Part shown: in pieces, positions 1-64,000 of the stretch
How the letters are laid out: every line of letters begins with the position of its first letter
Numbering within the stretch: the first letter of the stretch is position 1
DNA from: a virus
IMG/VR virus record: IMGVR_UViG_3300037509_000067
Span: 30,952 to 94,951 of that record
DNA length: 64,000 bases
Direction: 5' to 3' (one strand)
Made by a program: the position numbers and the translations under genes
The notes under the pieces: generated by a model
The model's database searches: none
What the model was told of the DNA's origin: nothing
What the model saw: the letters and a program-made list of their open reading frames with translations, nothing else

Positions 1-151
1 GGCGTCAGCATGAAACTGTGATTTTTTTTCTTTTCCCCATAACTTTCCGCAGGCGCTTTTTTGGGTCTAGGCACGGACAACACCATATATGTACATCTCA
101 ATAAAATACTGTTCTAATAGCTTAGCGTAAAACTATTTAGATGTACAGGTA

Positions 152-180
152 TTGACGTGTACATGTCAAAGAACTACATT
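152..180 (+). promoter_or_regulatory. Sigma70-type promoter with overlapping palindromic operator
   Basis: TTGACG-17 nt-TACATT; near-perfect palindrome TTGACGTGTACATGTCAA at 152-169; further TGTACA sites nearby upstream. Confidence 0.6.
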
Positions 181-290
181 AGTAAATAAGCAACCACCAC
201 GGAAGCCCAAAACAAAATCCCGCCCCTGACCGAATGCAGAACGACAGGTGACGGGAACCCCAGAGAAAACACAGTTGGAGTACCACAATT

Positions 291-797
291 ATGACTTACA
301 CAGAACCCCGCACAAAAGAAATCCTCAGCTACGCCGACCGCAGTATCATCGCCGGTGTACTGAACTGGGATGACCCCAGCCGGACATATGCACCCGAAGA
401 CATCAAATGGATCGCAATTGAAGAAGGTATGGTGTTAGTCGGACTGGTATCGCCAGCAGGCAAAAAACAGCGGCACATTGTTGATAGGTTCGTCTTCCGC
501 TCAATCTTGGAGGCTCAACGTAGCTCCATCAACAAACGGCTCGACGAAATCATTGAGATTGAGTCAGCCGAAGTACTGGAAGCAGAGCGTGAGATGAGTG
601 AAATCATTCACGCAGCAGCACAACAAGAAGTAGAGGAGAGCCTAGGGCTGGCCAAGTATGACTGGCTAACCGAACCCATCGGCGCATCACTCGACTACAT
701 CTTCGGCATGAGTGGCGAGGGGATGGCGGAAGCGCTTCCGCCCGTTGAGACGGGCTACCACGAGCCGAACTGGACTGATGAGGGGTGTGAGTTTTAG
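291..797 (+). CDS. Hypothetical phage early protein
   Basis: 168-aa ORF with GGAG upstream; first gene of a co-oriented cluster. Confidence 0.75.
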   Translation: MTYTEPRTKEILSYADRSIIAGVLNWDDPSRTYAPEDIKWIAIEEGMVLVGLVSPAGKKQRHIVDRFVFRSILEAQRSSINKRLDEIIEIESAEVLEAEREMSEIIHAAAQQEVEESLGLAKYDWLTEPIGASLDYIFGMSGEGMAEALPPVETGYHEPNWTDEGCEF

Positions 798-847
798 GGT
801 GTAGCGAAAATAAGGGTGTGTCTACTGTCCAACTGAACTAAATAATC

Positions 848-1141
848 ATGAACATTACAACAATTTCAGTGAATTACAGCCGCAAGGTTAATTTAGGAGA
901 CTATGAGTCAGCAGAAGCCAGTATTGGATACTTCGCAAAGCTAGACGCAGATGACCCAGACGAACTTGAGGATGAGGTAGCAGTAGAAATCCTCATCCAG
1001 AAAGCAAGAAACAATGTTAAGTCTGCGTTGAAACCCGTTTGCCAAGCTAGTGAATATTGGCAAGATAAGGCAACCGTCACTAAGCAATTTATGGGGCGAG
1101 TAGTGACAGAAGCAAAAACTTACACAGAGGACGAATTCTAA
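848..1141 (+). CDS. Hypothetical phage protein
   Basis: 97 aa, acidic; abuts the next gene. Confidence 0.75.
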   Translation: MNITTISVNYSRKVNLGDYESAEASIGYFAKLDADDPDELEDEVAVEILIQKARNNVKSALKPVCQASEYWQDKATVTKQFMGRVVTEAKTYTEDEF

Positions 1142-1142
1142 G

Positions 1143-2135
1143 ATGCCTATCAAAGGATTAACCGACAGAACAGCCAGCTTTCCGAAGCTAGGCACTATTC
1201 GCAAGGGAGCGCCAAAGACCGGGAACCGACCAGGGCAAGACCTAGACTACTTCCGGTTTGACTCGGCTGATGCCGAGCTGGAGAAAGCCTTTCTGGAAAT
1301 CTATGATCAGCAGCCACGGGAAATCAACGTATTCCTTCCTTACAAGACAACCGAACAAAACTTTTCCTCCTGGATGGAAGAGTGGGCAGCCTCTAGCTTG
1401 CTGAGACGATGTGACGGAGAGAACCAAGTTATCTGGCTCAACGACGATAAACGCACATATGGGAAAGGTCGTAAAGCCTGCTTAGGGTGTGACGGGAAGA
1501 CGGGTTGCAAGCCATCGGGACGCCTATTCGTTGTCATCCCAGAACTAAAACGACTTGGCTATGTGGAGGTGCAAACTCATAGCAAGTGGGACATTATGGG
1601 TCTGACAGAGAACTTGGTTGCAATCGAACAAGCAACGGGTGACCTGCGAGGCATCCCATTCAAACTGTGCCGTCGCCTTCGGAATATCTCAACCCCACGG
1701 GATAACGGAAGAGCGAGAGCGGACAAATGGCTTTTAGCGCTAGAAGTCGCGCCTCAGTGGTCAAGCAAGGTTTTGGAAGCATTGGAAAGCCGAGCTAATC
1801 GTGTTTTGATGGAACCCACCGCGACAATGGCTTCACCTCAAGCAACTGAGACTATTGAGGTTGTAAGCGTGGATGAGCCAATCAGACCTTCTCTCATTGA
1901 TCAAACCAACGAAGAACTCATGAGACTGGGGTGGAGCAACATCCAAGGGCGTGATTACCTATTACAAACCTACGGTAAGCGATCGCGCCAACTACTAACC
2001 GACGCCGAGTTACAAGACTTCCTGAAGCGGTTGCAAGCGATGGAGCCTGAAATAGAAACCGAAGAGGTCGAAGCTCAATATGAAAAACTGAAGCAATCCA
2101 GCCTCAGAGAACTCCAGCAAGACATGCAGCCGTAA
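1143..2135 (+). CDS. Gp3-like / recombination directionality factor-like phage recombination protein
   Basis: N-terminal FPKLGTIRKG...DLDYFRF and LRGIPFKLCRR motifs; C-terminal RLGW..QGRDYLLQTYGKRSRQLLTD cyanobacterial module. Confidence 0.6.
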   Translation: MPIKGLTDRTASFPKLGTIRKGAPKTGNRPGQDLDYFRFDSADAELEKAFLEIYDQQPREINVFLPYKTTEQNFSSWMEEWAASSLLRRCDGENQVIWLNDDKRTYGKGRKACLGCDGKTGCKPSGRLFVVIPELKRLGYVEVQTHSKWDIMGLTENLVAIEQATGDLRGIPFKLCRRLRNISTPRDNGRARADKWLLALEVAPQWSSKVLEALESRANRVLMEPTATMASPQATETIEVVSVDEPIRPSLIDQTNEELMRLGWSNIQGRDYLLQTYGKRSRQLLTDAELQDFLKRLQAMEPEIETEEVEAQYEKLKQSSLRELQQDMQP

Positions 2136-2272
2136 TCCTCGCCTCCTGCCCTTCCCTCGACTGCGATCAGGGTGGGCTAGGACGAGGGGATTCCCTCAAT
2201 TAGAAACCAGCAGACGAATCTTGGTAGGTCACTGCTGGTACTGGCTCACCAAATATCGTTAGGAGCATTTTC

Positions 2273-2419
2273 ATGGTATCAATTCTCATTGCTACAGCAG
2301 CGCTTGCATCCGGCTTCGGCTGGTATCAAGTTGCTAGCTGGCATCAACTCATTCACCAGGTTCAGACTGAGTACCAGAAGACCCAGTCCCCACTACCTGG
2401 TTGCGGGAGGAACGGCTAA
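2273..2419 (+). CDS. Small membrane-anchored peptide (48 aa)
   Basis: AGGAG RBS; MVSILIATAALASGFGWYQ hydrophobic N-terminus; TAATG coupling to the next ORF. Below the ORF-track cutoff. Confidence 0.55.
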   Translation: MVSILIATAALASGFGWYQVASWHQLIHQVQTEYQKTQSPLPGCGRNG

Positions 2420-2538
2420 TGGCTGACAAGGAACGCAAGCCAACAGAAGCCGAGATTCGTCGCACAGAAGAAACGAACAGACGGCTAGAAGAAGCGATCA
2501 CTAAACGCAGACAGCAGCAACAGAACCAAGGCAAATAA
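2419..2538 (+). CDS. Small charged peptide (39 aa)
   Basis: MADKERKPTEAEIRRTEETNRRLEEAITKRRQQQQNQGK; translationally coupled. Confidence 0.5.
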   Translation: MADKERKPTEAEIRRTEETNRRLEEAITKRRQQQQNQGK

Positions 2539-2765
2539 GTTAATCAAATGGATGAGGTTAAGTCATCCAGTTGAGTCAATCACTGGGTGTGTCTCCCAGC
2601 TTAAACAAACTGGAGACACAAAATGAGCATACAAGAAGTTATTAATGAACAGCGATGATGCCACCCTCATCGCACTAGTAGAGGAAGAAATGAGGGCAGA
2701 AAACTGGGAGAGGGTGCAAAGGACTGCCACGCAACGTGTAACGACAGAAAGAGACGGAGGTAATC

Positions 2766-3125
2766 ATGACAGACGACTGGCTTAAAACTCTGAAAGTAGG
2801 TGATGAGGTCGCTTATGGATACGAAGCCAATGGAATTCCTTCTTTTTACTTTAGCGAGGTTATGAAAGTAACCTCTACAGGACAAGTCACTCTAGAAAAT
2901 GGTAGGCGATTTAATCCGGATGGAGTTGAGCGGGGCAGAAATGCATCCTGGCATCGGAATCGACTGGAACCAGTATCTGAAGCGAAGAAGTTGATTGCTG
3001 AGTACGAAGCAAATCAAGAGAGCAAGCTCAACCGCCACAAGTTACAACTATCTATCAAAGCCCGATTGTCCGACTTTTCTCTAGAGCAACTGGAGAGACT
3101 CGCTGAATTCCTGGACACCTTGTAG
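2766..3125 (+). CDS. Hypothetical phage protein (SH3/KOW-like N-terminus)
   Basis: LKVGDEVAY motif; GGAGG RBS. Confidence 0.7.
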   Translation: MTDDWLKTLKVGDEVAYGYEANGIPSFYFSEVMKVTSTGQVTLENGRRFNPDGVERGRNASWHRNRLEPVSEAKKLIAEYEANQESKLNRHKLQLSIKARLSDFSLEQLERLAEFLDTL

Positions 3126-3167
3126 CGTCTTCCGTTCAACCAAAAACAAACTAACTCAAAAAAAATC

Positions 3168-3431
3168 ATGAACATTTGCGTATGCATTGGTTGCCCATTT
3201 GCCAACGATCGTCCCACTCCTCCTAAAAGCAGTGGATGTGTTCGGTATAGCACCAGTTATCATTGCCATTTGAGAGGCGCTTTCAAGGAAGATCTAAAAC
3301 CTAACGAGTATTGGCTGTTCATAGACGGGGACGCGGACATCTCACTTATTAAACAAGCTAACGATAATTTTATCGCGAGGGATGAGTCTAGCCAGCGCAG
3401 GCTTTGGGCAATGAAGAACCTAGAGGAATAA
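3168..3431 (+). CDS. Cys-rich hypothetical protein
   Basis: CxCxxC...C...HCH pattern. Confidence 0.6.
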   Translation: MNICVCIGCPFANDRPTPPKSSGCVRYSTSYHCHLRGAFKEDLKPNEYWLFIDGDADISLIKQANDNFIARDESSQRRLWAMKNLEE

Positions 3432-3474
3432 GTCAAGCTGGCAACTATTGTCCAGGCTAAAAGACTGACAGATA

Positions 3475-3720
3475 ATGACATTCAAGAACTGGAGACAAGA
3501 TATGGAAGTAATCACGGAACAAGAATTAGAGAAGCAATACCGAACCCTCAGCCCACACCAACGTGCCCGGATAATGATCGTTCACAAGGCTTGCTGGCAA
3601 TGTGCCAACCACATTTTGGCGAACACTCCACACACCCCAGAGGTCACGGAAGGTATCAAGCAGCTCAGGCAGCTACACAAAACGGCAATGGAGGCGATCA
3701 CTAACGAGCGGAATACTTGA
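3475..3720 (+). CDS. Hypothetical phage protein
   Basis: 81 aa, co-oriented with the early cluster. Confidence 0.6.
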   Translation: MTFKNWRQDMEVITEQELEKQYRTLSPHQRARIMIVHKACWQCANHILANTPHTPEVTEGIKQLRQLHKTAMEAITNERNT

Positions 3721-3810
3721 CCATCCGTTCATAGTCTATCCGTCTGAAACACCAAACCCGCCTCTCTACTACAGGAGCGGGTTTGGTGTTTGTGGGAATC
3801 CTCCTTCAGG

Positions 3811-4623
3811 CTATTGCAAAGGAAAAACAAGCTGCACCAAGCCAATACCACCAACATCTGATCCTAGATAGCCACCAGTTATCGCTAAGGTGGGCACACT
3901 ACGAGAAATAGCTTCGGTTCGCACTGTGCCATTTTCCAAAGTTTCAGTTGTTGTTCTTGAAAATGTCCCTAGCACCGCCTGCGGTATGGCGACACTTACA
4001 TTCCTGTTTGTGTTTCTGATATTTACATTATTTGGTGTGGAGCTTACCCCGCCTGCATTGCTTAATGCACCACTCCCACCCGTTCCTCCGGTGCCTCCGG
4101 TGCCGCCTGTTCCGCCAGTCCCGCCAGTCCCGCCAGTGCCTCCGGCTCCACCCATATTGCCAATCACTTGCCCTTGAGGGCTTAAGATATTTCCTGTGGC
4201 GCTATCGACATTCCCGATTACGCCCCCAGCTCCGTTGAGTATCGGAGTTAGAACGTTTCCAGCAGGCGTTGTGATGGGAGTACCTATAGTCCCGACATCG
4301 GGCAAGCTTGGAATGTTTGGGAGATTAATAACTTGTCCCGGAGAGGGTAGCATCACCGGAGTTCCAGGGGTGACCGATAATATAGGTGGAACACTGACTC
4401 CAGGGGTTGTGATAGGGGGCGTAATAGGTGTATCTACTATCACGGGTGGAACAGAGATAGGATCTGTTGTAACACCTGGAGTATTGATTACAGGATCTAT
4501 TGTTATCGGAGGATTAATAGGAGGAAGTATCGGGGGTGAAATCTGAGCGTGAGCAGGGATAGCGAAAACAATAGACGAAGCCAATATAAGTCCAAGTTTC
4601 ATAGAAAGCTCCAAAACCATCAA
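3811..4623 (-). CDS. Secreted or surface Pro/Gly-rich protein (likely start at 4602, MKLG)
   Basis: Signal peptide MKLGLILASSIVFAIPAHA/Q, Pro-rich stalk, (GGT)n linker, C-terminal beta-rich end. Confidence 0.75.
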   Translation of the reverse strand: MMVLELSMKLGLILASSIVFAIPAHAQISPPILPPINPPITIDPVINTPGVTTDPISVPPVIVDTPITPPITTPGVSVPPILSVTPGTPVMLPSPGQVINLPNIPSLPDVGTIGTPITTPAGNVLTPILNGAGGVIGNVDSATGNILSPQGQVIGNMGGAGGTGGTGGTGGTGGTGGTGGTGGSGALSNAGGVSSTPNNVNIRNTNRNVSVAIPQAVLGTFSRTTTETLENGTVRTEAISRSVPTLAITGGYLGSDVGGIGLVQLVFPLQ

Positions 4624-4720
4624 CGGTTAGCTGTAGGGCAAGAAAGAACCATTTAATCAGCTCTCTTCACATAATAGCCACAATCCCGCATCTCCCGGTA
4701 GGATTGACCGCACAACGCAA

Positions 4721-4950
4721 GCGCACGTTTCCACTGTAGTTTGACATCCTCCACCCCCAAATCGAAGATTATGGGGGTGGATTCCCATCATCACTGACGG
4801 GGTTTCCTGGCTCTACGAGCAACCTTACTCTTCTGGGTTTCCCCATCCAAGCAGCGGGTCATCTCATCCCCAGGCGTTACTTTCCGCCTGCCCGACGGTA
4901 GTTGTGCTAGACCTTGCAATGCTTTGAGCAAGATATTGATGGCAGCATTC
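4721..4950 (-). ncRNA. Predicted omegaRNA/reRNA of TnpB-1 (extent approximate)
   Basis: Inferred from established TnpB biology: scaffold overlaps the tnpB 3' end and right end; guide would be the flank ACTACAGTGGAAACGTGCGC. Confidence 0.45.
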
Positions 4951-6170
4951 GTGTCCCTATCATCTAAATAACCGCAATGTGGGCATTTATGAGTGCGGGT
5001 AGACAAGGACTTCTTAACTTCCTGTCCACAATTGGAACAATCTTGGGAGGTGTAATGAGGGGCAACAGCAATTACTGGCACATCAAATACTTTCCCAAAA
5101 TACTCCAGCCACTGCCTAAACAATGTCCAGCTAGCATCGGATATTGACTTGGCTAGATGATGGTTTTTCACCATATTCCGCACTTTTAGGTCTTCAATGG
5201 CTACCAAGTCTACCGACTGGACAAGCGCCCTTGCAGTCTTTACCGCAAAGTCTTTACGCCGCCTTGATACCTTGAGATGCGTTCTGCCTAAATGCTTGAT
5301 GGCTTTGAGGCGATTCTTTGAATCCTTAGTTCTACGAGATACCCGTTTTTGGGCGCGTTTTAACGCCTTCTTGGCTTTTCTCAAGAACCTGGGGTTCTCT
5401 ATTTTGTTGCCATCAGAGTCAGTGTAGAAATGGTTTAAACCAACGTCTATGCCTACCATTCGATTAGTGGGTTCATGTTTCTCATTGCGTTCTTGGTCGA
5501 TGGAAAACTGAACGTAGTATCCATCGGCTCGACGCACAACACGTACTCGCTTAATCTGCTCTTTTTGGTAAAAGTGCAAATCACGAGTTCCCCACATCCT
5601 AAAAGTTCCAGCTTTAAAGTTATCCCTAAATGTAATGGTTAATCGGTCATCCGATAGCACCCACCCATCAACCTTGTACTCGACTGAGCCATGAGTCTGA
5701 TCTTTTTTAAATCGAGGGAATCCTTTCTTGCCGGGAACTTGCTTCTTGCAATTATCAAAGAACCTAGCAATGACACTCCAAGCTCTCTCGGCACTAGCCT
5801 GACAAGCTTGCGCTGAAAGTTTTTTGCACCATTCAAATTGTTCTCTGAGTACCTTGCAATACTTATTGAGGTCGTACCTATTGACCCCCTTGTTATCCAT
5901 CCAGTAGCGAAGACAGGAATTACGCACAAAACGAGCAGTACGAATCATTTCATCTAAGATGGCGTACTGCTCGTCTGTTCCTCGTAATTTAGCCTCGAAT
6001 ACTAGCATCGTATTTAACCTCTATGTCATAAAGTCTAACATAGGATACGAGCGAGATTGTAAAAAGCGAGTACATTGAGTACACGCTTTTTACCTGGGGT
6101 GTCCATGTACCGTTCGGCTGACGCTCACGGAAGCCTACCCCCAAATCAAGATTATGGGGGCAGTACTATA
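4741..6170 (-). mobile_element. IS200/IS605-family (IS1341-type, tnpB-only) element
   Basis: Right end on the minus strand reads GAAT-hairpin(4751-4780)-TCAA, the IS608-type guide/cleavage pair; a related hairpin sits at 6135-6163; no tnpA. Left boundary approximate. Confidence 0.88.
4791..6008 (-). CDS. tnpB: RNA-guided endonuclease TnpB
   Basis: RuvC motifs GIDVG, AIEDL, DRDTNAAINI; Zn finger CSNC...CPHC. Confidence 0.95.
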   Translation of the reverse strand: MLVFEAKLRGTDEQYAILDEMIRTARFVRNSCLRYWMDNKGVNRYDLNKYCKVLREQFEWCKKLSAQACQASAERAWSVIARFFDNCKKQVPGKKGFPRFKKDQTHGSVEYKVDGWVLSDDRLTITFRDNFKAGTFRMWGTRDLHFYQKEQIKRVRVVRRADGYYVQFSIDQERNEKHEPTNRMVGIDVGLNHFYTDSDGNKIENPRFLRKAKKALKRAQKRVSRRTKDSKNRLKAIKHLGRTHLKVSRRRKDFAVKTARALVQSVDLVAIEDLKVRNMVKNHHLAKSISDASWTLFRQWLEYFGKVFDVPVIAVAPHYTSQDCSNCGQEVKKSLSTRTHKCPHCGYLDDRDTNAAINILLKALQGLAQLPSGRRKVTPGDEMTRCLDGETQKSKVARRARKPRQ

Positions 6171-6390
6171 GCCCCCCAGACCCCCCATTCAGATAAGCAG
6201 CTTACATTATTAATCGGGTGGAGCCGTAGCCGCAAGCCAATCCACACTGCGACCAGTTTATAGATCACATTACAACACCCGTCGAGGCACTTCAGTAAGA
6301 ATTCTTCCACCGCAGTCAGGAGCTATCTGTTAACGTTTCCAAGAGCAAAAACTCGAAATATTCCAACACCTCAAAAACGGGAAATTTTCG

Positions 6391-6440
6391 AGAAGTACTT
6401 CCATTCTCTCCCCACACTTCGCTCTGTCAGCAAAAAAAGG
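6391..6440. repeat. 50-bp non-coding element, copy A (copy B at 60632-60681)
   Basis: 40/50 ungapped identity by hand alignment; both copies have TGTTAACGTTT upstream. Confidence 0.65.
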
Positions 6441-6695
6441 TATTGAGGTATACCAAGCTATTAAGACTAATTGAAGGAGGTGATCGCGTCTAAGTAGAAT
6501 TACAGGCAAGCAGTATAATTAAACCTTCTCAAGGGTAGAAAATCTACGTTAAACTAGATCGAATTTTTATAGGTGGCATCCGAGAAACTACGGAGTCTTT
6601 ATAAACCTGCGTCCGTTACTATAATTTTCTAGGCATCCACGCGATGCGTCAGTCCATCAAAACCAACGAAGGCAGACACGAGCCACGATATCACC

Positions 6696-7493
6696 ATGCT
6701 CCAATCCACTTTCGCAGATCAATGCCAATGGCTGATGAATTCCTGCTTCGATTTGCAGGAAAAATACAAAGATCAAGTTGAGCAAATATCAAGACACTTA
6801 AAAGTTGAAGTAACTGGGGACACAGTTGTAATCGACATAAACCACCCCCAGAAGGAAGTTTTGCTTGCTAACGAATTATTGCTGCGTGGAGAATTCTTAA
6901 CAAAAAACGGAATAGGGCTTAAAGTATTGGTAGGAGGGGAAGTATTTGCCGATTTCCCCTCATCATCCATTACTATCACCAGAAGCTCTATGGTACCAAC
7001 AATCAACGATGTTTGGCAGGGAATTGAATCAAAATGGCTGGAGCGCGAATGGCGAGGAGTGTTTCCGAACCGTCAACGAATCCAGTCCTTGCAACAGAAT
7101 GATGGAACGGTTTACTTAATCTCGGCTCGCGAAGGAGGAAACAACGTAATCAAGGCGGTTTTCCCTTTTCTGGGGTTAGAAGATGTCCTAGCCACAAAAT
7201 CAGTCGGCTCGTTGATGAATAAGCCCGTAAGCTACTCTTTTGGGAAAAGAGAACCGGAAAGTGACGACCCAGCATTAGTGGGCGGCATTAGGGCAAGGGT
7301 AGCCGAAAAGGGCGCAGCAGAAGGATACTACCAGGAGAATTACGAATTTGTGTTCCACGGCGTGGTTCACGAACTTCAAGCCGAATACATGAGTCTAGAC
7401 AACTCTGACGATGAAGCAATCATTGTAGTGCGGAACCTAGACTCAATACAACGAGGCGGTTGGGTGCAGCGCCGTAAGCGACTCTTAGGTTAG
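6696..7493 (+). CDS. Hypothetical protein convergent on the repressor gene
   Basis: 265-aa ORF; function not recognised (C-terminal half possibly PAS-like). Confidence 0.7.
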   Translation: MLQSTFADQCQWLMNSCFDLQEKYKDQVEQISRHLKVEVTGDTVVIDINHPQKEVLLANELLLRGEFLTKNGIGLKVLVGGEVFADFPSSSITITRSSMVPTINDVWQGIESKWLEREWRGVFPNRQRIQSLQQNDGTVYLISAREGGNNVIKAVFPFLGLEDVLATKSVGSLMNKPVSYSFGKREPESDDPALVGGIRARVAEKGAAEGYYQENYEFVFHGVVHELQAEYMSLDNSDDEAIIVVRNLDSIQRGGWVQRRKRLLG

Positions 7494-8201
7494 ACTTTCC
7501 GCTCCATTTCGCCGTCCATTACCTTCTTGACAAACCTCGCTCCCACGAGCGGGGTTTTCTAATGCACTCACATAGTAGTAGTCATATAGTGGATTCCCAG
7601 AAATTTCTCTTAAAGCATAAGCTATTCCTCCGATCAACAATGGACCAGCCACCGCCCGACCATCAAGCATCCCTCTCACAATCTCCTCCCCTCCTGAGCC
7701 AGGAGCAAATTGGCACATCTCGATAAACCGAGTTGCCGCTGTGTCGAAGTCGGGGAAATCCCCGCGTGCCACAGCTGCATTCAGTTCATCAATAATTAAT
7801 CGACCGACAGGACTGCACATCTCTTTTCTGACTTCAAAATCGCCCCTTAGTCTATCGGATTCAGAACGCAAGGCGTTAATCTTATCAGAAATTTCTATCA
7901 GCAGATGCCGGGGTAGACCCCTCACCTCATCAATCACATAATCCGCTACCTCTTTCCCGACTACCAGGGCGCGTGCTTGTAAGAGGGTCTGACCTTGGTA
8001 TCGGGCAATTTTCTTGATTGAGCGGTCTGTGAGGAAAGCGACCCTCTCATCTCTCCAGCGTCGCACCAGTTCGTGGTCAACCCCTAACTTCTTGGCTAAG
8101 ATGCAGCCGCTCCCCTCTATGGCAATTTGTGTCTTCGTCCAGTGAGCAAGTGCCTTCTTGTCCAAATCCATACCCGTCTCTCTCTTCTCTTCTAGGTTCA
8201 C
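7485..8201 (-). CDS. Putative phage repressor (N-terminal HTH)
   Basis: LAKKLGVDHELVRRWRD HTH-like segment; divergent from the long rightward operon. Confidence 0.6.
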   Translation of the reverse strand: MNLEEKRETGMDLDKKALAHWTKTQIAIEGSGCILAKKLGVDHELVRRWRDERVAFLTDRSIKKIARYQGQTLLQARALVVGKEVADYVIDEVRGLPRHLLIEISDKINALRSESDRLRGDFEVRKEMCSPVGRLIIDELNAAVARGDFPDFDTAATRFIEMCQFAPGSGGEEIVRGMLDGRAVAGPLLIGGIAYALREISGNPLYDYYYVSALENPARGSEVCQEGNGRRNGAESLT

Positions 8202-8322
8202 TCTAATCTATCAGTTATCAAAATCAATAACTTGTGTTAATGAGCTTATCAGTTATTGGCGAATCCATTTACTTTGTTAGCTAATACATTTACTATTTCT
8301 GTAACAGCGCTGTTACAAGAAA
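8202..8322. promoter_or_regulatory. Divergent lysis/lysogeny switch region with candidate operators
   Basis: AT-rich gap between divergent genes; TATCAGTTAT direct repeats at 8209-8218 and 8247-8256. Confidence 0.5.
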
Positions 8323-8517
8323 ATGCACATCGAGACAACCGTAATGCGGGTTCCGCTTGCCTGGAAGCCCGTACTTCAAGACGCACTCCTGGAACTTGCT
8401 ATCAAGCGGGCAGCAAGCGATCGCAAACTCACTGCCGAATCCGAGAAGCAGCTGAGAGCGAGACTCCAGAAGCTAATCCGTAATGAACCTCAAACGAAAG
8501 GAACCTCATCCTTATGA
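8323..8517 (+). CDS. Small basic protein in Cro position
   Basis: 64 aa, first gene of the rightward operon, ATGA-coupled to the next gene. Confidence 0.5.
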   Translation: MHIETTVMRVPLAWKPVLQDALLELAIKRAASDRKLTAESEKQLRARLQKLIRNEPQTKGTSSL

Positions 8518-8981
8518 CGCAAGCATTATCCATTCTCCTGGAAACCTGGGGGCAGCTAGACCCAAAACGCCCCGTATGCGACGAGCCAATTGGCATCGTC
8601 AGCGAAGTGACAGAGGCGATCGAAAACAAGGGCTGGAAGCTCAAGACAGAATTAAAGCGAGGTACGTACCATGTTGCTTTGATTACCCCAATTGCAGATG
8701 GACTCACAGAGGCAGCCGTCTTCAAATGCGAGGAAGCCAAGCTAGCAGAGTTTTTACTCTCAGCGTACCTACACCTACTCAAGCGCGATCAAGGTCGGCA
8801 ACTAGAGCAACGAATTGTAGAAGTACAAAACCGACTTCATCACTATCTTGATCGACTAGAGCAGAGTCACCGCCTGCACGGGGATACCACAATGCGCCTA
8901 GCTCAGGCGATCAAGTTACTGGAATCAAAGGGTATTCGATTTAAGCCGGAATCTATTGTTGCTGATGAATTGGTGGGGTGA
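8514..8981 (+). CDS. Hypothetical phage protein (coiled-coil C-terminus)
   Basis: Overlapping stop/start codons on both sides. Confidence 0.7.
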   Translation: MTQALSILLETWGQLDPKRPVCDEPIGIVSEVTEAIENKGWKLKTELKRGTYHVALITPIADGLTEAAVFKCEEAKLAEFLLSAYLHLLKRDQGRQLEQRIVEVQNRLHHYLDRLEQSHRLHGDTTMRLAQAIKLLESKGIRFKPESIVADELVG

Positions 8982-9817
8982 CGATGGTAACAGCAACAGC
9001 CAAGGGACTTAGCAAGCCCATTACAGCAGCAGATAGAGAAGCCTTTAGTGTCAAGCAAACCCAAGAGCGTTGGGCAAGTTTGCGAGCTATCTGGAAGCAG
9101 ACAGGGATAACAAACGCGGACGCGGTTGACCCCACTACACTACCTCAACTAGTTCCACTAACGGAACAAAGGATTGCCGACTGCCTGAAGATACTTGATG
9201 AGTGTGAGCGGACTTGGCAGATCGAGCGACAGGTGATGATCTACTTCCACAATAGCGAGATTCATAAACACCCCTCAATCAACTGCGAAAGCTTTGGGTT
9301 ATTCCTAGCTCGAACATTCAGCAGGAAAAGACACCTTCGGTACCAGAAGGAAGTTGCGATCGCTCGTCGGGAAGAGTTACTGGGTATCCCCATCGCAACC
9401 TATTCCAGAGACCAATTCAGGAGAATGGAACGATTTAGGTGTTTTGTGCCAATAGGAGGAGTACAAGACAAAGCGGGTGGAAAACTTCAGGGGGTACGCC
9501 CTGGAGTGAAGCGAGACGAACTTCAGATTGCGCGACTGAAAGAATGCTGGCAGATTGCCTGTGAACTATCTGATTCAAACCGACCAGAAACCCACCACCT
9601 AGAGTCAGCCGCCGAAGAAATGAACCGGCGATACCCAGGGGAGTATCCGGATTTAAAACCCCGCAGCTCACGACAAATCTGGAAAAATCGAGCAATTACG
9701 GCAGAGAAAAAGCTCATCTCACTACAGAGCTGGGAAAAGCGGGCAATCCTAGCCGAAAATCGAGTCGCAGAACTAGAAACCAGACTAGCTCAACTAACCA
9801 CAGGAGCCAACAAATGA
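8978..9817 (+). CDS. Hypothetical phage protein
   Basis: 279 aa, coupled at both ends. Confidence 0.75.
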   Translation: MTMVTATAKGLSKPITAADREAFSVKQTQERWASLRAIWKQTGITNADAVDPTTLPQLVPLTEQRIADCLKILDECERTWQIERQVMIYFHNSEIHKHPSINCESFGLFLARTFSRKRHLRYQKEVAIARREELLGIPIATYSRDQFRRMERFRCFVPIGGVQDKAGGKLQGVRPGVKRDELQIARLKECWQIACELSDSNRPETHHLESAAEEMNRRYPGEYPDLKPRSSRQIWKNRAITAEKKLISLQSWEKRAILAENRVAELETRLAQLTTGANK

Positions 9818-10167
9818 GCCAACCAACTATCGACCAAATCAAGGCTCACTTACAAAAAGGTAGGGTTTCCCAGCTTTCGACTGAAGAAGCTATTTGCTGG
9901 ATCAGCTATCGAATGCTAGATGGGGAGGTTTACATGAGTGGCTTAACTCACTCTCCTCCACCCGGTTTTCAAATCTCCGACACTATCTGCGTTTGTGCGC
10001 TGCGGTGGCTGGAAAGTCGCAACGCAGTTTACGTCAACTTGTTCAATCCAAAATCAAGAGGGAGACCCCGTAGAATATACACCGCAAAAGACTTGAAGCT
10101 AGTCCAACAACTTGCCGACTTGTGGGGAGAATTTTTGCTAGGCAAGGAGCAACGCACATCCGCTTAG
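9814..10167 (+). CDS. PadR-family winged-helix protein, Pex (period extender)-like
   Basis: LSTEEAICWI, ISDT...ALRWLE, RGRPRRIY and LADLW match recalled cyanobacterial Pex motifs. Confidence 0.75.
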   Translation: MSQPTIDQIKAHLQKGRVSQLSTEEAICWISYRMLDGEVYMSGLTHSPPPGFQISDTICVCALRWLESRNAVYVNLFNPKSRGRPRRIYTAKDLKLVQQLADLWGEFLLGKEQRTSA

Positions 10168-10222
10168 TAGCTCAATGCAAACCCCCTACTTACAAATCAA
10201 ACCCACTCACCCCCTTAAAACC

Positions 10223-10330
10223 ATGCAATTAATCATTGCGATCGCCAAGCTCCAGAAGAAGGGATTGCTTTACCGCCAACCTAAGGCGATCCAACTGGAA
10301 CTGTTTGAAGATGTGAAGGTAGAAGACTAA
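10223..10330 (+). CDS. 35-aa peptide with QLELF motif
   Basis: MQLIIAIAKLQKKGLLYRQPKAIQLELFEDVKVED; translated by hand. Confidence 0.45.
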   Translation: MQLIIAIAKLQKKGLLYRQPKAIQLELFEDVKVED

Positions 10331-10365
10331 CACCCTTCCCTGTTAACACTAACAGAAACAATATC

Positions 10366-10563
10366 ATGCACCCCCTCGACACACTCCCACCCCCACTAGC
10401 AGAAGTCGCCGCGCCGAGCAACTGCGCCACCTGTCGGCACTGGATAGGTCAGCAGCGGTTTGGCGTACCGCTTCTTTGTACGGCAAAGCATCAAGGTCAT
10501 GATTGGGGGAAACATCCTAGCTGTAATCAGTACCACAGAAGGCAGGACAATGCAAAGCTCTAA
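10366..10563 (+). CDS. Cys-rich small protein
   Basis: CATCRHW...C...C pattern. Confidence 0.55.
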   Translation: MHPLDTLPPPLAEVAAPSNCATCRHWIGQQRFGVPLLCTAKHQGHDWGKHPSCNQYHRRQDNAKL

Positions 10564-10840
10564 CTCTAAAATCTCAGTGATGCTTGAGAGTAACGGGTTT
10601 CGGTTCATAGGGTTCCATTCGCTAGACGGCTCCCCCAACAGGAATACCGACCTCATCGGCGTTGAGACTTGGGAGGTACACCTAGAACCCTTCCTATCCG
10701 TGTACTGTCAGCAGACAGGAGCCACTTGGATTCCCTTTCGATGTCGGTACGGGGTTGAGGAAATCAAGCGCCTCCTCTGGCTTGCTACACCTAAATCTTG
10801 GAAAGAGTGGAGAGCTAGACATGGTCTGTGGACATTTTAA
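10550..10840 (+). CDS. Hypothetical protein, paralog of 13486-13776 (start refined to MQSS)
   Basis: Shared LES.GF and WIP...VE.+KRL+ motifs. Confidence 0.6.
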   Translation: MQSSNSKISVMLESNGFRFIGFHSLDGSPNRNTDLIGVETWEVHLEPFLSVYCQQTGATWIPFRCRYGVEEIKRLLWLATPKSWKEWRARHGLWTF

Positions 10841-11051
10841 TTTCATCGTGAGGGACAACTGGCTACTTTGCCAAGATTGCCCTCACGGCATTCGAGCAGA
10901 CAGCCCACAAGGAAAACGCAGGATTGAACGCAGACAGGGTCTTCACCAGCTTGACCCGCAGCAGTTAGCAACATTCCGAGCGCTGCAAGAGAGTTACCAA
11001 GAGTTAATAAAAGAAACAACTAAAACAGTAGCCTTCAAGGGGGATAAGTAG
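10821..11051 (+). CDS. Zn-binding small protein, paralog of 13229-13489 (start refined to MVCG)
   Basis: Shared CGH.NF..R..WLLC.DC..GI++DS motif. Confidence 0.65.
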   Translation: MVCGHFNFIVRDNWLLCQDCPHGIRADSPQGKRRIERRQGLHQLDPQQLATFRALQESYQELIKETTKTVAFKGDK

Positions 11052-11717
11052 GTGAAGGGATTTGGAAAGCAGCCGCAAACTGAATCAAAGGACTACAGAA
11101 GTCTTTACAGGCAGATAGAGTTTCTGGTCGTTGCCATGAGCAAAGGGGAACTCACCGACAATGTACCTATTTTCACAACGTCATTGAAACGAAAACGCAT
11201 CCTTTCTCAAGCTGTTCATGCCTTGGCTCAGAAGCACCCCAGCTGTCACTTGCAAGTAATGGCACTTGATGAAGACACCCCCGGCACCATGATTGTTCCC
11301 CACAAACGAGGGGTAGAAGGCTTCTCTAGCGCATGGGTGTCGCTGTCTCCTCAATCAGGTAAGTGGCGGGTGATGGCTGCCCCTTCAGGGGCTTGGGAGT
11401 GCCGTTGCTTAACCGTATGGGAGGAGGAGGCGAAAGCATGGGAGATCTGCGAGTCGATCATTGAACGAGTGACCCGAATACCTTTGGCTGACTGGAAAGA
11501 ATGCAAGGGTGAGTACCTAAAGCTACTGCGATCGCTTCCACCCGATGACGACTCAATAATTGGCGTGGTGGATTTGGAGGCGCGGGAGTTGGTTCCATTC
11601 GACCGGCGAATACAGCAAGGGTTGCTGCCGTTATTGAATAGGGCGATCGCGGGGGACAGGGACGCCATGAGTCAGCTAGATGCGGCGATTAAGCAGCTTA
11701 GACACGAGGCGGTATGA
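11052..11717 (+). CDS. Hypothetical phage protein
   Basis: 221 aa, GTG start, MKGFGKQP N-terminus. Confidence 0.7.
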   Translation: MKGFGKQPQTESKDYRSLYRQIEFLVVAMSKGELTDNVPIFTTSLKRKRILSQAVHALAQKHPSCHLQVMALDEDTPGTMIVPHKRGVEGFSSAWVSLSPQSGKWRVMAAPSGAWECRCLTVWEEEAKAWEICESIIERVTRIPLADWKECKGEYLKLLRSLPPDDDSIIGVVDLEARELVPFDRRIQQGLLPLLNRAIAGDRDAMSQLDAAIKQLRHEAV

Positions 11718-11733
11718 GTCTTTACTCTTCCTC

Positions 11734-12336
11734 TCAGGCTGCGGTGGAAGCTGAGATACTGAGTTGCCTGCGAGACTGGATAAGAACAAACAAGTCCTTA
11801 GGTGATACCCCAAAGTCTGGAGCTAGAGCTTCGATTTCATGCAGGTTGGGCGATCTCATTGGATCGTTCAGCCAGTTAAACCAAGTGACATGGCTAAACT
11901 TCCCCTTTGACTGCTTCGCGAGTTTTCGATACGAAAGTTTATTGAATTCTTCTTGTTGCTCTGGAGTAGGAGTTTTACAGAGATTACTGGATGGCGTCCT
12001 TAATTCAATCCGTTCACTCTCAGGAGTTGGTCTTAACTTAACCCTAGCTCTATTGAGGCGTGGCTTCCATTGTGTTATTAGTGCTGACTCTATCGCTGAG
12101 AGCAGGGTCGCGTCTGAACACTGCAACCAGGCAATCCGAATACTACTAGAAAGCTGTTGAAGTTCATAAAGTCTATGATGACCACGCCATCTCTGCAAAA
12201 GATTTTTAGCTCTCCCAATGTAAATAACAGATTCGCACTCAAGCACGAGATAAACAGCAGGGCATTGAGGCAAGTTGTTACGCTCTTCAATACTCAGGCA
12301 AGGAAGCCCGGTCACATCAATATCAACAGCAGGCAT
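11734..12336 (-). CDS. GIY-YIG nuclease fused to a C-terminal XRE-like HTH
   Basis: AVYLV...IYIGRAKNLLQRWRGHH; C-terminal LSYRKLAK...NLHEIEALAPDFGV. Confidence 0.8.
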   Translation of the reverse strand: MPAVDIDVTGLPCLSIEERNNLPQCPAVYLVLECESVIYIGRAKNLLQRWRGHHRLYELQQLSSSIRIAWLQCSDATLLSAIESALITQWKPRLNRARVKLRPTPESERIELRTPSSNLCKTPTPEQQEEFNKLSYRKLAKQSKGKFSHVTWFNWLNDPMRSPNLHEIEALAPDFGVSPKDLFVLIQSRRQLSISASTAA

Positions 12337-12541
12337 GATCTACCTCTTCAACTAAGTCAGTCAATCGGCAGTTCAGCACACGGCAAATGATTGCCAATGA
12401 CTCACCATCTATGCGAGGCATTACGTCAGCAGACTTTAGTCTTGATACGGAAGTCCAATGAACGTCTAACGCCTCAGCCAAATCCTTGTTTTTTACTTTC
12501 CTGTCAGCCATCAACTGACGGAGGTTCCACTTCAGTTTCAC
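12323..12541 (-). CDS. Cro/C1-type HTH regulator
   Basis: WNLRQLMADRKVKNKDLAEALDVHWTSVSRLK...ICRVLNC. Confidence 0.85.
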   Translation of the reverse strand: MKLKWNLRQLMADRKVKNKDLAEALDVHWTSVSRLKSADVMPRIDGESLAIICRVLNCRLTDLVEEVDHACC

Positions 12542-12722
12542 GTTGGTTTCCTTGTAACTTTCTAAAACATATCTTAGCGAGTTTTACACAAACGTGCAAC
12601 ATTTGCTATAGTTTAAAGGAGGCGCAAGAGGTCACCCAGAAATGGCAAAGCCCACCTGTCTACAGCAGATGAGCTTTTGATTTTAGAAACATAATTCCGC
12701 TCCTTTTAGGGCGGCTTTGTAA

Positions 12723-13232
12723 ATGACTATAACACGGGAAAGTCAGTCCCTGCAAGGGATTGAAGCGACGAATTTAGCGAATCAAGTAGCAGATACTACG
12801 AATGTATTCGCCAATCAACCCACCGAATATGACGCAGTTCCCGGTGGCACCGCATCACCTCTAGCGACGGCAGCTGTACTGGGAGGGCAAGAGAAGTACC
12901 TAGCTAAGCTATTCGACCTATTCAATGCGGAGTGTCAGCGGCGGAACAAGACCCATGTCCTACTGAAGCTTAGCGCCGACGTTTCACTAGTTGGGCAAAA
13001 CAGGCGTCAACCGCTAGACGATTTAAAGGTCAAAGTTAGGCACGTTCTAAACGTAGAGCATCGGGGGTTAACCGCTTACTGGATATTCGCAGGTTATCTC
13101 AAGCACAAAGGTAGTCTCTTCTTACCCCACGAAGCAATGTATGTTCCAGCGACAGCGTGCAGTAATGAGCTAAAGAGTATCGCCTACCAGGCTCTCATCC
13201 TGAAGGCAAGAGAAGTGGGAGGTCTGCAATGA
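12723..13232 (+). CDS. Hypothetical phage protein
   Basis: 169 aa, divergent from the HTH gene. Confidence 0.7.
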   Translation: MTITRESQSLQGIEATNLANQVADTTNVFANQPTEYDAVPGGTASPLATAAVLGGQEKYLAKLFDLFNAECQRRNKTHVLLKLSADVSLVGQNRRQPLDDLKVKVRHVLNVEHRGLTAYWIFAGYLKHKGSLFLPHEAMYVPATACSNELKSIAYQALILKAREVGGLQ

Positions 13233-13489
13233 GCATCACCTGCGGACACTGGAATTTCACAGATCGAGGAGCTTGGCTCCTGTGTCACGACTGTGAGTGT
13301 GGCATCAAATCGGACTCACGCACGGGGCAGCGACTCCTCAGAAAGCATTACGGAAATGAGCTAGGCATCCCAGCAAACCTCGTCTCCATACACATGAGCC
13401 TCCGAGAGAGATATCAGCAGCTTATCGAAAAAGCTGGGACTAGTGACCCAGAAGTATTGGCAAGGCTAGCAAACGGGGGTGAGAAATGA
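13229..13489 (+). CDS. Zn-binding small protein (paralog of 10821-11051)
   Basis: CGHWNF...LLCHDC. Confidence 0.7.
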   Translation: MSITCGHWNFTDRGAWLLCHDCECGIKSDSRTGQRLLRKHYGNELGIPANLVSIHMSLRERYQQLIEKAGTSDPEVLARLANGGEK

Positions 13490-13776
13490 GCATCCCACAG
13501 ACCAAATCGATTGTCTTACTGGAATCAATCGGCTTTGAGTATGGCTACCAGTTACTACCAGAAGCCTCTAATTACCAGGTAGACATCCACGGCGACATTG
13601 AAGAGTATTTGGGCTGGCAAATCCAGTCAAGCCCAGTATTCGCTGTAATCCACAAGGATGGGCACGTCTGGATACCGCTGTTTGAGGAGACAGAGGATGT
13701 CGAGCGGGTTAAGCGGTTGATTCGCAAGGGTGTGGAGCAAGACTTTGCAAGAGCGATGGGGGTGGAAAATGTCTGA
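13486..13776 (+). CDS. Hypothetical protein (paralog of 10550-10840)
   Basis: Coupled ORF with shared motifs. Confidence 0.7.
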   Translation: MSIPQTKSIVLLESIGFEYGYQLLPEASNYQVDIHGDIEEYLGWQIQSSPVFAVIHKDGHVWIPLFEETEDVERVKRLIRKGVEQDFARAMGVENV

Positions 13777-14992
13777 CACCCTCTCAGAACGCAGAAGGAA
13801 GCAAATCTATATTGATAGCAAGCTTGACGAACTACCGCTAACGATGGAAGCCTTTAGAGTCTACTGCCATTTAGCTCGACGGGCGGGAAGAGACGGTCAG
13901 GCTTTCCCTTCTTACAAGTCAATTGCTCAGTCATGCTTCAAAGGGTCTTTCCCTAATTCCTCCATCGATTCGCTTAGGCAAAAGGCGATCGCCGCAGTCA
14001 AAGAGCTTATTTCCTGGAACCTTATTGAAAAGAGAGAAGATTGTCGAGCTGATGGGTCACAAAGCACCAATCATTACGAATTAACTGACTTATCTGAATG
14101 GCTTGAAGAGCCGATCGAACCTTCAACCCTAGCACGCAAGCCAGGAACATTCCGAGGGAATCGATACACGAAAAAGCCTGAAGGTGGTAGCCCGGAACTA
14201 CCCACCCCAGTAGTCACCAACTACCACCCCAGTAGTCACCAACTACCACCCCTAGTAGTCACCAACTACCCTGTGGTAGCTACCGACTACTCCAATGAAG
14301 GTAATCCATATAAGGGCATCCAAATTGAAGGGTATCCAATTGAAGTCCCCCTTAGTCCCCCAGCGGGGGAATCAATCGAGTCAGTTCCCTCTGTTGAGAT
14401 TGCCGAGGAAGAAGTAAGCTCTTCTCCTTTGCAAGAAAAAGGCAGTGAGTTAACGCTACTCACTCCGCAACCAGATCTAGGGTTAGACAAACCTTCCGGG
14501 CAGCGTGTTGCAACAAAAGCAAAAAACAAAGAACTAATAAGCCAAGAGTTGCAATACTTCCTGGAAGCCTATCGAGCCGAAAAGCCCAGTAACTTTGTTG
14601 ACCATCGTGACTTGTCTCAGAAGCACATCAAGGCAATCAACAAACTGGCTAAGGAATATGGAACCCGCTCTCTGGAAATTTTTGTGGGTGCGCTGCGGTG
14701 GGTTCGAGAGCAGAAAAATGACTGGTGGAGGAAGGAATCATTCTCCCTCGATAACTTGATGAGCAATAGCAAGCTCACCGAGTACGCGGACAAGCACTTC
14801 TTTGCAATGGAGACCGATAAAGCTTACTGCGATCGCATAGAAGGCAGGGCGCTCTCTTACGACAAAGCGCGTAGCAACGGATTTTCAATCATCAATAAAA
14901 ACGGCGAACAGGTGACGGGGGCTAGTGCTGAGTGCGCCGAAGCCGTAGCAAATGACGCAATTCTGCAATTCTTCTTGGAGGCAAAAATATGA
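13769..14992 (+). CDS. Phage replication initiator (lambda O-like position, N-terminal wHTH)
   Basis: FRVYCHLARRAG...AFPSYKSIAQSC; internal iterons; followed by a loader-like gene. Confidence 0.8.
   Translation: MSDTLSERRRKQIYIDSKLDELPLTMEAFRVYCHLARRAGRDGQAFPSYKSIAQSCFKGSFPNSSIDSLRQKAIAAVKELISWNLIEKREDCRADGSQSTNHYELTDLSEWLEEPIEPSTLARKPGTFRGNRYTKKPEGGSPELPTPVVTNYHPSSHQLPPLVVTNYPVVATDYSNEGNPYKGIQIEGYPIEVPLSPPAGESIESVPSVEIAEEEVSSSPLQEKGSELTLLTPQPDLGLDKPSGQRVATKAKNKELISQELQYFLEAYRAEKPSNFVDHRDLSQKHIKAINKLAKEYGTRSLEIFVGALRWVREQKNDWWRKESFSLDNLMSNSKLTEYADKHFFAMETDKAYCDRIEGRALSYDKARSNGFSIINKNGEQVTGASAECAEAVANDAILQFFLEAKI
14209..14270 (+). repeat. Iteron-like tandem repeats, putative origin
   Basis: AGTAGTCACCAACTACC at 14209, 14231 and 14254 (22/23-bp spacing, which changes frame), with degenerate flanking copies. 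Confidence 0.75.
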
Positions 14993-15723
14993 TTAACGAA
15001 CAGCTTTTCAACTGGGCGATTGAACTTCTCAAGGAAAACTTTCCACGAGAACACGAAAAGAGAAAGCTCGAATCCAAGGCTGTACTAGCGTTGTGGAAAG
15101 AGTGCTTTGATGAAGAGCTAACAGACCAAGAGTTTGCTGTTGCCGTAAAGTACATCTGCCGTAATTTCGACTTCCTCCCAGCCCCAGCGAAGTTGGTTGA
15201 ACACATCAATGGCGGCAAAGAGGCCAAGGCTATTCAGGAATGGCAAACCATTGTGGGATATGCCAGTGACTGCCGCAATGAGGCTCAGCTTGTCTCCCTT
15301 GGTAATCGCGCTCGTGTTGCCCTGCAAGCTATCGGTGGTCTGTCGGCTGTTGGATACGCCGATCAAATTACTTGTCAGCGGTTAGAGAAGTCATTCATCA
15401 CTGTTTACTGCCAGTGCAGCGCCAAGGATAACAAGTCTCTTCCGCAGGCTTCGTATGATACCGCTCCTGAAGCCGTAGAGGTTGATGTAGAACCTGCGCC
15501 TATGCCAGAACATATCAAGGTGCAATTTGAGGCGTTCAGGGCTAATTTCGAGGGCAGCAAGAAAAAAGCCCCTGTCCCGCAAGAGAAGACCGTTCCATCA
15601 AGGGAATTGCCGGAAGACGTAAGGAAAGAAATTGAGGCGGTAATGGCACGGACAGCCCAGCGAGTTAAGCCTGATTCACAGCCAGTGAAACTTGGAGATT
15701 TGGTAGAAGGGTTGGAGTTTTAG
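14989..15723 (+). CDS. Helicase loader/inhibitor-like protein (DUF6475-like)
   Basis: Lambda P position; FLPAPAKLVE and EWQTIV...ALQAIGG motifs. Confidence 0.55.
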   Translation: MINEQLFNWAIELLKENFPREHEKRKLESKAVLALWKECFDEELTDQEFAVAVKYICRNFDFLPAPAKLVEHINGGKEAKAIQEWQTIVGYASDCRNEAQLVSLGNRARVALQAIGGLSAVGYADQITCQRLEKSFITVYCQCSAKDNKSLPQASYDTAPEAVEVDVEPAPMPEHIKVQFEAFRANFEGSKKKAPVPQEKTVPSRELPEDVRKEIEAVMARTAQRVKPDSQPVKLGDLVEGLEF

Positions 15724-15727
15724 TGTC

Positions 15728-15937
15728 ATGCAGATTCACGACTACTCCCACCTCATTTTCTCTTGCCGCCAACAACTGCACCGCATTGGTCTGACATGGA
15801 AATCCCCTCGCGTCTTGGACTTCTGCGAACGCGCCACGGGGCATCAAGACGCTCATTACCTAAGCGAACGACACCTGCAAATGTTGCTGACCAAATTACA
15901 GTCTGAACCCACCCCACAAAAAGAGGATGTTGCGTGA
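15728..15937 (+). CDS. Hypothetical small protein
   Basis: 69 aa, coupled. Confidence 0.6.
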   Translation: MQIHDYSHLIFSCRQQLHRIGLTWKSPRVLDFCERATGHQDAHYLSERHLQMLLTKLQSEPTPQKEDVA

Positions 15938-16467
15938 TGGCATTACAAGATATTCGCGAATTGAGTGGCACGGCTGAAGTAGGAGCCTTTTATCTGGTTC
16001 CTTGCGTGAAGGTAAAAGACGAGCATCCCCTTGGGGTTCCACATCTTAAACTTGCTTATCAAGGCTTGTGGATGCCTGTATTGGAAGGCGTTCATGAAGA
16101 CCCGGAACTTAAAACTCCCGAATCACACATTCATCCTGACTGGCGGTTTATCCCGGAAGCTGTAATCAAAAGACTTGATCTCCAACTACGAAGGGGCTAC
16201 GCAGGTGCGGTCATTTCGGATCGAGATATCGAAAGTCCTGTGCCCATTCTGAAGCGGAGAAAGATGCTTCGAGCATTCACCATGCCTGACGGTGCGTGCC
16301 ACGCCCTAGAGCCAATCTACGTCGGCAAAAAGTCGGGTTGCTTCACCTGCCCTCATCGCGGTGTGTCACTTGCGGGATTGAAGCCAGATGAGCAAGGCAA
16401 TGTGATTTGCCCTGGACATGGGCTGAAGGTGAATCAGCGAACAGGCTTAGTAGTGAGGAGAGGTTGA
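15934..16467 (+). CDS. Protein with C-terminal Rieske [2Fe-2S]-type motif
   Basis: CPH-x17-CPGH at 16348-16419. Confidence 0.7.
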   Translation: MMALQDIRELSGTAEVGAFYLVPCVKVKDEHPLGVPHLKLAYQGLWMPVLEGVHEDPELKTPESHIHPDWRFIPEAVIKRLDLQLRRGYAGAVISDRDIESPVPILKRRKMLRAFTMPDGACHALEPIYVGKKSGCFTCPHRGVSLAGLKPDEQGNVICPGHGLKVNQRTGLVVRRG

Positions 16468-16468
16468 G

Positions 16469-19400
16469 ATGCAATGCAAAGATACTCCGTCCTCAGTCTC
16501 TTCTCCGGTATTGCCCAACTCTGCTGCGGTGGAATCCAACACGCAGGACTTAGCAACCGATTCCAAGTCAATTGCTTCGTTGAGTTCAACCGATACCGCC
16601 AGCAACTACTTCGTGAGCAGCACCCAGGAACAACCCTCTGGGACGACGTGCGAACCTTCCGAGGATACCCAGGGCAATACTTTGTCGTGGTGGGGGGAAG
16701 CCCTTGCCAAGACAACTCTGACGCCAATTCCAAGGGCAAAGGACTTGCGGGAAGTCGCTCTGGGCTTTGGTGGGAACAGCTCAGAATTATCCAAGAATGC
16801 CGACCCGCAATTGTGTTATGGGAAAACCCCGCAGGATGCCGATCTCTCAAGAAGCGTCCCATCTCTCCTCTTGGAATGGTTCTCTGGTCGCTTGAGTCCA
16901 GCGGGTATCGTTGTCAGTGGCAGTCAATACGAGCTTGTGATGTTGGAGCGCCCCACGAAAGGGATCGCGTCTTTGTTGCTGCCTACTCCGCTTACTTGTT
17001 CGAGCGATTCGGAGTTATACCGTCGCCCTGGTCGGGACAAATTGGAGACGCGATTGAGACTATTACCAACCCCGGTAGCGTCAGATGCCAAGACCAATCG
17101 CATATCCAAAAACGGAGCGAGTCTGGATACGACGCTGAAGCTTTTACCGACTCCAGTAGCCAGGGATCTCAAGGGCAAAGGCTTCAAGGGACAACTGGAG
17201 ACAACCTTAATCCCGCTGATTCCGAAGGGCTATGTCTCACACCCTCGCGTTCGGGAATGGATGCTGGGATTGGAAGAGAACTCAACAGCTATCACCGAGA
17301 CGGATGGTGGAGCGCTAATCCCTTTGATGGGACTGTCGCAATCCCTCAGCGAAGCCTCCCTCATCGAGGCGATCGCATTGCCGCACTTGGAGACACCTGC
17401 ACTCCCCAGCAAGCTGCCGTCTGTTGGCAATACATCGACTACCTCACCCAATGCCTTGAGTCTGGCATGTCTGCAATCAGAACTGACCGAAATTCAGCAG
17501 CAGATTGATGTCGCTGCCACTACCAAAGACGCCTTTCCTAAAAAATCTGCTGAATACAAACTGCTTGATAAGCACGGCAAAGCCGAGTGGAAACGACTTC
17601 AGGATTGCATCAAACGGGCGAATCAACTGGCTGCCTTGCGGGGGAAAGAACTGCTGATGGTGGGTCAGCCAGCGGGAAAGGACGGGTGGCATTATCAATT
17701 CTCATTTCAAGAAAAAACAACAGGAGAAAATACCATGTTTGCAATAGCTAAAACCGCAAAAAAGATCGACGATCTTGCGGCTGAAATTGCCAACCAGCAA
17801 GCCCAGCTACAGCAAATCCATTTGGCATATACCAAGGATGAGCAAGCCTTTAAGGATCGTAAGCTTACGAAAAATAGCCGAGAGTGGAAGAGTGCTATCA
17901 GGGCATATGAATCCACGACCAGTGGAATCAAAAATTTGATAGAACGACTGATGCTCTGTCAATCCCTCCCTGTTGAGACTACTGTCACCCACGAGTGCTA
18001 CGGAGATGGAATACTGAAAGGTTTCTTATTTGATGATCGCGCTGTAGTGATGGCGTCGGTCAGTTTTATTGAAAGAGGCATGATGGATGTTGCTCCTCAC
18101 ACGATCAAAGTAGCAGAGCCTGCTAAAAACACGAAAAAGACCCCACTACCTAAGCCAGTTAGCGTAGGTGATGTCGTGATTCGACCTACGGGTGAGGTTT
18201 ACGGCGAGGTAAAAGTAGTTCAGGTGCGGGGGTTGGCGATACAGCGTGAGGATGAGATCGTCAAGTTGACTTGGGATGAGTTTGAGTTGCTGCGTTTATC
18301 AAAACAAAATGCTGAACAACAAACAACAAGTAATGGCACCGAAATTACAACCGCACAAAATGAGACCGAAAGCGCTGAATCTTCCGCCCCGATTAAGTTG
18401 CACAACCGCACAGAAGAGGGGATTGAGTCACCCTGGATTGTTGGGCAGTGGGTTTGTGGTATCGGTGATTCAGTTGAAATGATTGAGACAAAAATCAATC
18501 AGGGTGAAGTTGAAGATATTTCTGTTGCAAGGATTGACCTTGTTAAGGGCGACGAAGTTGAGGTTACATGGTTAGCAGGACTGGGAGTAAGTCGTCGGAC
18601 TTATTCCACTCGGCATCTCATCTCTATTCGTCGGGAGTTTTGGGCATACCTTGAGGAGGAACTGGCTCAGGCAAAAACAGAACTTGAAGAAGAGATTGAA
18701 GTCACTCGTGAAGTAATAGACGCTTCCGTCGAAAAACTGAGAGCCAATCTTTACAGCTCATGTGAGGTAGTTGAAGAAAAGCCCGAAGCTTCCGGCGAAC
18801 AAAATCAGCTCGAAGTTCCTGAAAGTCTTGCTGTTACTGAAGTTTTCCGGCGAACAGAATCTCCTACCCCTGTCGAAATTGCTGGCACTTCAGATGACGA
18901 CGAGGTGGAGCGGATTGTAGAGAAAATCAAAGACCTCGACCGGAGTCACGAGGTGGAGGTAGTCCGGCACCGGATGGAAGTAGGTCGACAGTTGTTTCGG
19001 CTTCAGCAGGTGTGGAAACCCTCCGAGCAATTCCCCTCTCTGACCGAGTTTTGCACTGTAAAGATAGACAGGCGCTATGGTAAGTCATACCGTAATGAGC
19101 TGATCAAAGCTGCCCAAGCGAATGACTTACTGGCGTCCGGAACTTCCGTTCGGTTGCCCTCTATTAATGCAGCCCGACCGATCACCAAGATGATCAACAA
19201 AGGTGTCGAGCCAGAGAAAATCCAGAAATTGGTTCAGGAGGTGGCTAACACTGGCGAAGTCACTCCAGCTCGTATCGAACAGGCGGCACAAAAGCAAGGG
19301 CTACTACCTCAAAAGGCAGCAAAGCCCATCACCAAAGTCAAACAGGAAGTTGCAGTTACGGGGCAATCACTCGGCTTGTCTGGTCGGGAGCCTCAACAGC

Positions 19401-19972
19401 TGCCTGACATTGAACCCAATGCAGGCATCCCGCCCATAAACGAACCTACAGCTTTGTACAACTGCTGTTCACGAGCTGAGTTGCGGGTATTCTGCAAGGA
19501 ACATACCCAAGAGGCGATCGCTCAACTACGATCATTGGACTGGGAGCGACGCTTTGAACTGCGGGGTATCTGGACGGAATTCGAGGCATGGTTAGCTACT
19601 TGTGCTTTTCACAAGCAGATTGACTCTCAGGGGATACTGACACTAGAGGCGGTGGACAGCAAAGCCAAGATTAAATGGCTTGAGGCTGAAGTTGCGCGGC
19701 TTCAAGGCGAGAATGACGAGCTGAAAAAGAAAGCAAGTCAAGCCACTGAGCTAGAGAATCAATTATCTGTTAGGCGCTCTTGGCTAAATGGCGATCGGTT
19801 CAAGGTGCGGATGGATGCCAATATCAATCCAGATTTGGAGTATCTGCTTTGCCAACGTGGCACCATTCAAGACGTGAATTGCACCAAGGCGATCGCTCAA
19901 ATGGACGCTGACGTAAATATCGAATCACATGAAGCAACGGTGAAGCTGGAATGGCTGGAGCCGATTGCTTGA
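16469..19972 (+). CDS. 1167-aa protein: alternative-frame MTase beta-like region fused to a long charged multi-domain tail
   Basis: Three LLPTP repeats and HPRVREWMLGL (motif IX-like) overlap the MTase; the remainder is an open, protein-like ORF. Confidence 0.8.
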   Translation: MQCKDTPSSVSSPVLPNSAAVESNTQDLATDSKSIASLSSTDTASNYFVSSTQEQPSGTTCEPSEDTQGNTLSWWGEALAKTTLTPIPRAKDLREVALGFGGNSSELSKNADPQLCYGKTPQDADLSRSVPSLLLEWFSGRLSPAGIVVSGSQYELVMLERPTKGIASLLLPTPLTCSSDSELYRRPGRDKLETRLRLLPTPVASDAKTNRISKNGASLDTTLKLLPTPVARDLKGKGFKGQLETTLIPLIPKGYVSHPRVREWMLGLEENSTAITETDGGALIPLMGLSQSLSEASLIEAIALPHLETPALPSKLPSVGNTSTTSPNALSLACLQSELTEIQQQIDVAATTKDAFPKKSAEYKLLDKHGKAEWKRLQDCIKRANQLAALRGKELLMVGQPAGKDGWHYQFSFQEKTTGENTMFAIAKTAKKIDDLAAEIANQQAQLQQIHLAYTKDEQAFKDRKLTKNSREWKSAIRAYESTTSGIKNLIERLMLCQSLPVETTVTHECYGDGILKGFLFDDRAVVMASVSFIERGMMDVAPHTIKVAEPAKNTKKTPLPKPVSVGDVVIRPTGEVYGEVKVVQVRGLAIQREDEIVKLTWDEFELLRLSKQNAEQQTTSNGTEITTAQNETESAESSAPIKLHNRTEEGIESPWIVGQWVCGIGDSVEMIETKINQGEVEDISVARIDLVKGDEVEVTWLAGLGVSRRTYSTRHLISIRREFWAYLEEELAQAKTELEEEIEVTREVIDASVEKLRANLYSSCEVVEEKPEASGEQNQLEVPESLAVTEVFRRTESPTPVEIAGTSDDDEVERIVEKIKDLDRSHEVEVVRHRMEVGRQLFRLQQVWKPSEQFPSLTEFCTVKIDRRYGKSYRNELIKAAQANDLLASGTSVRLPSINAARPITKMINKGVEPEKIQKLVQEVANTGEVTPARIEQAAQKQGLLPQKAAKPITKVKQEVAVTGQSLGLSGREPQQLPDIEPNAGIPPINEPTALYNCCSRAELRVFCKEHTQEAIAQLRSLDWERRFELRGIWTEFEAWLATCAFHKQIDSQGILTLEAVDSKAKIKWLEAEVARLQGENDELKKKASQATELENQLSVRRSWLNGDRFKVRMDANINPDLEYLLCQRGTIQDVNCTKAIAQMDADVNIESHEATVKLEWLEPIA
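16474..17508 (+). CDS. DNA (cytosine-5) methyltransferase, alpha chain
   Basis: Motif I LSLFSGI, IV GGSPCQ, VI WENP, VIII APHERDRVF, X RIAALGD; motif IX not seen in this frame. Confidence 0.88.
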   Translation: MQRYSVLSLFSGIAQLCCGGIQHAGLSNRFQVNCFVEFNRYRQQLLREQHPGTTLWDDVRTFRGYPGQYFVVVGGSPCQDNSDANSKGKGLAGSRSGLWWEQLRIIQECRPAIVLWENPAGCRSLKKRPISPLGMVLWSLESSGYRCQWQSIRACDVGAPHERDRVFVAAYSAYLFERFGVIPSPWSGQIGDAIETITNPGSVRCQDQSHIQKRSESGYDAEAFTDSSSQGSQGQRLQGTTGDNLNPADSEGLCLTPSRSGMDAGIGRELNSYHRDGWWSANPFDGTVAIPQRSLPHRGDRIAALGDTCTPQQAAVCWQYIDYLTQCLESGMSAIRTDRNSAAD

Positions 19973-19980
19973 GGGAAGAT

Positions 19981-20017
19981 AACAAGAATCTGGTATGCCA
20001 GTTATCAGATTCTTGTT
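19981..20017. terminator. Stem-loop after the long ORF
   Basis: AACAAGAATCTG / CAGATTCTTGTT 12-bp inverted repeat. Confidence 0.45.
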
Positions 20018-20047
20018 CCTAGAAAACCAGAAACTAGAGGAAAGAAA

Positions 20048-20497
20048 ATGAGTTGCGATTGTGATTCCCCATCCGTATACCACGCGAGTCTAGTCAAGGT
20101 TCGCAAACCGCATAAATGCTGTGAATGCGGAGGCAATATTCAGCCACCACAGCAAGCGGAAAAAATTGATGCTCTTTGGGACGGTGAATTCTCGACTATC
20201 TACACCTGCGTTGATTGCGTGGCAGTACGCGATTATCTCAAAGAGCGTTATGTGAGCGATGATGATGAATCATTGTGCTGCCACGGCGAGATGTACGAAT
20301 ACTTATGGCAGTCAGACTTGCTCTGGGACGAAGACGAGATAGAGGAAGAGGCTTCTGCCTGGGTTCCTGATTACGATGGCTCAATAGGTGTAATTCAGGG
20401 TGATAATCACGTCGTCGGGGTCAAGGTTGATTGGTTGCGTTGGCAAAATGGCAGACTCTGTTTAGTACTGCCGCAGTTAGCACAAGAAGCCGCATAA
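20048..20497 (+). CDS. Cys-rich Zn-finger phage protein
   Basis: CDCD...RKPHKCCECG...YTCVDC. Confidence 0.75.
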   Translation: MSCDCDSPSVYHASLVKVRKPHKCCECGGNIQPPQQAEKIDALWDGEFSTIYTCVDCVAVRDYLKERYVSDDDESLCCHGEMYEYLWQSDLLWDEDEIEEEASAWVPDYDGSIGVIQGDNHVVGVKVDWLRWQNGRLCLVLPQLAQEAA

Positions 20498-20525
20498 CTT
20501 CCCAGAATCTCTGTTTTCGTAATTT

Positions 20526-20557
20526 ATCCCCTGTTGTAGCAGCAGGGGATTTTATTT
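20526..20557 (+). terminator. Intrinsic terminator
   Basis: ATCCCCTG/CAGGGGAT stem followed by a T-rich tract. Confidence 0.6.
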
Positions 20558-20592
20558 GCTACTGTATTTACATGATGTAAACCAAGGGTATC

Positions 20593-20754
20593 ATGGCAAA
20601 AGTAGGAAGACCCCCCAAGCCAAAAAGTCAAAGTCTGTGGATACCGGAAGAGTTGATAGACTTAGTACTAGCGCTAAAAGCAGGAGACGTAATGAAGGCG
20701 ACGATTTGTTTTGCAAGGTGGGTTGACAGTCAGAATAAACCTGATGTAAATTAG
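20593..20754 (+). CDS. Small putative DNA-binding protein (53 aa)
   Basis: MAKVGRPPKPKSQSLWIPEELIDLV; translated by hand; palindrome TTTACATGATGTAAA upstream. Confidence 0.45.
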   Translation: MAKVGRPPKPKSQSLWIPEELIDLVLALKAGDVMKATICFARWVDSQNKPDVN

Positions 20755-20778
20755 AAGGGTAGTCACCAGAAAACCATT

Positions 20779-20991
20779 ATGAACGCAGCCATTCAAATCG
20801 CTAATTACCATATTCCTTTTGTCCCTTCACCTTGTTTGAGTTTTGTTGGAGTGGAAATTGACCATGATACGGGAGACGCAATCGAAACTCGCTACTACTA
20901 TGCTTATCCCTTTGAGTTGAGTGAATGGGAAGTGTTGCGAGTTCGGGCTAAAAAACAAACAACAATAGAGTTGTCTGATATCCCGTTTTGA
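20779..20991 (+). CDS. Hypothetical protein
   Basis: 70 aa ending in DIPF. Confidence 0.6.
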   Translation: MNAAIQIANYHIPFVPSPCLSFVGVEIDHDTGDAIETRYYYAYPFELSEWEVLRVRAKKQTTIELSDIPF

Positions 20992-21070
20992 TTGCTCAAA
21001 AGCGATCGCCTGCTTCCCGGCAAAAGTAGGCAGAGCGATTGAATAAACCCAAAAACTCAAGGAGTACAAA

Positions 21071-21304
21071 ATGGAAGTTACAACCAATTCAGTAATTAAC
21101 GACGTTAGTGAATTAACTTTCTCGGATTGGCAAAAAATAGCCAAGGCTTGTGAAAACACCGAGACTTGGGGATTTTTCAGGTGGATAGAAAACGCAAAAC
21201 CAGAGCGGCTCCAATCTGCGTCAAGGGCTGAGATCAAGGCAATAGGGGAGCAAATAGGCTATGGATCGGGCTGGGTGGCAGACAAGATAGACGAACACTG
21301 CTAA
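21071..21304 (+). CDS. Hypothetical protein
   Basis: GGAG RBS; C-terminal GYGSGWV resembles helicase C-terminal tails. Confidence 0.6.
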   Translation: MEVTTNSVINDVSELTFSDWQKIAKACENTETWGFFRWIENAKPERLQSASRAEIKAIGEQIGYGSGWVADKIDEHC

Positions 21305-21396
21305 CTCACGTCCAAAAGCGGATCGCTTCCGCGCCGTCGAAAGTTTGGAAGCGATCGCACCTTCACACAGACGAACTATATAAAGGCAAAACAATC

Positions 21397-22194
21397 ATGT
21401 CACAGATTGCGCTAGAAAATTACGGTGAAATCCGAGTAACTCCAGATGGGCGTTACAGCGTGTTCGATGTTGTAGAGGTTATCGGAGGCAAAAAGAACCC
21501 TCACCAAGCATGGGATGGCATAGCTACCACTTACCCCGAAGTTCTCCAAAAAGTGGAGAACTTCAAATTTCCAGGGAAAGGGCAACGCCTGACAATAGTT
21601 ACTAATACGGAGGGATTACTTTATATCATTGGCTTGCTTCCAGGTGCTGTTGGTAGAACCTACCGAGAGGATGCAGCGAGGTTGATGCTCTCTAAAATCG
21701 ATAATCGATCGGATGAATTTGTCCAAAAACCGGACGAATTAACCTTGTTATCCGCGCCAAGGGAGATATCGGAAGCGATTCAGTGCGTTCTCTCGATCGC
21801 CGGAATTGACCCAGCGTTGATAGCAGGGGTTGCCGCTAACGAGATTGGCAGCGCATATCCAGCCCTTAAACCACACATGGAAGCAGCGAAAAAATTACTG
21901 CCTTTACCCGTCGAGCAAGAGCTGCTAACAGTGACAGACTTAGCTAAGAAGTTTGTTCAGCAGACGGGGCGATCGCTTTCCGCAAAGAGTACTGATCGCG
22001 GCAATGCAATGGCGCTGAATAAGTTACTGGTTGACTTGGGTTTGCAAATTAAGAACCCTATTGGTGAACCTGCCTACTTGCCAACAGAGTTGGGTGAACC
22101 GTTCTCGAAGGTTGTCTTGCAAGAAGGTAAGGACACAAATAAGACCTGCCAGCAACTGCGCTGGTATCCGAGTGTTATTCGAGAGCTAGTTTAA
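21397..22194 (+). CDS. Antirepressor-like protein (Bro-N-like plus KilAC/ANT-like)
   Basis: IRVTPDGRYSVFDVV...FPGKGQR; C-terminal LTVTDLAK...LNKLLVDLG...YLPTELG. Confidence 0.7.
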   Translation: MSQIALENYGEIRVTPDGRYSVFDVVEVIGGKKNPHQAWDGIATTYPEVLQKVENFKFPGKGQRLTIVTNTEGLLYIIGLLPGAVGRTYREDAARLMLSKIDNRSDEFVQKPDELTLLSAPREISEAIQCVLSIAGIDPALIAGVAANEIGSAYPALKPHMEAAKKLLPLPVEQELLTVTDLAKKFVQQTGRSLSAKSTDRGNAMALNKLLVDLGLQIKNPIGEPAYLPTELGEPFSKVVLQEGKDTNKTCQQLRWYPSVIRELV

Positions 22195-22272
22195 TCCCCG
22201 ACTGCCATCGCCTTACTCTTCTGGGGTAAGGCGGTATTGTTTCTAATAGCAACCTCACTGCAATTATCCACA

Positions 22273-24300
22273 ATGCAAATACTAGAAAAACCTTGGTTAG
22301 TTGGATTAAGAGAGTATCAGTTAGATGCACGCAGACAAATAATTAAGGCATGGGCAGAAGGCGATACTAGGCTGATTCTCCAGCTTTGCACGGGAGCAGG
22401 AAAAAGTGTTATCATCCGCTCTTTTTTGCTTGAGATGTGGATGAAGGAAAAGAAAGTTTTACTTGTCTGTCAAGACACTCGCATCCTATTGCAACTTCAT
22501 TCCCATGCCCTTGAGGTGGGAATCCCTTCGAGTCAAGTAGGCGTCATCAAGGCTTGGAGATCCAGAGAATATCCATTGGAGTTGTATAAGCCTGTTCAGG
22601 TCGCGATGATTCAATCTCTTAGTGGTAACTGGGAGGAATTGACATCAAGTTTATATGCCTTAAATCCGGATGTCATCATAGTTGATGAAGTTCAGCACGC
22701 CTGCTCGGAGAATAATTATTTCCAGCTTTGGGAGCAGTTCCCAGAAGCGAAAATACTGGGCATGTCTGCAACACCCGCTCGTCCCGGTGGTGCTGGCTTC
22801 TATTTTCCTCATGAGAAGGGCGAACCAAAAAGGCACCTGTTCGATCGACTGATTAAGGGAGTATCTAAGCGATCGCTCATTGATGCTGGATTCCTGCCAG
22901 AGTGCGAGACATACTTTGGGTTAACTCCCAACCTAAAAGGTGTAGCCAAGAAGAAAGGCGAGTTTAAGGTTGAAGGGGCGAATGGTCTAGAGTCCAGATA
23001 CAACAATGCGGACATTAGGGGTGATATTATCCGCTGCTGGCGAGAGTTCGTTTATGACAGATTTGGCGCAGCCCCTACCATGTGCTTCGGGGTCTCTGTT
23101 GACCACATCATCAATATCGCGGCTGACTTTAATGCCAACAAGATACCCGCTGTGGCTCTGCATGGTGGTTTAAGTAAGGCAGAACAGGATGACGCACTAA
23201 GGCAGTTCATCACGGGCGAAGCTGTGATTCTGTGCCTGTGTGGCATGGGTCAAGAAGGGTTCGATTTATCCACTCTTGCTAAGTCAATGGGTTTACAAGC
23301 CGAGAGCGTGTTCTGTTGTATCAAAGCGTTCGCTACAGCCTCCCTGGTCAAGAACAGTCAGCTAGATGGGCGGGTTAGGGGATTAGATTTGATGAGATGG
23401 GATTGGCGTAGTCTACCAGAAGTTAAGGTGCAGGTACTGGAGGAGCAGCCTCAATCCTGGGATGTGGTATTGGGTAGTCGCTCTGCCGTACAAGGCTCCA
23501 TGATTTTGGGAGGGACTGAAGGGATAAGATCTTTGCTCAAGTCAGGGAACCTTGCAGGGCGAATTGCTGGGATTAGAAAGGCGATCGCTGCATCTAGATT
23601 AGATTTATTAGAGGAATGCAATCAGGACTCCTCTCCCCAGATTCGGGCGCTGATAGAAACAATTCTAGAGAACCAGGGGCTGGCATCGGCTGGCAAACTG
23701 CTCTACGGGATAATTATTGACTGTGGCAATAACTTCGAGCGCCATGGCACTTACGACACTGAACACGAGTGGACGCTAGACGGGGTCAAGCCTAAGCCGT
23801 TTCAGACCAAGCAGTGTCCTGACTGCCACATGATTGGGCTACGACAGAACCTAGAGAAGTGTCCAAACTGCGGTCATACATTCTTCACGCCTAAAGAACC
23901 CCAAGAGCCAGCAGAAGCGACAGGTGAGGGCGTCACCATAAATCATGACAAACAGTGTCCAATGGCGCTGCTGAACAAGAAAGCCTGGGAGTCCTGGCAA
24001 GGGATGTTCTCACGTCATTCTTCCAATTATGTGGCACTCAAGCAATTTATTCGATCAGGGGCAAAGATTCACGAAGTAGCAATTGCAGGTAAGGAGTGTA
24101 GAACCAAAGAAGGAAGGAAATACAAAGGTTATGGGATCTACATGATTTGGCTTGACTGCCAGCGTGAAATGCACGGGAACTTTTGGGTGCCATCGTTAGC
24201 AGAACTAGAGGAATGGTGCAAGGCTCTCGACTACTCTAAGGACAAAGCCCAGAAATGGTTAGAAGAGTGCGAACAATACGCGCAAACCTGGAGCGCATAG
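22273..24300 (+). CDS. SF2 DEAD/DEAH-box helicase with Zn ribbon
   Basis: LREYQ, TGAGKS, DEVQH, SAT, CPDC...CPNC. Confidence 0.88.
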   Translation: MQILEKPWLVGLREYQLDARRQIIKAWAEGDTRLILQLCTGAGKSVIIRSFLLEMWMKEKKVLLVCQDTRILLQLHSHALEVGIPSSQVGVIKAWRSREYPLELYKPVQVAMIQSLSGNWEELTSSLYALNPDVIIVDEVQHACSENNYFQLWEQFPEAKILGMSATPARPGGAGFYFPHEKGEPKRHLFDRLIKGVSKRSLIDAGFLPECETYFGLTPNLKGVAKKKGEFKVEGANGLESRYNNADIRGDIIRCWREFVYDRFGAAPTMCFGVSVDHIINIAADFNANKIPAVALHGGLSKAEQDDALRQFITGEAVILCLCGMGQEGFDLSTLAKSMGLQAESVFCCIKAFATASLVKNSQLDGRVRGLDLMRWDWRSLPEVKVQVLEEQPQSWDVVLGSRSAVQGSMILGGTEGIRSLLKSGNLAGRIAGIRKAIAASRLDLLEECNQDSSPQIRALIETILENQGLASAGKLLYGIIIDCGNNFERHGTYDTEHEWTLDGVKPKPFQTKQCPDCHMIGLRQNLEKCPNCGHTFFTPKEPQEPAEATGEGVTINHDKQCPMALLNKKAWESWQGMFSRHSSNYVALKQFIRSGAKIHEVAIAGKECRTKEGRKYKGYGIYMIWLDCQREMHGNFWVPSLAELEEWCKALDYSKDKAQKWLEECEQYAQTWSA

Positions 24301-24333
24301 GAACCCTAATCGGTGTTTCTACTCCTCTATCCT

Positions 24334-24459
24334 GTGACTTTTACCCAACTTGCTCAATCTATCGCAATCATCAACTTTGCCCGTAAGCGGGCGGGTAGAC
24401 CACGACTCACGAAAGAGCAGGTAGCGGAAGCGATAAGGCTGCTAGAAGAGATGGGGTAA
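24334..24459 (+). CDS. Small basic peptide (41 aa)
   Basis: GTG start; RKRAGRPRLTKEQVAEAIRLLEEMG. Confidence 0.35.
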   Translation: MTFTQLAQSIAIINFARKRAGRPRLTKEQVAEAIRLLEEMG

Positions 24460-24652
24460 GCCCGAACAAGTAAATCCTATAGGAACCCTCTGAGAAACCT
24501 CGGAGGGCTTTCTTTTGGCTAATCAACCCTATATACAGATACGGTGAAGGATTGCGAAACGGGTAGAAGTGCAGGAATTGCTAAGGGCTGGCTCATGCCT
24601 AATAATTCCTTGCTTCGGCTTCGCTCAACACCCGTCGCAACTGCGATCCCTC

Positions 24653-24698
24653 TTGACAGGGTGTCTACACCCAGCTAAGATAGAAGGTGTAGACACCC
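24653..24698 (+). promoter_or_regulatory. Strong sigma70 promoter with inverted-repeat operator
   Basis: TTGACA-17 nt-TAAGAT; GGGTGTCTACACC...GGTGTAGACACCC flanks the -10 box. Confidence 0.7.
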
Positions 24699-24710
24699 AA
24701 GAGCGCAATC

Positions 24711-25325
24711 ATGAACGCATTAATCGCCCAGCACCTAAGCCTCCCCAAAGAATTGATCCTTGAAGTTCAAGAATGGTGGACAAAGGTTCTGTGGGTGCGT
24801 ATACAAGGAAGGCGTCCTCGGTTTGTAAGCAAAGTAGCTTTGATTATGGAATCCCAAAAACTTCAATTAACGCATTACAAACGAAAAGGAATTTACGCTT
24901 ATCTCTGTCCTTTGACTATTAATGGCAGCGCAATTGAGCGAGGTGAGTTTTACAATGGACAGCCCCTAGAGGAAGGAGATAACAAAGAGCGCTTTTACAG
25001 AGGCAAGGCTGCAACAGTTGAGATCGACCTTGGAAAGTTCGCTGATGGGCTGTATGAGTATAAAGAAGCCGTTGGACATAAAGAGCGACGCGGGTATCTT
25101 CAAGTTCAGTCTGGAAAGATTGAGAAGGAGTGGGAGACTCAGCAAGAGATGTTGGACGAAATCAACCCCGTTCCAGAACTCCCGGCTCTAGAAGGAAGCG
25201 CCAAACAAGTTTCTTGGGCTGAAAGCATCCGAGAGAAGGCGGTTCGCAATGGGTTCCCTGTCGAGAAAGCGGCAAAAGTAACCAGTGCTAAAACCTGGAT
25301 TGACAACCGGAGTAAGTTTGCCTAA
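24711..25325 (+). CDS. Hypothetical phage protein
   Basis: N-terminal W..VLWV..GRRPRFVSK; C-terminal LPALEGSAKQVSWAESIR. Confidence 0.75.
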   Translation: MNALIAQHLSLPKELILEVQEWWTKVLWVRIQGRRPRFVSKVALIMESQKLQLTHYKRKGIYAYLCPLTINGSAIERGEFYNGQPLEEGDNKERFYRGKAATVEIDLGKFADGLYEYKEAVGHKERRGYLQVQSGKIEKEWETQQEMLDEINPVPELPALEGSAKQVSWAESIREKAVRNGFPVEKAAKVTSAKTWIDNRSKFA

Positions 25326-25516
25326 TGCCATCAAATCCAGATAGCCGCATTGAATTCAGAGATGTTGAGGTAAAGGCGAAGATTAAGCAGTTGTCGCTCA
25401 ATCCAAACCGTTTCGCAAAGGCAGCGCTAAATAGAGTGATTGAATTAGGTTGCTGCCCTGTTTGCAAAAAAACTTTTGACCAGTGTGAATACTTCCGGAG
25501 AATAGAAGATGAGTAA
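25325..25516 (+). CDS. Small protein with CCPVC motif
   Basis: TAATG coupling. Confidence 0.55.
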   Translation: MPSNPDSRIEFRDVEVKAKIKQLSLNPNRFAKAALNRVIELGCCPVCKKTFDQCEYFRRIEDE

Positions 25517-26093
25517 TTCAACAGCTACACAGGCATGGAGTGAGCGTAAAGCCACCCTCAAGAAAGAAATTTGCGAATACTTCTTTAGTCAAGAGGCGAG
25601 CAATCAATCTGTGATTAAAGCTTGTGAGCATATCAAGGTATGGGGCGAGGTTCAAGTTGAGGTAGCCAACATGGACGGGAAGCTCACTCCTACCACGCCT
25701 AATGATGATTATGTCGCGGATAGCTTTTCGCCGCAGCATCGAGCAAAGGTAGCCGAGTGGATTAACCGCTATGCTGAACTACATAAGGAAGCTGTTAACT
25801 TTCTGGAAGCTCAACGCAACTACGGTGAAAAGACCAACTGGGCAAGAGACGACTTTGAGCAAGAGGACTGGGAATCAACTCAACCTGACGGAGAAATTCA
25901 AGTTCACAGCGATTGCATCGAAGTCTATGCATTCGGCTATAAAGAGGGTTTTGCAGCATCCTTGCCAAAACAGGGTAAAAAATCTGTAGGCAAAACAGAT
26001 GGCGGCTATAAGTGGGAGTATCCATTGATTGCTTTAGACTTACTCAAATCAACTGGACTGCCTGTGTTGTACTCGATTGACGCAAAGCAGTAA
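25509..26093 (+). CDS. Hypothetical phage protein
   Basis: 194 aa, followed by a hairpin and T-run. Confidence 0.7.
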   Translation: MSNSTATQAWSERKATLKKEICEYFFSQEASNQSVIKACEHIKVWGEVQVEVANMDGKLTPTTPNDDYVADSFSPQHRAKVAEWINRYAELHKEAVNFLEAQRNYGEKTNWARDDFEQEDWESTQPDGEIQVHSDCIEVYAFGYKEGFAASLPKQGKKSVGKTDGGYKWEYPLIALDLLKSTGLPVLYSIDAKQ

Positions 26094-26144
26094 TAACAAA
26101 AAAATCAGGAACCCTAAGAGCGGAATCTCCACCGCTCTTTTTTA

Positions 26145-26438
26145 ATGCCAATTCTCCAGCGAGACGCCAATAACAACACCGTCAGCATCAAAACCCTGAA
26201 CGATATCAATCCAGGCGATCCGCTAGCTGTGCAGATTGCCCAGACATTGAATGCAACCGACTCCATCGTTCAAACCAACATCGGTGGAACCAATAGCGCT
26301 ATAGCACCTGCGCCAACAGCTAACACAGGACTAAATGGCATTCTCAAAGGGCTTTGGCAAGACGCAGCTAATCGCTTTCTTTCCCTCTCTTCCGAGCAAG
26401 TAAAAGCCCCTGGCTCAACACCAGGGGCTTTTTTCTAG
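26145..26438 (+). CDS. Hypothetical, possibly truncated structural-type protein
   Basis: N/T/G-rich; last codons run through a terminator hairpin. Confidence 0.45.
   Translation: MPILQRDANNNTVSIKTLNDINPGDPLAVQIAQTLNATDSIVQTNIGGTNSAIAPAPTANTGLNGILKGLWQDAANRFLSLSSEQVKAPGSTPGAFF
26402..26435. terminator. Bidirectional intrinsic terminator
   Basis: AAAAGCCCCTGG / CCAGGGGCTTTT between convergent genes. Confidence 0.65.
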
Positions 26439-26563
26439 ATGAACCAAATGAGTAGCTTGTGCGTATTATACGCGCTGATTTGTTAGACTAGCCTCTCAAT
26501 TACGCTGGGATACCACCGCAGCTGCTGACAAGTTTTGTTAGACCCGTTCCCCTCCTGTTTTAC

Positions 26564-27145
26564 CTACCTAATTGGTGGAGGCACAGGGTTGGAGTAAGCA
26601 GTGAGCGGACGCGGGTTGTTACTCACATCTGCCACTAACCTTAGATTAATAGTGGTAGCGCTAGACTCATCCAATTCCATTTCTTCTGCATTACCAAAAG
26701 CCTGCAAACTACGTCCAGATAGCCCGGTGCCGCCTGCACTGCGACTTGATTCCTTGCTGAATCCCCCATAAGAGACAGCCCTTCTTTCGGCTCCCCAGTC
26801 AACTTCTGGGGAATGGCGCGTTTTTTCAGGGGTGAAGGTAACTGACACTACGCCTAGGGTTGGATCGTCTTTGGACAGCCCGATGCTCACACCCTCTTTA
26901 CTATTGGCTTCATAAAAGGTAAACAGCCCGCAATCATGAGCAGGGCGCTCAATTGGTATTACATCCTTAGGGGGAATTCGCCATGTCCCTTGATGCTTCC
27001 CATCAATCTCAACACGGGCGTTGCAGCGAGTTGAGTTGTTGTTTCTCAGTACAAGAGAATAATGAGAACCGTGCTGCATCAGAACGTATCCGCCCGCTTC
27101 TTCCTTCCCATCTACAACTCGAACAGAATAATTGTTTAAGAACAT
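26564..27145 (-). CDS. Conserved-looking hypothetical protein (inverted accessory gene)
   Basis: YSLVLRNNN...ARVEIDGK...IERP...FTF beta-rich fold. Confidence 0.75.
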   Translation of the reverse strand: MFLNNYSVRVVDGKEEAGGYVLMQHGSHYSLVLRNNNSTRCNARVEIDGKHQGTWRIPPKDVIPIERPAHDCGLFTFYEANSKEGVSIGLSKDDPTLGVVSVTFTPEKTRHSPEVDWGAERRAVSYGGFSKESSRSAGGTGLSGRSLQAFGNAEEMELDESSATTINLRLVADVSNNPRPLTAYSNPVPPPIR

Positions 27146-27474
27146 CTGGTTTGTGATTGCCGTAGAGTCTACGCTTTGATACTAACAAAAGAAAACCGCC
27201 CCTCAATCCCGGCTTGATAGGCGATCGCTTAGCTTTAGGTTTCTTCTTGGGTGGCTGGGGTGGCATGGATTTGGTTGATAGACTTGAATTGTGCCGAGCA
27301 AACCCTATTTAATAGTTTGTTTGAGCTAAAACTTGGCACACACTCATGGGTGCCCAATTCAGTTCATGGATATTTCCTTCTCGATCTTGCATGTAAGGCA
27401 TGGCGGTATCTTGTGGAGAGTCCTAACCTTATATTAATAGCAGGCAGCTCTCGGCTCTCAACCTTTTACCCCTC

Positions 27475-28203
27475 ATGCAAACTGACTCGCCCCCAATAGA
27501 TAAGCCACGCCCTTGGACGCAGCAGGAGTGTCGTGATCGCTACGTCCGTGGCACGAAGATCAGTTTGAAAGAGCTAGCAGTAGAGTCAGGGAATTCTTAT
27601 AAAACCATTAACAACTGGTCTCGGTTTGACGAGCCGAGGTGGTCTATCCAACGGAAAACCTTTGAGGCTGAGGTGAGGTCGAAGAGTGATAACAAGATAC
27701 TTGAGAAGACCAGTGATCTCACGTCTGATTTAGCCGTTGAACACCTTAATAGTTACCAGTCTGCACGGAAGGTTGCAGACGCCTACTTCCAGTGGCAGAA
27801 CCAGAGGATAGAGGAAGTCAAGGGCGTTCCAGAGCGACTAGAAGCCGAATTGAAATCAATCCGAGCCAGCAACATTAATTTTTGGCTTCTCTCCTTAGAA
27901 CGAGCAATCAACGGAGAACGGTTGGCGGCTGGTCTGGAGTGGGAGAATGTTCCCAAAGCGATCGCCTTTCTACAGAAGCTTGGTTATGTTATTACTGACC
28001 CTTCCCTCCCGCCTGCAACCGACGCCGAAGCAGAGCTTGAAGCTACGCCCAAAGGCTTCACCGACGAACAGGCAGGAGATATCAGAGCTAGAATCCTCGG
28101 TATTCCGCAAGGGACCACCAGTTCTACTCCCCTATCAGGCGAGGTGGATATCTGGCACAAAGAGGATTCAGATAGCCGAGAAGTCGCGCCGAGTCGGGAT
28201 TAG
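27475..28203 (+). CDS. Terminase small subunit-like protein
   Basis: N-terminal HTH (ISLKELAVESGNSYKTINNW); GFTDEQAGDIRARILGI resembles the end of Mu gp27-like proteins; precedes TerL. Confidence 0.7.
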   Translation: MQTDSPPIDKPRPWTQQECRDRYVRGTKISLKELAVESGNSYKTINNWSRFDEPRWSIQRKTFEAEVRSKSDNKILEKTSDLTSDLAVEHLNSYQSARKVADAYFQWQNQRIEEVKGVPERLEAELKSIRASNINFWLLSLERAINGERLAAGLEWENVPKAIAFLQKLGYVITDPSLPPATDAEAELEATPKGFTDEQAGDIRARILGIPQGTTSSTPLSGEVDIWHKEDSDSREVAPSRD

Positions 28204-29440
28204 TTGGGCTGATGCTGCGTTGTCTGCGCTCGACGCTTCTTGTATTAACGGCTGTGATACAAGCTATGTTGGTTACAATCACCAAATGGCAGAGCAATAC
28301 ATCACTGATGTAGCGTTCTGGGCTAAAGCTTATCAGATGATTGCCTCAACTATTGAGACAACAGTGTTGGAGGACGAAGGGAAAGATATTCTTGTCTATC
28401 GGGTCAAGTTTGCTACGGGATTCAAGGTGACAGCGCTCTCCTCTCGACCTTCTAACCTGCGATCGCGCAAAGGTAAGTTAGTCTTGGATGAGGCTGCGTT
28501 CCATGACGACTTAGGGGAACTCTTGAAGGCGGCTAATGCAATCGTGATGTGGGGTGGCTCTCGCCCTGGATTAGTGCGAATTATCTCAACTCATAATGGC
28601 GTTAACAACCGTTACAATCAGCTGTGCGAGGATGTTCGTTCTGGCAAACTGGACTACGACTTGCATCAAGTAACGTTATCTGATGCGATCGCCGACGGAC
28701 TCTTCAAGCGGATCTGCCTGATTAATGGGGAAGAATGGACGCTTGAGAAAGAATTCGCTTGGTACACTCAGCTCTACAAGGACTATGGTATCGGCGCTGA
28801 TGAAGAGCTAGGCTGCATCCCGCTTGACGTGAAGGGTGGTGGCATTGTCTTCAATCGCACCTGGTTTGAGATTGTCGATACCCACCCTCCCGTTCTCACG
28901 GCTCAAGTGCGTTTTTGGGATATGGCGTCAACTGCCCGCGAGTTCAATGCCGATGCTTTTTACACGGCGGGGCTGCATCTTGGTCGGGTTGGCAATGATT
29001 ACTACATTCTTCATCTATTGGCTGAGCAAGTTGGTCCAACAGACGGTGATGATTTGATTGTTGCAACAGCAAGCCAAGACGGTCGAAGGGTGCCTGTGCG
29101 TTGGGAATTAGAAGGTGGTTCTGCTGGGTTGAAGGTGGAGGCTAACTTGCGATCGCGTCTTCAAGGATTCGACGCCAGGGGAGTGAAGCCACTGGGCGAT
29201 AAATTGACCCGTGCCAAGCCCGTGGCAGGTGAAGCGAAGCGGGGTAATATTAAGTTGCTACGTGGTGCCTGGAATCAGATGTTTTTAGACGCTGTCCACG
29301 GGTTTGATGGGACTAGTCAGATACTGGTTAACGACGTGACAGACGCACTTTCAGGGGCTTATGGGGAAATTAGCAAGCCGGTGCTGGAGCCTGACTTTGG
29401 CACAATGGGAGATATTCAGTCCGTAACTAGTAGTTGGTAA
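27947..29440 (+). CDS. terL: Terminase large subunit (true start uncertain)
   Basis: LLPYQ, KSRRVG Walker A, LVLDEAAFH Walker B, RFWD nuclease motif. Confidence 0.92.
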   Translation: MFPKRSPFYRSLVMLLLTLPSRLQPTPKQSLKLRPKASPTNRQEISELESSVFRKGPPVLLPYQARWISGTKRIQIAEKSRRVGISWADAALSALDASCINGCDTSYVGYNHQMAEQYITDVAFWAKAYQMIASTIETTVLEDEGKDILVYRVKFATGFKVTALSSRPSNLRSRKGKLVLDEAAFHDDLGELLKAANAIVMWGGSRPGLVRIISTHNGVNNRYNQLCEDVRSGKLDYDLHQVTLSDAIADGLFKRICLINGEEWTLEKEFAWYTQLYKDYGIGADEELGCIPLDVKGGGIVFNRTWFEIVDTHPPVLTAQVRFWDMASTAREFNADAFYTAGLHLGRVGNDYYILHLLAEQVGPTDGDDLIVATASQDGRRVPVRWELEGGSAGLKVEANLRSRLQGFDARGVKPLGDKLTRAKPVAGEAKRGNIKLLRGAWNQMFLDAVHGFDGTSQILVNDVTDALSGAYGEISKPVLEPDFGTMGDIQSVTSSW

Positions 29441-29673
29441 ACTACCTACACCAACCTGAGTACAGGTGGGGGTACTCGTTACACTCGATATATCCCACTA
29501 TAGCTAGAGGGGGAGCCTCCTACCGATGAAAGGTGAAGGTAGCGATGTTTGAATTGCAAAATAGTAGCCTGATAGAAAGAGAAGAGGTGGTAATAGTCAA
29601 CTGCTGCGGGGACAAGCCCACGCAGTCTTCTCGGCGGTAATAATAAAGCCAGAAAAAGCTAAAAGGAGATTAA

Positions 29674-30189
29674 GTGGCCGAAGATGAATCGTGGATTTAT
29701 ACAGACAAAACCACTGGCGAGAGCGAGAGTGATTTCAAACACGGTGGATATGGCATTGATATCCTAGAACTGTTCTACAAACATAGGCATTCTCTCCATG
29801 AGCTTATTTCTAAACTTCCTCCGTTCGATCAGGTATTTGAAGTACATGGAGAATTTTTTATTGGATGGCTAATGGAACGAGAAGGTCACGACATTGTCCT
29901 TACTTCAGATTGTGGGAATGAATTGCAATTAATGGAAAACCCCACCCAACAGCTTATTGAGCAACACGAACGAATACGTCCTGTAGTGTTACTGACACGA
30001 CTTGCAAAAGACAATGACACGCCTTGGACTGAAGACACGGGTGCAACTTGGCTTGAGATTTCTCCTGAAGGTCTAGCAGAAAGGATGCTGAGCATGTATA
30101 AATCGATTGATTATCTTGAATGGCCTCACGATACGCTTGTCTGTCGGGCTGTCCGAGTTGAAGATTTAGCTAAATACAACCTGGAGTAG
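29674..30189 (+). CDS. Hypothetical protein, tandem paralog 1
   Basis: Shares TTGES, ILELFY.HRH and EREGH.IVL.SDC with the next ORF. Confidence 0.7.
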   Translation: MAEDESWIYTDKTTGESESDFKHGGYGIDILELFYKHRHSLHELISKLPPFDQVFEVHGEFFIGWLMEREGHDIVLTSDCGNELQLMENPTQQLIEQHERIRPVVLLTRLAKDNDTPWTEDTGATWLEISPEGLAERMLSMYKSIDYLEWPHDTLVCRAVRVEDLAKYNLE

Positions 30190-30196
30190 AAAATTA

Positions 30197-30445
30197 ATGG
30201 CTGAAGAGTGGGGCTACGGTGACAGAACCACCGGTGAGTCTAGCGATCGCTGGTTCAGGAGTAGCGGGATTTTAGAGTTGTTTTACGAACACCGGCATTG
30301 TATTAATAAACTCTATTCCGAAATTGGTGGATTTAATCTTGACGTGTTGGGTGTCGGAATAGAGCCAATTGAGTGGCTGATAGAAAGAGAAGGTCACGAG
30401 ATTGTTCTTGAGTCTGATTGCGAAAACGAGATACCGTTAAATTAA
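30197..30445 (+). CDS. Hypothetical protein, tandem paralog 2 (shorter)
   Basis: Same shared motifs as 29674-30189. Confidence 0.65.
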   Translation: MAEEWGYGDRTTGESSDRWFRSSGILELFYEHRHCINKLYSEIGGFNLDVLGVGIEPIEWLIEREGHEIVLESDCENEIPLN

Positions 30446-30496
30446 ATGATGACATTCAGGACATCACTTCATTTGACCATCTGGGACTAATTAAGT

Positions 30497-31783
30497 ATGC
30501 GATCGCCCTTTCCCACCCCTGGACGAAATAAAAAACTAGAGAATATTTGGCAATCTCTCTCTGGCTTTGTTCGCTCTTTGCTGCCTGGACAGCAGCGATC
30601 GCTCGTTATTAATCCCAACTACGAATTTGTTGGCGATGCTACCTCGATTAGTCGCCAGTACGATTTAGAAATTGAAGAGTATCCGGTTCGTGACCCCATT
30701 CGAGCCACGATGTTGATAGAAATGCTGGAGTATTGCCCGGAAGTGGCAACCAGTATTGATATTCTTCGTAAGAGCTGCCTGTTGTCTGACGACGGCGATG
30801 ATTTTGGATTTACTGTCGCCGAAACGTTAAACGATAAGTCGCCTGTTGACCCCCAGGTTTACAAAATCCTGATGAACTTAATTGAAACCATTTTGTATGG
30901 ACAGACCCTTGAGCCAGCAGTAGATCGGATGCTTGGCGCTGGGGACTGTTTTGCTGTCCTCGGCACGGATCGATCGGTGTCTCGGCTCACCAAGTTTCTC
31001 CCCCTGCCTACTTGGGAGATCTTTCGAGTTGAAGACAATAAAGGGGAGCTTCTGGGATTTCAGCAACGGCGAAGCTTAGCAGATGCGAATCCAATTCAGT
31101 TTCACCCAATTAACCTTGTTCACTGGCGGTATCGGCGCAAGAACTTATACGGGCGTGCTCTATTTAGGGAGTCAGCGGTTTGCGGGGACTGGGAGCGACT
31201 CAAGGCAGCAACCAATGACTTAGCCAGTGCAGCTAGAAGTATTGGCATTAACCCGACCCTGCACATCATGCCTGCTTGCATGGGTGAGGATTACCGGGAC
31301 AAATACAAACTCCTCTACGAGGAGCGAATGAAAGCAGGAGCCGTAACTGATTTCTATCTGATGAATGGGGCTGATCTCAAGAAACTATCTCAGACCAACC
31401 CTGACTTAAAAGCCTTAATTGATACAGTCCAACTGTGGCGTAGCCGAATTGTCATGAAAGCCCAAATCCCCCCTTGGATGTTCGGCTTAGGAACTGAGGG
31501 AGCTAGAGAAATTGCAGGGCAACCAGCTCTATTCTTTGCTCGTCATGTTAACGATTTGCGAACAGCCTTTTCGACCGGACTTCGACATATTTTTAATCTG
31601 GAGCTAGCCTTGCACGGCTTCAGACCTGAGGAATGGCGTTATAGGATTATCTATCCTAAAATTTATGTAGATCCGTTGGAACGCCAGGATGACCCTGTAG
31701 AGGCAGGTGAGGCTAATACTTCAGGAATTGAAGATTTAGACTTTGTAAAAATTAATAGTAATGGCAATGGTTCACACCATTGA
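30497..31783 (+). CDS. Portal protein
   Basis: Follows TerL; 428 aa; HWRYRR..LYGRAL and IPPWMFG motifs. Confidence 0.8.
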   Translation: MRSPFPTPGRNKKLENIWQSLSGFVRSLLPGQQRSLVINPNYEFVGDATSISRQYDLEIEEYPVRDPIRATMLIEMLEYCPEVATSIDILRKSCLLSDDGDDFGFTVAETLNDKSPVDPQVYKILMNLIETILYGQTLEPAVDRMLGAGDCFAVLGTDRSVSRLTKFLPLPTWEIFRVEDNKGELLGFQQRRSLADANPIQFHPINLVHWRYRRKNLYGRALFRESAVCGDWERLKAATNDLASAARSIGINPTLHIMPACMGEDYRDKYKLLYEERMKAGAVTDFYLMNGADLKKLSQTNPDLKALIDTVQLWRSRIVMKAQIPPWMFGLGTEGAREIAGQPALFFARHVNDLRTAFSTGLRHIFNLELALHGFRPEEWRYRIIYPKIYVDPLERQDDPVEAGEANTSGIEDLDFVKINSNGNGSHH

Positions 31784-31815
31784 TGCAATCAACTTTTGGA
31801 GTAAGTAGCAACTGA

Positions 31816-33210
31816 ATGGCGAGAGAACTCATATTTGAAGAGCCTCAATCAGCGATGCTGGCTTTCTTTTTGTCGGAAGACTTGGCGAATGCGATCGCAC
31901 TTCCAGGTGGGGAACCACCAGAAGATCTACATCTGACCTTGGTATATTTCGGTGAGCAAGTCAGCTTCCCTATAGACCAACTGCAATCCCTCCTGAAGGA
32001 GAAATGCCGAACAATGCCTCCCCTCACTGGTCGAATTGCTGGTATAGGGCGATTCAGCGCAGAAGGGCGATCAGGAGATGAAGATGTGATTTATGCGTCG
32101 TTTGATTCACCAGGTTTGCTAAAGCTAAGGGATGAGCTTCTGGTTTGTGTCCAAGCCGCTGGATTGGAACCAGATACAACTCATGGGTATACCCCGCATG
32201 TCACCTTAGCCTATGTCGATCCCGATCAAGAAGTAGACTTGAATTTACCTTTTGTAGAGGTTGAATTTTCGATTATTACTCTAGCGATTGGAGATAACTA
32301 CTACGATTTTGAATTATTAGAAGAATCTGTTACTAGCACGGATAAGCCTTCTGTCTCAAGAATTGACTGGAGGGTGAATGATAACGTTATCATTCACCCT
32401 CCAAGTACTGTAGACTCAATCAATGAAGCTATAGAAGAGGTAAATTGGCTTACCCCAGCGCAACTAGAGCCACTTCGACCAGAAGAGATTGTAGTTATCA
32501 CCTTTGTTGGGGCTGACAATCTCCTTAACAGAGGACTGGGTAAGTGGGATGTCAACGACTTGCCCAAATTAGCGGCGCTGCTACCGGGGTTGCGCCTAAC
32601 ACTAGACCACGATTGGGATCAGGTGAGTAAGGTACGAGGAGTTATCTTTGAGGCGAGATCGACCTATGAGCCGGTTCCCTCAATAGATCCCGATCATTGG
32701 ACTCGACCGGATCTGACATATAGCAAAGACGGCAGAAATTACGCCGTTTTTACCGCAAAGAAAGACAAATTAGCGCCTATTGCCCGTGCAGGGAATTTTG
32801 AATGGAATCGCAGGATTGTGGCAGAGGAAGGCTATCAGACTTGTGAATTCGATGTCGCATTCCCTGCTAATAGTCCAGCGCTCCAAGGATTAAGATTTGG
32901 TCATCTCTCATCAATTTCACTAGGTGGGTTTAACTACAAAGACCACATCTGCCCTTTGTGCAAAACTTCGTTTTCAAATGAGCGCTGCCCTCATTTTATT
33001 CCTGAAGCTTGGGCGGGAAGGACTCACGAGACCGACGAACAGGTAGCCCCTTACTTTATTCGATCGGGGGTATTCGATCTGACAGAAGCTTCTATTGTTC
33101 TCAATCCGAACCTGCCAGGGGCAGGGGTTAAACAAAGGGGGATGTCTCTAGCTGGTGTTCCGATCTTATCGGGAGCAACTAAACAATATTCTCCCTCAAT
33201 GCCCAACTGA
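31816..33210 (+). CDS. 2H phosphoesterase domain fused to a putative prohead protease
   Basis: H39-L-T41 and H128-V-T130; C-terminal LDHDW, SISLG, ICPLC...CPH. Confidence 0.75.
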   Translation: MARELIFEEPQSAMLAFFLSEDLANAIALPGGEPPEDLHLTLVYFGEQVSFPIDQLQSLLKEKCRTMPPLTGRIAGIGRFSAEGRSGDEDVIYASFDSPGLLKLRDELLVCVQAAGLEPDTTHGYTPHVTLAYVDPDQEVDLNLPFVEVEFSIITLAIGDNYYDFELLEESVTSTDKPSVSRIDWRVNDNVIIHPPSTVDSINEAIEEVNWLTPAQLEPLRPEEIVVITFVGADNLLNRGLGKWDVNDLPKLAALLPGLRLTLDHDWDQVSKVRGVIFEARSTYEPVPSIDPDHWTRPDLTYSKDGRNYAVFTAKKDKLAPIARAGNFEWNRRIVAEEGYQTCEFDVAFPANSPALQGLRFGHLSSISLGGFNYKDHICPLCKTSFSNERCPHFIPEAWAGRTHETDEQVAPYFIRSGVFDLTEASIVLNPNLPGAGVKQRGMSLAGVPILSGATKQYSPSMPN

Positions 33211-33565
33211 TCACCTCGCTCCGGCTCCTCATACCAGTTTTTCGCAACATACTCGATACGTGTGACTCAACCGTCCGGGGGTTCCGTCCTATCTCCCTTG
33301 CAATCTCTGAGTTAGACAAACCCTTGCACAGTAGGGGCAATACCTTTGCTTCAGCTTTGCTGATTGCTGGACTGAACCTCAGCCTCTGTTCAACAGTTTT
33401 GCTTGAATTGAGCCGAGCCAGTAGCGCGTCACTGAGTTCGTGTGTTGGGATGTAGTCCAACAGCATCGCCCATAGCCGCTTCACTTGGGCGATGCTGAGG
33501 TTCTCTGCGTTGTCCAAGATTTCATCAACTAGCCGGTTCAGTTCAGCTTCAAGAATGGTTTTCAT
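33179..33565 (-). CDS. LuxR-type HTH regulator without receiver domain
   Basis: KGLSNSEIAREIGRNPRTVESHVSSMLRK. Confidence 0.88.
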   Translation of the reverse strand: MKTILEAELNRLVDEILDNAENLSIAQVKRLWAMLLDYIPTHELSDALLARLNSSKTVEQRLRFSPAISKAEAKVLPLLCKGLSNSEIAREIGRNPRTVESHVSSMLRKTGMRSRSEVISWALRENIV

Positions 33566-33578
33566 TCTGATGGGTTGG

Positions 33579-34130
33579 CTATCTGTTAGTAATTACAGGT
33601 GCGATCGCTCTCTTCTTCCTCAGCTCAGGCATCCAGTGAGGGTGTTCGTAATTCTCCGTCAGCCACTGGTAAGCGTTGTAGTTCCACTCAGCGTCGGCTA
33701 GCGCATTGTGTTCGGTTGTCGATTGGTCTGGTAGTTTTACCCCACCCAAGTCATCGATCCACTGTTTTAGGTCATATGTCACCCAGGGGAGAACATCGGG
33801 CATCCCTACCATTGAACCAAAGCACTGAGCCAGCCTGACATGATCGTAGTCAGCATAGTAAGCGACAAGCTCAACTTTTTCGTTGGTAATTGACTGGACA
33901 AATTCGAGAATGTGATCGCCTAGCTCATGTTCCCTCACCCAAATGGGCTTAGTCGGCACCTCTATGTAAGGCAGTACATTCTGTTTGATCCACTCCGGGG
34001 CGGTAGCTTGGTCATAGTCGCTATTGGCTAAGTAGAGGGATACTCCAGGGCGTAAAAACATACCTAGGGTGATTGGCTTGATAATCTTGCCGTCTTCCTC
34101 GAATTCCCAGTCGTAGAAGATTTTTACCAT
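33579..34130 (-). CDS. DEDDh 3'-5' exoribonuclease (Rv2179c / RNase AS-like)
   Basis: FYDWEFEEDG, YADYDHV, HNALADA. Confidence 0.85.
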   Translation of the reverse strand: MVKIFYDWEFEEDGKIIKPITLGMFLRPGVSLYLANSDYDQATAPEWIKQNVLPYIEVPTKPIWVREHELGDHILEFVQSITNEKVELVAYYADYDHVRLAQCFGSMVGMPDVLPWVTYDLKQWIDDLGGVKLPDQSTTEHNALADAEWNYNAYQWLTENYEHPHWMPELRKKRAIAPVITNR

Positions 34131-34212
34131 TTGACTTAAGTTTTTAACTTTCTAGTTTTTGCTATTTAACAGCGATAATACTATTAAACACTCACGGCTA
34201 GGGAGCGATCAC

Positions 34213-34443
34213 ATGGCTGACCCAGATGAGCTTGAAAGAATAATAATCACTTATTGCCCAAGTTGCGGCGGCGATGAGATTGCTGTATTAAACGGACAAT
34301 ACATCTGTACAACTCCAGGATGTGGAGCCAAGTGGGACTTGCTTTTAGGATTAGGTAAGTGCGTCCCTTGGACGGAAGAGATGTCAGCGCGTGCCAAAAC
34401 CCTAACAGAAGGCGTTGAAATCGATAATACTAAACAAGGTTGA
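34213..34443 (+). CDS. Small Zn-ribbon protein
   Basis: CPSCG...CTTPGC. Confidence 0.6.
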   Translation: MADPDELERIIITYCPSCGGDEIAVLNGQYICTTPGCGAKWDLLLGLGKCVPWTEEMSARAKTLTEGVEIDNTKQG

Positions 34444-34658
34444 AAATAATGGCTCAAACCGGTGGACGGATTCATTCAAGCGATGCTTCTCGGATTGGAA
34501 ATGTTACGGGTATTAAGCCGGAGGACTGGCAAGGTGAGCCAAACTTGACGCCACCATGCACATCAGGCGATAGCTCTTGCAACACAAGTCGATCAGAGAA
34601 GCTTAAAGACTTGGAATTGCCAGAGTTCACGCGTACAACATATCGTCGTTACGATTAA
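34440..34658 (+). CDS. Hypothetical small protein
   Basis: Coupled to the previous ORF. Confidence 0.4.
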   Translation: MKIMAQTGGRIHSSDASRIGNVTGIKPEDWQGEPNLTPPCTSGDSSCNTSRSEKLKDLELPEFTRTTYRRYD

Positions 34659-34860
34659 AAAACGGTTATGACCTTATTGTGCCAATAGTGTAAGGGTGGA
34701 GTTAATGCGCGATTTTCTTCGTTTTCTTTTAGAGAGGCTAGGGTTCTCCAACGGTGTGATTGCCAAGGGAAACTATGTAATACCAGATTTAGAAGAGATT
34801 AAGCAACGATCAGCTACCAAAAAAGACGCAAAATAGAGTACTACGGTGGTGCAATTTAGC

Positions 34861-34891
34861 AAACAGCCCACGCATCAAGCGTGGGCTGTTT
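34861..34891. terminator. Intrinsic terminator downstream of the fibre gene
   Basis: AAACAGCCCACGC / GCGTGGGCTGTTT. Confidence 0.65.
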
Positions 34892-34920
34892 GCCGTAGTC
34901 AGACTTGAACTGCGGGTGGC

Positions 34921-37011
34921 TTAGGCTTGCGTTAGGGAAAGGTTATCGACAAGTAGCGTTTGAGATCCACTAGGCGGCATGTATGCAAAAACCTTAGCCG
35001 AAGTATTTGTCGAACCTGTCGTAAATGTAACCGTAGCTAGCACATAATTTGAGTGAGGATCGGGGAAATATACATACTTGTCGGTGCCTCCATACTCGTA
35101 TACTCCTATTGAGCAGGGGGCTTCAGAGGAGGTTCCTTGACACTTCACCCAAGCGCTAAAAACGTAATTAGTATTAGGTTGCAAATTTACAACCATTTGT
35201 TCAAACCAACCGTCTGGAGGACCAGAAATTTTACCGGAATTGCTTCCCGCAAAAACCTCTTCGGGAACGCTTGTAATAGAGGCGTTGCCAACAATAGCCC
35301 AATTGTTGCCGCCATCTTCAAGCCCTGGATTTAACAGTAAATTAGGGTTACTCGTAGGAGTAGGAGTAGGAGTAGGAGTAGGAGTAGGAGTAGGAGTAGG
35401 AGTGGGAGTGGGAGTAGGAGTAGGAGTGGCATTGAAGTTAAGCGGACTGTGGGTAGTTACACAAACTTTCCAAGCCGTATTTGCGTTGCCAGCAAGTGGT
35501 ACGTTGCCCTTGATCGCAAAGTTTAAAGTAGTGCCGTTACTCAGTCGGCGAGGCTTGAGAATTTGTGCTCCATAACCATCTGGATCATAAATTCCCGCAA
35601 GTTGAGCGCCTTGCTGCATTCCTGTGATAGTGAAAATTGTTTCGTCTAACGCTGAGTTGTAGGCAACTTGCACCCTATTATCGCCAGTAATTAAAGCAAT
35701 TTCTGGGGAATTGACAGCAGCAAATTGTTGAATTTTTCCATCAATTGCAGTATCTCGAAGTGCTGGTGTGTCTTTGGTGCCAAGCTGAGTATAGAGGTCT
35801 TGAATTTGACCATCTTGGGTGCTGTTCAAAGTCTGAACTTGGACAATTGTAGAGTCAATTCCGTCTACCCGTGCTTCAATTTGGGTTTGACGAGATCCTG
35901 CTACCGAAATTTGCCCAGTATGATCATCGACAATCGCTTGTAGCCCGACAATGCGACTGCTCTGCTGAGTATCAACTTGTTGAATTGCCGCAATATCGGC
36001 CGTATGACCGTCAATTGCACTCTGCTGCTGAGTATCAACTTGCCGAATTGCGGCGATGTCAGCCGTATGACCGTCAATTGCACTCTGTTGCTGAGTATTG
36101 ACTTGCTGAATTGCTGCAATATCAGCTGTGTGTGTGTCAATTGCGTTCTGTTGTTGAGTATCAACTTGCCGAATTGCGGTGATGTCAGTCGTGTGACTAT
36201 TAATTGCATTCTGCTGGCGTTGATTTTCTGCGATCAGCCCTGCATCAGTATCGTGCAGTCCTTGTAATTCAGCTTCCGTCCCCGGAGAAAAATCAAGCCT
36301 TTCTCCGTCCTGAACAAGTCGTGCCTCATTAGTATCTACAGAAATTGTCCGCCCGACAATGTGTACCGCCCCTTGATCAGCGTAAGGCGTAAAGCGTATC
36401 CAAGGCTCAAATTCAATATCCGTTACCGCGTCGTTAGCGTCTCGGACAGGTTCGGTGTTAACCCTAAAAACCTCATTGGTCTGGTCTACAAAAACTTCAG
36501 TCCCGACCGGAAAATCAAACCCAGGAATCTTTTGACCAGTAGCGCGGTCATAAATGCCGTTTGTGGCTGTATTACTACCATTGACCAGAATCCAGCCACC
36601 ATAAATTGGTGGAGGCGTAGGATAATCAGGGATAGGAACATTGGCTACATCCGCAGGGGTTAGTGCAAGCCCCGCCACTGTATAGTCTCTGGTAACTCCC
36701 CGCTCCCAATTTTCAAATTGTGTTCTAAGGTCACCAATCTCGCCCAGATAATTATCTTGAATTTGACTGAGGTCAGCCCCCACCACCATCTGCTCTTGGT
36801 GGATTGTGCCATCGCGAATCGCGGGTGGTCCAAAAACAAGACGATTTAAGTCTGAACGTAAATCGTGATGAACCTCTAGAGCGTTGCTAATTTTTACAGG
36901 AGAAGCGTTGATCCGATCAAGTGGCGGCATAAGGCAGGGGTTATTTTTTTGATTAAGGGTATTGATTTTTTGGGCGCTGCCGCGTAGAAAACTTGCTCGA
37001 ATTCGCTGCAC
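34921..37011 (-). CDS. Fibre-like virion protein: anchor domain, coiled coil, PT linker and carbohydrate-binding module
   Basis: ILVNGSNTATNGIY; 21-aa repeats; (PT)12; NLLLNPGLEDG...YVFSAWVK...VDNLSL CBM4/9-like end. Confidence 0.75.
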   Translation of the reverse strand: MQRIRASFLRGSAQKINTLNQKNNPCLMPPLDRINASPVKISNALEVHHDLRSDLNRLVFGPPAIRDGTIHQEQMVVGADLSQIQDNYLGEIGDLRTQFENWERGVTRDYTVAGLALTPADVANVPIPDYPTPPPIYGGWILVNGSNTATNGIYDRATGQKIPGFDFPVGTEVFVDQTNEVFRVNTEPVRDANDAVTDIEFEPWIRFTPYADQGAVHIVGRTISVDTNEARLVQDGERLDFSPGTEAELQGLHDTDAGLIAENQRQQNAINSHTTDITAIRQVDTQQQNAIDTHTADIAAIQQVNTQQQSAIDGHTADIAAIRQVDTQQQSAIDGHTADIAAIQQVDTQQSSRIVGLQAIVDDHTGQISVAGSRQTQIEARVDGIDSTIVQVQTLNSTQDGQIQDLYTQLGTKDTPALRDTAIDGKIQQFAAVNSPEIALITGDNRVQVAYNSALDETIFTITGMQQGAQLAGIYDPDGYGAQILKPRRLSNGTTLNFAIKGNVPLAGNANTAWKVCVTTHSPLNFNATPTPTPTPTPTPTPTPTPTPTPTPTSNPNLLLNPGLEDGGNNWAIVGNASITSVPEEVFAGSNSGKISGPPDGWFEQMVVNLQPNTNYVFSAWVKCQGTSSEAPCSIGVYEYGGTDKYVYFPDPHSNYVLATVTFTTGSTNTSAKVFAYMPPSGSQTLLVDNLSLTQA
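35354..35425. repeat. Hexamer tandem repeat (GTAGGA/GTGGGA)x12 encoding the Pro-Thr linker
   Basis: Read directly from sequence. Confidence 0.95.
35962..36213. repeat. 63-bp coding tandem repeat, about 4 units
   Basis: Encodes HT.DI.AI.QV.TQQQ.AID heptad repeats. Confidence 0.9.
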
Positions 37012-37065
37012 ATTACGCCCTAAACATGCTCTTGCAATTCCTACAAGATCTTAAGTAATTGATCG

Positions 37066-37308
37066 TTGACTGTAAAAGAGGTGTCACAAGCTGTGAACGT
37101 AAAACCAGATCAAGTACGTCAACGGATTATTGAATTACGAGAGCAAGCCGGATTATCTCAAGCTAAAGCCGCCAAGCGATTAAATTACTCTCGATCATGC
37201 TTGAGCCAGAAAGAAAGCGGCGATCGCAGAATTTACCTAGAAGATCTATTAAATATGGCGCAAATTTACAATCAACATGTTAGTGAATTTTTCAAAGTCT
37301 CCCAGTAG
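37066..37308 (+). CDS. XRE-family HTH protein
   Basis: RIIELREQAGLSQAKAAKRLNYSRSCLSQKESG. Confidence 0.85.
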   Translation: MTVKEVSQAVNVKPDQVRQRIIELREQAGLSQAKAAKRLNYSRSCLSQKESGDRRIYLEDLLNMAQIYNQHVSEFFKVSQ

Positions 37309-37651
37309 TAACCGGCGAAATAATATCAAGCTCCCATTGTGAAGAATAAGCAATATCACCTTTTAAAAAGACTTTAGCAACTGTTCCCTCTAGGTTATGT
37401 TGCAATTTTGCGCCAAATCCTTCTTGCCCTTCTTTCCAAAACTTTTTGGGGCGGGAATCAGTTGGCAAGCCCGTTACCGTGAAACAGGTTTCTTCTAGCT
37501 CGCTATCGTAAAACCGTTGAACCTGGGTGTCTTCCTCCACTAATTTAATTTGCCAGAGATAGCAAAGGACAGCTGTTCGGCTATAGCCTGTGATTGTATC
37601 TGGCTTGCGGAGGGTTATTGGTTGCTGATAGTTAAAATTTAAGGGGGGCAT
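37292..37651 (-). CDS. Stand-alone paralog of an internal domain of the 696-aa fibre
   Basis: D.+VQ..Y+S.L+ET.FT+TG and G+GA...GT....KG alignment. Confidence 0.65.
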   Translation of the reverse strand: MPPLNFNYQQPITLRKPDTITGYSRTAVLCYLWQIKLVEEDTQVQRFYDSELEETCFTVTGLPTDSRPKKFWKEGQEGFGAKLQHNLEGTVAKVFLKGDIAYSSQWELDIISPVTTGRL

Positions 37652-38115
37652 CAGTCTTGGGTTGGCGTTGTATCCAACAAAAGTGCAGAATCGTCCTCAA
37701 CGTCTTTTAGTGTTGCGACAAAAAAGGCTCCGCCTCGCGGATCGTAGGGGGTAGCAGCCAGCAACTTGTTGCCAGTCGCTTCCCATGCAGTAGTTGCCCC
37801 TTGAGGGAGTGGCTTTCCATTAACTGTCCCTTCCTCCGAGCCAATATTGCTAAAAACTACCCCTTTATACCCTGAGGGGAGAACCCCTGCCGTAGTTGCA
37901 ATAAAATTGTCAGTTTTTTGAAATCCCCCTGGATTGAGTTTGTCGGCTATTGCCGTTGCCAATTGTTCGTAATCTATCCCACTGCGATCGCCTTCTATCT
38001 CCTGGAAGACTTCAAATATCGCCGTTGCTAACCGCCTATCCTCATATCCATATCGCTTGCCATAATGCTGAAATTGCTTTGACATATTTGTAGGCTCTAT
38101 AGATTGCAGAATCAC
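37651..38115 (-). CDS. Hypothetical protein, possibly virion-associated
   Basis: 154 aa, coupled within the inverted cassette. Confidence 0.65.
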   Translation of the reverse strand: MILQSIEPTNMSKQFQHYGKRYGYEDRRLATAIFEVFQEIEGDRSGIDYEQLATAIADKLNPGGFQKTDNFIATTAGVLPSGYKGVVFSNIGSEEGTVNGKPLPQGATTAWEATGNKLLAATPYDPRGGAFFVATLKDVEDDSALLLDTTPTQD

Positions 38116-38393
38116 ACACGCTTGGATTTTGGGAGCAAAACCCCAAGCGATTCAGGAATGAATTCCTCTATAGGAACCCCAAAGATGATCGACATGGCAA
38201 CAACTTCTAGGAATCGCGCCGGACGCTTCCCTAATTCAATTTTGGAAAGAACCTTGCTGCCAAGGATTGAGGGGGCTAACGAGGATTGCTTGAATTCAGC
38301 CGCCTCCCTAATTTGTTTTATCCTGTCTCCCACCGCGTTTGTGCTGCGGATTTCCTGTAGCCGTCCCTCGATAATATGAACGTTCTGCCTCAT
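38112..38393 (-). CDS. XRE-family HTH protein
   Basis: VGDRIKQIREAAEFKQ...LSKIELGKR. Confidence 0.8.
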   Translation of the reverse strand: MRQNVHIIEGRLQEIRSTNAVGDRIKQIREAAEFKQSSLAPSILGSKVLSKIELGKRPARFLEVVAMSIIFGVPIEEFIPESLGVLLPKSKRV

Positions 38394-38538
38394 GACTCTC
38401 TCTTTGTTTTTGGAAGAATTTTAAGTAAACACACCGATTTAAAAATAACTATTCTCCATTTTGGCGAAATTCCACCAACTTGAAAAGCCATTGAACTAGA
38501 ATTCTACTGGCATTCTATATCTAATGTGTTAACTGGTA

Positions 38539-40407
38539 ATGGGTAGAAAGACTACTGATGGCTCCAATGGCGTCGGAGAAAGGGATGCCATCCAGAGGGT
38601 TAATGGGCATAAGAGAAAAGGATTTATTAAGGGAAACGACGCGAAAACCAAAGAAGAAAATAGCGGAATCCCTGCAACACCCCCAGCAGAAATTCCATCA
38701 CAAATAAGTGGGAATGATTCGGGATCTAGTCCCGAATCCAGTTCTGAAGCTGCCCCTGAAGCTGGTTCCACTATTAGTCAAGAAGACTTGCCAGATGGTC
38801 AATTCATCTATAAAAAAAGCGAAATAGACGCAGTTATTTCGGCTGGTATTAGGGCCGGTCAGCAAGGGTATGAGCGCAAACTTGCTGATGCTGAACAGAA
38901 ATTACAGGACGCAGAAGATAGGCGAAATAAAGAATTAAAAGACGCTCAGGAAGAGAAAGAACGCTTAGAGAAGAAACTTGCCGCCGAGCAAAAAGGGCGT
39001 GAATCACTTGCGAGAACGTTTACGGATTTTGGCTTTGCCCTGCCTGGGACTGAGGATACAAATACCAGTAGTTTTATCGCACCCCAATCTACTCGCGGTG
39101 GGATTTCTGCAAGAGATGCTCTTAGAGAATATAAGAGTAGATTGGATGGCGCGCTGAAAGAATCCAGGTCGGTAATGGGTCGCTCTGGACAGCAATTTGC
39201 CCAAAAAGATAACACACTTCTAGACCAATTCTTGAAGGCAAATCGCCAAGCTTTAAGAAGCGCAATGGACTCCGTGGCGCGAGATGCTGGAATTTTCCAA
39301 GGGCGATATGGAGCTTACAACAAAGACGCGCCCACGACATTCGAGAATTTCCCTGTAGTAATCCGAGAGTATTTAAGCCAAGTCGTGCGTCTCGAACATG
39401 CTGCCTCTTTTGTTCTGTGGCAATTTGCCAATAGAAACATTCGAGTCGGTGTTCCCCCAAATCAAACCACGGACATCCCTAGAGTTAAGCATATAACCAC
39501 TGGAACTACTTCCAGTGATTGGAGGCTGACGCCGGGAGTGCCGATCGACACCACCCAGCAGCAATCTCTGCAAGGCGATAATATCTCCCTTAGAATCCAC
39601 GAATACGGTATGGGCAATACGGTTAAGCCAGTTGCCTTAGCAGATATCGTGACTCAGACTAATATCCTGGACTTGGAAAGGCTATTACAGGATCGAATTA
39701 GCTACAATTACCACACTTTTGAAGAGGTAAAAAATCTCGAACTTTTGCTCTCTTCAACTAGGGTTGTTTATCCGGCTAATGGGGGAATTGTTGAAGATCC
39801 GGCTGGAGTGACCCCAGGAAGTGGAGGGCAACTAAGCTTAAGCTTCTTGGGGCATTTGCGCGCCCTGATGTCCAATGTTCCCCCCCTAGATAATGGATGT
39901 CTAATTTTTGTCGGCAACCCATACCATATCTCCCAAATAGAAGACGATATCGAAGGTCGGACTAGATACGTAGATAAAACCTCTATCGAAGACCTAGAAA
40001 ACATGCTTGCCCGTAAAACAAGGAACGACTACTCCGGCAGGATATCGGGATATAAGGGCAAATTCAGGGGCTTTGAGGTCTTCGAGGATACTTTTTTAAG
40101 TAATGGGATTGTGGGGACACCTGGGGTTCAGCTAGAGACTCTTGGAGGCGTTCCTACAATCACTCGTGCCTCTTTTGCGATGGGCGCTGATGCAATTGGC
40201 TGGGGTACGTCTCTCCCAATGGAACTGCGAACAGAAATGCAAAATTATGAGCGAATAAAAAGCATTATTTGGAAGTCCCACGAAGAAGCCACGGGGCTAG
40301 ATATCGATCCAAACCGAATTTTACTCCCTTGGGAAATTGAGAGACCACCCGGCGCGGAAGAGCAGCTGAGAGTTTTCCAGATTCGATCGTCTATGTCTTT
40401 GGTTTAA
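38539..40407 (+). CDS. Scaffold plus major capsid protein in one ORF
   Basis: Acidic/coiled-coil N-terminal ~270 aa, then a capsid-like region; head position before neck genes. Confidence 0.72.
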   Translation: MGRKTTDGSNGVGERDAIQRVNGHKRKGFIKGNDAKTKEENSGIPATPPAEIPSQISGNDSGSSPESSSEAAPEAGSTISQEDLPDGQFIYKKSEIDAVISAGIRAGQQGYERKLADAEQKLQDAEDRRNKELKDAQEEKERLEKKLAAEQKGRESLARTFTDFGFALPGTEDTNTSSFIAPQSTRGGISARDALREYKSRLDGALKESRSVMGRSGQQFAQKDNTLLDQFLKANRQALRSAMDSVARDAGIFQGRYGAYNKDAPTTFENFPVVIREYLSQVVRLEHAASFVLWQFANRNIRVGVPPNQTTDIPRVKHITTGTTSSDWRLTPGVPIDTTQQQSLQGDNISLRIHEYGMGNTVKPVALADIVTQTNILDLERLLQDRISYNYHTFEEVKNLELLLSSTRVVYPANGGIVEDPAGVTPGSGGQLSLSFLGHLRALMSNVPPLDNGCLIFVGNPYHISQIEDDIEGRTRYVDKTSIEDLENMLARKTRNDYSGRISGYKGKFRGFEVFEDTFLSNGIVGTPGVQLETLGGVPTITRASFAMGADAIGWGTSLPMELRTEMQNYERIKSIIWKSHEEATGLDIDPNRILLPWEIERPPGAEEQLRVFQIRSSMSLV

Positions 40408-40416
40408 GCGTTTGAT

Positions 40417-40785
40417 ATGCCCCGTCGTAATTTCAACGAGAATCCACCAGATGAAAATAATTCCGAAACTCAGCAGCCTGAAGCGAAAGAGCAAGAAATT
40501 GCAACTTTAGTAACTGAAGAGGTAGCAAAAGAGTCCAACCATGAATCTCCGCCATCCACTGCGTCAACTATTGTCCTACCTGCTGTCATAGCTCAGTCAA
40601 TGGAAGAAAAACTCCAAAACTTATATCCCACAGATTTTTACAAAAAATCTGGTATTGGTCATTGCTCAGCTTGTGGAGAGCAGAAACGTACTAAAGGCGA
40701 TGGAACGGTGTTTTGTCCTAGCCAGAAAACTCTCACTGAGTGTCCCATGCTCAAGGCGGCAGCGTTAAAAAATGCCATTCAGTAA
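40417..40785 (+). CDS. Head-associated protein with Zn-ribbon motif
   Basis: CSACG...FCP...CP; follows the capsid gene. Confidence 0.6.
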   Translation: MPRRNFNENPPDENNSETQQPEAKEQEIATLVTEEVAKESNHESPPSTASTIVLPAVIAQSMEEKLQNLYPTDFYKKSGIGHCSACGEQKRTKGDGTVFCPSQKTLTECPMLKAAALKNAIQ

Positions 40786-41113
40786 AGCAGATACTTGGCG
40801 AGTTGTAACTGCTCTAAGGCTATCTAGCCTTGCTGAGAAAGAGATTCAAGCCCACCTAGATTCTGTTCAACAACAATCAGAGGAATTAGTTCAACGGGTT
40901 TTGAGGCTTTTGGATCAGATCGAAGAAGCTCAAGAAATACGGCATATCGCCTCTACCGAAGATGCAGGGATATTAGAAGTTCAAGGGGGCAAGGCAGGTA
41001 TTAAATACGATTCGCATCGCTCTTGTTCTATCAAAAACTATCTCGATGAATTGCGTGAAGACCTTGCAAAGTTAATCGGATATCAAATCCAAATAATGAC
41101 ATTTCCCTTCTGA
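40772..41113 (+). CDS. Putative head-tail connector
   Basis: Size, helical content and position. Confidence 0.5.
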   Translation: MPFSKADTWRVVTALRLSSLAEKEIQAHLDSVQQQSEELVQRVLRLLDQIEEAQEIRHIASTEDAGILEVQGGKAGIKYDSHRSCSIKNYLDELREDLAKLIGYQIQIMTFPF

Positions 41114-41115
41114 TT

Positions 41116-41910
41116 ATGCCTGGAAGTTTTAGCGATTACGCAGAAAAGAAAATTCTTGATCATATTTTTGGTGGCGCTCAATTCGCAGTGCCATCACTGT
41201 ATTTAGGTTACTTTATTACCGACGCATCAGAAGAGGGACCCGGAACTGAGCCGGTAGGAAGCGGCTATGAACGGATTGCGGTAGATCCAAGTTACTGGCT
41301 AGCCAGTACTACTCAGATGGTTCAGAATACCAAGGACATTATCTGCCAGCGCACAACAGGCTATCACGGTGATGTAGTAGGGATTGGACTTTTTGATTCT
41401 TCTGTAGGTGGGAACTTCTTGTGTTATTTCCCGGCAGAAAGTTCGGTTCTCGTAGAGGGGCGCGACTCGTTAGTAATTCTCAACGGGGGATTGGTGCATC
41501 AATTTAGCCCTGGGGGATTTAGCAATTACCTAAAAAACGCTGTCCTCAATCACCTCTACAAAGGTATACCCTTGCCGATTTTTCCTACGTTGTTTATCGG
41601 GTACATGTCCACCGCTCCCAGTGATGTAGCACCCGGTGCTGAGCCATCTGGGGGAGGGTATATTCGGCAAGCGATCGCTAATAATAGCGTGAATTTTTCG
41701 GCTACTGGAGGGGGAATCAAAAAAACAGCAACAACAGTACAATTTCCGATTGCGTCAGCCCCTCAAGGGGAAGCTGCTCATCTAGGATTTTGGAGTGCCG
41801 TATCAGGTGGTCAGTTTTTGTCCTATGGAGCGCTCAACCCGTCACGGAGTATTGATATTAGCGATCAATTAATCTTTCTTGCTGGTGATATCAAGGTCAC
41901 CTTGGACTGA
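41116..41910 (+). CDS. Virion structural protein with an internally duplicated domain
   Basis: FSDYAEKKILDHIF..GSGYERIAV and FSNYLKNAVLNHLY..GGGYIRQAI. Confidence 0.75.
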   Translation: MPGSFSDYAEKKILDHIFGGAQFAVPSLYLGYFITDASEEGPGTEPVGSGYERIAVDPSYWLASTTQMVQNTKDIICQRTTGYHGDVVGIGLFDSSVGGNFLCYFPAESSVLVEGRDSLVILNGGLVHQFSPGGFSNYLKNAVLNHLYKGIPLPIFPTLFIGYMSTAPSDVAPGAEPSGGGYIRQAIANNSVNFSATGGGIKKTATTVQFPIASAPQGEAAHLGFWSAVSGGQFLSYGALNPSRSIDISDQLIFLAGDIKVTLD

Positions 41911-42575
41911 TGAGAGTTTACGGTCAAGCAGTAATCGAGTGTATTTCACAAACTTCTGATTTGCCCCCGTCGGTAATTCGGACAATTTATAGCTTGAACT
42001 GCGTAATCGAAAGTGCTACTCAGGCAACAAATGCCTTAGTAGGGCGCGATCGCATTCTTCGGGTATACACGGCTCGATCTGCCGTCCATCTTCGTTCTAG
42101 GGGTCAAGTAAAACGGCATAGCCAAGCGTTGGTGGTTGTTAACGCACCCTCTAAGGCTCGTTGGCTCACGACTATCCCAGCTATCCCCGCGCCAATAGGA
42201 CAGCTATGGCTAGAAGGAAAGCCTCTAAAAAACCGACGCCTTCCTAGGGGGAAATCGCAAACCCTTGCTTTTACTATTTCCGGCAAACGCCTTAAAGGGT
42301 TGCAAATTCAATTTTTCTTGCGAAGCTTAAAAGGAGAAATACTGCTAAGTAAATCAATTTTGGTAGCTCCAGGTGGCGTGGCAATTAATGAACTTGTAGA
42401 TAATGGCAACGGCAGTCAAACTATTGCAGGGTTTATCTTGTTACTTCCTCATGAGACATTTTTTGACTCCTTACCTGGTCGGGAAATTGAAGTAAATTAT
42501 ATTTTTCAAATTGGAAATGACTCTAGTCGAGAGCATTTATTGGAATCAGATTTTATTAATTTTTATACTATTTAA
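41910..42575 (+). CDS. Putative structural protein
   Basis: Coupled within the late operon; Ig-like C-terminus. Confidence 0.6.
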   Translation: MRVYGQAVIECISQTSDLPPSVIRTIYSLNCVIESATQATNALVGRDRILRVYTARSAVHLRSRGQVKRHSQALVVVNAPSKARWLTTIPAIPAPIGQLWLEGKPLKNRRLPRGKSQTLAFTISGKRLKGLQIQFFLRSLKGEILLSKSILVAPGGVAINELVDNGNGSQTIAGFILLLPHETFFDSLPGREIEVNYIFQIGNDSSREHLLESDFINFYTI

Positions 42576-42578
42576 CTT

Positions 42579-42959
42579 ATGCATCGATTTTATCTAGATG
42601 AAGGAGCGATGCCACCATTGAAGGGGGCGGTATTGATGCGTGGCGATTCAATTTCCCTTCAATTGATGATTGTGGAGGAAGGACAAGAAGGGGCATCGTT
42701 CCGATTCACTGCTAAAGCAGCCAGCCAGCATCCAAATGGGGTGCCTCTCATTATCAAAAATAATGCTGATTTCACTATTAACGTTGTCGGCAATGTTCTT
42801 CGGGGAGAATTTGAGATTTTACCTGAAGAAACTAGTTTTGTAACTGAGCGCACGACATTGATATATGACCTTGAACGAACTATCGGAACTGGTAGTATCA
42901 GAAAAGTGAAGACAATTGAGCAAGGGAAATTCTCAATTGTGCCAGATGTTGCTATTTAG
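42579..42959 (+). CDS. BppU-like Ig-fold structural protein
   Basis: MRGDSISL...ILPEET...LIYDLE...TIEQGKFSI. Confidence 0.6.
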   Translation: MHRFYLDEGAMPPLKGAVLMRGDSISLQLMIVEEGQEGASFRFTAKAASQHPNGVPLIIKNNADFTINVVGNVLRGEFEILPEETSFVTERTTLIYDLERTIGTGSIRKVKTIEQGKFSIVPDVAI

Positions 42960-42968
42960 GAGATAAAA

Positions 42969-43106
42969 ATGAGTAACGAAAAGATTATTATTGGTCGGGG
43001 AACAAAGGTTTATGTAGCGCCATTGCCTGAATGTCAGCGGGTTGTTCCGGAGCGCCTAACCTTTACCGTCGATACAGCCGCAGCCTTGGAAGCAACAATC
43101 CAGTAG
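42969..43106 (+). pseudogene. Truncated tail-tube-like gene remnant (45 aa)
   Basis: IIIGRGTKVYVAPLPECQRVVP aligns with the tail tube N-terminus GSGNKVKTFVALLPLGDRTEP. Confidence 0.5.
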
Positions 43107-43195
43107 GAAAAACCCAACTTTGGGATGTGGATTCTGGGGAAAGCTTTTCTGTTATTGTTCCGCCTGAAATTGAAGGAGTAAAATTTTTCTGTTAA

Positions 43196-43543
43196 ATGGA
43201 TAAAGTTATTCTAATTATTGAGGATAATGATTCTATCTCTAGTAATATCAAAGAAATATGCGAGTTAGAGCATTTTGTCTGTCTGCAAGCGCCATCCGCA
43301 GAAACGGGAATTAAGTTAGCCAGTGAAGCTGATTTGATTCTGTGTGACATTCATTTGAATGGAATTTCTGGGTTTGATGCGTATCAAATTCTTCAGTCAA
43401 ATCCGCTTGTTGCATCTAAGCCTTTCTACTTCCTTACAGCTTTAGCTGATTCTGTGACTATAAATAAAATTAATCGCTTAGGGGTTAAATATCTTCTCAA
43501 GCCTTTTAAAATACAGGAATTAATAGACATCATCAGTCAATAG
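43196..43543 (+). CDS. Single-domain response regulator (receiver only)
   Basis: ILIIEDN, LILCD (phospho-Asp), FLTA and LLKPF all intact. Confidence 0.9.
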   Translation: MDKVILIIEDNDSISSNIKEICELEHFVCLQAPSAETGIKLASEADLILCDIHLNGISGFDAYQILQSNPLVASKPFYFLTALADSVTINKINRLGVKYLLKPFKIQELIDIISQ

Positions 43544-43556
43544 CCAATAATAAATT

Positions 43557-43940
43557 ATGTCCCGTTCTCCATTCCAGAAATATGCCAATGCTTTCTTAAC
43601 TTTAGAAATCCCTACGGGAGGGCTGCGAGTTGATGAAGAGACAGGAAATTACTTGCCGATTTGTGAAAAGATATCAATTCAGACAATTATGTCAGTCGCC
43701 AGAGATCCAACAGAGCGATCGCTTCCGGGTGTAGATGCAAATTCAATTTACCTAGAAGGTTGTTTAGTAAACCCTAAGCAGTTTCCGATAGGCATTCAGC
43801 CGCCACTGGAATGTGAGGCTGTAGTAGACGGGCGCAAAGGGCGATTAAAGTTGGCGATCGCGATAAGAACAGGCATTGACAGGATGGTTGAAAAAAAGAC
43901 TGGTCAAGTAGTTCAAGGGTATTTCAACGTAATTGGCTGA
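43557..43940 (+). CDS. Putative head-closure/neck protein
   Basis: Size and position. Confidence 0.55.
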   Translation: MSRSPFQKYANAFLTLEIPTGGLRVDEETGNYLPICEKISIQTIMSVARDPTERSLPGVDANSIYLEGCLVNPKQFPIGIQPPLECEAVVDGRKGRLKLAIAIRTGIDRMVEKKTGQVVQGYFNVIG

Positions 43941-43952
43941 CCAATGCTTGGG

Positions 43953-44132
43953 TTAATAGCCTAGGAATGAACGTAAGAAAACAAAAAGTAAAATCCAAAA
44001 TGAAATTGCTAAAAACATTCCCCATGATATTTGATGAACCAAACCCTTTCTCAACGTTTCTATCTCTTTGCGAATTGCCCTTAGCTCTTGTAGGGTAGGG
44101 TTGTCTTCTGGATTTCTTGGTGGTCTAGTCAT
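43953..44132 (-). CDS. Small membrane protein (59 aa), inverted
   Basis: MTRPPRNPEDNPTLQELRAIRKEIETLRKG plus hydrophobic C-terminus; translated by hand. Confidence 0.55.
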   Translation of the reverse strand: MTRPPRNPEDNPTLQELRAIRKEIETLRKGLVHQISWGMFLAISFWILLFVFLRSFLGY

Positions 44133-44154
44133 ATCTTAAGTTTTAATTAAAAAG

Positions 44155-44556
44155 ATGACGGATGTGGACGAACTTATCAATCGTGCTTTCGCTAACGTTG
44201 TGGAAGCGCTATCAGATGAGTATACTGCGGTAATTGAAGAGGTGGGAGCGTTCCCGGAAGAGCCAGAGGCTGACATCGTTTTAAGTAGTCGTCTGCGTGA
44301 CTCAATGGAAATCGATACATCGAACAATTATGCTGAATGGAGCTGGAATCCTATCGATCCAAAGACTAGATATGAGTATGCCGCCAAGGTTTATCATGGG
44401 TTCAGGGCATATGGTCGGGGGCGTTGGGTACCTGGGCGTCACTGGCCCGAAAAAGCGATAAAGCGTGTAGACCCCGCACGAGTATTAGCAGCCGAATTAA
44501 ACATGTTAGGCGTAGATGCCAGTTTTACGTCAGCGGTAGATCAATTAATTGACTAG
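44155..44556 (+). CDS. Tail completion-like (HK97 gp10-like) protein
   Basis: SSRLRDS...YAAKVYHG...PGRHW. Confidence 0.6.
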   Translation: MTDVDELINRAFANVVEALSDEYTAVIEEVGAFPEEPEADIVLSSRLRDSMEIDTSNNYAEWSWNPIDPKTRYEYAAKVYHGFRAYGRGRWVPGRHWPEKAIKRVDPARVLAAELNMLGVDASFTSAVDQLID

Positions 44557-45059
44557 TGCAGAACCTAACAAATGACAACAATAGCCGCATCACTCCCTTG
44601 AAGTTGCGGAGTGACATTGAGCGTTGGCTTGATGGCTTAATAGGAGTTTACTTACTTCCCTTTAATTACCCTCCAGAAGATGTGTGGGGACTGGGACTGG
44701 AAGTTAATGGCAGCTCTACCAGGGCAGTTTCTGCGATCGCAGTTCTCCCTGACAATAAGTATGGGTACGCTTACCCCCCCAAAGATGTGCAGGTGTCGGG
44801 ATTGGAAGTGGTGATACTTCGCCTTGTTGTGAATTCCAAGAAGCTTTTAGGTAGGGATTTGTACAAACGCTACCCTACAGAGATATACCTAAAGTTATGG
44901 GATAATAGCGGCAATTTGATTAAGGCAACTGACAAATTAATTGATGGCTTGAACGCGGATGGTTACGAGTTTCAAGCGCCTCAAGCTATCCCAGCAGATG
45001 AAGGAAGTATTGGTCAAGTTAAGGTTTTGGTATTTGATTCTTTTGTTCAAGTAAACTAG
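44556..45059 (+). CDS. Putative tail terminator
   Basis: Directly upstream of the tail tube gene. Confidence 0.5.
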   Translation: MQNLTNDNNSRITPLKLRSDIERWLDGLIGVYLLPFNYPPEDVWGLGLEVNGSSTRAVSAIAVLPDNKYGYAYPPKDVQVSGLEVVILRLVVNSKKLLGRDLYKRYPTEIYLKLWDNSGNLIKATDKLIDGLNADGYEFQAPQAIPADEGSIGQVKVLVFDSFVQVN

Positions 45060-45246
45060 GAAAAATCTCTTCTTCAGACATGTCCAATGCTTCAGCAAGT
45101 TGTTTTCTTGCTTTAGGCCAAGGCTGAGTAGTTCCCCGCTCAAATTTGCTGATGTAATAGCTTGGAACATTGCTTCTTCTGCTAAGCTCGTGCTGTGTCC
45201 ATCCCCGCTCAAGGCGGATTCCACGCAATTTAGAGGTTTTTGGCAT
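45019..45246 (-). CDS. XRE-family HTH protein, inverted within the tail operon
   Basis: LRGIRLERGWTQHELSRRSNVPSYYISKFERG. Confidence 0.85.
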   Translation of the reverse strand: MPKTSKLRGIRLERGWTQHELSRRSNVPSYYISKFERGTTQPWPKARKQLAEALDMSEEEIFPSLLEQKNQIPKP

Positions 45247-45315
45247 TTAGTGACTAGTGTAGTTCTAGGACAGTGCTATTTGCTAATGTAAATCTAACAT
45301 TTTAATGCAACATCA

Positions 45316-46098
45316 ATGGTTTATACAGCTCACAGGAGCTTTCAAACAGGTTCAGGAAACAAGGTTAAAACGTTTGTAGCGTTACTCCCCCTAGGCGATC
45401 GCACGGAGCCTGTCGATGTGCCAATCATAGTAACTACTGGGGTAACACTAAATGCATCTACACCCGTAACATCTATCCCAGTAGAGCCTCTAAGAGGAAG
45501 GATTGCAGGAGGAACACCCATCGAGTTTCCCAATCCTCCAGCGGATACAACAACAGATACAACAGCACCTACCACAACTGCTGCAACTGTAGGAACCACC
45601 GGACCGCAAGCAAATGTTGCTTACCTAACTCGTGATGTGTTTCCTGGTGAGACAGTGCTTCCTGTTGAGCCATTAGAATTTGGAATTGCTGACGGAGTAG
45701 AGACCAGTTACAAAGCAAAATTGCGGCTCTTGGGTGGTACATCTACTGGGGCAAATATTGGAGCAAACCGCACCAACTCGATGGTGTTTGAAGATCCCCT
45801 TGGATATGAGGATGGTGTCATCACTTCTCAGTCGTGGGAAGTGCCTTGGAAAGCAAACTTACTAGCTTCTGACCTTGCTTATCGTCGCGTCTTTTATGCA
45901 GCTAGTCGTGCCATTGAGGGTAGGGAGTTGTTTGTCTGGCAGCACGATCCACCACCGGCTGGGTACGCTAAAGGGGATGCACTAATTGGTGCAGCAGTGG
46001 TGACAGGCTTTAGTAAAGACTTCCCTAGTGATGGGATTGTCACCTTTAGCTGCACGTTCAACGGTCAAGGTTCACCCCAAACATTAAGGTATAAATAA
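45316..46098 (+). CDS. Major tail (tube) protein
   Basis: SWEVPW...VTGFSKDFPSDGIVTFSCTFNGQG; precedes chaperone and tape measure. Confidence 0.8.
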   Translation: MVYTAHRSFQTGSGNKVKTFVALLPLGDRTEPVDVPIIVTTGVTLNASTPVTSIPVEPLRGRIAGGTPIEFPNPPADTTTDTTAPTTTAATVGTTGPQANVAYLTRDVFPGETVLPVEPLEFGIADGVETSYKAKLRLLGGTSTGANIGANRTNSMVFEDPLGYEDGVITSQSWEVPWKANLLASDLAYRRVFYAASRAIEGRELFVWQHDPPPAGYAKGDALIGAAVVTGFSKDFPSDGIVTFSCTFNGQGSPQTLRYK

Positions 46099-46844
46099 TG
46101 CTACCGTTTGAAACCGCGCCTCAAGAGCCAGAAACAGTACTTATTGGCACCCCAGAAACGGGAACTTTTCGGGTAAGAAAATATAAAAAATTGGGGCTGT
46201 CCGAGTATTTATTGTTAAAGCGTTACACCAAAGACTTGCCAGATTTGCAACTAGAAGCAGTAAAACTAGCAGAAGCGATCGCAGCGAAAACGGATAAGCG
46301 TGTAATTGATATTTTCAACAGTTTGACTGCTGGTGAAACCTCTTCGTTGGGTGGCAACCTCAGGGAGGTGCTTGTATTGCGCCAACTAATGGATAGCGAC
46401 AACCTAGCTCGAACTCCAGCGCTAGCAACAGTAATTCTTAAATATCGAGTTTTCCCTCCAGTGATTAAGCAGTGTCGCGCTCAAGTCGAAGGGTTGAGGG
46501 CAAGGCTCAAGGATAAGCAGCTTCCTTCTCGGGAAGAACTAGAGCAAGAACTCAAGGTACTAGAAGAGAAAATTTCTCTTCTAGAGGGATGGGGACTAGA
46601 GGAAACGTCCGATCCTGACAAACTTCACCCCGAACTGGTGGAAGCCCTAGCCAACTTTGCCTCAAAAGAGCAGAGCGGGTGGGAGTCGTCGCCAGAGGCA
46701 ACTGAGGAAGATTTAAAAAAATTGTCCAGCGAGGAAGCGCGGGAGAACCCGACTGGGCAGACATCTATTGGAGAATCCAACGGTTCTGGCCCAACGACCC
46801 CCGATTTAGTGCTGAGTGCTTCGGACTCCAATCCCCAGAGTTAA
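46098..46844 (+). CDS. Tail assembly chaperone (G-like)
   Basis: Between tube and tape measure; contains the slippery site. Confidence 0.78.
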   Translation: MLPFETAPQEPETVLIGTPETGTFRVRKYKKLGLSEYLLLKRYTKDLPDLQLEAVKLAEAIAAKTDKRVIDIFNSLTAGETSSLGGNLREVLVLRQLMDSDNLARTPALATVILKYRVFPPVIKQCRAQVEGLRARLKDKQLPSREELEQELKVLEEKISLLEGWGLEETSDPDKLHPELVEALANFASKEQSGWESSPEATEEDLKKLSSEEARENPTGQTSIGESNGSGPTTPDLVLSASDSNPQS

Positions 46845-47362
46845 TCTTACAAGCCCTGGAAAAGGGGCACAGATTACAACAGGAGGTACTACACCTGCAA
46901 GAGTTGGGGTTAAGTACCCTTACCTCTTGTTTTGTCAATGCCAATCGGGATTTGAGCAAGGCTGACCCAGCCCAACCCTCAGACTTTTACTACTTCAAGC
47001 CCGAGGAAGACAAGACCTGCGTCGCACCTGAAACAGCCGATACCTTCTTCAGCCTGATTGATGACCATCGCCTACCGGGTTGGGTTGTGCCGTTAGCTCC
47101 TGTTGAGGAATTGTCACGGGCGCGCTCCGGAGGTAAAGGACAAATGCCTAGGGCACTAATTGGAGATGGATTGCTATTAGTCGCACCCACTTTTGAACAA
47201 GGTTGGGTGCGATCGCCATTGGGATTTTTTGCAGAACATCCTAACGGGTTGAGTATCGAGCTAATGGATGTGGATTCCGGTCGGAGTTTCTGGATAACCC
47301 TGCCTACAGGGCTGGAATCAAACGTGTGGATGGTGGGAATTCAGTTTTTGTTAATGGAGTAA
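46706..47362 (+). CDS. Post-frameshift portion of the tail chaperone (T-like)
   Basis: -1 frame reads IVQRGSAGEPDWADIYWRIQRFWPNDPRF... into LGLSTLTSCFVNANRD. Confidence 0.8.
   Translation, partial: GRFKKIVQRGSAGEPDWADIYWRIQRFWPNDPRFSAECFGLQSPELILQALEKGHRLQQEVLHLQELGLSTLTSCFVNANRDLSKADPAQPSDFYYFKPEEDKTCVAPETADTFFSLIDDHRLPGWVVPLAPVEELSRARSGGKGQMPRALIGDGLLLVAPTFEQGWVRSPLGFFAEHPNGLSIELMDVDSGRSFWITLPTGLESNVWMVGIQFLLME
46712..46721 (+). other. Programmed -1 ribosomal frameshift site (T TTA AAA / A AAA AAA)
   Basis: The -1 frame has TGA at 46703-46705, then stays open through the slippery site into the 46904-47362 ORF. Confidence 0.85.
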
Positions 47363-47366
47363 AAAG

Positions 47367-50300
47367 ATGGGCAGTGTTGGCGCAGTTAGTATCAGCTTAG
47401 AACTAGACCGTTCCAAGTATGACAAGCAGATTAAGGAACTGCAAAAGTCAGACTTGGAGCTGACTGCTGACTTGTGCCTTGACACCAAAAAGTTCTTTTC
47501 TCAATTTGAAAAGTTAAAAGACGGCTTGGGATGCATCCCGGTTGAGCTGTGCCTTGACATTAAAAAGTTTGAAGCTGACATCAAGGCAATAAGCGATCAC
47601 ACTATTTCTATTCAAGCTGAGCTAATCATTGATAAAAAGCAGCTCGATAACCTCACCTCACAAGTCAGTGTTGAGGTAAGTACTTCTGGACAAGGAGCGA
47701 AACAGGCTGGGCAGGATTTCACAAATCAAATCAGTAAGGGTATGGAGGACGCCCTTACTGATGTTGCTCGTAACTCTGGGATGGAGGAGTTTGGCAAAGG
47801 GCTAATTAATAACTTAGCTGGTGCTTTACCTAAAACCCTGTTATTCCCCGTAAAAAATATTGCTGAGGGGTTTTTCATGGGGATTGGAGATAGCTTCTCC
47901 AAATCCTTGTCGCCTCAATTCACCAAGGTTTTCAAGCAACAAACGCCAACCATTCAAGCCTTTGCTGAGGATTTTGGAGATTTCTTCGGACAATCTTTAG
48001 AAGAGGGGCTAGTTAAGCTTGATATCTATAAGCGATTACCCAGAGGCACTCCTGCTACGCCTTTAAAACAGGCATCTACGCCAGCTTTGCCACCTGCCGC
48101 CGTGACTATTGATGTTATTCCTCTGAAGGAGCTTGATAGTACCTCCAAGACTCTGGTTGCAACATTTAAGCAACTAAATGATACGGTGGCTGCATCTGTT
48201 AAGGGATTGCAGACGTTAAGGACATCGCCTCAATCAACAGGTGCGTCTGGCACGTTTCTCAAGGGAGATGTGAGCAACATTACTGCCCCAGAGGCGCGAT
48301 CGCAAGTGGGGGAAGCGGTAGGCAAACTCAAAGGGAAGGTTGACCGATTGAGTAAGTCGGCTGACCCCGCCAAGCGTCAACAGCAGGTAGCACAGCTACT
48401 AGAAGAGATTGCTCGACTTGAAGCGCAAATTGATGCTGATGTTAAAAATAAAGATATCCCAGAATCTGTTAGGCGCTCTCTTGCCCAACTCAAGAGTAGG
48501 CGAACTACTACTAAAACGGTTAACATTGCCAAACTTAAAAGCAGTTTGGTTGAGTTTCAAGATGCTGGCTTGCAGGATGTTGAAAGTAAATCCAAAGAGT
48601 TATCTTCAATAATTGCTCAACTTGAGGCATCTTTCTCCGTGCCATCGCTTTCTAAGATGGCTAAGGGGATGTCGGGTTTAAGTTTATCTAAAGCCAGTTT
48701 AAAGTCACCAAATGAATTAAATAAATTAGCCTTAACTAATTATCAAAAGATATTTGAGGAATTAGCCAAGCGCTCTGGCTTGGATTCTGCCAAAGTTGCA
48801 GATTCAATGCCCCAGTTAAAGTTTGGTGGATTGCCGACAGGGGTTGCAGGTCGCTATAACCCAACAGGTAACGTCGTTCAACTCACTGGGGATTTTAGAA
48901 AAAAGTTAGCTAATTTCCAGTTAAGCAAAGATGACTTTGACACCATTGCTCACGAGATTCGCCATGCCTTTCAATTTAAATTAGGCAAGCTGTCTTTAGA
49001 AGATATTATTGGCAAGGGCGGTGCTGGAGTTGGGCTAAAATCCCTTGGGCTGGGCAAAGGAAGGGAAGGGGAGGTTGAGGCTTCCGTTCAAGATTTTAGG
49101 CAAGCGTTTAAACAACAGTTTGGCAGAAATCCAACTTATAAAATTATTGCTGCCGTTCGCAAATTAGAGGAAGATGCGACACAGTTTGCTAGTGAATCCA
49201 TTGCAGTTTATAGGCGTTTACTCCAAACTCCTGTCAGGTCAGGATTGAAGCAAGAGGGAGATTTCAGTGCGATCGCGTCTCAATTCAGTTCGCTCAGAGG
49301 GCAAGTTAAAGATGTGGCATCCCTTAAGCCTATTCTTGCCTTATTAAGGCGAGTTGAAGAGTTGCAGAAGAGTTTAGCCGAAGACATCCGCAACGAGGCA
49401 GACAAGGGCGTTAGAGAGCAACTGGGGCGGCTTAAGAACGTCCAGGTTTCTAAACTCCAGGGTGAAATCTCCCAGGTCTACCAAGGAGCTAAAGAAAAAA
49501 TAAAACCACCCAGTTTGGAACAAAAAGGGCGCGGTGCAAAACAGGTCAAAATTGCTCAGACCGATGAGTCGCTAACAAATTTAAAGTCTGAGTTTGAGCG
49601 ATTAAAACCTCAAGCCAAAGATGCCACATCTCTCAAGCCTTTGTTGAATGTTGTTCAACAAATGCGGAAACTCAGGGATGATGTCACTCGCGAGATTTCC
49701 GACCCTAAAACTTCTGCCAAAGAGAAACGCCGACTGGCTGAATTGCAAAGGTCGCAACTCAACCCCCTAGCAGGTGCGGTTGAGTCCGAATACGCCGCCA
49801 TCAAGAAGGGCGTCCGTAAAAGTATCGACGACCAGAATAAAGCTAGGCGGAAGTTTGAGCGACAACAAGATTTTGCCAAGAACCGTCCGGATGTTGAATT
49901 TTTAAGTGAAGGGTACTTCGACCGGGTATATCGGTGGGTAGAATCCACCATGTTCCGGCGCATGAGCAAGGCAGGGGTGAAGCCTAAAGAGCGTCGCACC
50001 TTGATGTCAGAAGCGGCAGGGATGGCTGTATCTGGTGCTGCCCTAGTTAACCCACTGGCAACAGCTGCTACTGCCTTGGCTCCCCTTGCTCCGGCGTTGG
50101 CTCCCCTGGCAATCACGGGCACCATGCTTTCTAGTCTCTTGACACCATTGATTCAGTCAATGGCAGAGACCTTAAAACGAATTGAGCCAGTTAAGAAGCG
50201 GTTTGAGTATTCCGGTGGCGGCAAAGAGGGAGGGAAACAGCAAGAGAAGTTTGCTCGTGGCATAGCCGAGGATTTAAACGTTCCTTTGGCGACGGCGATG

Positions 50301-53300
50301 GATGAATATTCAAAGTTAGCATCAGCTGCCAAAAATACAGCATTAGAAGGTCAACCTGTTCAAGAGTTGTTTGAAGGAATTTCATTATCGGTGAAGGCAC
50401 TGGGAGCTAACACTGATGATGCACGCCTCATCTACTATGCCTTCACCCAGATGCTCAGCAAGGGCAGAATCAGTATGGAGGAGCTACGTCAACAGCTTGG
50501 GGAAAAATTTCCGCCAGCAATTGGCACGTTTGCCCGTGCAATGGGTGTTTCTGTACAGCAGTTTAATAAGTTGGTTGAAACTGGTAGCTTAGTCTCTTCC
50601 GAGGTTTTGCCCAAGGTCGCTAAGCAGCTAAAAGCCGAGTTTGGTGAAGCAGCACGATCATCTGCTACCACCTTCACTAGTGCAATGGTGCGGATTGAGA
50701 ATGCTGTATTTAAAACTCAAGAAGCCTTAGCTGAAATGTTTGCCCCAGTCTTGACAGTATTTGCCAATTTCTTTGCTATGTTGCAGAACTTTATTGGCTC
50801 CAATATTGGAAGTATTGTTAAGGTGTTGGGGGCGGCATTGATTGGGGTGACCGCTCAGTTCCTTGTGGGTCTTACCGTCATTCTCAAAGGGACTGGGTTG
50901 GTGGCAACAATGACCAATGCCTTGGCTCCCTTATTTGGTCGCGTATTTGCCACCCTTACCCCGTTTGCTGTTGGGGTGATGGTTGATTTCATGGATGACG
51001 TGCTAGGCGCTCAGCACTCGGTCATGGAAAACATGACTAACTTTTTCGCCAACGCAGTAATTGGTATTTTTCTGACACTAGAAGGATTGGCAAAAAAGAT
51101 AGGAGAGTTATTTGAAGGGTTTGGTGGTGGAGGTGGAGGTGACTTCTTTGGCGGAATTGTCAACGAATTAAAGTCTCTTTATAGCTTGATTCCCAGTAGC
51201 GTGATTGAGTTTGGCGCACTGTTCGTCATGCTCACTCAGATGTCTGCATTGTTTAAACTGCAAATTCTTTCGCAACTTATGTGGATAGGTGACGCAATTA
51301 AAATGACCGGAAAAGCATTTTTGGAAAGCGCTAGAAACGGCAAGGTTTTTCAGTCGTCGCTCAATACTTTAACGGCAGGTTTTAGTAAACTGCGGGAAAT
51401 TGCCACGTTTGCCGCTGCCTCACTGGTTGTTCTGTTCTTTGCTAAAGCTGATTTCTCCGACCCGCTTAGAAAGTCGTTTGAGAATTTAGCAGATGGCGCA
51501 GTTAGTAGTTTTAAACGGATTGAAGAGGCGGTAGACGGAGTTAAAGGGAAAGTTGGTGAAATCCCTAACGAGATGCCCGACTTTAAATCCAAAGGATTTG
51601 ATTTAACTGTAGGGTTGGGTGAGCAGTTTGGGGGAGGTGCATTCCGCACAGATGACATCATTAAAATGATTCGGGATGCTCAACTAGGCTATGAAAAATC
51701 CCTACTTGGAAGTGGACAAATTAATCAAGGAGAATACGAAGAGCGAACCCAAAACATTAAAGACAAAACTATAACGGTAGCCGAGAAAAATTTTCAAGAC
51801 AGAATCATCAAGCTTCAAGAGTTATCAGAAACTATTGGTGCAAGCATAGATAAAGCTGGAATCTTGAAACCTGGATTTGCTCAGAATGAAGCTGGCAAGG
51901 GATTAACAGAAGTCAAAAATATTGATAAGCAAGTATTTGACCTTCAACGCCAACGAGTTGACCGCATGGATGCGGGTTATAAACCAGAAAGCGATGACGT
52001 TATTATTCAAATTGATAAACGAGTTAATGAGTTATTAAAGCAGCGCTCTGAAGCTCAAAAACGCATCCAATCTGTTGCCACTGAAATCATTAAGGGTTCG
52101 GATACTCTTGGCGAAGTAGTCAAAGCAATTAAGGAAAATACAGAAATCCCCGAATCTGCCAAGCAACAAGCTATTGATTTATTAAATCCTATTATTGCTC
52201 AATCGGCACAAGCCAAAGAGAAGCTTGAGGAGATGGGAGCGGTTGACTTGTCTCCACTAACTGAGCAATTCCAAAAAGTCAAAAAACGCCTAGATGAAAC
52301 TCAAATAAGTTTTGACAAGTTCAACGCCAAGTTAACATTAAGTCAATCGCAGGGACAAGCAGGTATTCAAGAGCGGGCAGCGTCGGGGGCAATCAATGAC
52401 GACCAAGCCAAGAAACAAAGCATCCAGTTAGAACAACAGGGGTTAAGCGAACGGCTGAAGAAGCTGCGGGAATATGTAAGCGATCGCAAGGACATGTTGC
52501 GCGACTTGTACGCCATTCCCAATCCCACGGACGACCAAAAAAAGCTCATCGACGACACCAAAAAGGAAATTGAAAAATCAGAATTAGAAACCGCTCAGAC
52601 TCGGATACAGTTGGCGCAGAAGGTATTAGAAGGCAAGCGGACGACCGAACAACAGGCACTGGAGGAATTGAGGAGGGCAAACACAGCCGCTCAGTCAGTT
52701 GCTCAAAAAACTGAGAGCGAACGCGTCGGACGAATTAAAGGTTTACAAGTCTCTGGACTGATTCAGCCAGAGGATGCCGAGAAACTGATTGGGGACGAGC
52801 AAACTAGAGCCGCTAAAGAGCAAGCACGGCAACAGATTGAAGCGGCGAACAATCAAATCGAAACAACTAGACGACTGCGATCGCAAAATATAATTGATGT
52901 CCGTCGCGCTGGGGAATTAGAGCGGGAAGCTAATCAACAAATTGCCGAGGCTAACCTGAAAATTATTGAGGCTGAGCTTCAAGCCAGGGAACGGGCTAAG
53001 CAGCGCCGGATTCAACAGATTGAGGAAATTACCGCTAAGGAGTCAGCGACTCAGGCGCAGAAGTTTTCTGATGCTTCTCAAGGGGTAAAGTCTCGCCAAC
53101 TAGGAGGCAAACTAACCGATGATGAAGCATCCCGCGAACAGAGCCAGCTGGAGATAGTCGATACAGAGGAGCGCCTCAAGCTCAAGCAACTGGAGCTATC
53201 TCGCACCAAACAATTACGCAACGAAGGGACTTTGTCACTTAAAGAGTACACGGGGAAGGAGCGTCAGTTGCTCCAAGACATCGAGCAGATGGAGAGTCAG

Positions 53301-55193
53301 TTACTCGACCAACAGCTGCAACGAGAGAAGCTGCGGAAAGAGGCGCGAATCAAGGCAATTGAGGATGTAAATCAGGCACGGGAAAAAGCTGTAGTACTGT
53401 CCACCACTCGGCGCGTTGAAGATGTCAAGTCGGAGCGGGCAGACCTTGAAGCGGCGGGAGCTGACCCAGAAGTAACCAAACGGGAAAGCGATGCAAAAAT
53501 CTCCCAAATCGAAGCAGATGCCGTACAGCAGCGCCTTGCCCTCAAGCGGAAAGAGTTTGCCGATAATCAGATGTTGGTGGCAGAAGGGACTAGGACTCGT
53601 GTTGAAGGAGCCAAGGTTGAGGCTGACCTCCTCAAGGAGATTGCGGACTTAGAAGTAGAAGTAGTTGATAAACAGTTAGAAGCTAACGAGCGGCTGCGTG
53701 AGGCACGGATTAAGGCGATAGAAGAGGCAAACAAGCTGGCTGAGGAAACAGTTGCCTTGTCTCAAGCTACAAGGATTACAGCCGTTAAAGAGTCTCAAGC
53801 TACTGGGGGATATGGAATAGATCCAGAGGCAGCGAAAAGGGAGGCAGAGCGACGCATCTCCGAAATTGAACAGGATGGCGTTCAAGAACGCATTCAGCTC
53901 AAACAGAAAGAACTCTCAGACGAGAAATCATTGATACAGGCTGGTCTTCGCAGTCGTGAGGAGGGGAACGCCAATGTTCGCCGACTTACCCAAGACCTTG
54001 CTCAGCTCAACCAAGAAGCCGTTGACAAGGAAATTGCCCAGCAAGATCGCCTTCGAGACGAGCGCACTCGTACAGCTGAAGAATATCTACGAACTAGAGA
54101 GTCCCAAGCTAATCAAGCGGTCGCATCCATTGAGCGAGAGAAAGATGCCAACGACTTACTACAGGAATCCATCAGTCGCACCAACTCCTTGATGGAGAGT
54201 CGGGTGAAGCTATCTAAAGCTGTGGCTGATGCTCAAATTTCCCAAGGGGAAGGGCAACTTAAGGCTACAGAACGAGCACTTGAATTATCCAAGAAATTAA
54301 AGGAAAAAAATCTAGATCCTCAAAAACGCGAACTCTACCGTTCTCAGTTATCACAGCTAGGATTTTCTCCAGATACGTCTGAAATGGAAATCCTGAACCG
54401 CAAGTTTCAAATCGAAGATGCGATCGCACAACTAAAAGCTAAGTCTCAAGAGCAGGAACTGCAATCTCAAATGCAGTTGCTGGAATTAGAAAATAAGCGT
54501 AGAATCTTGCAATCTCAAGCCGCAGTGCAAGATAAGGAGATGGAACGACTAAAAGTTGAGCAAGACATTCTTGTTAAACAAGGAGAATTGGATAAAGCTA
54601 TCATCAACGGAAACCAACAAGCCATTGTGATTGCAAACATTGATTTGCAAATTGCTAAAGATAAATTAAGTATTTCTGATCAGCAATTAGCCAGCGCTCA
54701 GGCAAATTTAGCGGTGCAACAGGAAATATCGGCAGAGGAGATGGCAGCTATGCAAGCAACGCAGGCAGTAGCCAGAGAGCAGATTAAGACTGAGGAGCTA
54801 TTAAGGAAGCAGCGTCAACAAGAGGAGATGCCGACTAGGAACTGGTTTAAACCGTTACCCCCTGGTCGCGCCAATGGCGGCTTTGTAACAGCTAAGAACA
54901 CATATATGGTAGGTGAACGTGGACCGGAATTATTTATTCCATCCACAAACGGGCAAATTGTCTCTAATGCGGCATTAACTTCTAAATCCTATTCAGCAGT
55001 TAACACATCCATTCCTAAAACGTCAGCGCCAACAGTAGCAGCAGGGGGATTTAACCGAGATGTAGTTACAGAGTTGCAAAAGCTTAACAATAGCCTTGGT
55101 AAAATGGCATCAGAGCCACGTTCAATCAGCGTGAATACAGCAAATCCGTTAGGTGATACGCTCAAAATCTTAAGCAATATGAATCGACCTTGA
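47367..55193 (+). CDS. Tape measure protein (2608 aa) with an internal HEXXH domain
   Basis: ELRQQLGEKFPPAIGTFARAMG tape-measure domain; C-terminal RANGG...VGERGPELF; HEIRH at 48951-48965. Confidence 0.93.
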   Translation: MGSVGAVSISLELDRSKYDKQIKELQKSDLELTADLCLDTKKFFSQFEKLKDGLGCIPVELCLDIKKFEADIKAISDHTISIQAELIIDKKQLDNLTSQVSVEVSTSGQGAKQAGQDFTNQISKGMEDALTDVARNSGMEEFGKGLINNLAGALPKTLLFPVKNIAEGFFMGIGDSFSKSLSPQFTKVFKQQTPTIQAFAEDFGDFFGQSLEEGLVKLDIYKRLPRGTPATPLKQASTPALPPAAVTIDVIPLKELDSTSKTLVATFKQLNDTVAASVKGLQTLRTSPQSTGASGTFLKGDVSNITAPEARSQVGEAVGKLKGKVDRLSKSADPAKRQQQVAQLLEEIARLEAQIDADVKNKDIPESVRRSLAQLKSRRTTTKTVNIAKLKSSLVEFQDAGLQDVESKSKELSSIIAQLEASFSVPSLSKMAKGMSGLSLSKASLKSPNELNKLALTNYQKIFEELAKRSGLDSAKVADSMPQLKFGGLPTGVAGRYNPTGNVVQLTGDFRKKLANFQLSKDDFDTIAHEIRHAFQFKLGKLSLEDIIGKGGAGVGLKSLGLGKGREGEVEASVQDFRQAFKQQFGRNPTYKIIAAVRKLEEDATQFASESIAVYRRLLQTPVRSGLKQEGDFSAIASQFSSLRGQVKDVASLKPILALLRRVEELQKSLAEDIRNEADKGVREQLGRLKNVQVSKLQGEISQVYQGAKEKIKPPSLEQKGRGAKQVKIAQTDESLTNLKSEFERLKPQAKDATSLKPLLNVVQQMRKLRDDVTREISDPKTSAKEKRRLAELQRSQLNPLAGAVESEYAAIKKGVRKSIDDQNKARRKFERQQDFAKNRPDVEFLSEGYFDRVYRWVESTMFRRMSKAGVKPKERRTLMSEAAGMAVSGAALVNPLATAATALAPLAPALAPLAITGTMLSSLLTPLIQSMAETLKRIEPVKKRFEYSGGGKEGGKQQEKFARGIAEDLNVPLATAMDEYSKLASAAKNTALEGQPVQELFEGISLSVKALGANTDDARLIYYAFTQMLSKGRISMEELRQQLGEKFPPAIGTFARAMGVSVQQFNKLVETGSLVSSEVLPKVAKQLKAEFGEAARSSATTFTSAMVRIENAVFKTQEALAEMFAPVLTVFANFFAMLQNFIGSNIGSIVKVLGAALIGVTAQFLVGLTVILKGTGLVATMTNALAPLFGRVFATLTPFAVGVMVDFMDDVLGAQHSVMENMTNFFANAVIGIFLTLEGLAKKIGELFEGFGGGGGGDFFGGIVNELKSLYSLIPSSVIEFGALFVMLTQMSALFKLQILSQLMWIGDAIKMTGKAFLESARNGKVFQSSLNTLTAGFSKLREIATFAAASLVVLFFAKADFSDPLRKSFENLADGAVSSFKRIEEAVDGVKGKVGEIPNEMPDFKSKGFDLTVGLGEQFGGGAFRTDDIIKMIRDAQLGYEKSLLGSGQINQGEYEERTQNIKDKTITVAEKNFQDRIIKLQELSETIGASIDKAGILKPGFAQNEAGKGLTEVKNIDKQVFDLQRQRVDRMDAGYKPESDDVIIQIDKRVNELLKQRSEAQKRIQSVATEIIKGSDTLGEVVKAIKENTEIPESAKQQAIDLLNPIIAQSAQAKEKLEEMGAVDLSPLTEQFQKVKKRLDETQISFDKFNAKLTLSQSQGQAGIQERAASGAINDDQAKKQSIQLEQQGLSERLKKLREYVSDRKDMLRDLYAIPNPTDDQKKLIDDTKKEIEKSELETAQTRIQLAQKVLEGKRTTEQQALEELRRANTAAQSVAQKTESERVGRIKGLQVSGLIQPEDAEKLIGDEQTRAAKEQARQQIEAANNQIETTRRLRSQNIIDVRRAGELEREANQQIAEANLKIIEAELQARERAKQRRIQQIEEITAKESATQAQKFSDASQGVKSRQLGGKLTDDEASREQSQLEIVDTEERLKLKQLELSRTKQLRNEGTLSLKEYTGKERQLLQDIEQMESQLLDQQLQREKLRKEARIKAIEDVNQAREKAVVLSTTRRVEDVKSERADLEAAGADPEVTKRESDAKISQIEADAVQQRLALKRKEFADNQMLVAEGTRTRVEGAKVEADLLKEIADLEVEVVDKQLEANERLREARIKAIEEANKLAEETVALSQATRITAVKESQATGGYGIDPEAAKREAERRISEIEQDGVQERIQLKQKELSDEKSLIQAGLRSREEGNANVRRLTQDLAQLNQEAVDKEIAQQDRLRDERTRTAEEYLRTRESQANQAVASIEREKDANDLLQESISRTNSLMESRVKLSKAVADAQISQGEGQLKATERALELSKKLKEKNLDPQKRELYRSQLSQLGFSPDTSEMEILNRKFQIEDAIAQLKAKSQEQELQSQMQLLELENKRRILQSQAAVQDKEMERLKVEQDILVKQGELDKAIINGNQQAIVIANIDLQIAKDKLSISDQQLASAQANLAVQQEISAEEMAAMQATQAVAREQIKTEELLRKQRQQEEMPTRNWFKPLPPGRANGGFVTAKNTYMVGERGPELFIPSTNGQIVSNAALTSKSYSAVNTSIPKTSAPTVAAGGFNRDVVTELQKLNNSLGKMASEPRSISVNTANPLGDTLKILSNMNRP

Positions 55194-55702
55194 TAATGCG
55201 ATCGCTATCTCTCTCCCATGTTTCACCCCAAGGTAGTCTTCTACTGAGAATCCCATCTAATCGGGTAACCAGCATGGAAGCCCCTACGCCTATCGAATTT
55301 ACAAATATTAGCCACTCGGTAACAGGAGTAGCGATCGCTACTGGTACTTTCTACGAGCCGCGCTTTAATTGGCAGTTAACAGCGCTACTGATTGAAGAAG
55401 AGTTTAAGGTTTTGCAAGGATTGTGGTATCGTAGCGAGTTGCAGCGACGAACATTCCGAGCAAACCCCGGAATAGTTTTAGTAGATGCCATCAATCCGTA
55501 TATCGAGAACAGTCCACCTACAAGGGCAATTGCCCCAGGCACCACAGCCAATTTTAGGCTAGATGGGTTAGTTGATTATTTTGCAGTATGGAAGGTTTGG
55601 ATCAGTTCTTTTAAAGCTTCCCCAGAAGGGCGATTTCACAGTACTGCAATATCAATGATCGAGGTTGCTCGTGTAACGGAGTACCACCTTGTCAATGTCT
55701 AA
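55190..55702 (+). CDS. Distal tail protein-like
   Basis: Immediately after the tape measure gene, coupled. Confidence 0.55.
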   Translation: MIMRSLSLSHVSPQGSLLLRIPSNRVTSMEAPTPIEFTNISHSVTGVAIATGTFYEPRFNWQLTALLIEEEFKVLQGLWYRSELQRRTFRANPGIVLVDAINPYIENSPPTRAIAPGTTANFRLDGLVDYFAVWKVWISSFKASPEGRFHSTAISMIEVARVTEYHLVNV

Positions 55703-58115
55703 TTTTGAAACTAATTACTACTACTATCTCAATTTAACTAACTTAGACAAAGATATAAGCCCAGGTCAGTTTAAGGTATTAGTAGGAGGATTAGACTTTA
55801 CATCATTCGTCACCCAAGTCGGAATCCGCAGACCCAAAGCAGAGATTAATACACCTTATAGCTGGGAAGGCGAATTAGTTCTTTCAGAACCAATCAACGC
55901 CACTCTTCTACCAGAAAGTTTAGATGATCTACAAAACCCAGCGCGATGGGCAATAGGTGTTCACCCCATTCAAATTTATTTTGGTGGAGTTTTATTTGTA
56001 ACGTTGCGAATTCATCGTTATTTTTACGATGAAAAATCAAGGCAAGGGAAAGCGCAACTGACTGATCAGCTGGGATTGAGGGATTACATGACTCCCGCTG
56101 AAGACTTTGAAGGTTTAGGTTTTACAGTAGGTTCTAATACCCCTGCTACATCTGTGGTTGACAAAGCTCTGTTCTTGGCTGGATGCGGAGGTTCAGTCAG
56201 TATCCCAGGAAGTTATGAAGTTCCACCCAATAAATTCAATGAAAGCTATATATCTTTTGCTCAAAAGATTTGTGGTGAACGAGGATATTGGCTTTATTGC
56301 GATAAAAATGAGCTGGTCTCTGCTGTTTATTACAATCGTAAAATTTCGGCTCAACCGCTTTTTTTGCGTTCCAGGGATTGGGTTGATGATTTTGATCGGC
56401 AAGATGGAATGGAAATACCTGCACAATTATATAGAGTTACAGGTACGGCCGAAGGAATTGCCAAGTGCAATGCTAATAAAGATGGGGTTATTCTCGAAGA
56501 ATTTATTGAGCTTCCTAGCGGACATATAGCGCTGCTCAGACGAGAAACTGTAGAGATTTTGAAAAATGGTCCCGACATCTTGCAGAAGAAAATCAAGGTT
56601 GAAGCGGCACTTGGCGCTATAATGCCCGATGATCATCCTAATAAATTAGGCGTCTACAAAATAGAAGAAACCTTAGAAACATCCTTGTACAATACAAAAG
56701 ATGGACGCTTACTAAGTTTTACCCAGGAAACAGGACGCTTACTAGGATTAGCTCTACCTAATGATTATCCAGGAAATAGGCAATTTATTAAGCTTGCTGA
56801 AAAATTAGAAGAGGCTTATTTCTGTTACTTACCTGGGGAAATTGGGCGCGTTGATGATTCAGTGCTGAGGCAAAAAACGCACAATATTAAAAAGTTATAT
56901 CTAAGCCCAATTGCCCCTACTGGTAACGAACCCAGTAATGTTTTGGTTTTTAGCAACGCTAAATACATTTTTGCAGACAGCGAAATTATCGCCGAGACTT
57001 GGAATAATGGTAATTCACAAAAGCAGCCACCTTGCCTAAGATTCACTTATAGAAAAGTATCCTATATTCGCCAAGAACCACAGCTTAGTGAAGGTGAAGG
57101 GGAAGAATCAACATCAGGAAACAAAGTGGTTACTTTTGGTGCCAGACGCGATATAGGCGCAATGAAGCGCACTTCTGAAGTTGATTATGATGCTACTGCC
57201 CCTGCATGGCCCACAAGAGAGCCGGATACTCCAGTGGGCAGCTACGACATTAAGGGAGAATGTTATAAAACACCGGCAACGTATAGCCCGTATGTAGAAA
57301 AAGAATTTGAAACTACTTGTTCAACCCTAACAACCGACGCTGAAGCAAAAGAGCTTGCTTGCTTGATCGGCGACCTGCAAAATGAACGTTACTTGAGCCG
57401 CCTAATCACCTTACCTCTTGCATTGGAGTATTTAAATAACCCAACCCCGTTTGCTATTGTCCACATCCACAATGGTGCGTTTATTATGGACAGTCCAGCT
57501 CTTGCGCTTGAAAAAGCTGAGGGTGGATACAAGCTAGAATTAAGCTTTGTTGGCAATTATTTGGGTGCAATTCCAGCTTTACCCAGTGCCCCATCAGCAC
57601 CTGTGTTTATTCCGGTAAAAGCGGGTCTTGGGGTAGCACTGCCACCTTTAGAAATTCCAAGCTACCCTATTGAAACACCTGTTTCCCCCTACATTGATAT
57701 TGGAAAAATCCTGGTAGATCATACACATATTGTTGATGCCTCCGAACCAGCTGCCATAGAAGAAATCTTGGAGGTCTTAGTTCAACACGAACATTATCCC
57801 TTCTCGGCAAATTTAATCGACACAAATCATGAACATTTAATAAAGACAGAAAATTACAATGAAATTTCTGCAACTCATGAACATGCGCCATTGACAACCA
57901 TACTTTCAGAAAATTACAATGAAATTTCTGTAACTCATGGACATGTCCTATTAACAACCATACTTTCAGAAAATTACAATGAAATATTAGCTAGTCATCA
58001 ACACGAAATCAGTGTAGTTTTAATAGAAACTGCAATTCAACATCAACATACTGTAGATTCAACACTAATTAGTGTGATCGCCGATCATTCGCACCAACCT
58101 CTTGTAAGTCAATAA
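55689..58115 (+). CDS. Tail tip/hub protein with a His-rich HxH C-terminal extension
   Basis: Position; 8 HxH motifs in the last ~135 aa. Confidence 0.65.
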   Translation: MSMSNFETNYYYYLNLTNLDKDISPGQFKVLVGGLDFTSFVTQVGIRRPKAEINTPYSWEGELVLSEPINATLLPESLDDLQNPARWAIGVHPIQIYFGGVLFVTLRIHRYFYDEKSRQGKAQLTDQLGLRDYMTPAEDFEGLGFTVGSNTPATSVVDKALFLAGCGGSVSIPGSYEVPPNKFNESYISFAQKICGERGYWLYCDKNELVSAVYYNRKISAQPLFLRSRDWVDDFDRQDGMEIPAQLYRVTGTAEGIAKCNANKDGVILEEFIELPSGHIALLRRETVEILKNGPDILQKKIKVEAALGAIMPDDHPNKLGVYKIEETLETSLYNTKDGRLLSFTQETGRLLGLALPNDYPGNRQFIKLAEKLEEAYFCYLPGEIGRVDDSVLRQKTHNIKKLYLSPIAPTGNEPSNVLVFSNAKYIFADSEIIAETWNNGNSQKQPPCLRFTYRKVSYIRQEPQLSEGEGEESTSGNKVVTFGARRDIGAMKRTSEVDYDATAPAWPTREPDTPVGSYDIKGECYKTPATYSPYVEKEFETTCSTLTTDAEAKELACLIGDLQNERYLSRLITLPLALEYLNNPTPFAIVHIHNGAFIMDSPALALEKAEGGYKLELSFVGNYLGAIPALPSAPSAPVFIPVKAGLGVALPPLEIPSYPIETPVSPYIDIGKILVDHTHIVDASEPAAIEEILEVLVQHEHYPFSANLIDTNHEHLIKTENYNEISATHEHAPLTTILSENYNEISVTHGHVLLTTILSENYNEILASHQHEISVVLIETAIQHQHTVDSTLISVIADHSHQPLVSQ
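57847..58005 (+). repeat. 60-bp coding tandem repeat, about 3 units
   Basis: CAGAAAATTACAATGAAAT at 57847, 57907 and 57967. Confidence 0.9.
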
Positions 58116-58804
58116 TGCCATTAACTTCAGAAGACGTAGCAGATCAGCTTAGTAAGCTTTATCAATTTTCAGGAGCAGGTACCACACTTTGGTTTGCTTT
58201 ATTTGATGAAGCGAGACTTGTTAACCTTAACTGCACTGTTGCAGAAACTACTGGAACTTTCACAGCAGCAGGGCACAATTATGTTGCTAACACTCGTGTA
58301 AGATTTTCAACCACAGGAACATTACCTGGTGGATTGGTCGCCAATCAAGACTATTTCATCTCCAGCCCTGCTACAGGCACGTTTAGAGTGGCTACATCCT
58401 CCGGAGGGACTGCAATTGCTTCATTCACAGACCCTGGAACGGGAACTCTTACTGTTTCTGAACAAACGCCCACTGAAACAGATCCGCTTACTGTTTGGGC
58501 AAGGCTAGAGGCAAATTACCAAGGCTCTGCTCGACAAGCTGGTGCTGCCCTAGCAACTAACACTATTAGATATGATTCGGTTGGTCGCCGAGGTCTCATA
58601 GATGGTGTCCTGCTCCGATTCACCCCAACTACAGCAGCCTTGAACTTTCGGTGGTGGGGACTGATCATAGGTGGTGTTGTAACAACTGGCAGCTCGTCAG
58701 GTCGTTTACGTTTTTTGAGTAACGAATTTTCTAACACTCAAACCATCGCCAGGAATAATTCCTTCTCTAGGTTATTTACCCCTCAAATGTTTCTCGGTAC
58801 CTGA
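58115..58804 (+). CDS. Minor tail/fibre protein
   Basis: GHNY...VRFSTTGTLPGGLVANQDYFI...TFRVATS module common in tail proteins. Confidence 0.65.
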   Translation: MPLTSEDVADQLSKLYQFSGAGTTLWFALFDEARLVNLNCTVAETTGTFTAAGHNYVANTRVRFSTTGTLPGGLVANQDYFISSPATGTFRVATSSGGTAIASFTDPGTGTLTVSEQTPTETDPLTVWARLEANYQGSARQAGAALATNTIRYDSVGRRGLIDGVLLRFTPTTAALNFRWWGLIIGGVVTTGSSSGRLRFLSNEFSNTQTIARNNSFSRLFTPQMFLGT

Positions 58805-58807
58805 TAA

Positions 58808-60283
58808 ATGTTACCTTTGTCGCGCCTTCTCCAAATTCAAAATGATTTTGATCACAAGAGAGTAATTCAAACAGGGCGGCAGCAGCCACTAGAAGCACGG
58901 GTCGGAGAAAGACATGCAGCATCAGGTCGAGAGATTGTGACGTTTCCAAATGGTGGAAAGGCGATCGCAGGTGTTCGCACATTTGATGCCTCAATTCCAG
59001 TCGGAACGCGGGTAATGGCATCTCAGGCACCTGGGAGTCAAGCAATATCGTTGTCGTATAAAAATGCGCCTAATATTGCAGTTCCTGAAACAGAAGATAC
59101 CGCCTATCCAATTAAGATATTGTTTTATGGGACGATTGATGGGGTAACAGGGTTTTATGTAGGAGGCGATCGACCAATCCCGAAAAAAATTGATATCCCC
59201 CCAGAATACAATAAACCACGAGCGGCTAATTATAATCGGGGTCGGTGGCATGGATTTACAAACTCTGGTAGGGGGCTAAATAATTGGATTGCTGCTTTTA
59301 TAAAGAACAATGAATCGCCCGTCATTGAAGGTAAACTCCCAACTACGTATATGGTAGATGGATTGGGGAATGTCTATGAAAATACACCTGAAATATACAT
59401 CGGAGGTGTCATAGTAACTGGCATCCGACAAGGTTCTACTTATAACAGAAGTCGCTTTTACCTAGCTTATTCATACGGTAATGCATCCGTAGATGGTCAA
59501 TCTGTCATGAAATGTTACTATCAAGATTTTTATTTTTGGTCTTCAACATTCCGCCACTTTATTGATTATTTTTCTACGCCTTATAGCGGCTTTACCGGAG
59601 GCAATTATACTTCGACAGTAAGCACATTTAAAGATTCTTTTAAAGGTTCTGCATTTACGCTTGGATACAATGGAGCAGGACATCTTTGGTTTTACCCAGA
59701 AGGCTGGAACGTTGTTGAATCTTTTATTAAACCAGATTTTGCTTTACAAAGTGGTGTAACTTTAGGCGAAAACCTAGGGCATTGGAACTCCCTTTTAAAT
59801 GGGAAGGAGAACAAAACGGCGATCGCTGTTAAATCTAGCTATCATAATCAAAATGTTACGGTTCCGAACTTAACACAAATATCACCGGTGTCGATAGATG
59901 ATGGGAGATATCAACTCTTTTTTGTTGCTTCTGATAATAGCTTAGTACCAATAGATAAAGATGTAATTTTCAATTTTGGGTTTCAAGCAGCTCTTGGTAC
60001 CACCACTTTTTCGGATCAATTAAATCTAAAGCTACCAACAAGCCAAGAATGGGCTGGATATGACGTAAGAACACATCTTGGCACTCTTGTAGGAAATGTA
60101 CTCTATAAGCCTATTGTTAGTAATCTTAAGGATAGCCAATTTGAGAAAGACGGAATTCTTAAAATAAAAGGCTATGACTTTATAAGAAAAGTGTATTTAG
60201 AAACTTCAGCAAACTTCTATAAAATCCCACCAAGAAGTATTATTCAAAAAATAGCTTATCATGGGAAGTTTTTTCCGATATAG
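58808..60283 (+). CDS. Putative tail/receptor-binding protein
   Basis: 491 aa, aromatic-rich and AT-richer C-terminal part. Confidence 0.55.
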   Translation: MLPLSRLLQIQNDFDHKRVIQTGRQQPLEARVGERHAASGREIVTFPNGGKAIAGVRTFDASIPVGTRVMASQAPGSQAISLSYKNAPNIAVPETEDTAYPIKILFYGTIDGVTGFYVGGDRPIPKKIDIPPEYNKPRAANYNRGRWHGFTNSGRGLNNWIAAFIKNNESPVIEGKLPTTYMVDGLGNVYENTPEIYIGGVIVTGIRQGSTYNRSRFYLAYSYGNASVDGQSVMKCYYQDFYFWSSTFRHFIDYFSTPYSGFTGGNYTSTVSTFKDSFKGSAFTLGYNGAGHLWFYPEGWNVVESFIKPDFALQSGVTLGENLGHWNSLLNGKENKTAIAVKSSYHNQNVTVPNLTQISPVSIDDGRYQLFFVASDNSLVPIDKDVIFNFGFQAALGTTTFSDQLNLKLPTSQEWAGYDVRTHLGTLVGNVLYKPIVSNLKDSQFEKDGILKIKGYDFIRKVYLETSANFYKIPPRSIIQKIAYHGKFFPI

Positions 60284-60284
60284 T

Positions 60285-60551
60285 ATGGCACTTAATACAA
60301 GCTTACATTTGCAGTTTCAAAGTAATATTAATTATTGGAATCGCACTGTATCTTTTCGTCAAGCAATCATTAGTAATCCTGCTACATCAGGCAGTCTTAT
60401 TGGTCGAGATCCGGCGACCGGACAGCATAAAATCAAAATATCCAATGGAGGAACAGTCCGGGCGTCTAGCCTTTCCTCAAATAGCTATCCCGCAGGCTCC
60501 AGATTGCCAACAACTTGGATGGGAAATCCCTCTGGGTTTATAGATGCCTGA
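60285..60551 (+). CDS. Small tail-associated protein
   Basis: Resembles the N-terminus of the 58808 protein (G.....+...NGG...). Confidence 0.5.
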   Translation: MALNTSLHLQFQSNINYWNRTVSFRQAIISNPATSGSLIGRDPATGQHKIKISNGGTVRASSLSSNSYPAGSRLPTTWMGNPSGFIDA

Positions 60552-60631
60552 GTCGATCTATGAGCTGAATGGGGTTTCTGTAAACGTTAACAGGTAGGAA
60601 ATTCCAGTATGTTAACGTTTGCACATTTCCT

Positions 60632-60681
60632 AGAAGTCCTTCCATTTTCTCTTCACATTTCAGTCTGTCAGACAACAAAGG
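60632..60681. repeat. 50-bp non-coding element, copy B
   Basis: 40/50 identity to 6391-6440; preceded by inverted repeat AAACGTTAACA...TGTTAACGTTT. Confidence 0.65.
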
Positions 60682-60900
60682 TTTGCATTGACGACTCCCC
60701 ACGTCTAAAGACGGGGGATTCTTGCGGCTTCTGAACGAAGCCGTAAGCTACGCTGGAGATGAGGACGGAACTTTACTCCAACGGGACTCGCCATCAGTCC
60801 AACTACTGGGGTTGAGTCCCCCAGATACTTTCTACGAATATTGATAGAACCAACACCATCACGGTGATACTGAAAGCCGCAGTGCCGACAACGGTAGTTG
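60668..60900 (-). ncRNA. Predicted omegaRNA/reRNA of TnpB-2 (extent approximate)
   Basis: Inference from TnpB biology; guide would begin TGCAAACCTTTGTTGTCTGA. Confidence 0.4.
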
Positions 60901-61950
60901 CGGTTTTTCGGTTTGTGACGCTTGCCGCACGACGGACAGGTTTGAGAGGTATATGCTTCGTTGATTAATTCAACCTTCATCCCAAGTCTCACCGCCTTAT
61001 ATGTGAGCATATGGCGTACTTCACCAAACACCCACTGATGCAGCTTTTGATTAACCTTCTTTCCATAATCTAAAGCTTGCCTGATATCTCGCACATCGCC
61101 AATTACCAACGTTTGCACACCCCTATTTTTTAGTGTGGAAACAATTAAGCTGGTCGTTTTGTGAAGGATATCTTTAATCTGATTCTTCAGTTTCGCCAGT
61201 TGTTTTTGTTTGCTCTTAACCAAACGCTTGCGAGATTTAGAGCCTCGTTGCTTTTTGTCGATAAGACCCGACAGTTTAGCCTTGAGCTTGTTTTGGTAGC
61301 GACGAACAGAGCGCAGGTATCGACCATTGAAGATATCAGTATTGATGCCATCGTGAGTGACAGCTAGATGAATTTCACCCAAATCAACACCCGCAATATT
61401 ACCCTGACTGTTTTGTTGTTCAACTTCTACGGGATAACAGGCTCTTAGTTCGTACTGACTACCGTTCCAACCCATCTCTACAATTTTTGGCTTTTCCCAA
61501 TGCCAATCAACAGCCAGTAATTCATTCCCTTTGCCGTTGGACAGTATGAGTTTTCCGTTTTTTAGGCGAATGGCTGATGTTTTCCAGGTAACTTTGTAGA
61601 ACCATCTACGCCGTCTTGGTGGTTTGGCGCTGGGATCTGATTTTCGTCTTGCTCTCCATGACTGGAGAGAAGCGTAGAAGTTTTGGACAACGGCATCAGC
61701 ACTATGAGCGTGTAGCTCATCTGAGTTGTGCCAGCGCATCATAGATGAAGCTTTCATCCAAATGTTCTTATGCCGCACGGTGCGCCAAAAGCTAACCACC
61801 GTGCGACTGTATAGTTCACCTGCTGCCCGTGCCAATTTGTCTAGCTGTTCAGTTTTGCCGATTTTTAATTTGCGAACTGTACAGTTAGACATCTCGGTAC
61901 TTGTGGGGCTTTCTCTGTTTCCTGTCAGGTCGCTTTTCAGAGTGTTTGTA
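60688..61950 (-). mobile_element. Second IS200/IS605-family tnpB element (left end not located)
   Basis: Right end GAAT-CCCCCGTCTTTAGACGTGGGG-AGTCG-TCAA on the minus strand; no tnpA. Confidence 0.8.
60705..61892 (-). CDS. tnpB: RNA-guided endonuclease TnpB (distinct lineage from TnpB-1)
   Basis: GVDLG, VIGD, HRDGVGSINI; CPSC...CRHC. Confidence 0.92.
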   Translation of the reverse strand: MSNCTVRKLKIGKTEQLDKLARAAGELYSRTVVSFWRTVRHKNIWMKASSMMRWHNSDELHAHSADAVVQNFYASLQSWRARRKSDPSAKPPRRRRWFYKVTWKTSAIRLKNGKLILSNGKGNELLAVDWHWEKPKIVEMGWNGSQYELRACYPVEVEQQNSQGNIAGVDLGEIHLAVTHDGINTDIFNGRYLRSVRRYQNKLKAKLSGLIDKKQRGSKSRKRLVKSKQKQLAKLKNQIKDILHKTTSLIVSTLKNRGVQTLVIGDVRDIRQALDYGKKVNQKLHQWVFGEVRHMLTYKAVRLGMKVELINEAYTSQTCPSCGKRHKPKNRNYRCRHCGFQYHRDGVGSINIRRKYLGDSTPVVGLMASPVGVKFRPHLQRSLRLRSEAARIPRL

Positions 61951-61994
61951 GCAATATCCAGATTGGTTGTTTTTCTGGAGTGCCTTTCGGCACT

Positions 61995-62168
61995 CTATGC
62001 AGACTTTGGGGTGACAGGCTCTAGGTAGTGAATAATTGATGGATATTTACTGTTCATTTCATTTACCCACGCCTTGCCGATCTGCTTTGTTACGGGGGCT
62101 TCCCCACCTTTGATTTCTTCTGGCTTGTCTTTTTGATACCACTTGATTAAATAAAGCTGTTCAGGCAT
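61995..62168 (-). CDS. Small hypothetical protein (57 aa)
   Basis: MPEQLYLIKWYQKDKPEEIKGGEAP...; hairpin GAGTGCC/GGCACTC at its 3' end. Confidence 0.55.
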   Translation of the reverse strand: MPEQLYLIKWYQKDKPEEIKGGEAPVTKQIGKAWVNEMNSKYPSIIHYLEPVTPKSA

Positions 62169-62501
62169 TTGTAGTTCTTTAGCTCAATCTACCCCAATAC
62201 TACCCCAATACTGCTGGGAGCGCAACAACCTTAAGAATCTTCCCTTAAGGGCGGCTGACACGCCGATTGTTTATGTGAGGGGGTATCCTTATCCCCATAG
62301 ATGAATTGTAGGGGCTTGCGGCTACCCCCTCACACTCCCCCGATTTTGGTCACCCCGGAGCAAGCTACACCGGAGGACGGAAGCGATCGCCCATAAGCCA
62401 TAATGGAACTAACAACTGTATGCATGATGTCCACTCAGCCCCAACCCAGGGGCTTTTTCATGCCTGCAATGCGTAGCTAATTAGCTAATCGACAGCGGAT
62501 A

Positions 62502-63815
62502 CTAGCTCGCCGGGAGCTTTACTACCGCCTCAGTTCCTACACCTTCCTGTGAAGCAATTGTAATTATCCCTCCTAGCCGCTCAACACTCTTCCTCGCGGT
62601 TACTAGCCCTAGACCCCTACCTGGAATAGAAAGAACGTTGCGTCCCCGCGCAAACGGCTGCCAAAGATCTTTTAAGTACTCGTGTGGAATCCCAACACCT
62701 TTATCGCGAATAATGAACAACAGGCTTTCGTCCTGCTGGATGCAGCGAAAGATCACAATTTCTTCGGAACTGTACTTGAGGGCATTGTCCAGAATGTTGA
62801 GTAAAGCCCTTCTCAGTAAAACCTTGTCAGTAGTAAAAGACCCATCTTGAACAAGGACTTTGATGCGATAAATGTCTAGCTCCCACGCCAATGTGAAGCA
62901 CCACTCCCTAAGCTCAATCGTCTCCAGCTTGATTGGTAGTGATAACTCAGTTACTCGTTGCAACTCCAGAACTTCTTTTGTGATCGCTTGGATTCGAGTA
63001 ATGCCAACCATGCCCAGGTTGTAAAACTTTTTAAAGTTGTCGTCGGTCACTCTTGAACGAGCGGTATCAAGAGCTACCCGGATTTGCAATAAAGGCGCTC
63101 CCACTTCGTGACCCACAAGGTTAACTAAGTCTCGCGCCGAAGTAGCAAGTCTTTCCTGACTAATCCGGGCTTCATGCTCAGCAGCAAGGGCAAGCGTCAA
63201 CGATTCCTGAGCTTTGACCAGATCCCTAAGCCACTTCTGAATCCAATAAAGAAGGGAAGCGACACTGATGCTCACCAGCATTGTTATTGCTAAGTCGCCA
63301 GCCCATGCCGCCCGCCGCTGCCGTAGCAGGGCGAGTCGTTCTGATTCCTCCTCTGCTTGGAGTCTTGCCAACACCTGGCGCTTAGCATCCATTAGCCGCT
63401 TCTGCCAGTCAATGCGTGGCTTCCCAGGACGTGCAATGAGATCTTCTGATAGCCGGATTTGCTCTGCAACTAGGCGCTTAAGTGTTTCAATCTCTTTCTG
63501 ATGTCCAGGGATAGCAACAAGCTTAGGCAGCGCCTCATCAAGTTGTTTGCGCCCTAGCTCGTAAGGTTCAAGGTACGATTTCTCTCTTGTGAGTAAATAC
63601 CCTCGCACCCCTGTCTCAGCATTAACCAAGGCATTTAAGACGCTAGTTGTCACATCGATATTTTCTCGAAGCTGCGTCAACCTAGCGCTACTCTCCTTCT
63701 CCGCTTTCAACCGGGAAGAAGGGAGGATTGCAATAGTCAGGACTAACGCCGCTGATCCGAAGAATGCGAACAATAAGCGGCGCTGGAGCTTAGTAGTGAT
63801 AGATGAAACGACCAT
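62502..63815 (-). CDS. CHASE3-domain sensor histidine kinase (divergent)
   Basis: TM, AETGVRGYLLT...YLEPY, TM, GHEVGAPL H-box, NILDNALKYS, DKGVGIP, GRGLGL. Confidence 0.9.
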   Translation of the reverse strand: MVVSSITTKLQRRLLFAFFGSAALVLTIAILPSSRLKAEKESSARLTQLRENIDVTTSVLNALVNAETGVRGYLLTREKSYLEPYELGRKQLDEALPKLVAIPGHQKEIETLKRLVAEQIRLSEDLIARPGKPRIDWQKRLMDAKRQVLARLQAEEESERLALLRQRRAAWAGDLAITMLVSISVASLLYWIQKWLRDLVKAQESLTLALAAEHEARISQERLATSARDLVNLVGHEVGAPLLQIRVALDTARSRVTDDNFKKFYNLGMVGITRIQAITKEVLELQRVTELSLPIKLETIELREWCFTLAWELDIYRIKVLVQDGSFTTDKVLLRRALLNILDNALKYSSEEIVIFRCIQQDESLLFIIRDKGVGIPHEYLKDLWQPFARGRNVLSIPGRGLGLVTARKSVERLGGIITIASQEGVGTEAVVKLPAS

Positions 63816-64000
63816 TGTTTTGAGGCGACTAAGTTCCTACTATAACGCCTGAGCAAGGGGTGCATCTGGTCGGCTGAGATGTATCAAACCTTCTAAATAT
63901 TTATTTATGAACCTATTGCCCCTGAAGGAGGATCTGGTATATGTGTCCCATACGTACCAGCCTTTTCTCTCCGTTTAACTCTAGAATTTAGAAGTTCTAA

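What the first reader, a model, noticed from the sequence alone, without database searches (positions are those of the whole stretch)
9814..10167. Phage-encoded homolog of the cyanobacterial circadian period extender Pex
Seen: LSTEEAICWI...Y...L...FQISDTICVCALRWLE...RGRPRRIY...LADLW. This follows, motif by motif, the recalled Pex pattern LS.E.A.CY....Y..EL....YRLSDTVLY.A.KFLE...RGRPRRMY...LA.LW. Established: Pex is a dark-induced PadR-family repressor of kaiA that lengthens the clock period. Inference: an early phage gene could retune or antagonise the host clock, by DNA binding or heterodimer formation, to time lysis or lysogeny to the day/night cycle.
Basis: partly seen in the sequence, partly recalled or inferred. 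Interest (0 to 1): 0.8.

Follow-up and report, generated by a model that had tools for sequence, protein, structure and literature searches.

The report
Divergent Pex-like regulator in a cyanophage
A tailed virus of soil-crust cyanobacteria carries a small DNA-binding protein related to Pex, a regulator of the cyanobacterial day-night clock. It belongs to an old, fast-evolving phage branch of that family rather than being a copy of the host gene, so an effect on the clock is possible but unproven.

Summary
ORF 9814..10167 (+, 117 aa) is real and under purifying selection (dN/dS 0.16 against a 79%-identical orthologue).

- **Homology to Pex:** its best solved relatives by sequence and by predicted fold are the three Pex crystal structures. 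A profile built only from 103 cellular Pex proteins scores it 52.6 bits, against 20 bits or less for ordinary cyanobacterial PadR paralogues. In trees it falls in the Pex branch (99-100% support).
- **Phage setting:** it lies in a ~96 kb tailed-phage record with terminase, portal, head, tail and tape-measure genes. It is the fourth gene of a conserved operon next to a divergent regulatory region and upstream of the replication genes.
- **Not a host pex copy:** it is 30-37% identical to cellular Pex and sits outside the canonical clade. It keeps only 24 of the 63 positions that are at least 90% conserved in cellular Pex. [quoted passage not shown]
- **Relatives:** its nearest relatives lie in phage- or mobile-element-like contigs. 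Cultured Nodularia phages carry another Pex-like gene annotated only as "PadR".

My reading is a phage-lineage Pex-like winged-helix regulator whose DNA target is unknown. Manipulation of the host clock is untested; I put it at about 0.15-0.2. I found no paper describing phage Pex homologues.

The parts
9814..10167 (+). Pex-like PadR-type winged-helix gene (117 aa, P0001). Predicted elements: helix 6-14, alpha1 23-34, alpha2 41-46, recognition helix alpha3 56-68, beta-wing 72-91 carrying R82-G-R84-P-R86-R87, C-terminal helix 94-116.
8978..9817 (+). Conserved 279-aa all-helical protein of unknown function. Its stop overlaps the start of the Pex-like gene. It is found upstream of the Pex-like gene in L002 and L003, but also without one in L137.
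8514..8981 (+). Conserved 155-aa protein of unknown function, second gene of the operon.
8323..8517 (+). 64-aa first gene of the rightward operon, conserved in L002 and L003.
8202..8322 (.). Divergent intergenic control region. It holds tandem 21-nt repeats at 8253-8294 and a perfect 18-bp palindrome TGTAACAGCGCTGTTACA at 8300-8317, both conserved in the related contig L002. Which protein binds them is unknown.
7485..8201 (-). Divergently transcribed 238-aa gene with a weak HTH match (phrog_1763, E 0.006). Possible repressor-like partner of the control region.
13730..14992 (+). Replication-initiator-like gene (HTH_36; PHROG replication initiation protein) downstream. It marks the region as the early/replication module.

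Best explanation
The gene encodes a small dimeric winged-helix DNA-binding protein of the Pex branch of the PadR family (single-domain type with one C-terminal dimerisation helix). It belongs to a divergent branch carried by phages and other mobile elements, not to the cellular pex orthologues.

It is the fourth gene of a conserved rightward operon (64 aa, 155 aa, 279 aa, Pex-like). The operon starts at a divergent control region and lies upstream of the replication genes, so the protein is probably made early in infection.

I infer that it acts as a transcription regulator. It would bind DNA through its alpha-3 helix (conserved S55-D56-T57) and its arginine-rich wing (R82-G-R84-P-R86-R87). 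Its specificity or affinity probably differs from that of cellular Pex, because the alpha-3 tyrosine and many other Pex-invariant positions are replaced. The most likely targets are promoters of the phage itself; host promoters are the alternative.

Shown: the gene, its selection, its fold, its family placement, its phage context and its synteny. Inferred: dimerisation, DNA binding, early expression and the target.
For: - **Gene and selection:** the ORF is real. dN/dS is 0.16 (dS 0.92) against the 79%-identical orthologue in L002.
- **Family:** the best PDB sequence hits are Pex only. The cellular-Pex HMM scores it 52.6 bits, against 20 bits or less for six generic cyanobacterial PadR paralogues. 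Trees separate Pex-like from generic PadR at 100/98 and 99/99.
- **Fold:** AF2 pLDDT is 93.9 with wHTH topology plus a C-terminal helix. Foldseek's top three matches are Pex.
- **DNA-binding elements kept:** Y40 (the Tyr20 equivalent of PadR), the S55-D56-T57 motif and RGRPRR are the most conserved columns of the whole Pex-like set. R84 aligns with R106 of S. elongatus Pex (alignment).
- **Phage context:** TerL, portal, head, major tail, a 2608-aa ORF at 47367..55193 that I take to be the tape measure (from its size and position after the tail genes; I did not search it), helicase and replication initiator are present. The record is an IMG/VR virus record, 89% complete.
- **Phage or mobile-element lineage:** the nearest relatives P0002 and P0003 share the operon. 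P0035, a member of P0004's 90% cluster, lies beside ThyX and a dGTP diphosphohydrolase. P0016 lies beside ThyA, DHFR and Tmk. P0005 shares a contig with a KilA-N gene about 3 kb away. P0011 lies near ParA.
- **Other viruses:** Nodularia phage gp071 scores 62.9 bits on the cellular-Pex HMM and is the only strong viral fold match.
- **Divergence from cellular Pex:** only 24 of 63 Pex-conserved columns are kept, and the alpha-3 Tyr is V60.
Against: - No operator was identified. The PadR-type ATGT-N8-ACAT motif is not enriched in the window (20 matches against 22 expected), and no recurrent palindrome family was found in the genome.
- The repeats and palindrome in the control region cannot be assigned to this protein rather than to the neighbouring HTH proteins.
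- The Pex-like branch was seen only in cyanobacteria and cyanophage-like DNA. That fits a cyanobacterium-specific, possibly host, target at least as well as a purely phage target.
- Loss of the alpha-3 Tyr could mean weak or no DNA binding rather than changed specificity.
- There is no expression evidence.
Confidence: 0.55

Rival explanations
1. Host-clock mimic. The phage protein binds the Pex operator upstream of host kaiA, or other members of the host Pex regulon, and represses it. This would shift the host KaiABC clock output to a state or phase that favours the phage.
For: - The protein shows specific homology to Pex.
- The SDT start of alpha-3 and the RGRPRR wing are conserved, including the residue aligned with R106.
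- Pex is reported to be exclusive to cyanobacteria and to repress kaiA (PMC5520375, PMC12000584, PMC10781874).
- In the phage collection and in BFVD, Pex-like proteins appeared only in cyanophages.
- G315, the cyanobacterial genome with the closest copy of the phage's IS element (85% identity), carries both kaiA and pex.
Against: - Identity to cellular Pex is only 30-37%, and 39 of 63 Pex-invariant columns are changed, including the alpha-3 Tyr hot spot and the beta-strand GYWKK.
- The gene sits in a separate old clade, not a recent capture.
- Loss of pex changes the period by only about 1 h (PMC12000584). Repressing transcription of kaiA would act slowly relative to a lytic cycle (inference).
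- Some cyanobacteria have two or three cellular Pex paralogues, so the family need not be dedicated to kaiA.
- The host is unidentified.
Confidence: 0.18
2. Anti-Pex. The phage protein forms inactive heterodimers with host Pex through the shared N-terminal and C-terminal helices. This would relieve kaiA repression (a dominant-negative mechanism).
For: - The C-terminal helix motif LA.LW (A101, W104) and the N-terminal helix are shared with cellular Pex.
- Loss of the alpha-3 Tyr would suit a DNA-binding-deficient partner (PMC5728393).
Against: - The strongest conservation in the phage clade lies in the DNA-contacting SDT and RGRPRR elements. That argues for retained DNA binding.
- Overall identity is low.
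Confidence: 0.07
3. A generic PadR-family or other wHTH regulator whose likeness to Pex is superficial, or an ORF that is not a functional gene.
For: Pfam's PadR model and NCBIfam give no hit for the protein itself.
Against: - Pex-only PDB hits.
- 52.6 bits on the cellular-Pex HMM, against 20 bits or less for generic PadR paralogues.
- Tree support of 99-100%.
- The Pex structures are the best fold matches.
- dN/dS of 0.16 and conserved synteny in three contigs.
Confidence: 0.03

Closest known systems
Pex (period extender) of Synechococcus elongatus PCC 7942 and Anabaena sp. PCC 7120 (PDB 2E1N, 2ZFW, 2DQL)
   Same: - Same fold and length class: an N-terminal helix, a winged helix-turn-helix and a single C-terminal helix.
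- Best sequence and fold match.
- Shared motifs: L21, E24, A26, Y40, S55-D56-T57, A62-L63, L66-E67, R82-G-R-P-R-R87, Y89, A101 and W104.
   Different: - Encoded by a phage, not a cell.
- 26-29% identity over the structural alignments, and 30-37% to cellular Pex genes.
- Three-residue shorter alpha2-alpha3 connection (SPPPG).
- The alpha-3 VLYS is ICVC here (Tyr lost), and the beta-strand GYWKK is VNLFN.
- Only 24 of 63 Pex-conserved columns are kept.
- Outside the canonical clade.
- No evidence on kaiA binding or period.
Nodularia phage vB_NspS-kac65/kac68 and vB_NpeS-2AV2 'PadR family transcriptional regulator' (e.g. QBQ73515.1, gp071)
   Same: - A Pex-like small wHTH protein encoded by phages of filamentous cyanobacteria, placed among replication genes.
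- Scores 62.9 bits on the cellular-Pex HMM.
- The only strong viral fold match of the model (E 5e-8).
   Different: - Only about 26% identical to the window's protein.
- A different subclade, paired with P0013.
- The wing reads TRGAKRKIY instead of SRGRPRRIY.
- Annotated only as PadR. I found no paper noting the Pex relation.
PadR subfamily-2 regulators (LmrR, bcPadR1/2; Pfam PF03551)
   Same: - Single-domain wHTH with one C-terminal dimerisation helix.
- Conserved alpha-2 Tyr and basic beta-2/wing (PMC3506622, PMC5728393).
   Different: - PF03551 does not detect this protein.
- Fold matches are much weaker (E 1e-3 or worse, TM 0.5-0.6).
- The family's alpha-3 motif EGT(L/I)YPxLxRLE is SDTICVCALRWLE here.
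- The canonical ATGT-N8-ACAT operator is not enriched in the phage.

Membership tests
Pex-like branch of the PadR family (broad sense) | Closer in sequence to Pex than to other PadR proteins | tested here: met
   Only Pex among the significant PDB hits. 52.6 bits on an HMM of 103 cellular Pex, against 20 bits or less for generic cyanobacterial PadR paralogues. Clade support 100/98 and 99/99.
Pex-like branch of the PadR family (broad sense) | Winged helix-turn-helix with an N-terminal helix and a single C-terminal helix (Pex/PadR-s2 architecture) | tested here: met
   AF2 pLDDT 93.9, elements H6-14, H23-34, H41-46, H56-68, E72-77, E86-91, H94-116. Pex structures are the top three matches, TM 0.71-0.78.
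Pex-like branch of the PadR family (broad sense) | Arginine-rich wing motif GRGRPRRMY, including the residue aligned with R106 of S. elongatus Pex (reported essential for DNA binding; from my own recollection of Arita et al. 2007, which I could not read here) | tested here: met
   SRGRPRRIY at 81-89. R84 aligns with R106 by the numbering of the 2zfw alignment. G83 is invariant, and R84, P85 and R86 are at least 94% conserved in 34 relatives.
Pex sensu stricto (cellular clock input factor, orthologue of S. elongatus pex) | Orthology: falls within the clade of cellular Pex | tested here: not met
   Lies in a separate clade with P0002-P0004 (97/93), outside the canonical group. 30-37% identity to the best locus in each of 93 cyanobacterial genomes.
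Pex sensu stricto (cellular clock input factor, orthologue of S. elongatus pex) | Conservation of the positions that are near-invariant in cellular Pex, including alpha-3 YRLSDTVLYSALKFLE | tested here: not met
   24 of the 63 columns that are at least 90% conserved are kept. The alpha-3 Tyr is V60 and VLYS is ICVC.
Pex sensu stricto (cellular clock input factor, orthologue of S. elongatus pex) | Binds the kaiA upstream region and represses kaiA | not testable with these tools
   The papers that define the operator (Kutsuna 2007, Kurosawa 2009, Arita 2007) are not held. The host is unidentified. The kaiA upstream region of proxy genome G315 was extracted and inspected by eye, and showed nothing obviously alike.
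Pex sensu stricto (cellular clock input factor, orthologue of S. elongatus pex) | Lengthens the circadian period; accumulates in darkness | not testable with these tools
   Requires reporter assays. No RNA run was listed for this DNA.
PadR family (Pfam PF03551) | Match to the family profile above its gathering score | tested here: not met
   No PF03551 hit up to E 10 for the protein, nor in the six-frame scan of the whole virus record. 22 of its 34 relatives do match, so this is divergence, not exclusion from the superfamily.
PadR family (Pfam PF03551) | DNA-binding hot-spot residues Tyr20, Tyr42 and Lys67 (B. subtilis PadR numbering; PMC5728393) | tested here: inconclusive
   The Tyr20 equivalent is kept (Y40) and the basic beta-2 residues are kept (R86, R87). 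The Tyr42 equivalent is replaced by V60. The mapping uses the motifs in PMC3506622, not a structural superposition on the DNA complex.

The most novel reading that the evidence does not exclude
Phages of filamentous cyanobacteria have repeatedly kept Pex-derived regulators so that they can reach into the host's circadian system. This covers the biocrust phage here, the Nodularia phages and several metagenomic lineages. The phage proteins would occupy Pex operators at kaiA or other Pex-controlled promoters, or titrate host Pex. Either way the host would be held in a clock state favourable to replication, or the lysis-lysogeny decision would be tied to time of day. This would be the first virus-encoded component of a prokaryotic circadian clock pathway.
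Probability: 0.15. Interest if true: 0.9.

Novelty: new variant of a known kind. Interest (0 to 1): 0.5.

Why it matters
Pex is described as one of four clock factors found only in cyanobacteria (PMC5520375). I found no paper that mentions a viral homologue.

This work shows that a divergent Pex-like branch exists on phages and other mobile elements of cyanobacteria. It includes cultured Nodularia phages, where the gene is labelled only "PadR".

- If these proteins touch the host Pex regulon, they would be the first example of a virus interfering with a bacterial circadian clock. The cultured Nodularia phage-host pairs would make this directly testable.
- If they regulate only phage genes, the result still matters in two ways. 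It shows that the Pex fold is a wider regulator family than the single clock function suggests. It also cautions against annotating such genes as clock components from motif likeness alone.

Tried and rejected
- **Pfam, NCBIfam, PHROGs:** none detects the protein itself.
- **Word-indexed protein search:** found only one relative. The exhaustive representative search was needed.
- **The search for related loci with broad alignments:** failed for lack of a conserved stretch. With the single protein it found nothing in viral contigs.
- **tblastn of a canonical Pex against 50,697 phage records:** no match.
- **Operator hunt:** ATGT-N8-ACAT is not enriched. A genome-wide search for recurrent palindromic half-sites gave nothing. 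The palindrome at 8300-8317 is unique in the window.
- **kaiA upstream region of proxy genome G315:** I extracted it and looked at it by eye, and nothing obviously alike to the phage control region stood out.
- **Primary Pex papers:** PMC2168723 and PMC107145 are not held.
- **Lifestyle:** no tyrosine or serine recombinase was found in the 96 kb record, so lysogeny is neither shown nor excluded.
- **Host:** the best IS-element match (G315) carries no name, and its pex region matched none of the named loci.
- **Expression:** no RNA holder is listed for this DNA.
- **Neighbouring 279-aa protein:** no family hit, only weak leads from the Atlas, a moderate AF2 model (pLDDT 69.5) and no PDB fold match.
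- **Rejected:** that the gene lies in host DNA flanking a prophage. It sits between phage regulatory, replication and structural genes.
- **Rejected:** that it is a decaying pseudogene (dN/dS 0.16).

Full report
**1. The observation**

The window holds an ORF at 9814..10167 on the + strand that encodes 117 residues. Its ATG overlaps the TGA of the preceding 279-aa ORF (ATGA at 9814-9817), and an AGGAG lies about 8 nt upstream.

These are 2dql_A from Anabaena (E 7.6e-10) and 2e1n_A/2zfw_A from S. elongatus (E about 3e-6). The alignments cover residues 18-109 and include LS.EEAIC, Y40, SDT, AL..LE, RGRPRR.Y and LA.LW.

The gene is under purifying selection. Against its 79%-identical orthologue on a JGI metagenome contig (L002), dN is 0.145, dS is 0.92 and dN/dS is 0.16.

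**2. What it is**

An AlphaFold2 model built on 34 relatives is confident (pLDDT 93.9). It shows an N-terminal helix, a winged helix-turn-helix and one long C-terminal helix.

- Foldseek against the PDB ranks the Pex structures first to third (E 4.7e-9 to 2e-7, TM 0.71-0.78). There is then a gap to ordinary PadR proteins (E 1e-3 or worse, TM 0.5-0.6).
- Pfam's PadR model does not see the protein itself, but it matches 22 of its 34 relatives.
- I built an HMM from 103 cellular Pex genes only. The genes came from named cyanobacterial genomes, and their representative P0015 matches the Pex structures at E 3e-52.
- That HMM scores the phage protein 52.6 bits. Six generic PadR paralogues from three cyanobacterial genomes score 20 bits or less.
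- In two maximum-likelihood trees the Pex-like sequences separate from generic PadR with 100/98 and 99/99 support.

**3. It is a divergent, phage-lineage member, not a host pex copy**

- Against 401 cyanobacterial genomes the protein finds a Pex-like locus in 93 of them, usually one per genome. Identity is only 26-37%.
- In the trees it forms a well-supported clade with P0002 and P0003 (99/91-92) and P0004 (97/93). This clade lies outside the group of cellular Pex.
- Cellular Pex is very constrained: 63 of the 117 aligned columns are at least 90% conserved in 103 sequences. The phage protein keeps 24 of them and differs at 39.
- The differences include the alpha-3 segment, VLYS becoming I58-C59-V60-C61, and the beta-strand GYWKK becoming VNLFN.
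- The lost tyrosine corresponds to the Tyr of the PadR-s2 motif EGT(L/I)YPxLxRLE (PMC3506622) and to Tyr42 of B. subtilis PadR. Replacing Tyr42 by alanine lowers DNA affinity more than 100-fold (PMC5728393).
- The most conserved columns of the whole Pex-like set are kept: Y40 (the Tyr20 equivalent), S55 (invariant), D56, T57, G83 (invariant), R84, P85 and R86. R84 aligns with R106 of S. elongatus Pex.

I conclude that DNA binding is probably retained. Its specificity or strength is unlikely to be the same as that of cellular Pex.

**4. Context**

The window is part of an IMG/VR virus record of 96,178 bp, linear and estimated 89% complete.

- **Phage genes:** a Mu-type large terminase (27947..29440), portal (30497..), head protein (41116..), major tail protein (45316..), helicase (22237..), a replication-initiator-like protein (13730..14992) and a methyltransferase-like giant ORF. 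The 2608-aa ORF at 47367..55193 is probably the tape measure, judged from its size and its position after the tail genes; I did not search it.
- **Operon:** the Pex-like gene is the fourth gene of a rightward operon (64 aa, 155 aa, 279 aa, Pex-like).
- **Control region:** the operon starts at a divergent intergenic region (8202-8322), opposite a 238-aa gene with a weak HTH match. The region holds tandem 21-nt repeats and a perfect 18-bp palindrome. It is conserved in L002.
- **Synteny:** the four-gene order is conserved in L002, and the 155-aa, 279-aa and Pex-like genes are also conserved in L003. The 279-aa gene also occurs without a Pex-like neighbour.
- **Lifestyle:** no integrase was found. 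An RDF-like Gp3 protein is present at 1143..2135. Lifestyle stays open.
- **Habitat and host:** the DNA is held by biocrust and soil metagenome runs. An IS605/TnpB element in the phage (4791..6008) has its closest copies, at 85% identity, in one 7.3 Mb cyanobacterial genome. That genome also has kaiA and pex. The host is therefore almost certainly a cyanobacterium, but it is not identified.

**5. A wider pattern**

The divergent Pex-like relatives lie in phage- or mobile-element-like surroundings.

- P0035, a member of P0004's 90% cluster, lies beside ThyX and a dGTP diphosphohydrolase.
- P0016 lies in a long co-directional array with ThyA, DHFR, thymidylate kinase and ferritin.
- P0005 shares a contig of small genes with a KilA-N gene about 3 kb away.
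- P0011 lies near ParA.
- In the collection of 50,697 phage records, only nine records of Nodularia phages matched. Their gp071, annotated "PadR family transcriptional regulator", scores 62.9 bits on the cellular-Pex HMM.
- gp071 is also the only strong match of my model in the viral structure library (E 5.4e-8, with the next match at 8e-4).
- Two 188-kb IMG/VR records carry a much more canonical Pex (56-58% identical to P0015). Their viral nature is unclear.
- Some cyanobacteria have two or three cellular Pex paralogues beside response-regulator and HEAT-repeat genes.

**6. How it most likely works**

What is shown is a selected, well-folded, Pex-branch winged-helix protein encoded in the regulatory and replication part of a tailed cyanophage.

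I infer that it dimerises through its terminal helices, as PadR-s2 proteins and Pex do (PMC3506622, PMC5728393, PMC10781874). It would bind DNA with alpha-3 and the arginine wing and regulate transcription early in infection.

- **Best reading (0.55):** a phage-lineage regulator whose specificity has drifted from that of cellular Pex, most likely acting on phage promoters.
- **Clock-mimic reading (0.18):** it rests on homology and on the cyanobacteria-only distribution. It is weakened by the divergence at Pex-invariant positions, by the old separate clade, and by the small, slow effect of Pex on the clock (about 1 h; PMC12000584).
- **Dominant-negative anti-Pex (0.07):** this cannot be excluded.
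- **Not identified:** I could not find an operator. The PadR consensus is not enriched and no recurrent palindrome was found.

**7. Novelty**

Full-text searches found no paper combining Pex with cyanophage, PadR with cyanophage in a relevant sense, or "period extender" with phage. Schmelling et al. describe Pex as exclusive to cyanobacteria (PMC5520375). The earlier notes of this scan held nothing on it.

I rate it a new variant of a known kind, namely a phage-borne, divergent branch of the Pex family. Interest is moderate as it stands and high if a clock link were shown.

Noticed in passing
window 8202-8322 (also L002 8450-8575): The divergent control region holds tandem 21-nt repeats (8253-8294) and a perfect 18-bp palindrome TGTAACAGCGCTGTTACA (8300-8317) just before the first gene of the operon. 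All of this is conserved in a related contig. These are likely operators of the phage's genetic switch; the binding protein is unknown.
   Followed up: partly
L127 3959-4294 (Nodularia phage vB_NspS-kac65v162 gp071, QBQ73515.1): The 'PadR family transcriptional regulator' of cultured Nodularia phages is a Pex-like protein. It scores 62.9 bits on a cellular-Pex HMM and is the best viral fold match. It lies between a GNAT gene and DNA polymerase genes. This gives a tractable system for testing phage Pex-like genes.
   Followed up: partly
L128 5968-6348 and L129 (IMG/VR records of about 188 kb): Two virus-classified records, one called a provirus, carry a near-canonical Pex (56-58% identical to cellular Pex). 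It lies beside PAPS-reductase, ResIII-helicase and LRR genes. No TerL_ATPase was found in them, so they may be host islands rather than phages.
   Followed up: partly
L088, L091, L093 (genome G001); L096, L097 (genome G002): Single cyanobacterial genomes carry two or three Pex-like paralogues, all scoring at least 148 bits on the Pex-like HMM. The extra copies lie beside response-regulator and HEAT/PBS-lyase genes. The cellular Pex family may therefore do more than repress kaiA.
   Followed up: partly
window 4791-6008 (-), 60705-61892 (-); G000 13688-14947 (-): There are three IS605-type OrfB/TnpB (Cas12f-like TNB) genes in one phage genome. The copy at 4791-6008 is 85% identical at the DNA level to copies in one 7.3 Mb cyanobacterial genome, which is a possible clue to the host.
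   Followed up: partly
window 27947-29440: The large terminase is of the Mu/BcepMu type (45% identity to Burkholderia phage BcepMu gp28 over 62% of its length). This is unusual company for a ~96 kb siphovirus-like cyanophage with a replication initiator.
   Followed up: no
window 1143-2135; G000 15701-16573; G000 28321-28950: An RDF-like Gp3 protein (PF18897, E 2e-34), a Bro-N protein and a 2OG-Fe(II) oxygenase are present, yet no integrase was found in the record.
   Followed up: no
window 8978-9817: A conserved 279-aa all-helical protein is translationally coupled to the Pex-like gene. It has no family, no fold match and only five relatives in 5.8 billion proteins.
   Followed up: yes

Follow-up and report, generated by a model that had tools for sequence, protein, structure and literature searches.

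A C5 methyltransferase gene nested within a longer phage reading frame that probably supplies its recognition subunit

What is encoded where two long reading frames cover the same 1,035 nt of a virus, and does the longer frame supply what the product of the shorter one lacks? In the window, by which we mean the whole 64,000-nucleotide stretch of DNA that was analyzed, open reading frames (ORFs) at 16469-19972 (+, 1167 aa) and 16474-17508 (+, 344 aa) are both present, exactly as the first-pass annotation had it when it reported two ATGs 5 nt apart opening two frames. That annotation interpreted the pair as a two-frame heteromeric C5 methyltransferase whose beta chain is fused to a large phage protein.

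The shorter frame encodes alpha, a catalytic subunit, whose features are as follows.

16474-17508, + strand: alpha, catalytic subunit of a C5 DNA methyltransferase, 344 aa (PF00145, phrog_363)
16492-16515, + strand: motif I, alpha frame
16693-16710, + strand: motif IV (GGSPCQ), alpha frame
16813-16830, + strand: motif VI (VLWENP), alpha frame
16945-16986, + strand: motif VIII (GAPHERDRVFVAAY), alpha frame
17374-17418, + strand: motif X (RIAALGDTCTPQQAA), alpha frame

Alpha is a full-length member of phrog_363 (E 5.4e-54 over aa 2-332), and its homologues cover 93 to 98% of it. The C5 methyltransferase core motifs I (FxGxG), IV (PCQ), VI (ENV-like), and VIII (QxRxR) all lie in the alpha chain, and the earlier assignment of motifs I, IV, VI, VIII, and X to this frame held for every motif. 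The order is motifs I to VIII, a linker of about 100 aa that is variable and gapped among homologues, and then GWW...motif X, without motif IX. Matches to known families stop short in the same way, with positions 2-162 of the 324 in Pfam PF00145 matching only aa 5-172 of alpha (E 6e-25) and the alpha profile matching only residues 14-183 of M.HhaI. The TRD and motif IX, which belong between motifs VIII and X, are not in the alpha chain; LLPTP repeats and motif IX sit in the +1 frame. As a counterpoint to a split enzyme, alpha could be active alone.

The longer frame can be divided into four parts, of which the first three lie over alpha.

16469-19972, + strand: long ORF, 1167 aa, +1 relative to alpha, made of an overprinted N-terminal region, a beta module, an overprinted linker, and an extension
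16469-16975, + strand: long-ORF aa 1-169, over alpha motifs I to VIII, 33% Ser/Thr/Pro
16976-17272, + strand: beta core, three LLPTP repeat units and a motif-IX block (phrog_1008; hhalign to motif IX)
17237-17272, + strand: motif-IX block SHPRVREWMLGL, long-frame aa 257-268
17273-17508, + strand: long-ORF aa 269-346, over alpha GWW...motif X, a spacer between the beta core and the extension
17509-19972, + strand: extension, 821 aa, without a curated domain, running on in the +1 frame past the alpha stop

The complete 1167-aa product is also a called protein in a public collection. The first-pass annotation had described this product as carrying three LLPTP repeats and a motif-IX-like block, and the positions were confirmed in the +1 frame, with the LLPTP units at long-frame aa 170, 198, and 225 (nt 16976, 17060, and 17141). 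There are likewise three repeats in the fused relatives L003 and L002 and one in the closest relatives; a DNA-level tandem repeat behind the three units was not found. The +1-frame product matches phrog_1008 (E 4.3e-11, aa 50-240), as do the beta frames of L001, L002, and a Nodularia phage, and the LLPTP/motif-IX module is present in the +1 frame of every relative examined. In hhalign, the beta-core profile aligned with motif IX of P0130, a one-piece enzyme (95% probability, E 2.4e-8). A Pfam search of the beta cores from 30 loci found no domain, and PF00145 is therefore blind to the beta module. Other searches with the beta core were also negative, namely, tblastn of 50,697 phage records (nothing at E 1e-3), the profile against PDB sequences, and Foldseek of an AlphaFold2 model against the PDB; that model, of the beta core alone, had a pLDDT of 62.4 and was confident only in the motif-IX helix.

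Judged by patterns of conservation, dual coding at this locus is real, and conservation alternates between the frames. Relative to synonymous shuffles of the alpha codons, the +1 frame across alpha contains no stops where 3.7 are expected (P=0.003), while the +2 frame contains 16 where 16.2 are expected; in seven other fused loci the +1 frame is also stop-free across alpha (P=0.0005 to 0.017). Over motifs I to VIII, alpha-frame identity exceeds +1-frame identity in all 36 pairs of relatives, whereas over the linker the advantage passes to the +1 frame in 36/36, including pairs in which both loci are fused. The codon phase of variants taken from close relatives, which are related metagenome contigs, follows this pattern. 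Among the variants listed, 5/5 over motifs I to VIII occupy the third position of an alpha codon and hence the second of a beta codon, and 3/3 over GWW...motif X are at alpha position 3. In total, 8/8 variants in motifs I to VIII and X are at alpha wobble positions, compared with 11/17 at beta codon position 3 in the linker and beta core (P=0.008). The sequence of long-ORF aa 1-169 is evidently dictated by alpha. At the boundary, nt 16969-16990 encode both the alpha motif-VIII strand and the first beta LLPTP, each conserved across the family, so that one chain cannot contain both. Taken with the family assignment of alpha, the +1 LLPTP/IX module, and the motif-IX alignment, the linker pairs support the proposal of a two-frame heteromeric enzyme.

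At no fewer than a dozen independent loci, the long frame stays open past alpha and continues as a long, conserved protein, which argues that the beta module is, as had been claimed, fused to a large phage protein. The fused loci are the window, L101, L084, L001, L002, L099/L100, L003, L090, L092, L093, L004, and L057. Those tested have no stop from motif VIII to the alpha end, and conservation begins at the first residue past the alpha stop (P0001 331-613 versus P0127 163-396, E 1e-37). Loci in which the beta module is followed by 300 to 1,100 further residues without a stop are a minority, mostly from cyanobacteria and cyanophages. L099 joins a divergent alpha/beta pair to the same extension family. 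The extensions of relatives carry Dam (PF05869), D12 (PF02086), or MTS adenine methylases, RNase HII, and ParB-like/DUF3102-like domains. The Dam domain that ends relatives' long proteins is absent from the window copy, which is without a second enzyme. Two regions of the window extension, which contains helical and coiled-coil stretches, can be delimited.

About 18896-19306, + strand: helical DUF3102-like region, a weak ESM Atlas lead
19451-19732, + strand: ALYNCCS...WLATCAFH conserved block with a coiled coil

The first-pass annotation described coiled coils and SH3-like segments in this part of the protein; a Pfam search of it found no domain. When the extension was searched piecewise at E up to 5, the only Pfam matches were to coiled coils, at chance level, and no enzyme was recognizable. 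The ESM Atlas returned nothing for aa 345-800 and the weak DUF3102 lead for aa 800-1167 (score 0.84). An AlphaFold2 model of aa 800-1167 built from four sequences shows long helices at low confidence (pLDDT 51.6), and Foldseek of this model against AFDB clusters gave no meaningful match. A comparison of window-type and L003-type extensions by hhalign (E 0.0015 but only 16.6% probability) is suggestive only of a common helical domain.

Where the long protein starts bears on how much of it is a genuine product, and the relevant elements lie at and just upstream of the alpha ATG, with another candidate far downstream.

16455-16463, + strand: Shine-Dalgarno GAGGAGAGG, common to both starts, 5 to 8 nt 5' of ATG 16469 and 10 to 13 nt 5' of ATG 16474
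16469-16476, + strand: twin start ATGCAATG, long (beta) frame from ATG 16469 and alpha from ATG 16474
17735-17737, + strand: internal in-frame ATG (long-frame aa 423), with AGGAG 8 nt upstream

The TGA of the upstream gene ends at 16467. Within long-frame codons 1-170, GAGGAGAGG is the only strong Shine-Dalgarno for any in-frame start; internal starts at aa 2-170 all lack a good one, but for 16469 there is AGGAG at 8 nt. The long-frame start codon of each of the three closest loci lies exactly 5 nt before the alpha ATG, once as GTG, and two of the three have a strong shared Shine-Dalgarno; (A/G)TGCAATG recurs in L101 and in L084, which has GAGGAGG at the position equivalent to that of the window. 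L001 and L002 have paired starts spaced 4 to 17 nt apart, and the +1 frame is open from the alpha start or earlier in 9 of 11 loci tested, the 8 closest included. The shared Shine-Dalgarno, the kept spacing, and the early opening of the frame make it unlikely that the long protein instead starts inside alpha, at weak internal starts up to the GTG/ATG/TTG at 16937-16943, in which case beta would still be fused and the first ~157 codons of the +1 frame would be open yet untranslated. What favors such a start is that the first 170 long-frame residues show no amino acid-level constraint, that the stop-free first 157 codons are weak evidence by themselves (P=0.185), that the beta frames of L099, L004, and the Nodularia phage open only 100 to 330 nt into alpha, and that internal Met codons of M.EcoHK31I beta also initiate (PMC2836561). 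Fused relatives L099 and L004 have stops in the early +1 frame, and so an upstream start is not universal.

It is also improbable, in our judgment, that only the extension is real, starting at about 17327-17378 or later, or at ATG 17735, and leaving alpha alone or inactive. Gene callers do put a downstream start near the alpha stop in L001 and L002, ATG 17735 combines a good Shine-Dalgarno with a Met conserved in P0125, P0126, and P0127, and the long ORF remains open in L088 and L093 even though alpha is broken there. Nevertheless, an independent gene would not be in phase and stop-free in all dozen loci, coding conservation sets in directly after the alpha stop and upstream of 17735, and both the linker identities and the position of linker variants at beta wobble sites point to translation of the overlapping part. 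ATG 17735 could be the start of a shorter, extension-only isoform. We would give very little weight to a programmed +1 frameshift after motif VIII, which would yield a catalytic-domain/TRD/IX/extension chain or, with a second slip back, a one-piece enzyme. The block order of P0130 fits this idea, as does L103, where a short ORF with I-VIII precedes a +1 ORF that holds TRD-IX-X and the same extension family. However, a shifted chain would lose either motif VIII or the first LLPTP, which share nucleotides; frameshifting would require neither that the +1 frame be open from the alpha start nor that it have a start codon and Shine-Dalgarno of its own; and M.EcoHK31I functions as two separate chains. 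It is barely conceivable that the overlap is an assembly or sequencing artifact, or a pseudogene in decay whose two indels compensate for each other. The window does come from one virus record derived from a metagenome, but the same frame arrangement recurs in dozens of assemblies made independently, across many phyla and also in cultured phages, and both frames are under purifying selection; on the strength of this recurrence, sequencing error and a pseudogene were rejected.

We consider it probable, from the sequence comparisons above, that alpha and the beta module of the long protein form a split enzyme in which beta is fused and translation of the long chain starts at 16469. Because the first part of the long gene appears to encode the missing recognition piece, the second subunit is probably the head of the 1167-residue protein, and alpha most likely docks onto that head. 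We infer that both chains are made and assemble, that alpha needs beta, that the long one starts at 16469, and that it has a scaffold role, in which the extension might, as the first-pass annotation suggested, target or gate methylation or carry it into a replication complex. No RNA run was listed as containing the locus. The mechanism would operate as follows. A single stretch of mRNA would be read in two frames from two starts 5 nt apart served by one ribosome-binding site. One frame would give alpha, the complete large domain (catalytic and AdoMet-binding) of a C5 cytosine methyltransferase, with a junk linker in place of the small domain. The other would give the 1167-residue protein, of which the first ~170 residues would be an unconstrained by-product and residues ~170 to 270 would provide the missing small-domain parts, that is, the LLPTP recognition repeats and motif IX, followed by a spacer and the 820-residue extension. 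Alpha would bind the beta module noncovalently, as in M.EcoHK31I, restoring an active enzyme. If alpha is active on the beta module of the long protein, cytosine methylation of the phage genome would take place on a large scaffold protein, which in relatives may also hold adenine methylases, RNase HII, and ParB-like/DUF3102-like DNA-binding parts. A broader reading, which we regard as possible but doubtful, is that the long proteins are modular cyanophage DNA modification hubs, in which the specificity subunit of a split m5C methylase sits in a scaffold with m6A methylases, RNase HII, and ParB-like/DUF3102-like parts, alpha is recruited in trans, the twin start fixes the chain ratio, and the LLPTP cassette is exchanged between lineages.

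If the split-enzyme reading is true, this locus is among the longest fully overlapping same-strand phage gene pairs, at 1035 nt, and the nested gene is the smaller and better-known one. Annotation pipelines treat such loci inconsistently, calling the 1167-aa ORF in some cases and, in others, alpha together with a truncated gene after it. The locus would also make testable how one ribosome-binding site is shared by two start codons 5 nt apart and how a protein tolerates long stretches dictated by another frame.

The closest precedent is M.EcoHK31I (E. coli HK31, YGGCCR; Lee, Kam & Shaw 1995), which the first-pass annotation correctly cited for placing motif IX on a beta chain in an alternative frame. 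As described, M.EcoHK31I is a two-chain C5 methyltransferase in which alpha carries motifs I to VIII and X, and beta, read from the alpha gene in another frame, carries motif IX; the small beta coding region does not extend beyond alpha at either end, the N-terminal part of beta is largely dispensable, and the TRD is assigned to alpha (PMC2836561, PMC3404938). Activity requires both chains, which are separate (PMC2836561). Compared by published description, the window alpha likewise has motifs I to VIII and X, with motif IX in the alternative frame. Unlike that of M.EcoHK31I, the window beta frame also carries LLPTP repeats, and the +1 ORF opens 5 nt upstream of alpha and continues for 2464 nt past the alpha stop; since it extends beyond alpha at both ends, alpha is the nested gene in the window.

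The nested alpha/beta layout itself is already known and widespread, as phrog_363 with phrog_1008. Such pairs occur in Paenibacillus phage Shelly (gp55/gp56, "g55 internal gene") and in Nodularia phage vB_NpeS-2AV2 (gp160), with the same alpha family, beta family, and +1 relation as in the window. In these phage pairs, however, beta stops 17 to 150 nt before the alpha stop, whereas the window beta continues for 821 codons. Fusion of the beta module to a long extension appears to be the new part, and a nonexhaustive literature search found no description of a fused beta. Another natural two-chain C5 methyltransferase, M.AquI from the cyanobacterium Agmenellum quadruplicatum, is split inside the variable region and is not nested, with motifs I to VIII in alpha and the rest of the TRD, IX, and X in beta (PMC3404938); L103 is closer to this layout than the window is. 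P0130, a one-piece LLPTP-repeat C5 methyltransferase of 711 aa, has the same blocks in the same order as the window (I to VIII, LLPTP repeats, LNPxFxEWMMG as IX, and X) but in one frame and one chain.

Known phage multidomain methyltransferases, such as ParB-methylase fusions and Dam/D12 polyproteins, join whole enzymes. The window, by comparison, would join only the C5 recognition subunit, with the catalytic subunit kept separate. In engineered M.EcoHK31I beta-linker-zinc-finger proteins, the C-terminal fusion keeps alpha/beta active and biases methylation sites, and the window fusion, if true, would be a natural counterpart of such beta-fusion methylases for targeted methylation (PMC2836561), which would suggest that phages already tether the recognition subunit of a split methylase to DNA-binding or DNA-modifying scaffolds. 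The engineered fusions are artificial and small, whereas the natural extension in the window is 820 aa.

The locus lies in a replication/early module of a 96-kb virus record, whose completeness CheckV estimates at 89%; identical DNA occurs in a biocrust metagenome run, possibly the origin of the record. The first-pass annotation described two close ATGs opening two frames over the same DNA, with methyltransferase motifs I, IV, VI, VIII, and X in one and three LLPTP repeats plus a motif IX-like block in the other, and all of these elements were located. The start region reads GAGGAGAGG-TTGAG-ATG-CA-ATG, and the long ORF is read in the +1 frame relative to that of alpha, the catalytic chain of the predicted C5 methyltransferase.

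Features of the locus
Upstream: HTH_36 protein
16469-19972, + strand: long ORF P0001, 1167 aa
16474-17508, + strand: alpha ORF P0002, 344 aa
16492, + strand: alpha motif I
16693, + strand: alpha motif IV (GGSPCQ)
16813, + strand: alpha motif VI
16945, + strand: alpha motif VIII
17374, + strand: alpha motif X (ALGDTCTPQQ)
Long-frame aa 170, 198, and 225: LLPTP, three copies
Long-frame aa 257-268: motif IX block SHPRVREWMLGL
Downstream: ResIII/DEAD helicase, then terminase

A single nucleotide separates the end of the preceding gene (15934-16467) from the twin start; the Rieske [2Fe-2S] match remarked on earlier is present at that gene's C terminus but weak (PF00355, E 1.5e-4, aa 138-173).

Judging from sequence, alpha is a genuine protein. 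Its match to Pfam PF00145 (E 6e-25) is confined to aa 5-172, and M.HhaI residues 14-183, which span motifs I-VIII, align with the alpha profile. Database homologues, such as a Coleofasciculus protein and the methylase of Nodularia phage vB_NpeS-2AV2, span 93-98% of alpha, including the C-terminal GWW...ALGDxCTPQQ block, and phrog_363 matches aa 2-332. The linker between motif VIII and GWW varies among alphas in length and sequence. Two relatives have a broken alpha and an intact long +1 ORF: L088:1269-2204, in which six stops fall within ~45 codons between motifs I and IV, and L093:4248-5225, in which two codons corresponding to Trp in its relative P0014 (DWL, GWW) are stops. Also, one related metagenome contig carries three single-base insertions in 18 nt (net +3) at window 16843-16861, within the alpha loop that connects motifs VI and VIII, and both frames are locally rewritten there.

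Three comparisons show that selection acts on the +1 frame. Among nine cyanobacterial or cyanophage loci, +1-frame identity exceeded alpha-frame identity across the linker in all 36 pairs, and alpha-frame identity exceeded +1-frame identity across motifs I-VIII in the same 36. Contigs from related soil and biocrust metagenomes were also compared with the window, and the listed differences were scored by codon position: those in motifs I-VIII (5/5) and GWW-X (3/3) fell at alpha position 3, and 11 of the 17 listed for the linker fell at +1-frame position 3 (P=0.008). Moreover, a profile of 30 beta cores (the LLPTP repeats plus motif IX block) aligned with a 711-aa one-piece LLPTP-repeat methyltransferase at its motif IX block (probability 95%, E 2.4e-8), just before that enzyme's motif X.

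The +1 frame around the linker is open for 110 to >1,300 codons in all 45 loci with a full-length alpha-type gene, which come from many phyla, and the +2 frame for only 2-166 codons. Directly after the motif VIII position, the +1 frame encodes S-(L/W)-(L/W)-PTP and, farther on, (LNP)xFxEW(L/M)MGFPxGWT, a pattern shared by most loci that match the N-terminal half alone. When alpha's synonymous codons were shuffled, leaving its protein and codon usage unchanged, 3.7 +1 stops were expected within the window alpha and none occurred (P=0.003); +2 stops numbered 16, versus 16.2 expected. Seven other fused loci (L101, L084, L001, L002, L003, L092, and L057) gave P values from <0.0005 to 0.017. The window signal is weaker by region (P=0.185 up to motif VIII; P=0.055 from there to the end). 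Across 39 loci, the segment from the start to motif VIII holds 98 +1 stops versus 178 expected and 290 +2 stops versus 306.

The beta frame most often stops 17-150 nt before the alpha stop; among 80 genome loci sampled without selection, 61 have it nested within alpha and three have long fusions, namely L003 (Chroococcidiopsis), L004 (Desulfobacteraceae), and L057 (Anabaena). The proposal that beta is tethered to a large phage protein is supported, in that the frame runs on without stops in the window and relatives, and conservation of the downstream protein begins with the first residues past the alpha stop (P0001 331-613 versus relative P0127 163-396, E 1e-37). The junction itself has no conserved start codon.

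Long-frame lengths in the window and fused relatives
Window: 1167 aa
L101: 1128 aa
L084: 1365-codon open frame
L001: 1094 aa
L002: 1112 aa
L099/L100: 966 aa
L003, L090, L092, and L093: about 600-700 aa
L004: about 600 aa
L057: 988 aa

Among the best 150 beta-core profile matches, about ten representatives exceed 550 aa with the core near the front and >200 residues behind it. The core is internal, with alpha in mid-ORF, in L057 and database protein P0129. In L057:3832-6798 (Anabaena cylindrica UHCC 0172), alpha (4920-5771) sits within a 988-codon ORF that has ~350 extra codons upstream of alpha and a C-terminal part that looks ASCH-like by eye. In L099, the same extension family (57% identity) follows an alpha/beta pair that is clearly distinct. 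In L103:3657-7350, that family is preceded by yet another C5 module. A 226-aa ORF holding motifs I-VIII closes shortly past VIII; a 1135-aa +1 ORF then supplies a TRD, IX, and X, followed by an RNase HII-like stretch (similar to P0125/P0126) and a C-terminal portion resembling the P0127 Dam end. The layout is either M.AquI-like or a frameshift.

The window extension (17509-19972) yielded no curated domain. For aa 800-1167, ESM Atlas pointed only weakly to DUF3102; the structure model is poor (pLDDT 51.6) except for a helical region at ~aa 810-950, and no fold match was found for it. The long protein aligns with fused relatives to aa 1088 and then has a different 79-residue tail. Relatives carry more recognizable cargo. 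P0154 (591 aa) joins the beta core to a complete D12-class adenine methylase (PF02086, E 2.5e-51), and P0245 (928 aa) has a complete Dam adenine methylase (PF05869) behind it; in these proteins, therefore, one methylase's recognition subunit is joined to another, complete methylase. RNase HII directly follows the core in P0125 and P0126, and Dam lies at the end of P0126 and P0127. L084/P0142 have MTS/Eco57I-like and Dam domains and, in addition, a stretch resembling an L002 region in which a ParB-like motif is recognizable by eye; L001 gives a weak ParB-like match, and P0237 falls just under the DUF3102 cut-off. The virus record itself contains no Dam match. A common helical domain linking window-type and L003-type extensions is suggestive only.

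The recognition cassette may have been swapped between lineages, as suggested by the three LLPTP units of the window core (16976-17272; linker of 109 codons), the single unit in its closest relatives (L101:5252-5431 and L084:4872-5051; 60 codons), and the fact that the window in this stretch most resembles distant L003 (55% identity, versus 43% for the catalytic region of alpha). In a single metagenome contig, 17048 runs directly into 17279 and the 230 nt between are missing; the evidence for this junction is weak (side of 24 letters).

We propose that alpha would be a complete large domain with a junk linker, that the beta module would be the missing small-domain part at the head of a scaffold protein, and that the twin starts would couple synthesis of the two proteins. 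ATG 16469 is probably where the long protein begins. The sole strong Shine-Dalgarno sequence before any +1-frame start in the first 170 codons, AGGAG, lies 8 nt ahead of it; L084 has AGGAGG 7 nt ahead of a GTG at the equivalent position; and (A/G)TGCAATG is common to L101, L084, and the window. Paired starts lie 4 nt apart in L001 and 17 nt apart in L002. This start is likely rather than proven, because the first 170 long-frame residues are unconstrained in both pairwise identity and variants and because the frame opens later in L099, L004, and the Nodularia phage. The same architecture with an internally started long protein is an unlikely alternative. Farther along, ATG 17735 (aa 423) is preceded by AGGAG at 8 nt, its Met is conserved among relatives, and it may give rise to an additional, extension-only product of 745 aa that lacks the beta module.

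Translation of the extension alone seems quite improbable. It is contradicted by the selection seen on the beta core and by the relation of beta to the downstream gene: the two are always in phase and never separated by a stop, which would not be expected of independent genes. Programmed frameshifting is slightly harder still to credit, given that the long frame has a separate start with its own Shine-Dalgarno sequence and that nucleotides 16969-16990 encode both the alpha motif VIII strand (RVFVAAYS) and the first LLPTP, each conserved family-wide; therefore, one frameshifted chain could not hold both. An artefact is very unlikely.

Two-frame methyltransferases as such are already known and common. 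The beta-core profile retrieved 36,823 cluster representatives at E<=1e-3, and the beta module is therefore very common; beta frames match phrog_1008, and in Paenibacillus phage Shelly, gp55 is a methyltransferase and gp56 is annotated 'g55 internal gene'. What appears to be new is the arrangement that places alpha within a far larger ORF and thereby joins the recognition subunit to a large modular protein; it was not found in the literature searched. In M.EcoHK31I, alpha carries motifs I-VIII and X plus the predicted TRD, and beta, which carries motif IX, is encoded wholly by an alternative frame within alpha; the enzyme requires both chains, beta's internal Met codons can initiate, and zinc-finger fusions to the beta C terminus stay active (PMC2836561, PMC3404938). 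Nodularia phage vB_NpeS-2AV2 has a 206-codon +1 ORF that ends within its 278-codon alpha, whereas the +1 ORF of the window runs past alpha.

What the first reader, a model, noticed from the sequence alone, without database searches (positions are those of the whole stretch)
31816..33210. Acb1-like 2H phosphoesterase fused to the putative prohead protease
Seen: two intact HxT motifs (H39, H128) in a ~170-aa N-terminal domain, joined to a protease-like domain (LDHDW, SISLG, CPLC...CPH) directly after the portal. Established: phage Acb1 is a 2H enzyme that hydrolyses CBASS cyclic oligonucleotides, and prohead proteases have been reported as CBASS triggers. Inference: the phage ties the antidote to the trigger so both are made at the same time and place. 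Alternative: a LigT/ThpR-like RNA 2',3'-cyclic phosphodiesterase. 2H domains in head modules have some precedent, so novelty needs checking.
Basis: partly seen in the sequence, partly recalled or inferred. Interest (0 to 1): 0.8.

Follow-up and report, generated by a model that had tools for sequence, protein, structure and literature searches.

The report
Phosphoesterase fused to phage head protease
One late gene of an uncultured phage, probably of cyanobacteria, joins an intact LigT-type 2H phosphoesterase to the protease that matures the virus head; the layout probably loads the enzyme into the capsid, was predicted in 2017, recurs in many phages and is still untested.

Summary
ORF 31816-33210 (+) encodes 464 aa. 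Residues ~10-168 are a 2H phosphoesterase with both HxT motifs (H39, H128). Residues ~200-446 have the herpesvirus-assemblin / T4 gp21 prohead-protease fold, with conserved H265, S368 and E424 and a CxxC...CxH knuckle. It follows terminase and portal, and it is the only protease candidate in the 96-kb virus record.

The 2H domain is closest to bacterial LigT/ThpR cyclic phosphodiesterases (Z 15-17.7). Acb1 scores Z 9.9, and Pfam Acb1 gives 15.8 bits against a cut-off of 27. The same 2H clade is also fused to two other prohead-protease families and three portal families. What the partners share is a place inside the procapsid, not CBASS-trigger status.

Best reading: the protease carries the 2H enzyme into the head as cargo, probably for counter-defence. 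The substrate is unknown.

This fits the "polyvalent protein" class of Iyer et al. 2017. Cultured actinophages (ValentiniPuff gp7, Edmundo gp18) have the same layout. This scan has noted such fusions 39 times on other DNA. New here is the partner: a Pfam-less, zinc-knuckle protease family in which the 2H fusion is rare. Verdict: new member of a known, untested kind.

The parts
31816..33210 (+). Whole gene: 464-aa fusion of a 2H phosphoesterase and a prohead protease (P0001)
   Evidence: ORF list and translation. Full-length homologues at 92, 52 and 49% identity.
31843..32319 (+). LigT/ThpR-type 2H phosphoesterase domain (residues ~10-168)
   Evidence: Pfam PF13563 at E 1.8e-12 and PF02834 at 25.8 bits, over its cut-off. 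Model pLDDT 90.6. 5h7e Z 17.7, 1iuh Z 16.7, E. coli LigT Z 15.6.
31930..31938 (+). First catalytic motif, H39-L-T41
   Evidence: H39 is invariant and T41 at least 90% conserved in 30 head-associated 2H domains.
32197..32205 (+). Second catalytic motif, H128-V-T130
   Evidence: H128 is invariant and T130 at least 90% conserved.
32320..32415 (+). Variable, low-confidence linker between the domains (residues 169-200); candidate site of self-cleavage (inferred)
   Evidence: Its length and sequence differ among P0001-P0004. pLDDT is below 50 at the start of the C-terminal model.
32416..33153 (+). Prohead (head-maturation) serine protease domain with the assemblin / T4 gp21 fold (residues ~201-446)
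   Evidence: VIA-align: T4 gp21 5jbl Z 9.9 (128 aligned, rmsd 3.4), VZV protease Z 9.6, HCMV protease Z 7.6. 92 BFVD matches at E<=1e-3, many named prohead protease, COG3740 or XkdF. Atlas links to Peptidase_S77, S78 and S80.
32608..32610 (+). H265 (in LDHDW), candidate catalytic histidine
   Evidence: At least 90% conserved in 60 family members and invariant in two subsets.
32665..32805 (+). Lineage-specific insertion in the protease domain (residues ~284-330)
   Evidence: Present only in P0001, P0002 and P0003 and absent from the rest of the family. pLDDT is 53-74.
32917..32919 (+). S368 (in SISLGGF), candidate catalytic serine
   Evidence: Invariant in the family. The motif aligns with the XkdF-type 'FSIQG' serine motif, but weakly: hhalign E 0.021, probability 2%.
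32950..32994 (+). Zinc-knuckle-like insert, C379-x2-C382-x8-C391-x-H393
   Evidence: All four residues are at least 90% conserved in 60 members. Only C2H2 zinc fingers match this stretch in PDB and Pfam. Metal binding is inferred.
33085..33087 (+). E424, an invariant acidic residue (possible third active-site residue)
   Evidence: Invariant. Its role is inferred.
33154..33207 (+). Unconserved, disordered C-terminal tail; overlaps the 3' end of the convergent LuxR-type gene (33179..33565, -)
   Evidence: pLDDT is 42-44. It is not conserved in P0003 or P0004. The overlap is seen.
27947..29440 (+). Terminase large subunit (context)
   Evidence: phrog_979 at E 1.7e-33; Terminase_6C.
30497..31783 (+). 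Portal protein (context), immediately upstream
   Evidence: phrog_30703 at E 7e-6 and phrog_12 at E 7e-4. It is 49% identical to the gene that sits two genes upstream of the standalone protease in L004.
38539..40407 (+). Major capsid protein with a ~250-aa N-terminal scaffold/delta-like extension: the likely protease substrate (context)
   Evidence: Atlas structure matches to HK97-fold capsid families over residues ~250-622. The best match is a protease-scaffold-capsid fusion cluster. It is 31% identical to the capsid-position gene of L004.

Best explanation
The gene encodes one polypeptide with two enzymes. The C-terminal domain is the phage's head-maturation serine protease. It has the assemblin / T4 gp21 / HK97 gp4 fold and belongs to a subfamily with no Pfam model and a CCCH knuckle after the serine strand. 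Like other prohead proteases it is built into the procapsid, where it removes the long N-terminal scaffold-like part of the capsid protein.

The N-terminal domain is a catalytically intact LigT/ThpR-type 2H phosphoesterase that rides on the protease as cargo. It is therefore made late, at head stoichiometry, and placed inside the capsid. It is probably cut free at the variable linker. It would then act either in the next cell after ejection with the DNA, or late in the producing cell.

Its most likely job is counter-defence by hydrolysing a phosphodiester that host immunity depends on. That could be a cyclic or 2'-5'-linked nucleotide signal, or RNA ends bearing 2',3'-cyclic phosphate.

Shown: the two folds, the conserved catalytic residues, the head-module position, and the recurrence of the fusion. 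Inferred: packaging, self-cleavage, ejection and substrate.
For: The 2H fold and motifs are established.

The protease fold is established. H265, S368 and E424 are conserved in that order. The H-to-S spacing is about 58 residues once the lineage-specific insert is removed.

No S78, XkdF or ClpP protease was found elsewhere in the 96-kb record. The capsid protein carries a ~250-aa N-terminal extension.

A related cyanobacterial-MAG element keeps the portal (49% identity), a protease without 2H (40%) and the capsid (31%). The 2H is therefore an add-on to a core head gene.

The same 2H clade sits N-terminal to XkdF-type and Mu-I-type proteases and C-terminal to SPP1-, Mu- and Phage_portal_3-type portals. 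It also occurs in cultured phages such as ValentiniPuff gp7 and Edmundo gp18.

The 2H tree needs several independent joinings.

Other members of this protease family carry different N-terminal add-ons, including Hva1_TUDOR and DUF3140. Protease-fold proteins fused to ligase, methyltransferase or Dps domains also exist.

Iyer et al. 2017 (PMC5512222) describe 2H fused to MuF and portal, and assemblin-like peptidases always at the C-termini of polyvalent proteins predicted to be packaged and injected.

No RNA ligase or RtcB is present in the record.
Against: There are no virion proteomics, cleavage data or enzymology for this or any 2H-protease fusion.

In well-studied phages, prohead-protease fragments usually leave the capsid or are degraded, so retention of the 2H domain is an assumption.

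A portal-fused 2H would not be ejected unless it is cleaved off.

The catalytic geometry of H265 and S368 could not be inspected, because the tools return no coordinates. No Pfam protease model matches the domain by sequence.

The record is about 89% complete, so genes that were not found may lie outside it.
Confidence: 0.55

Rival explanations
1. The 2H domain is an Acb1-type cyclic-oligonucleotide nuclease. It is fused to the prohead protease because that protease is what activates CBASS by cleaving the CD-NTase activation loop. The antidote is therefore made in the same molecule, at the same time and place, as the trigger.
For: Acb1 is a 2H enzyme (PMC9117128). LigT-like phosphodiesterases have been recruited repeatedly to cleave cGAMP (PMC11410667). 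Prohead proteases cleave and activate CD-NTases (PMC12991175). Three different protease families carry this 2H clade. Acb1 is still a significant structural match, at Z 9.9.
Against: Pfam Acb1 is below its cut-off (15.8 against 27 bits). LigT/ThpR enzymes match far better, at Z 15-17.7 against 9.9. The same 2H clade is also fused to three portal families, for which no trigger role is known to me. Only 2 of 148 representatives of this protease family carry a 2H. Acb1 activity is reported to appear early in infection, whereas this gene is late (PMC11722364). The host and its defences are unknown.
Confidence: 0.12
2. An RNA-repair enzyme. It would be a ThpR/LigT-like RNA 2',3'-cyclic phosphodiesterase that heals tRNA or mRNA ends cut by host anticodon nucleases or other metal-independent RNases, acting in the cytoplasm. 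The fusion would only ensure late co-expression.
For: The closest sequence and structure relatives are bacterial ThpR/LigT and the D. radiodurans CPDase.
Against: No RNA ligase (PF09414) or RtcB was found in the 96-kb record. Iyer et al. report that head-associated 2H domains never co-occur with RNA ligases. Co-expression alone does not explain repeated fusion to capsid-interior proteins.
Confidence: 0.13
3. An injected RNase. The 2H domain would work like Usb1, as a 3'-5' exoribonuclease or endonuclease. It would be delivered from the capsid to damage host RNAs or guide RNAs at the start of infection.
For: Human Usb1 is a strong structural match (Z 14.5). Iyer et al. propose this option by analogy with PBECR RNase domains fused to MuF and portal.
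Against: LigT-type enzymes match better than Usb1. No RNA-binding module is evident. Nothing here distinguishes this option from the others.
Confidence: 0.1
4. A fusion without special function. Either a neighbouring 2H gene merged with the protease gene by loss of a stop codon, or the 2H domain serves only as a structural, scaffold-like spacer.
For: In this protease family the fusion is rare and appears to have arisen once.
Against: Both catalytic histidines are invariant in 30 fused and solo relatives. The same clade has fused independently to at least five other head-protein families.
Confidence: 0.07

Closest known systems
Phage 'polyvalent' and head-fusion proteins carrying 2H phosphoesterase domains (Iyer, Burroughs, Anand, de Souza, Aravind 2017, J Bacteriol, PMC5512222)
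   Same: A 2H domain is fused to a capsid-interior head protein. An assemblin-like peptidase sits at the C-terminus, as that paper states is always the case. There is no linked RNA ligase. The role is predicted, not tested: an RNase or a degrader of nucleotide signals, packaged into the virion.
   Different: This is a minimal two-domain version. The paper describes 2H fused to MuF and portal. Here the partner is the protease itself, and it belongs to a subfamily with no Pfam model.
2H + XkdF-type (Peptidase_S78_2) 'capsid maturation protease' genes of cultured actinophages, e.g. Microbacterium phage ValentiniPuff gp7 and Arthrobacter phage Edmundo gp18
   Same: The order is the same (2H N-terminal, protease C-terminal). 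The place is the same (after portal and MuF). The 2H clade is the same, at 29-34% identity.
   Different: The protease family differs: XkdF-type rather than the zinc-knuckle family. hhalign aligns only the serine motif. The hosts are Actinobacteria.
E. coli ThpR/LigT, T. thermophilus TT0787 (1iuh) and D. radiodurans CPDase (5h7e): RNA 2',3'-cyclic phosphodiesterases
   Same: These are the best sequence and fold matches to the N-terminal domain: E 1.6e-4 by phmmer and Z 15.6-17.7 over 150-163 residues. The two HxT motifs are shared.
   Different: They are free-standing cellular enzymes and are not fused to a virion protein. Whether the substrate is the same was not tested.
Acb1 anti-CBASS nuclease (phage T4 gene 57B; Erwinia phage FBB1, PDB 7T26/7T27)
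   Same: It shares the 2H fold and the two catalytic histidines. It is a phage-encoded phosphodiesterase.
   Different: The Pfam model scores below its cut-off. Z is only 9.9. Acb1 is a compact enzyme of about 150 aa with a C-terminal lid that stands alone, and its activity is reported to appear early in infection (PMC9117128; PMC11722364). Here the domain is fused and sits in the late head module.
T4 gp21 and herpesvirus assemblin (prohead/capsid maturation serine proteases)
   Same: They share the fold: Z 9.9 for 5jbl and 9.6 for 1vzv. The conserved residues come in the same order, His then Ser. The position in the head module is the same.
   Different: Identity is 14-15%. No Pfam S77, S78 or S80 model matches. 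This domain has an inserted CCCH knuckle, a 45-aa lineage-specific loop and an N-terminal enzyme cargo.

Membership tests
2H phosphoesterase superfamily | Two H-x-T/S motifs on the two lobes of the fold | tested here: met
   H39-L-T41 and H128-V-T130 are present. Both histidines are invariant in 30 relatives.
2H phosphoesterase superfamily | The 2H fold (two-lobed alpha+beta) | tested here: met
   Model pLDDT 90.6. Z 17.7 to 5h7e over 163 residues, and 66 chains with Z>=8, all 2H enzymes among those listed.
LigT/ThpR-like branch (Pfam 2_5_RNA_ligase2 / LigT_PEase) | Score above the curated Pfam cut-offs | tested here: met
   PF13563 scores 48 bits (cut-off 27). PF02834 scores 25.8 bits (cut-off 23.3).
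LigT/ThpR-like branch (Pfam 2_5_RNA_ligase2 / LigT_PEase) | RNA 2',3'-cyclic phosphodiesterase activity | not testable with these tools
   This needs enzymology.
Acb1 (anti-CBASS nuclease, Pfam PF23474) | Score above the curated Pfam cut-off | tested here: not met
   15.8 bits, E 0.012, against a cut-off of 27.
Acb1 (anti-CBASS nuclease, Pfam PF23474) | Closest structural relatives are Acb1 structures | tested here: not met
   7t26 Z 9.9 and 7t27 Z 9.4 rank about 40th, behind LigT, Usb1, AKAP18, VP3, ns2 and a phage BCSR5 phosphodiesterase.
Acb1 (anti-CBASS nuclease, Pfam PF23474) | C-terminal lid and aromatic base-stacking residues around the cyclic dinucleotide (PMC9117128) | not tested
   No residue-level structural alignment was available.
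Acb1 (anti-CBASS nuclease, Pfam PF23474) | Hydrolysis of 3'3'-cGAMP and related CBASS signals | not testable with these tools
   This needs enzymology.
Prohead (capsid maturation) serine proteases of the assemblin / gp21 / HK97 gp4 fold | The fold | tested here: met
   5jbl Z 9.9, 1vzv Z 9.6 and 8j3s Z 7.6, ahead of unrelated folds at Z 6.2 or less. 92 BFVD hits at E<=1e-3 include named prohead proteases.
Prohead (capsid maturation) serine proteases of the assemblin / gp21 / HK97 gp4 fold | Conserved catalytic His followed by Ser, in an active-site arrangement | tested here: inconclusive
   H265 is at least 90% conserved, S368 is invariant, and the order is right. The serine motif aligns with XkdF's only weakly. 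The three-dimensional geometry could not be inspected.
Prohead (capsid maturation) serine proteases of the assemblin / gp21 / HK97 gp4 fold | Encoded in the head module between the portal and the capsid protein | tested here: met
   The gene lies directly after the portal. The capsid gene is 5.3 kb downstream, after an inverted cassette. L004 has the same order with a standalone protease.
Prohead (capsid maturation) serine proteases of the assemblin / gp21 / HK97 gp4 fold | Sequence membership in Pfam S77, S78, S78_2, S80 or Mu-like_Pro | tested here: not met
   There was no hit for the protein or for 60 family members. It is therefore a separate, unmodelled subfamily. PHROG 16951 ('unknown function') matches in part.
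Head-associated 2H fusions / polyvalent proteins (Iyer et al. 2017) | A 2H domain fused to a virion head protein, with the assemblin-like peptidase at the C-terminus and no linked RNA ligase | tested here: met
   The architecture is shown. No PF09414 or RtcB is in the record.
Head-associated 2H fusions / polyvalent proteins (Iyer et al. 2017) | Packaged into the virion and delivered to the host | not testable with these tools
   This needs virion proteomics.

The most novel reading that the evidence does not exclude
The fused 2H domain is a cyclic-oligonucleotide phosphodiesterase whose physical linkage to the prohead protease matters in itself. The protease cleaves and switches on the host CD-NTase, and the tethered enzyme destroys the signal at its source. 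That would be a trigger-linked antidote, evolved independently on three protease families.
Probability: 0.1. Interest if true: 0.75.

Novelty: new member of a known kind. Interest (0 to 1): 0.35.

Why it matters
Head-associated 2H phosphoesterases occur in hundreds of sequenced phages. The 2H part alone matched 266 cultured-phage records. They were predicted in 2017 to be packaged counter-defence enzymes, but none has been assayed.

Prohead proteases have since been shown to trigger CBASS (2024-2026). That makes the protease-fused versions a timely test case for two questions: is the enzyme a capsid-delivered cargo, a trigger-linked antidote, or both; and what is its substrate?

This example adds a third, previously unmodelled protease family to the list of carriers. 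That strengthens the case that the fusion is selected rather than accidental. The phage itself is uncultured, however, so cultured actinophage analogues are the better experimental entry point.

Tried and rejected
- Sequence searches of the C-terminal domain found no protease family. This covered Pfam, a PDB profile search and PHROGs, alone or as a 60-member family. Only zinc-finger-like matches to the CxxC...CxH stretch appeared.
- Foldseek against PDB gave only weak hits (best E 0.6). Herpesvirus proteases and T4 gp21 did recur among them. The fold call rests on VIA-align and BFVD.
- hhalign of the family against XkdF-type protease domains aligned only the serine motif, at low probability.
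- The search for related loci failed or found nothing in viral contigs.
- The word-index search for free-standing relatives of the 2H domain returned only four proteins.
- A literature search for the phage BCSR5 phosphodiesterase structure (9q2y) gave nothing relevant.
- I looked for a CD-NTase (SMODS) in the record and found none. It is a virus record, so this says nothing about the host.
- I did not try to identify a cleavage motif shared by the linker and the capsid delta domain. The protease's specificity is unknown and any match would be guesswork.
- I considered an internal start that would make a separate protease and found no evidence for one. The linker was not scanned for alternative start codons or a ribosome-binding site.
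Full report
**Observation.** The window holds an intact ORF at 31816..33210 on the + strand, 464 aa. It starts 33 nt after the stop of a portal-like gene, 30497..31783 (phrog_30703 E 7e-6). A large terminase subunit lies upstream at 27947..29440 (phrog_979 E 1.7e-33). The window is part of a 96,178-bp IMG/VR virus record, about 89% complete.

**N-terminal domain.** Residues 37-140 match Pfam 2_5_RNA_ligase2 (E 1.8e-12, 48 bits, cut-off 27). LigT_PEase (25.8 bits, cut-off 23.3) and AKAP7_NLS (29.6 bits, cut-off 24.4) also pass their cut-offs. Pfam Acb1 reaches only 15.8 bits against a cut-off of 27. By sequence, the nearest solved structures are the T. thermophilus '2'-5' RNA ligase' 1iuh (E 1.6e-4) and the D. 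radiodurans cyclic phosphodiesterase 5h7e.

A model built on 30 related domains has pLDDT 90.6. The table gives its alignment to solved structures.

| Structure | Z |
|---|---|
| 5h7e (163 residues aligned) | 17.7 |
| 1iuh | 16.7 |
| E. coli LigT/ThpR | 15.6 |
| Usb1 | 14.5 |
| AKAP18 | 13.1 |
| Rotavirus VP3 phosphodiesterase | 12.8 |
| Phage BCSR5 phosphodiesterase | 11.2 |
| Acb1 | 9.9 |
| Poxvirus cGAMP phosphodiesterase | 9.1 |

Foldseek gives the same order. The domain is therefore a bona fide 2H enzyme with both catalytic histidines, and both are invariant in the 30 relatives. Its nearest kin are LigT/ThpR-type enzymes, not Acb1. Fold proximity does not fix the substrate: LigT-like folds have been recruited several times to cleave cGAMP or 2-5A (PMC11410667).

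**C-terminal domain.** No Pfam, PDB-sequence or named PHROG family matches it. An exhaustive HMMER search of 1.8 billion representatives found 172 relatives. Of the 149 best-scoring representatives other than P0002, 148 match the family profile: 109 are free-standing proteins of about 210-300 aa, 35 have other N-terminal extensions, 2 have long C-terminal extensions and only 2 carry a 2H domain. The other extensions include Hva1_TUDOR and DUF3140.

In a 60-member alignment, N235, S368, E424 and S426 are invariant. H265, C379, C382, C391 and H393 are at least 90% conserved.

The model (pLDDT 81.6, pTM 0.78) aligns best to T4 gp21 (5jbl, Z 9.9, 128 residues, rmsd 3.4), VZV protease (Z 9.6) and HCMV protease (Z 7.6). 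Unrelated folds begin at Z 6.2. Against predicted viral structures it has 92 matches at E<=1e-3, and many are named prohead protease, COG3740 head maturation protease or XkdF. The ESM Atlas links it to Peptidase_S77, S78 and S80 clusters.

The conserved histidine precedes the conserved serine, as in assemblin-type proteases. Once a 45-residue insert found only in this lineage is removed, the spacing is about 58 residues. The CxxC...CxH segment after the serine strand looks like a zinc knuckle. H393 could instead be a third active-site residue, and I could not decide between the two.

No S78, XkdF or ClpP protease is found elsewhere in the record. The 622-aa protein at 38539..40407 has an HK97-type capsid fold preceded by about 250 extra residues, which makes it a natural substrate.

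**Context in relatives.** Three metagenomic proteins share the full architecture (92, 52 and 49% identity). In L003 the gene again follows a portal and ends the + strand block.

A contig of a Synechococcales MAG (L004) carries a homologous portal (49% identity), a free-standing protease of this family (40%) and a homologous capsid protein (31%), in that order. The head module is therefore conserved, and the 2H domain is an accretion on the protease in the window's lineage. This locus is also the only indication found here that the host is a cyanobacterium.

**Recurrence of the fusion.** The nearest relatives of the 2H domain (30-45% identity) are themselves fused to head proteins.
- N-terminal to Peptidase_S78_2 (XkdF) and Mu-like_Pro proteases.
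- C-terminal to SPP1_portal, Phage_portal_3 and Portal_Mu portals.

In cultured phages the 2H part matches 266 records, mostly actinophages. There it lies in genes annotated variously as capsid maturation protease, protease-MuF fusion, portal or 'RNA ligase'. ValentiniPuff gp7 and Edmundo gp18 are 2H + XkdF proteins that sit after portal and MuF.

A tree of the 2H domains groups those fused to the zinc-knuckle protease together (support 93/84), consistent with one fusion event. The Mu-I-fused ones also group together. XkdF- and portal-fused ones are scattered, so the module has joined head proteins several times.

**Literature.** Iyer et al. 2017 (PMC5512222) already described 2H domains fused to MuF and portal. 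They noted that these never associate with RNA ligases, and proposed either an RNase role or degradation of defence nucleotides. They also state that assemblin-like peptidases are always at the C-termini of polyvalent proteins predicted to be packaged and injected.

Acb1 is a 2H nuclease (PMC9117128). Prohead proteases activate CBASS by cleaving a CD-NTase loop (PMC12991175).

This scan has already noted 2H-prohead-protease fusions 39 times in at least 38 other genomes, and follow-ups reached the same reading. I reached it from my own searches before consulting those notes. They are not independent evidence.

**Mechanism.** The partners (three protease families, three portal families and MuF) share a location inside the procapsid. 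They do not share CBASS-trigger status. I therefore favour the following sequence.
1. The protease carries the 2H enzyme into the head.
2. The variable, disordered linker (residues 169-200) is a likely cleavage site.
3. The freed domain is either ejected with the DNA, as T4 internal proteins are (established knowledge; analogy only), or acts late in the producing cell.

Its target is most likely a phosphodiester used by host immunity. The absence of RNA ligase and RtcB lowers the RNA-repair reading. The trigger-linked antidote model remains possible at about one in ten. None of packaging, cleavage or substrate is shown.

It is a new member of a known, computationally predicted and experimentally untested kind. 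What it adds is a third carrier protease family, one that Pfam does not model and that bears a zinc-knuckle-like insert. Interest is moderate to low.

Noticed in passing
window 32416-33153 (and P0028-P0176): The protease domain belongs to a family of at least 170 cluster representatives with no Pfam model. Only PHROG 16951 ('unknown function') matches it, and only in part. The family is marked by an invariant Ser, a conserved His and a CxxC-x8-CxH knuckle. About a quarter of members carry N-terminal add-ons (Hva1_TUDOR, DUF3140 and others unnamed), and two are 840-860 aa with long C-terminal extensions.
   Followed up: partly
window 33179-38393: The head module is interrupted. After the protease come convergent or inverted genes: a LuxR-type HTH, an Rv2179c-like 3'-5' exoribonuclease (PHROG 'RNase H'), a 696-aa protein with a coiled coil, a Pro-Thr linker and a CBM_4_9 domain, and small HTH genes. 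The capsid gene follows only at 38539. In L003 the gene after the 2H-protease is likewise on the opposite strand.
   Followed up: partly
window 33179-33210: The last 32 nt of the protease gene overlap the 3' end of the convergent LuxR-type gene. The overlapped protease tail is disordered and not conserved.
   Followed up: no
window 38539-40407: The 622-aa capsid protein has a ~250-aa N-terminal coiled-coil or scaffold-like extension. Its best Atlas structure match is a cluster of 803-aa protease-scaffold-capsid fusion proteins (Peptidase_S78 in 95% of members).
   Followed up: partly
window 43196-43543: A free-standing response-regulator receiver domain (Pfam Response_reg, E 9.6e-16) is encoded among the structural genes.
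   Followed up: no
window 41116-41910: A 264-aa protein matches Pfam Gp80 (podophage GP4 fiber I protein, E 4.8e-51) and phrog_240 'head protein'.
   Followed up: no
Atlas and BFVD hits of the protease model: Prohead-protease-fold domains also occur fused to Dps/ferritin, DNA/RNA ligase and Dam-type methyltransferase domains in other viral proteins. This suggests a general 'protease as cargo carrier' theme.
   Followed up: no
L001, L002 and other hits: GenBank annotation of the same actinophage gene family is inconsistent. Near-identical genes are named 'RNA ligase', 'aldolase class I', 'capsid maturation protease', 'portal protein' or 'hypothetical protein'.
   Followed up: no
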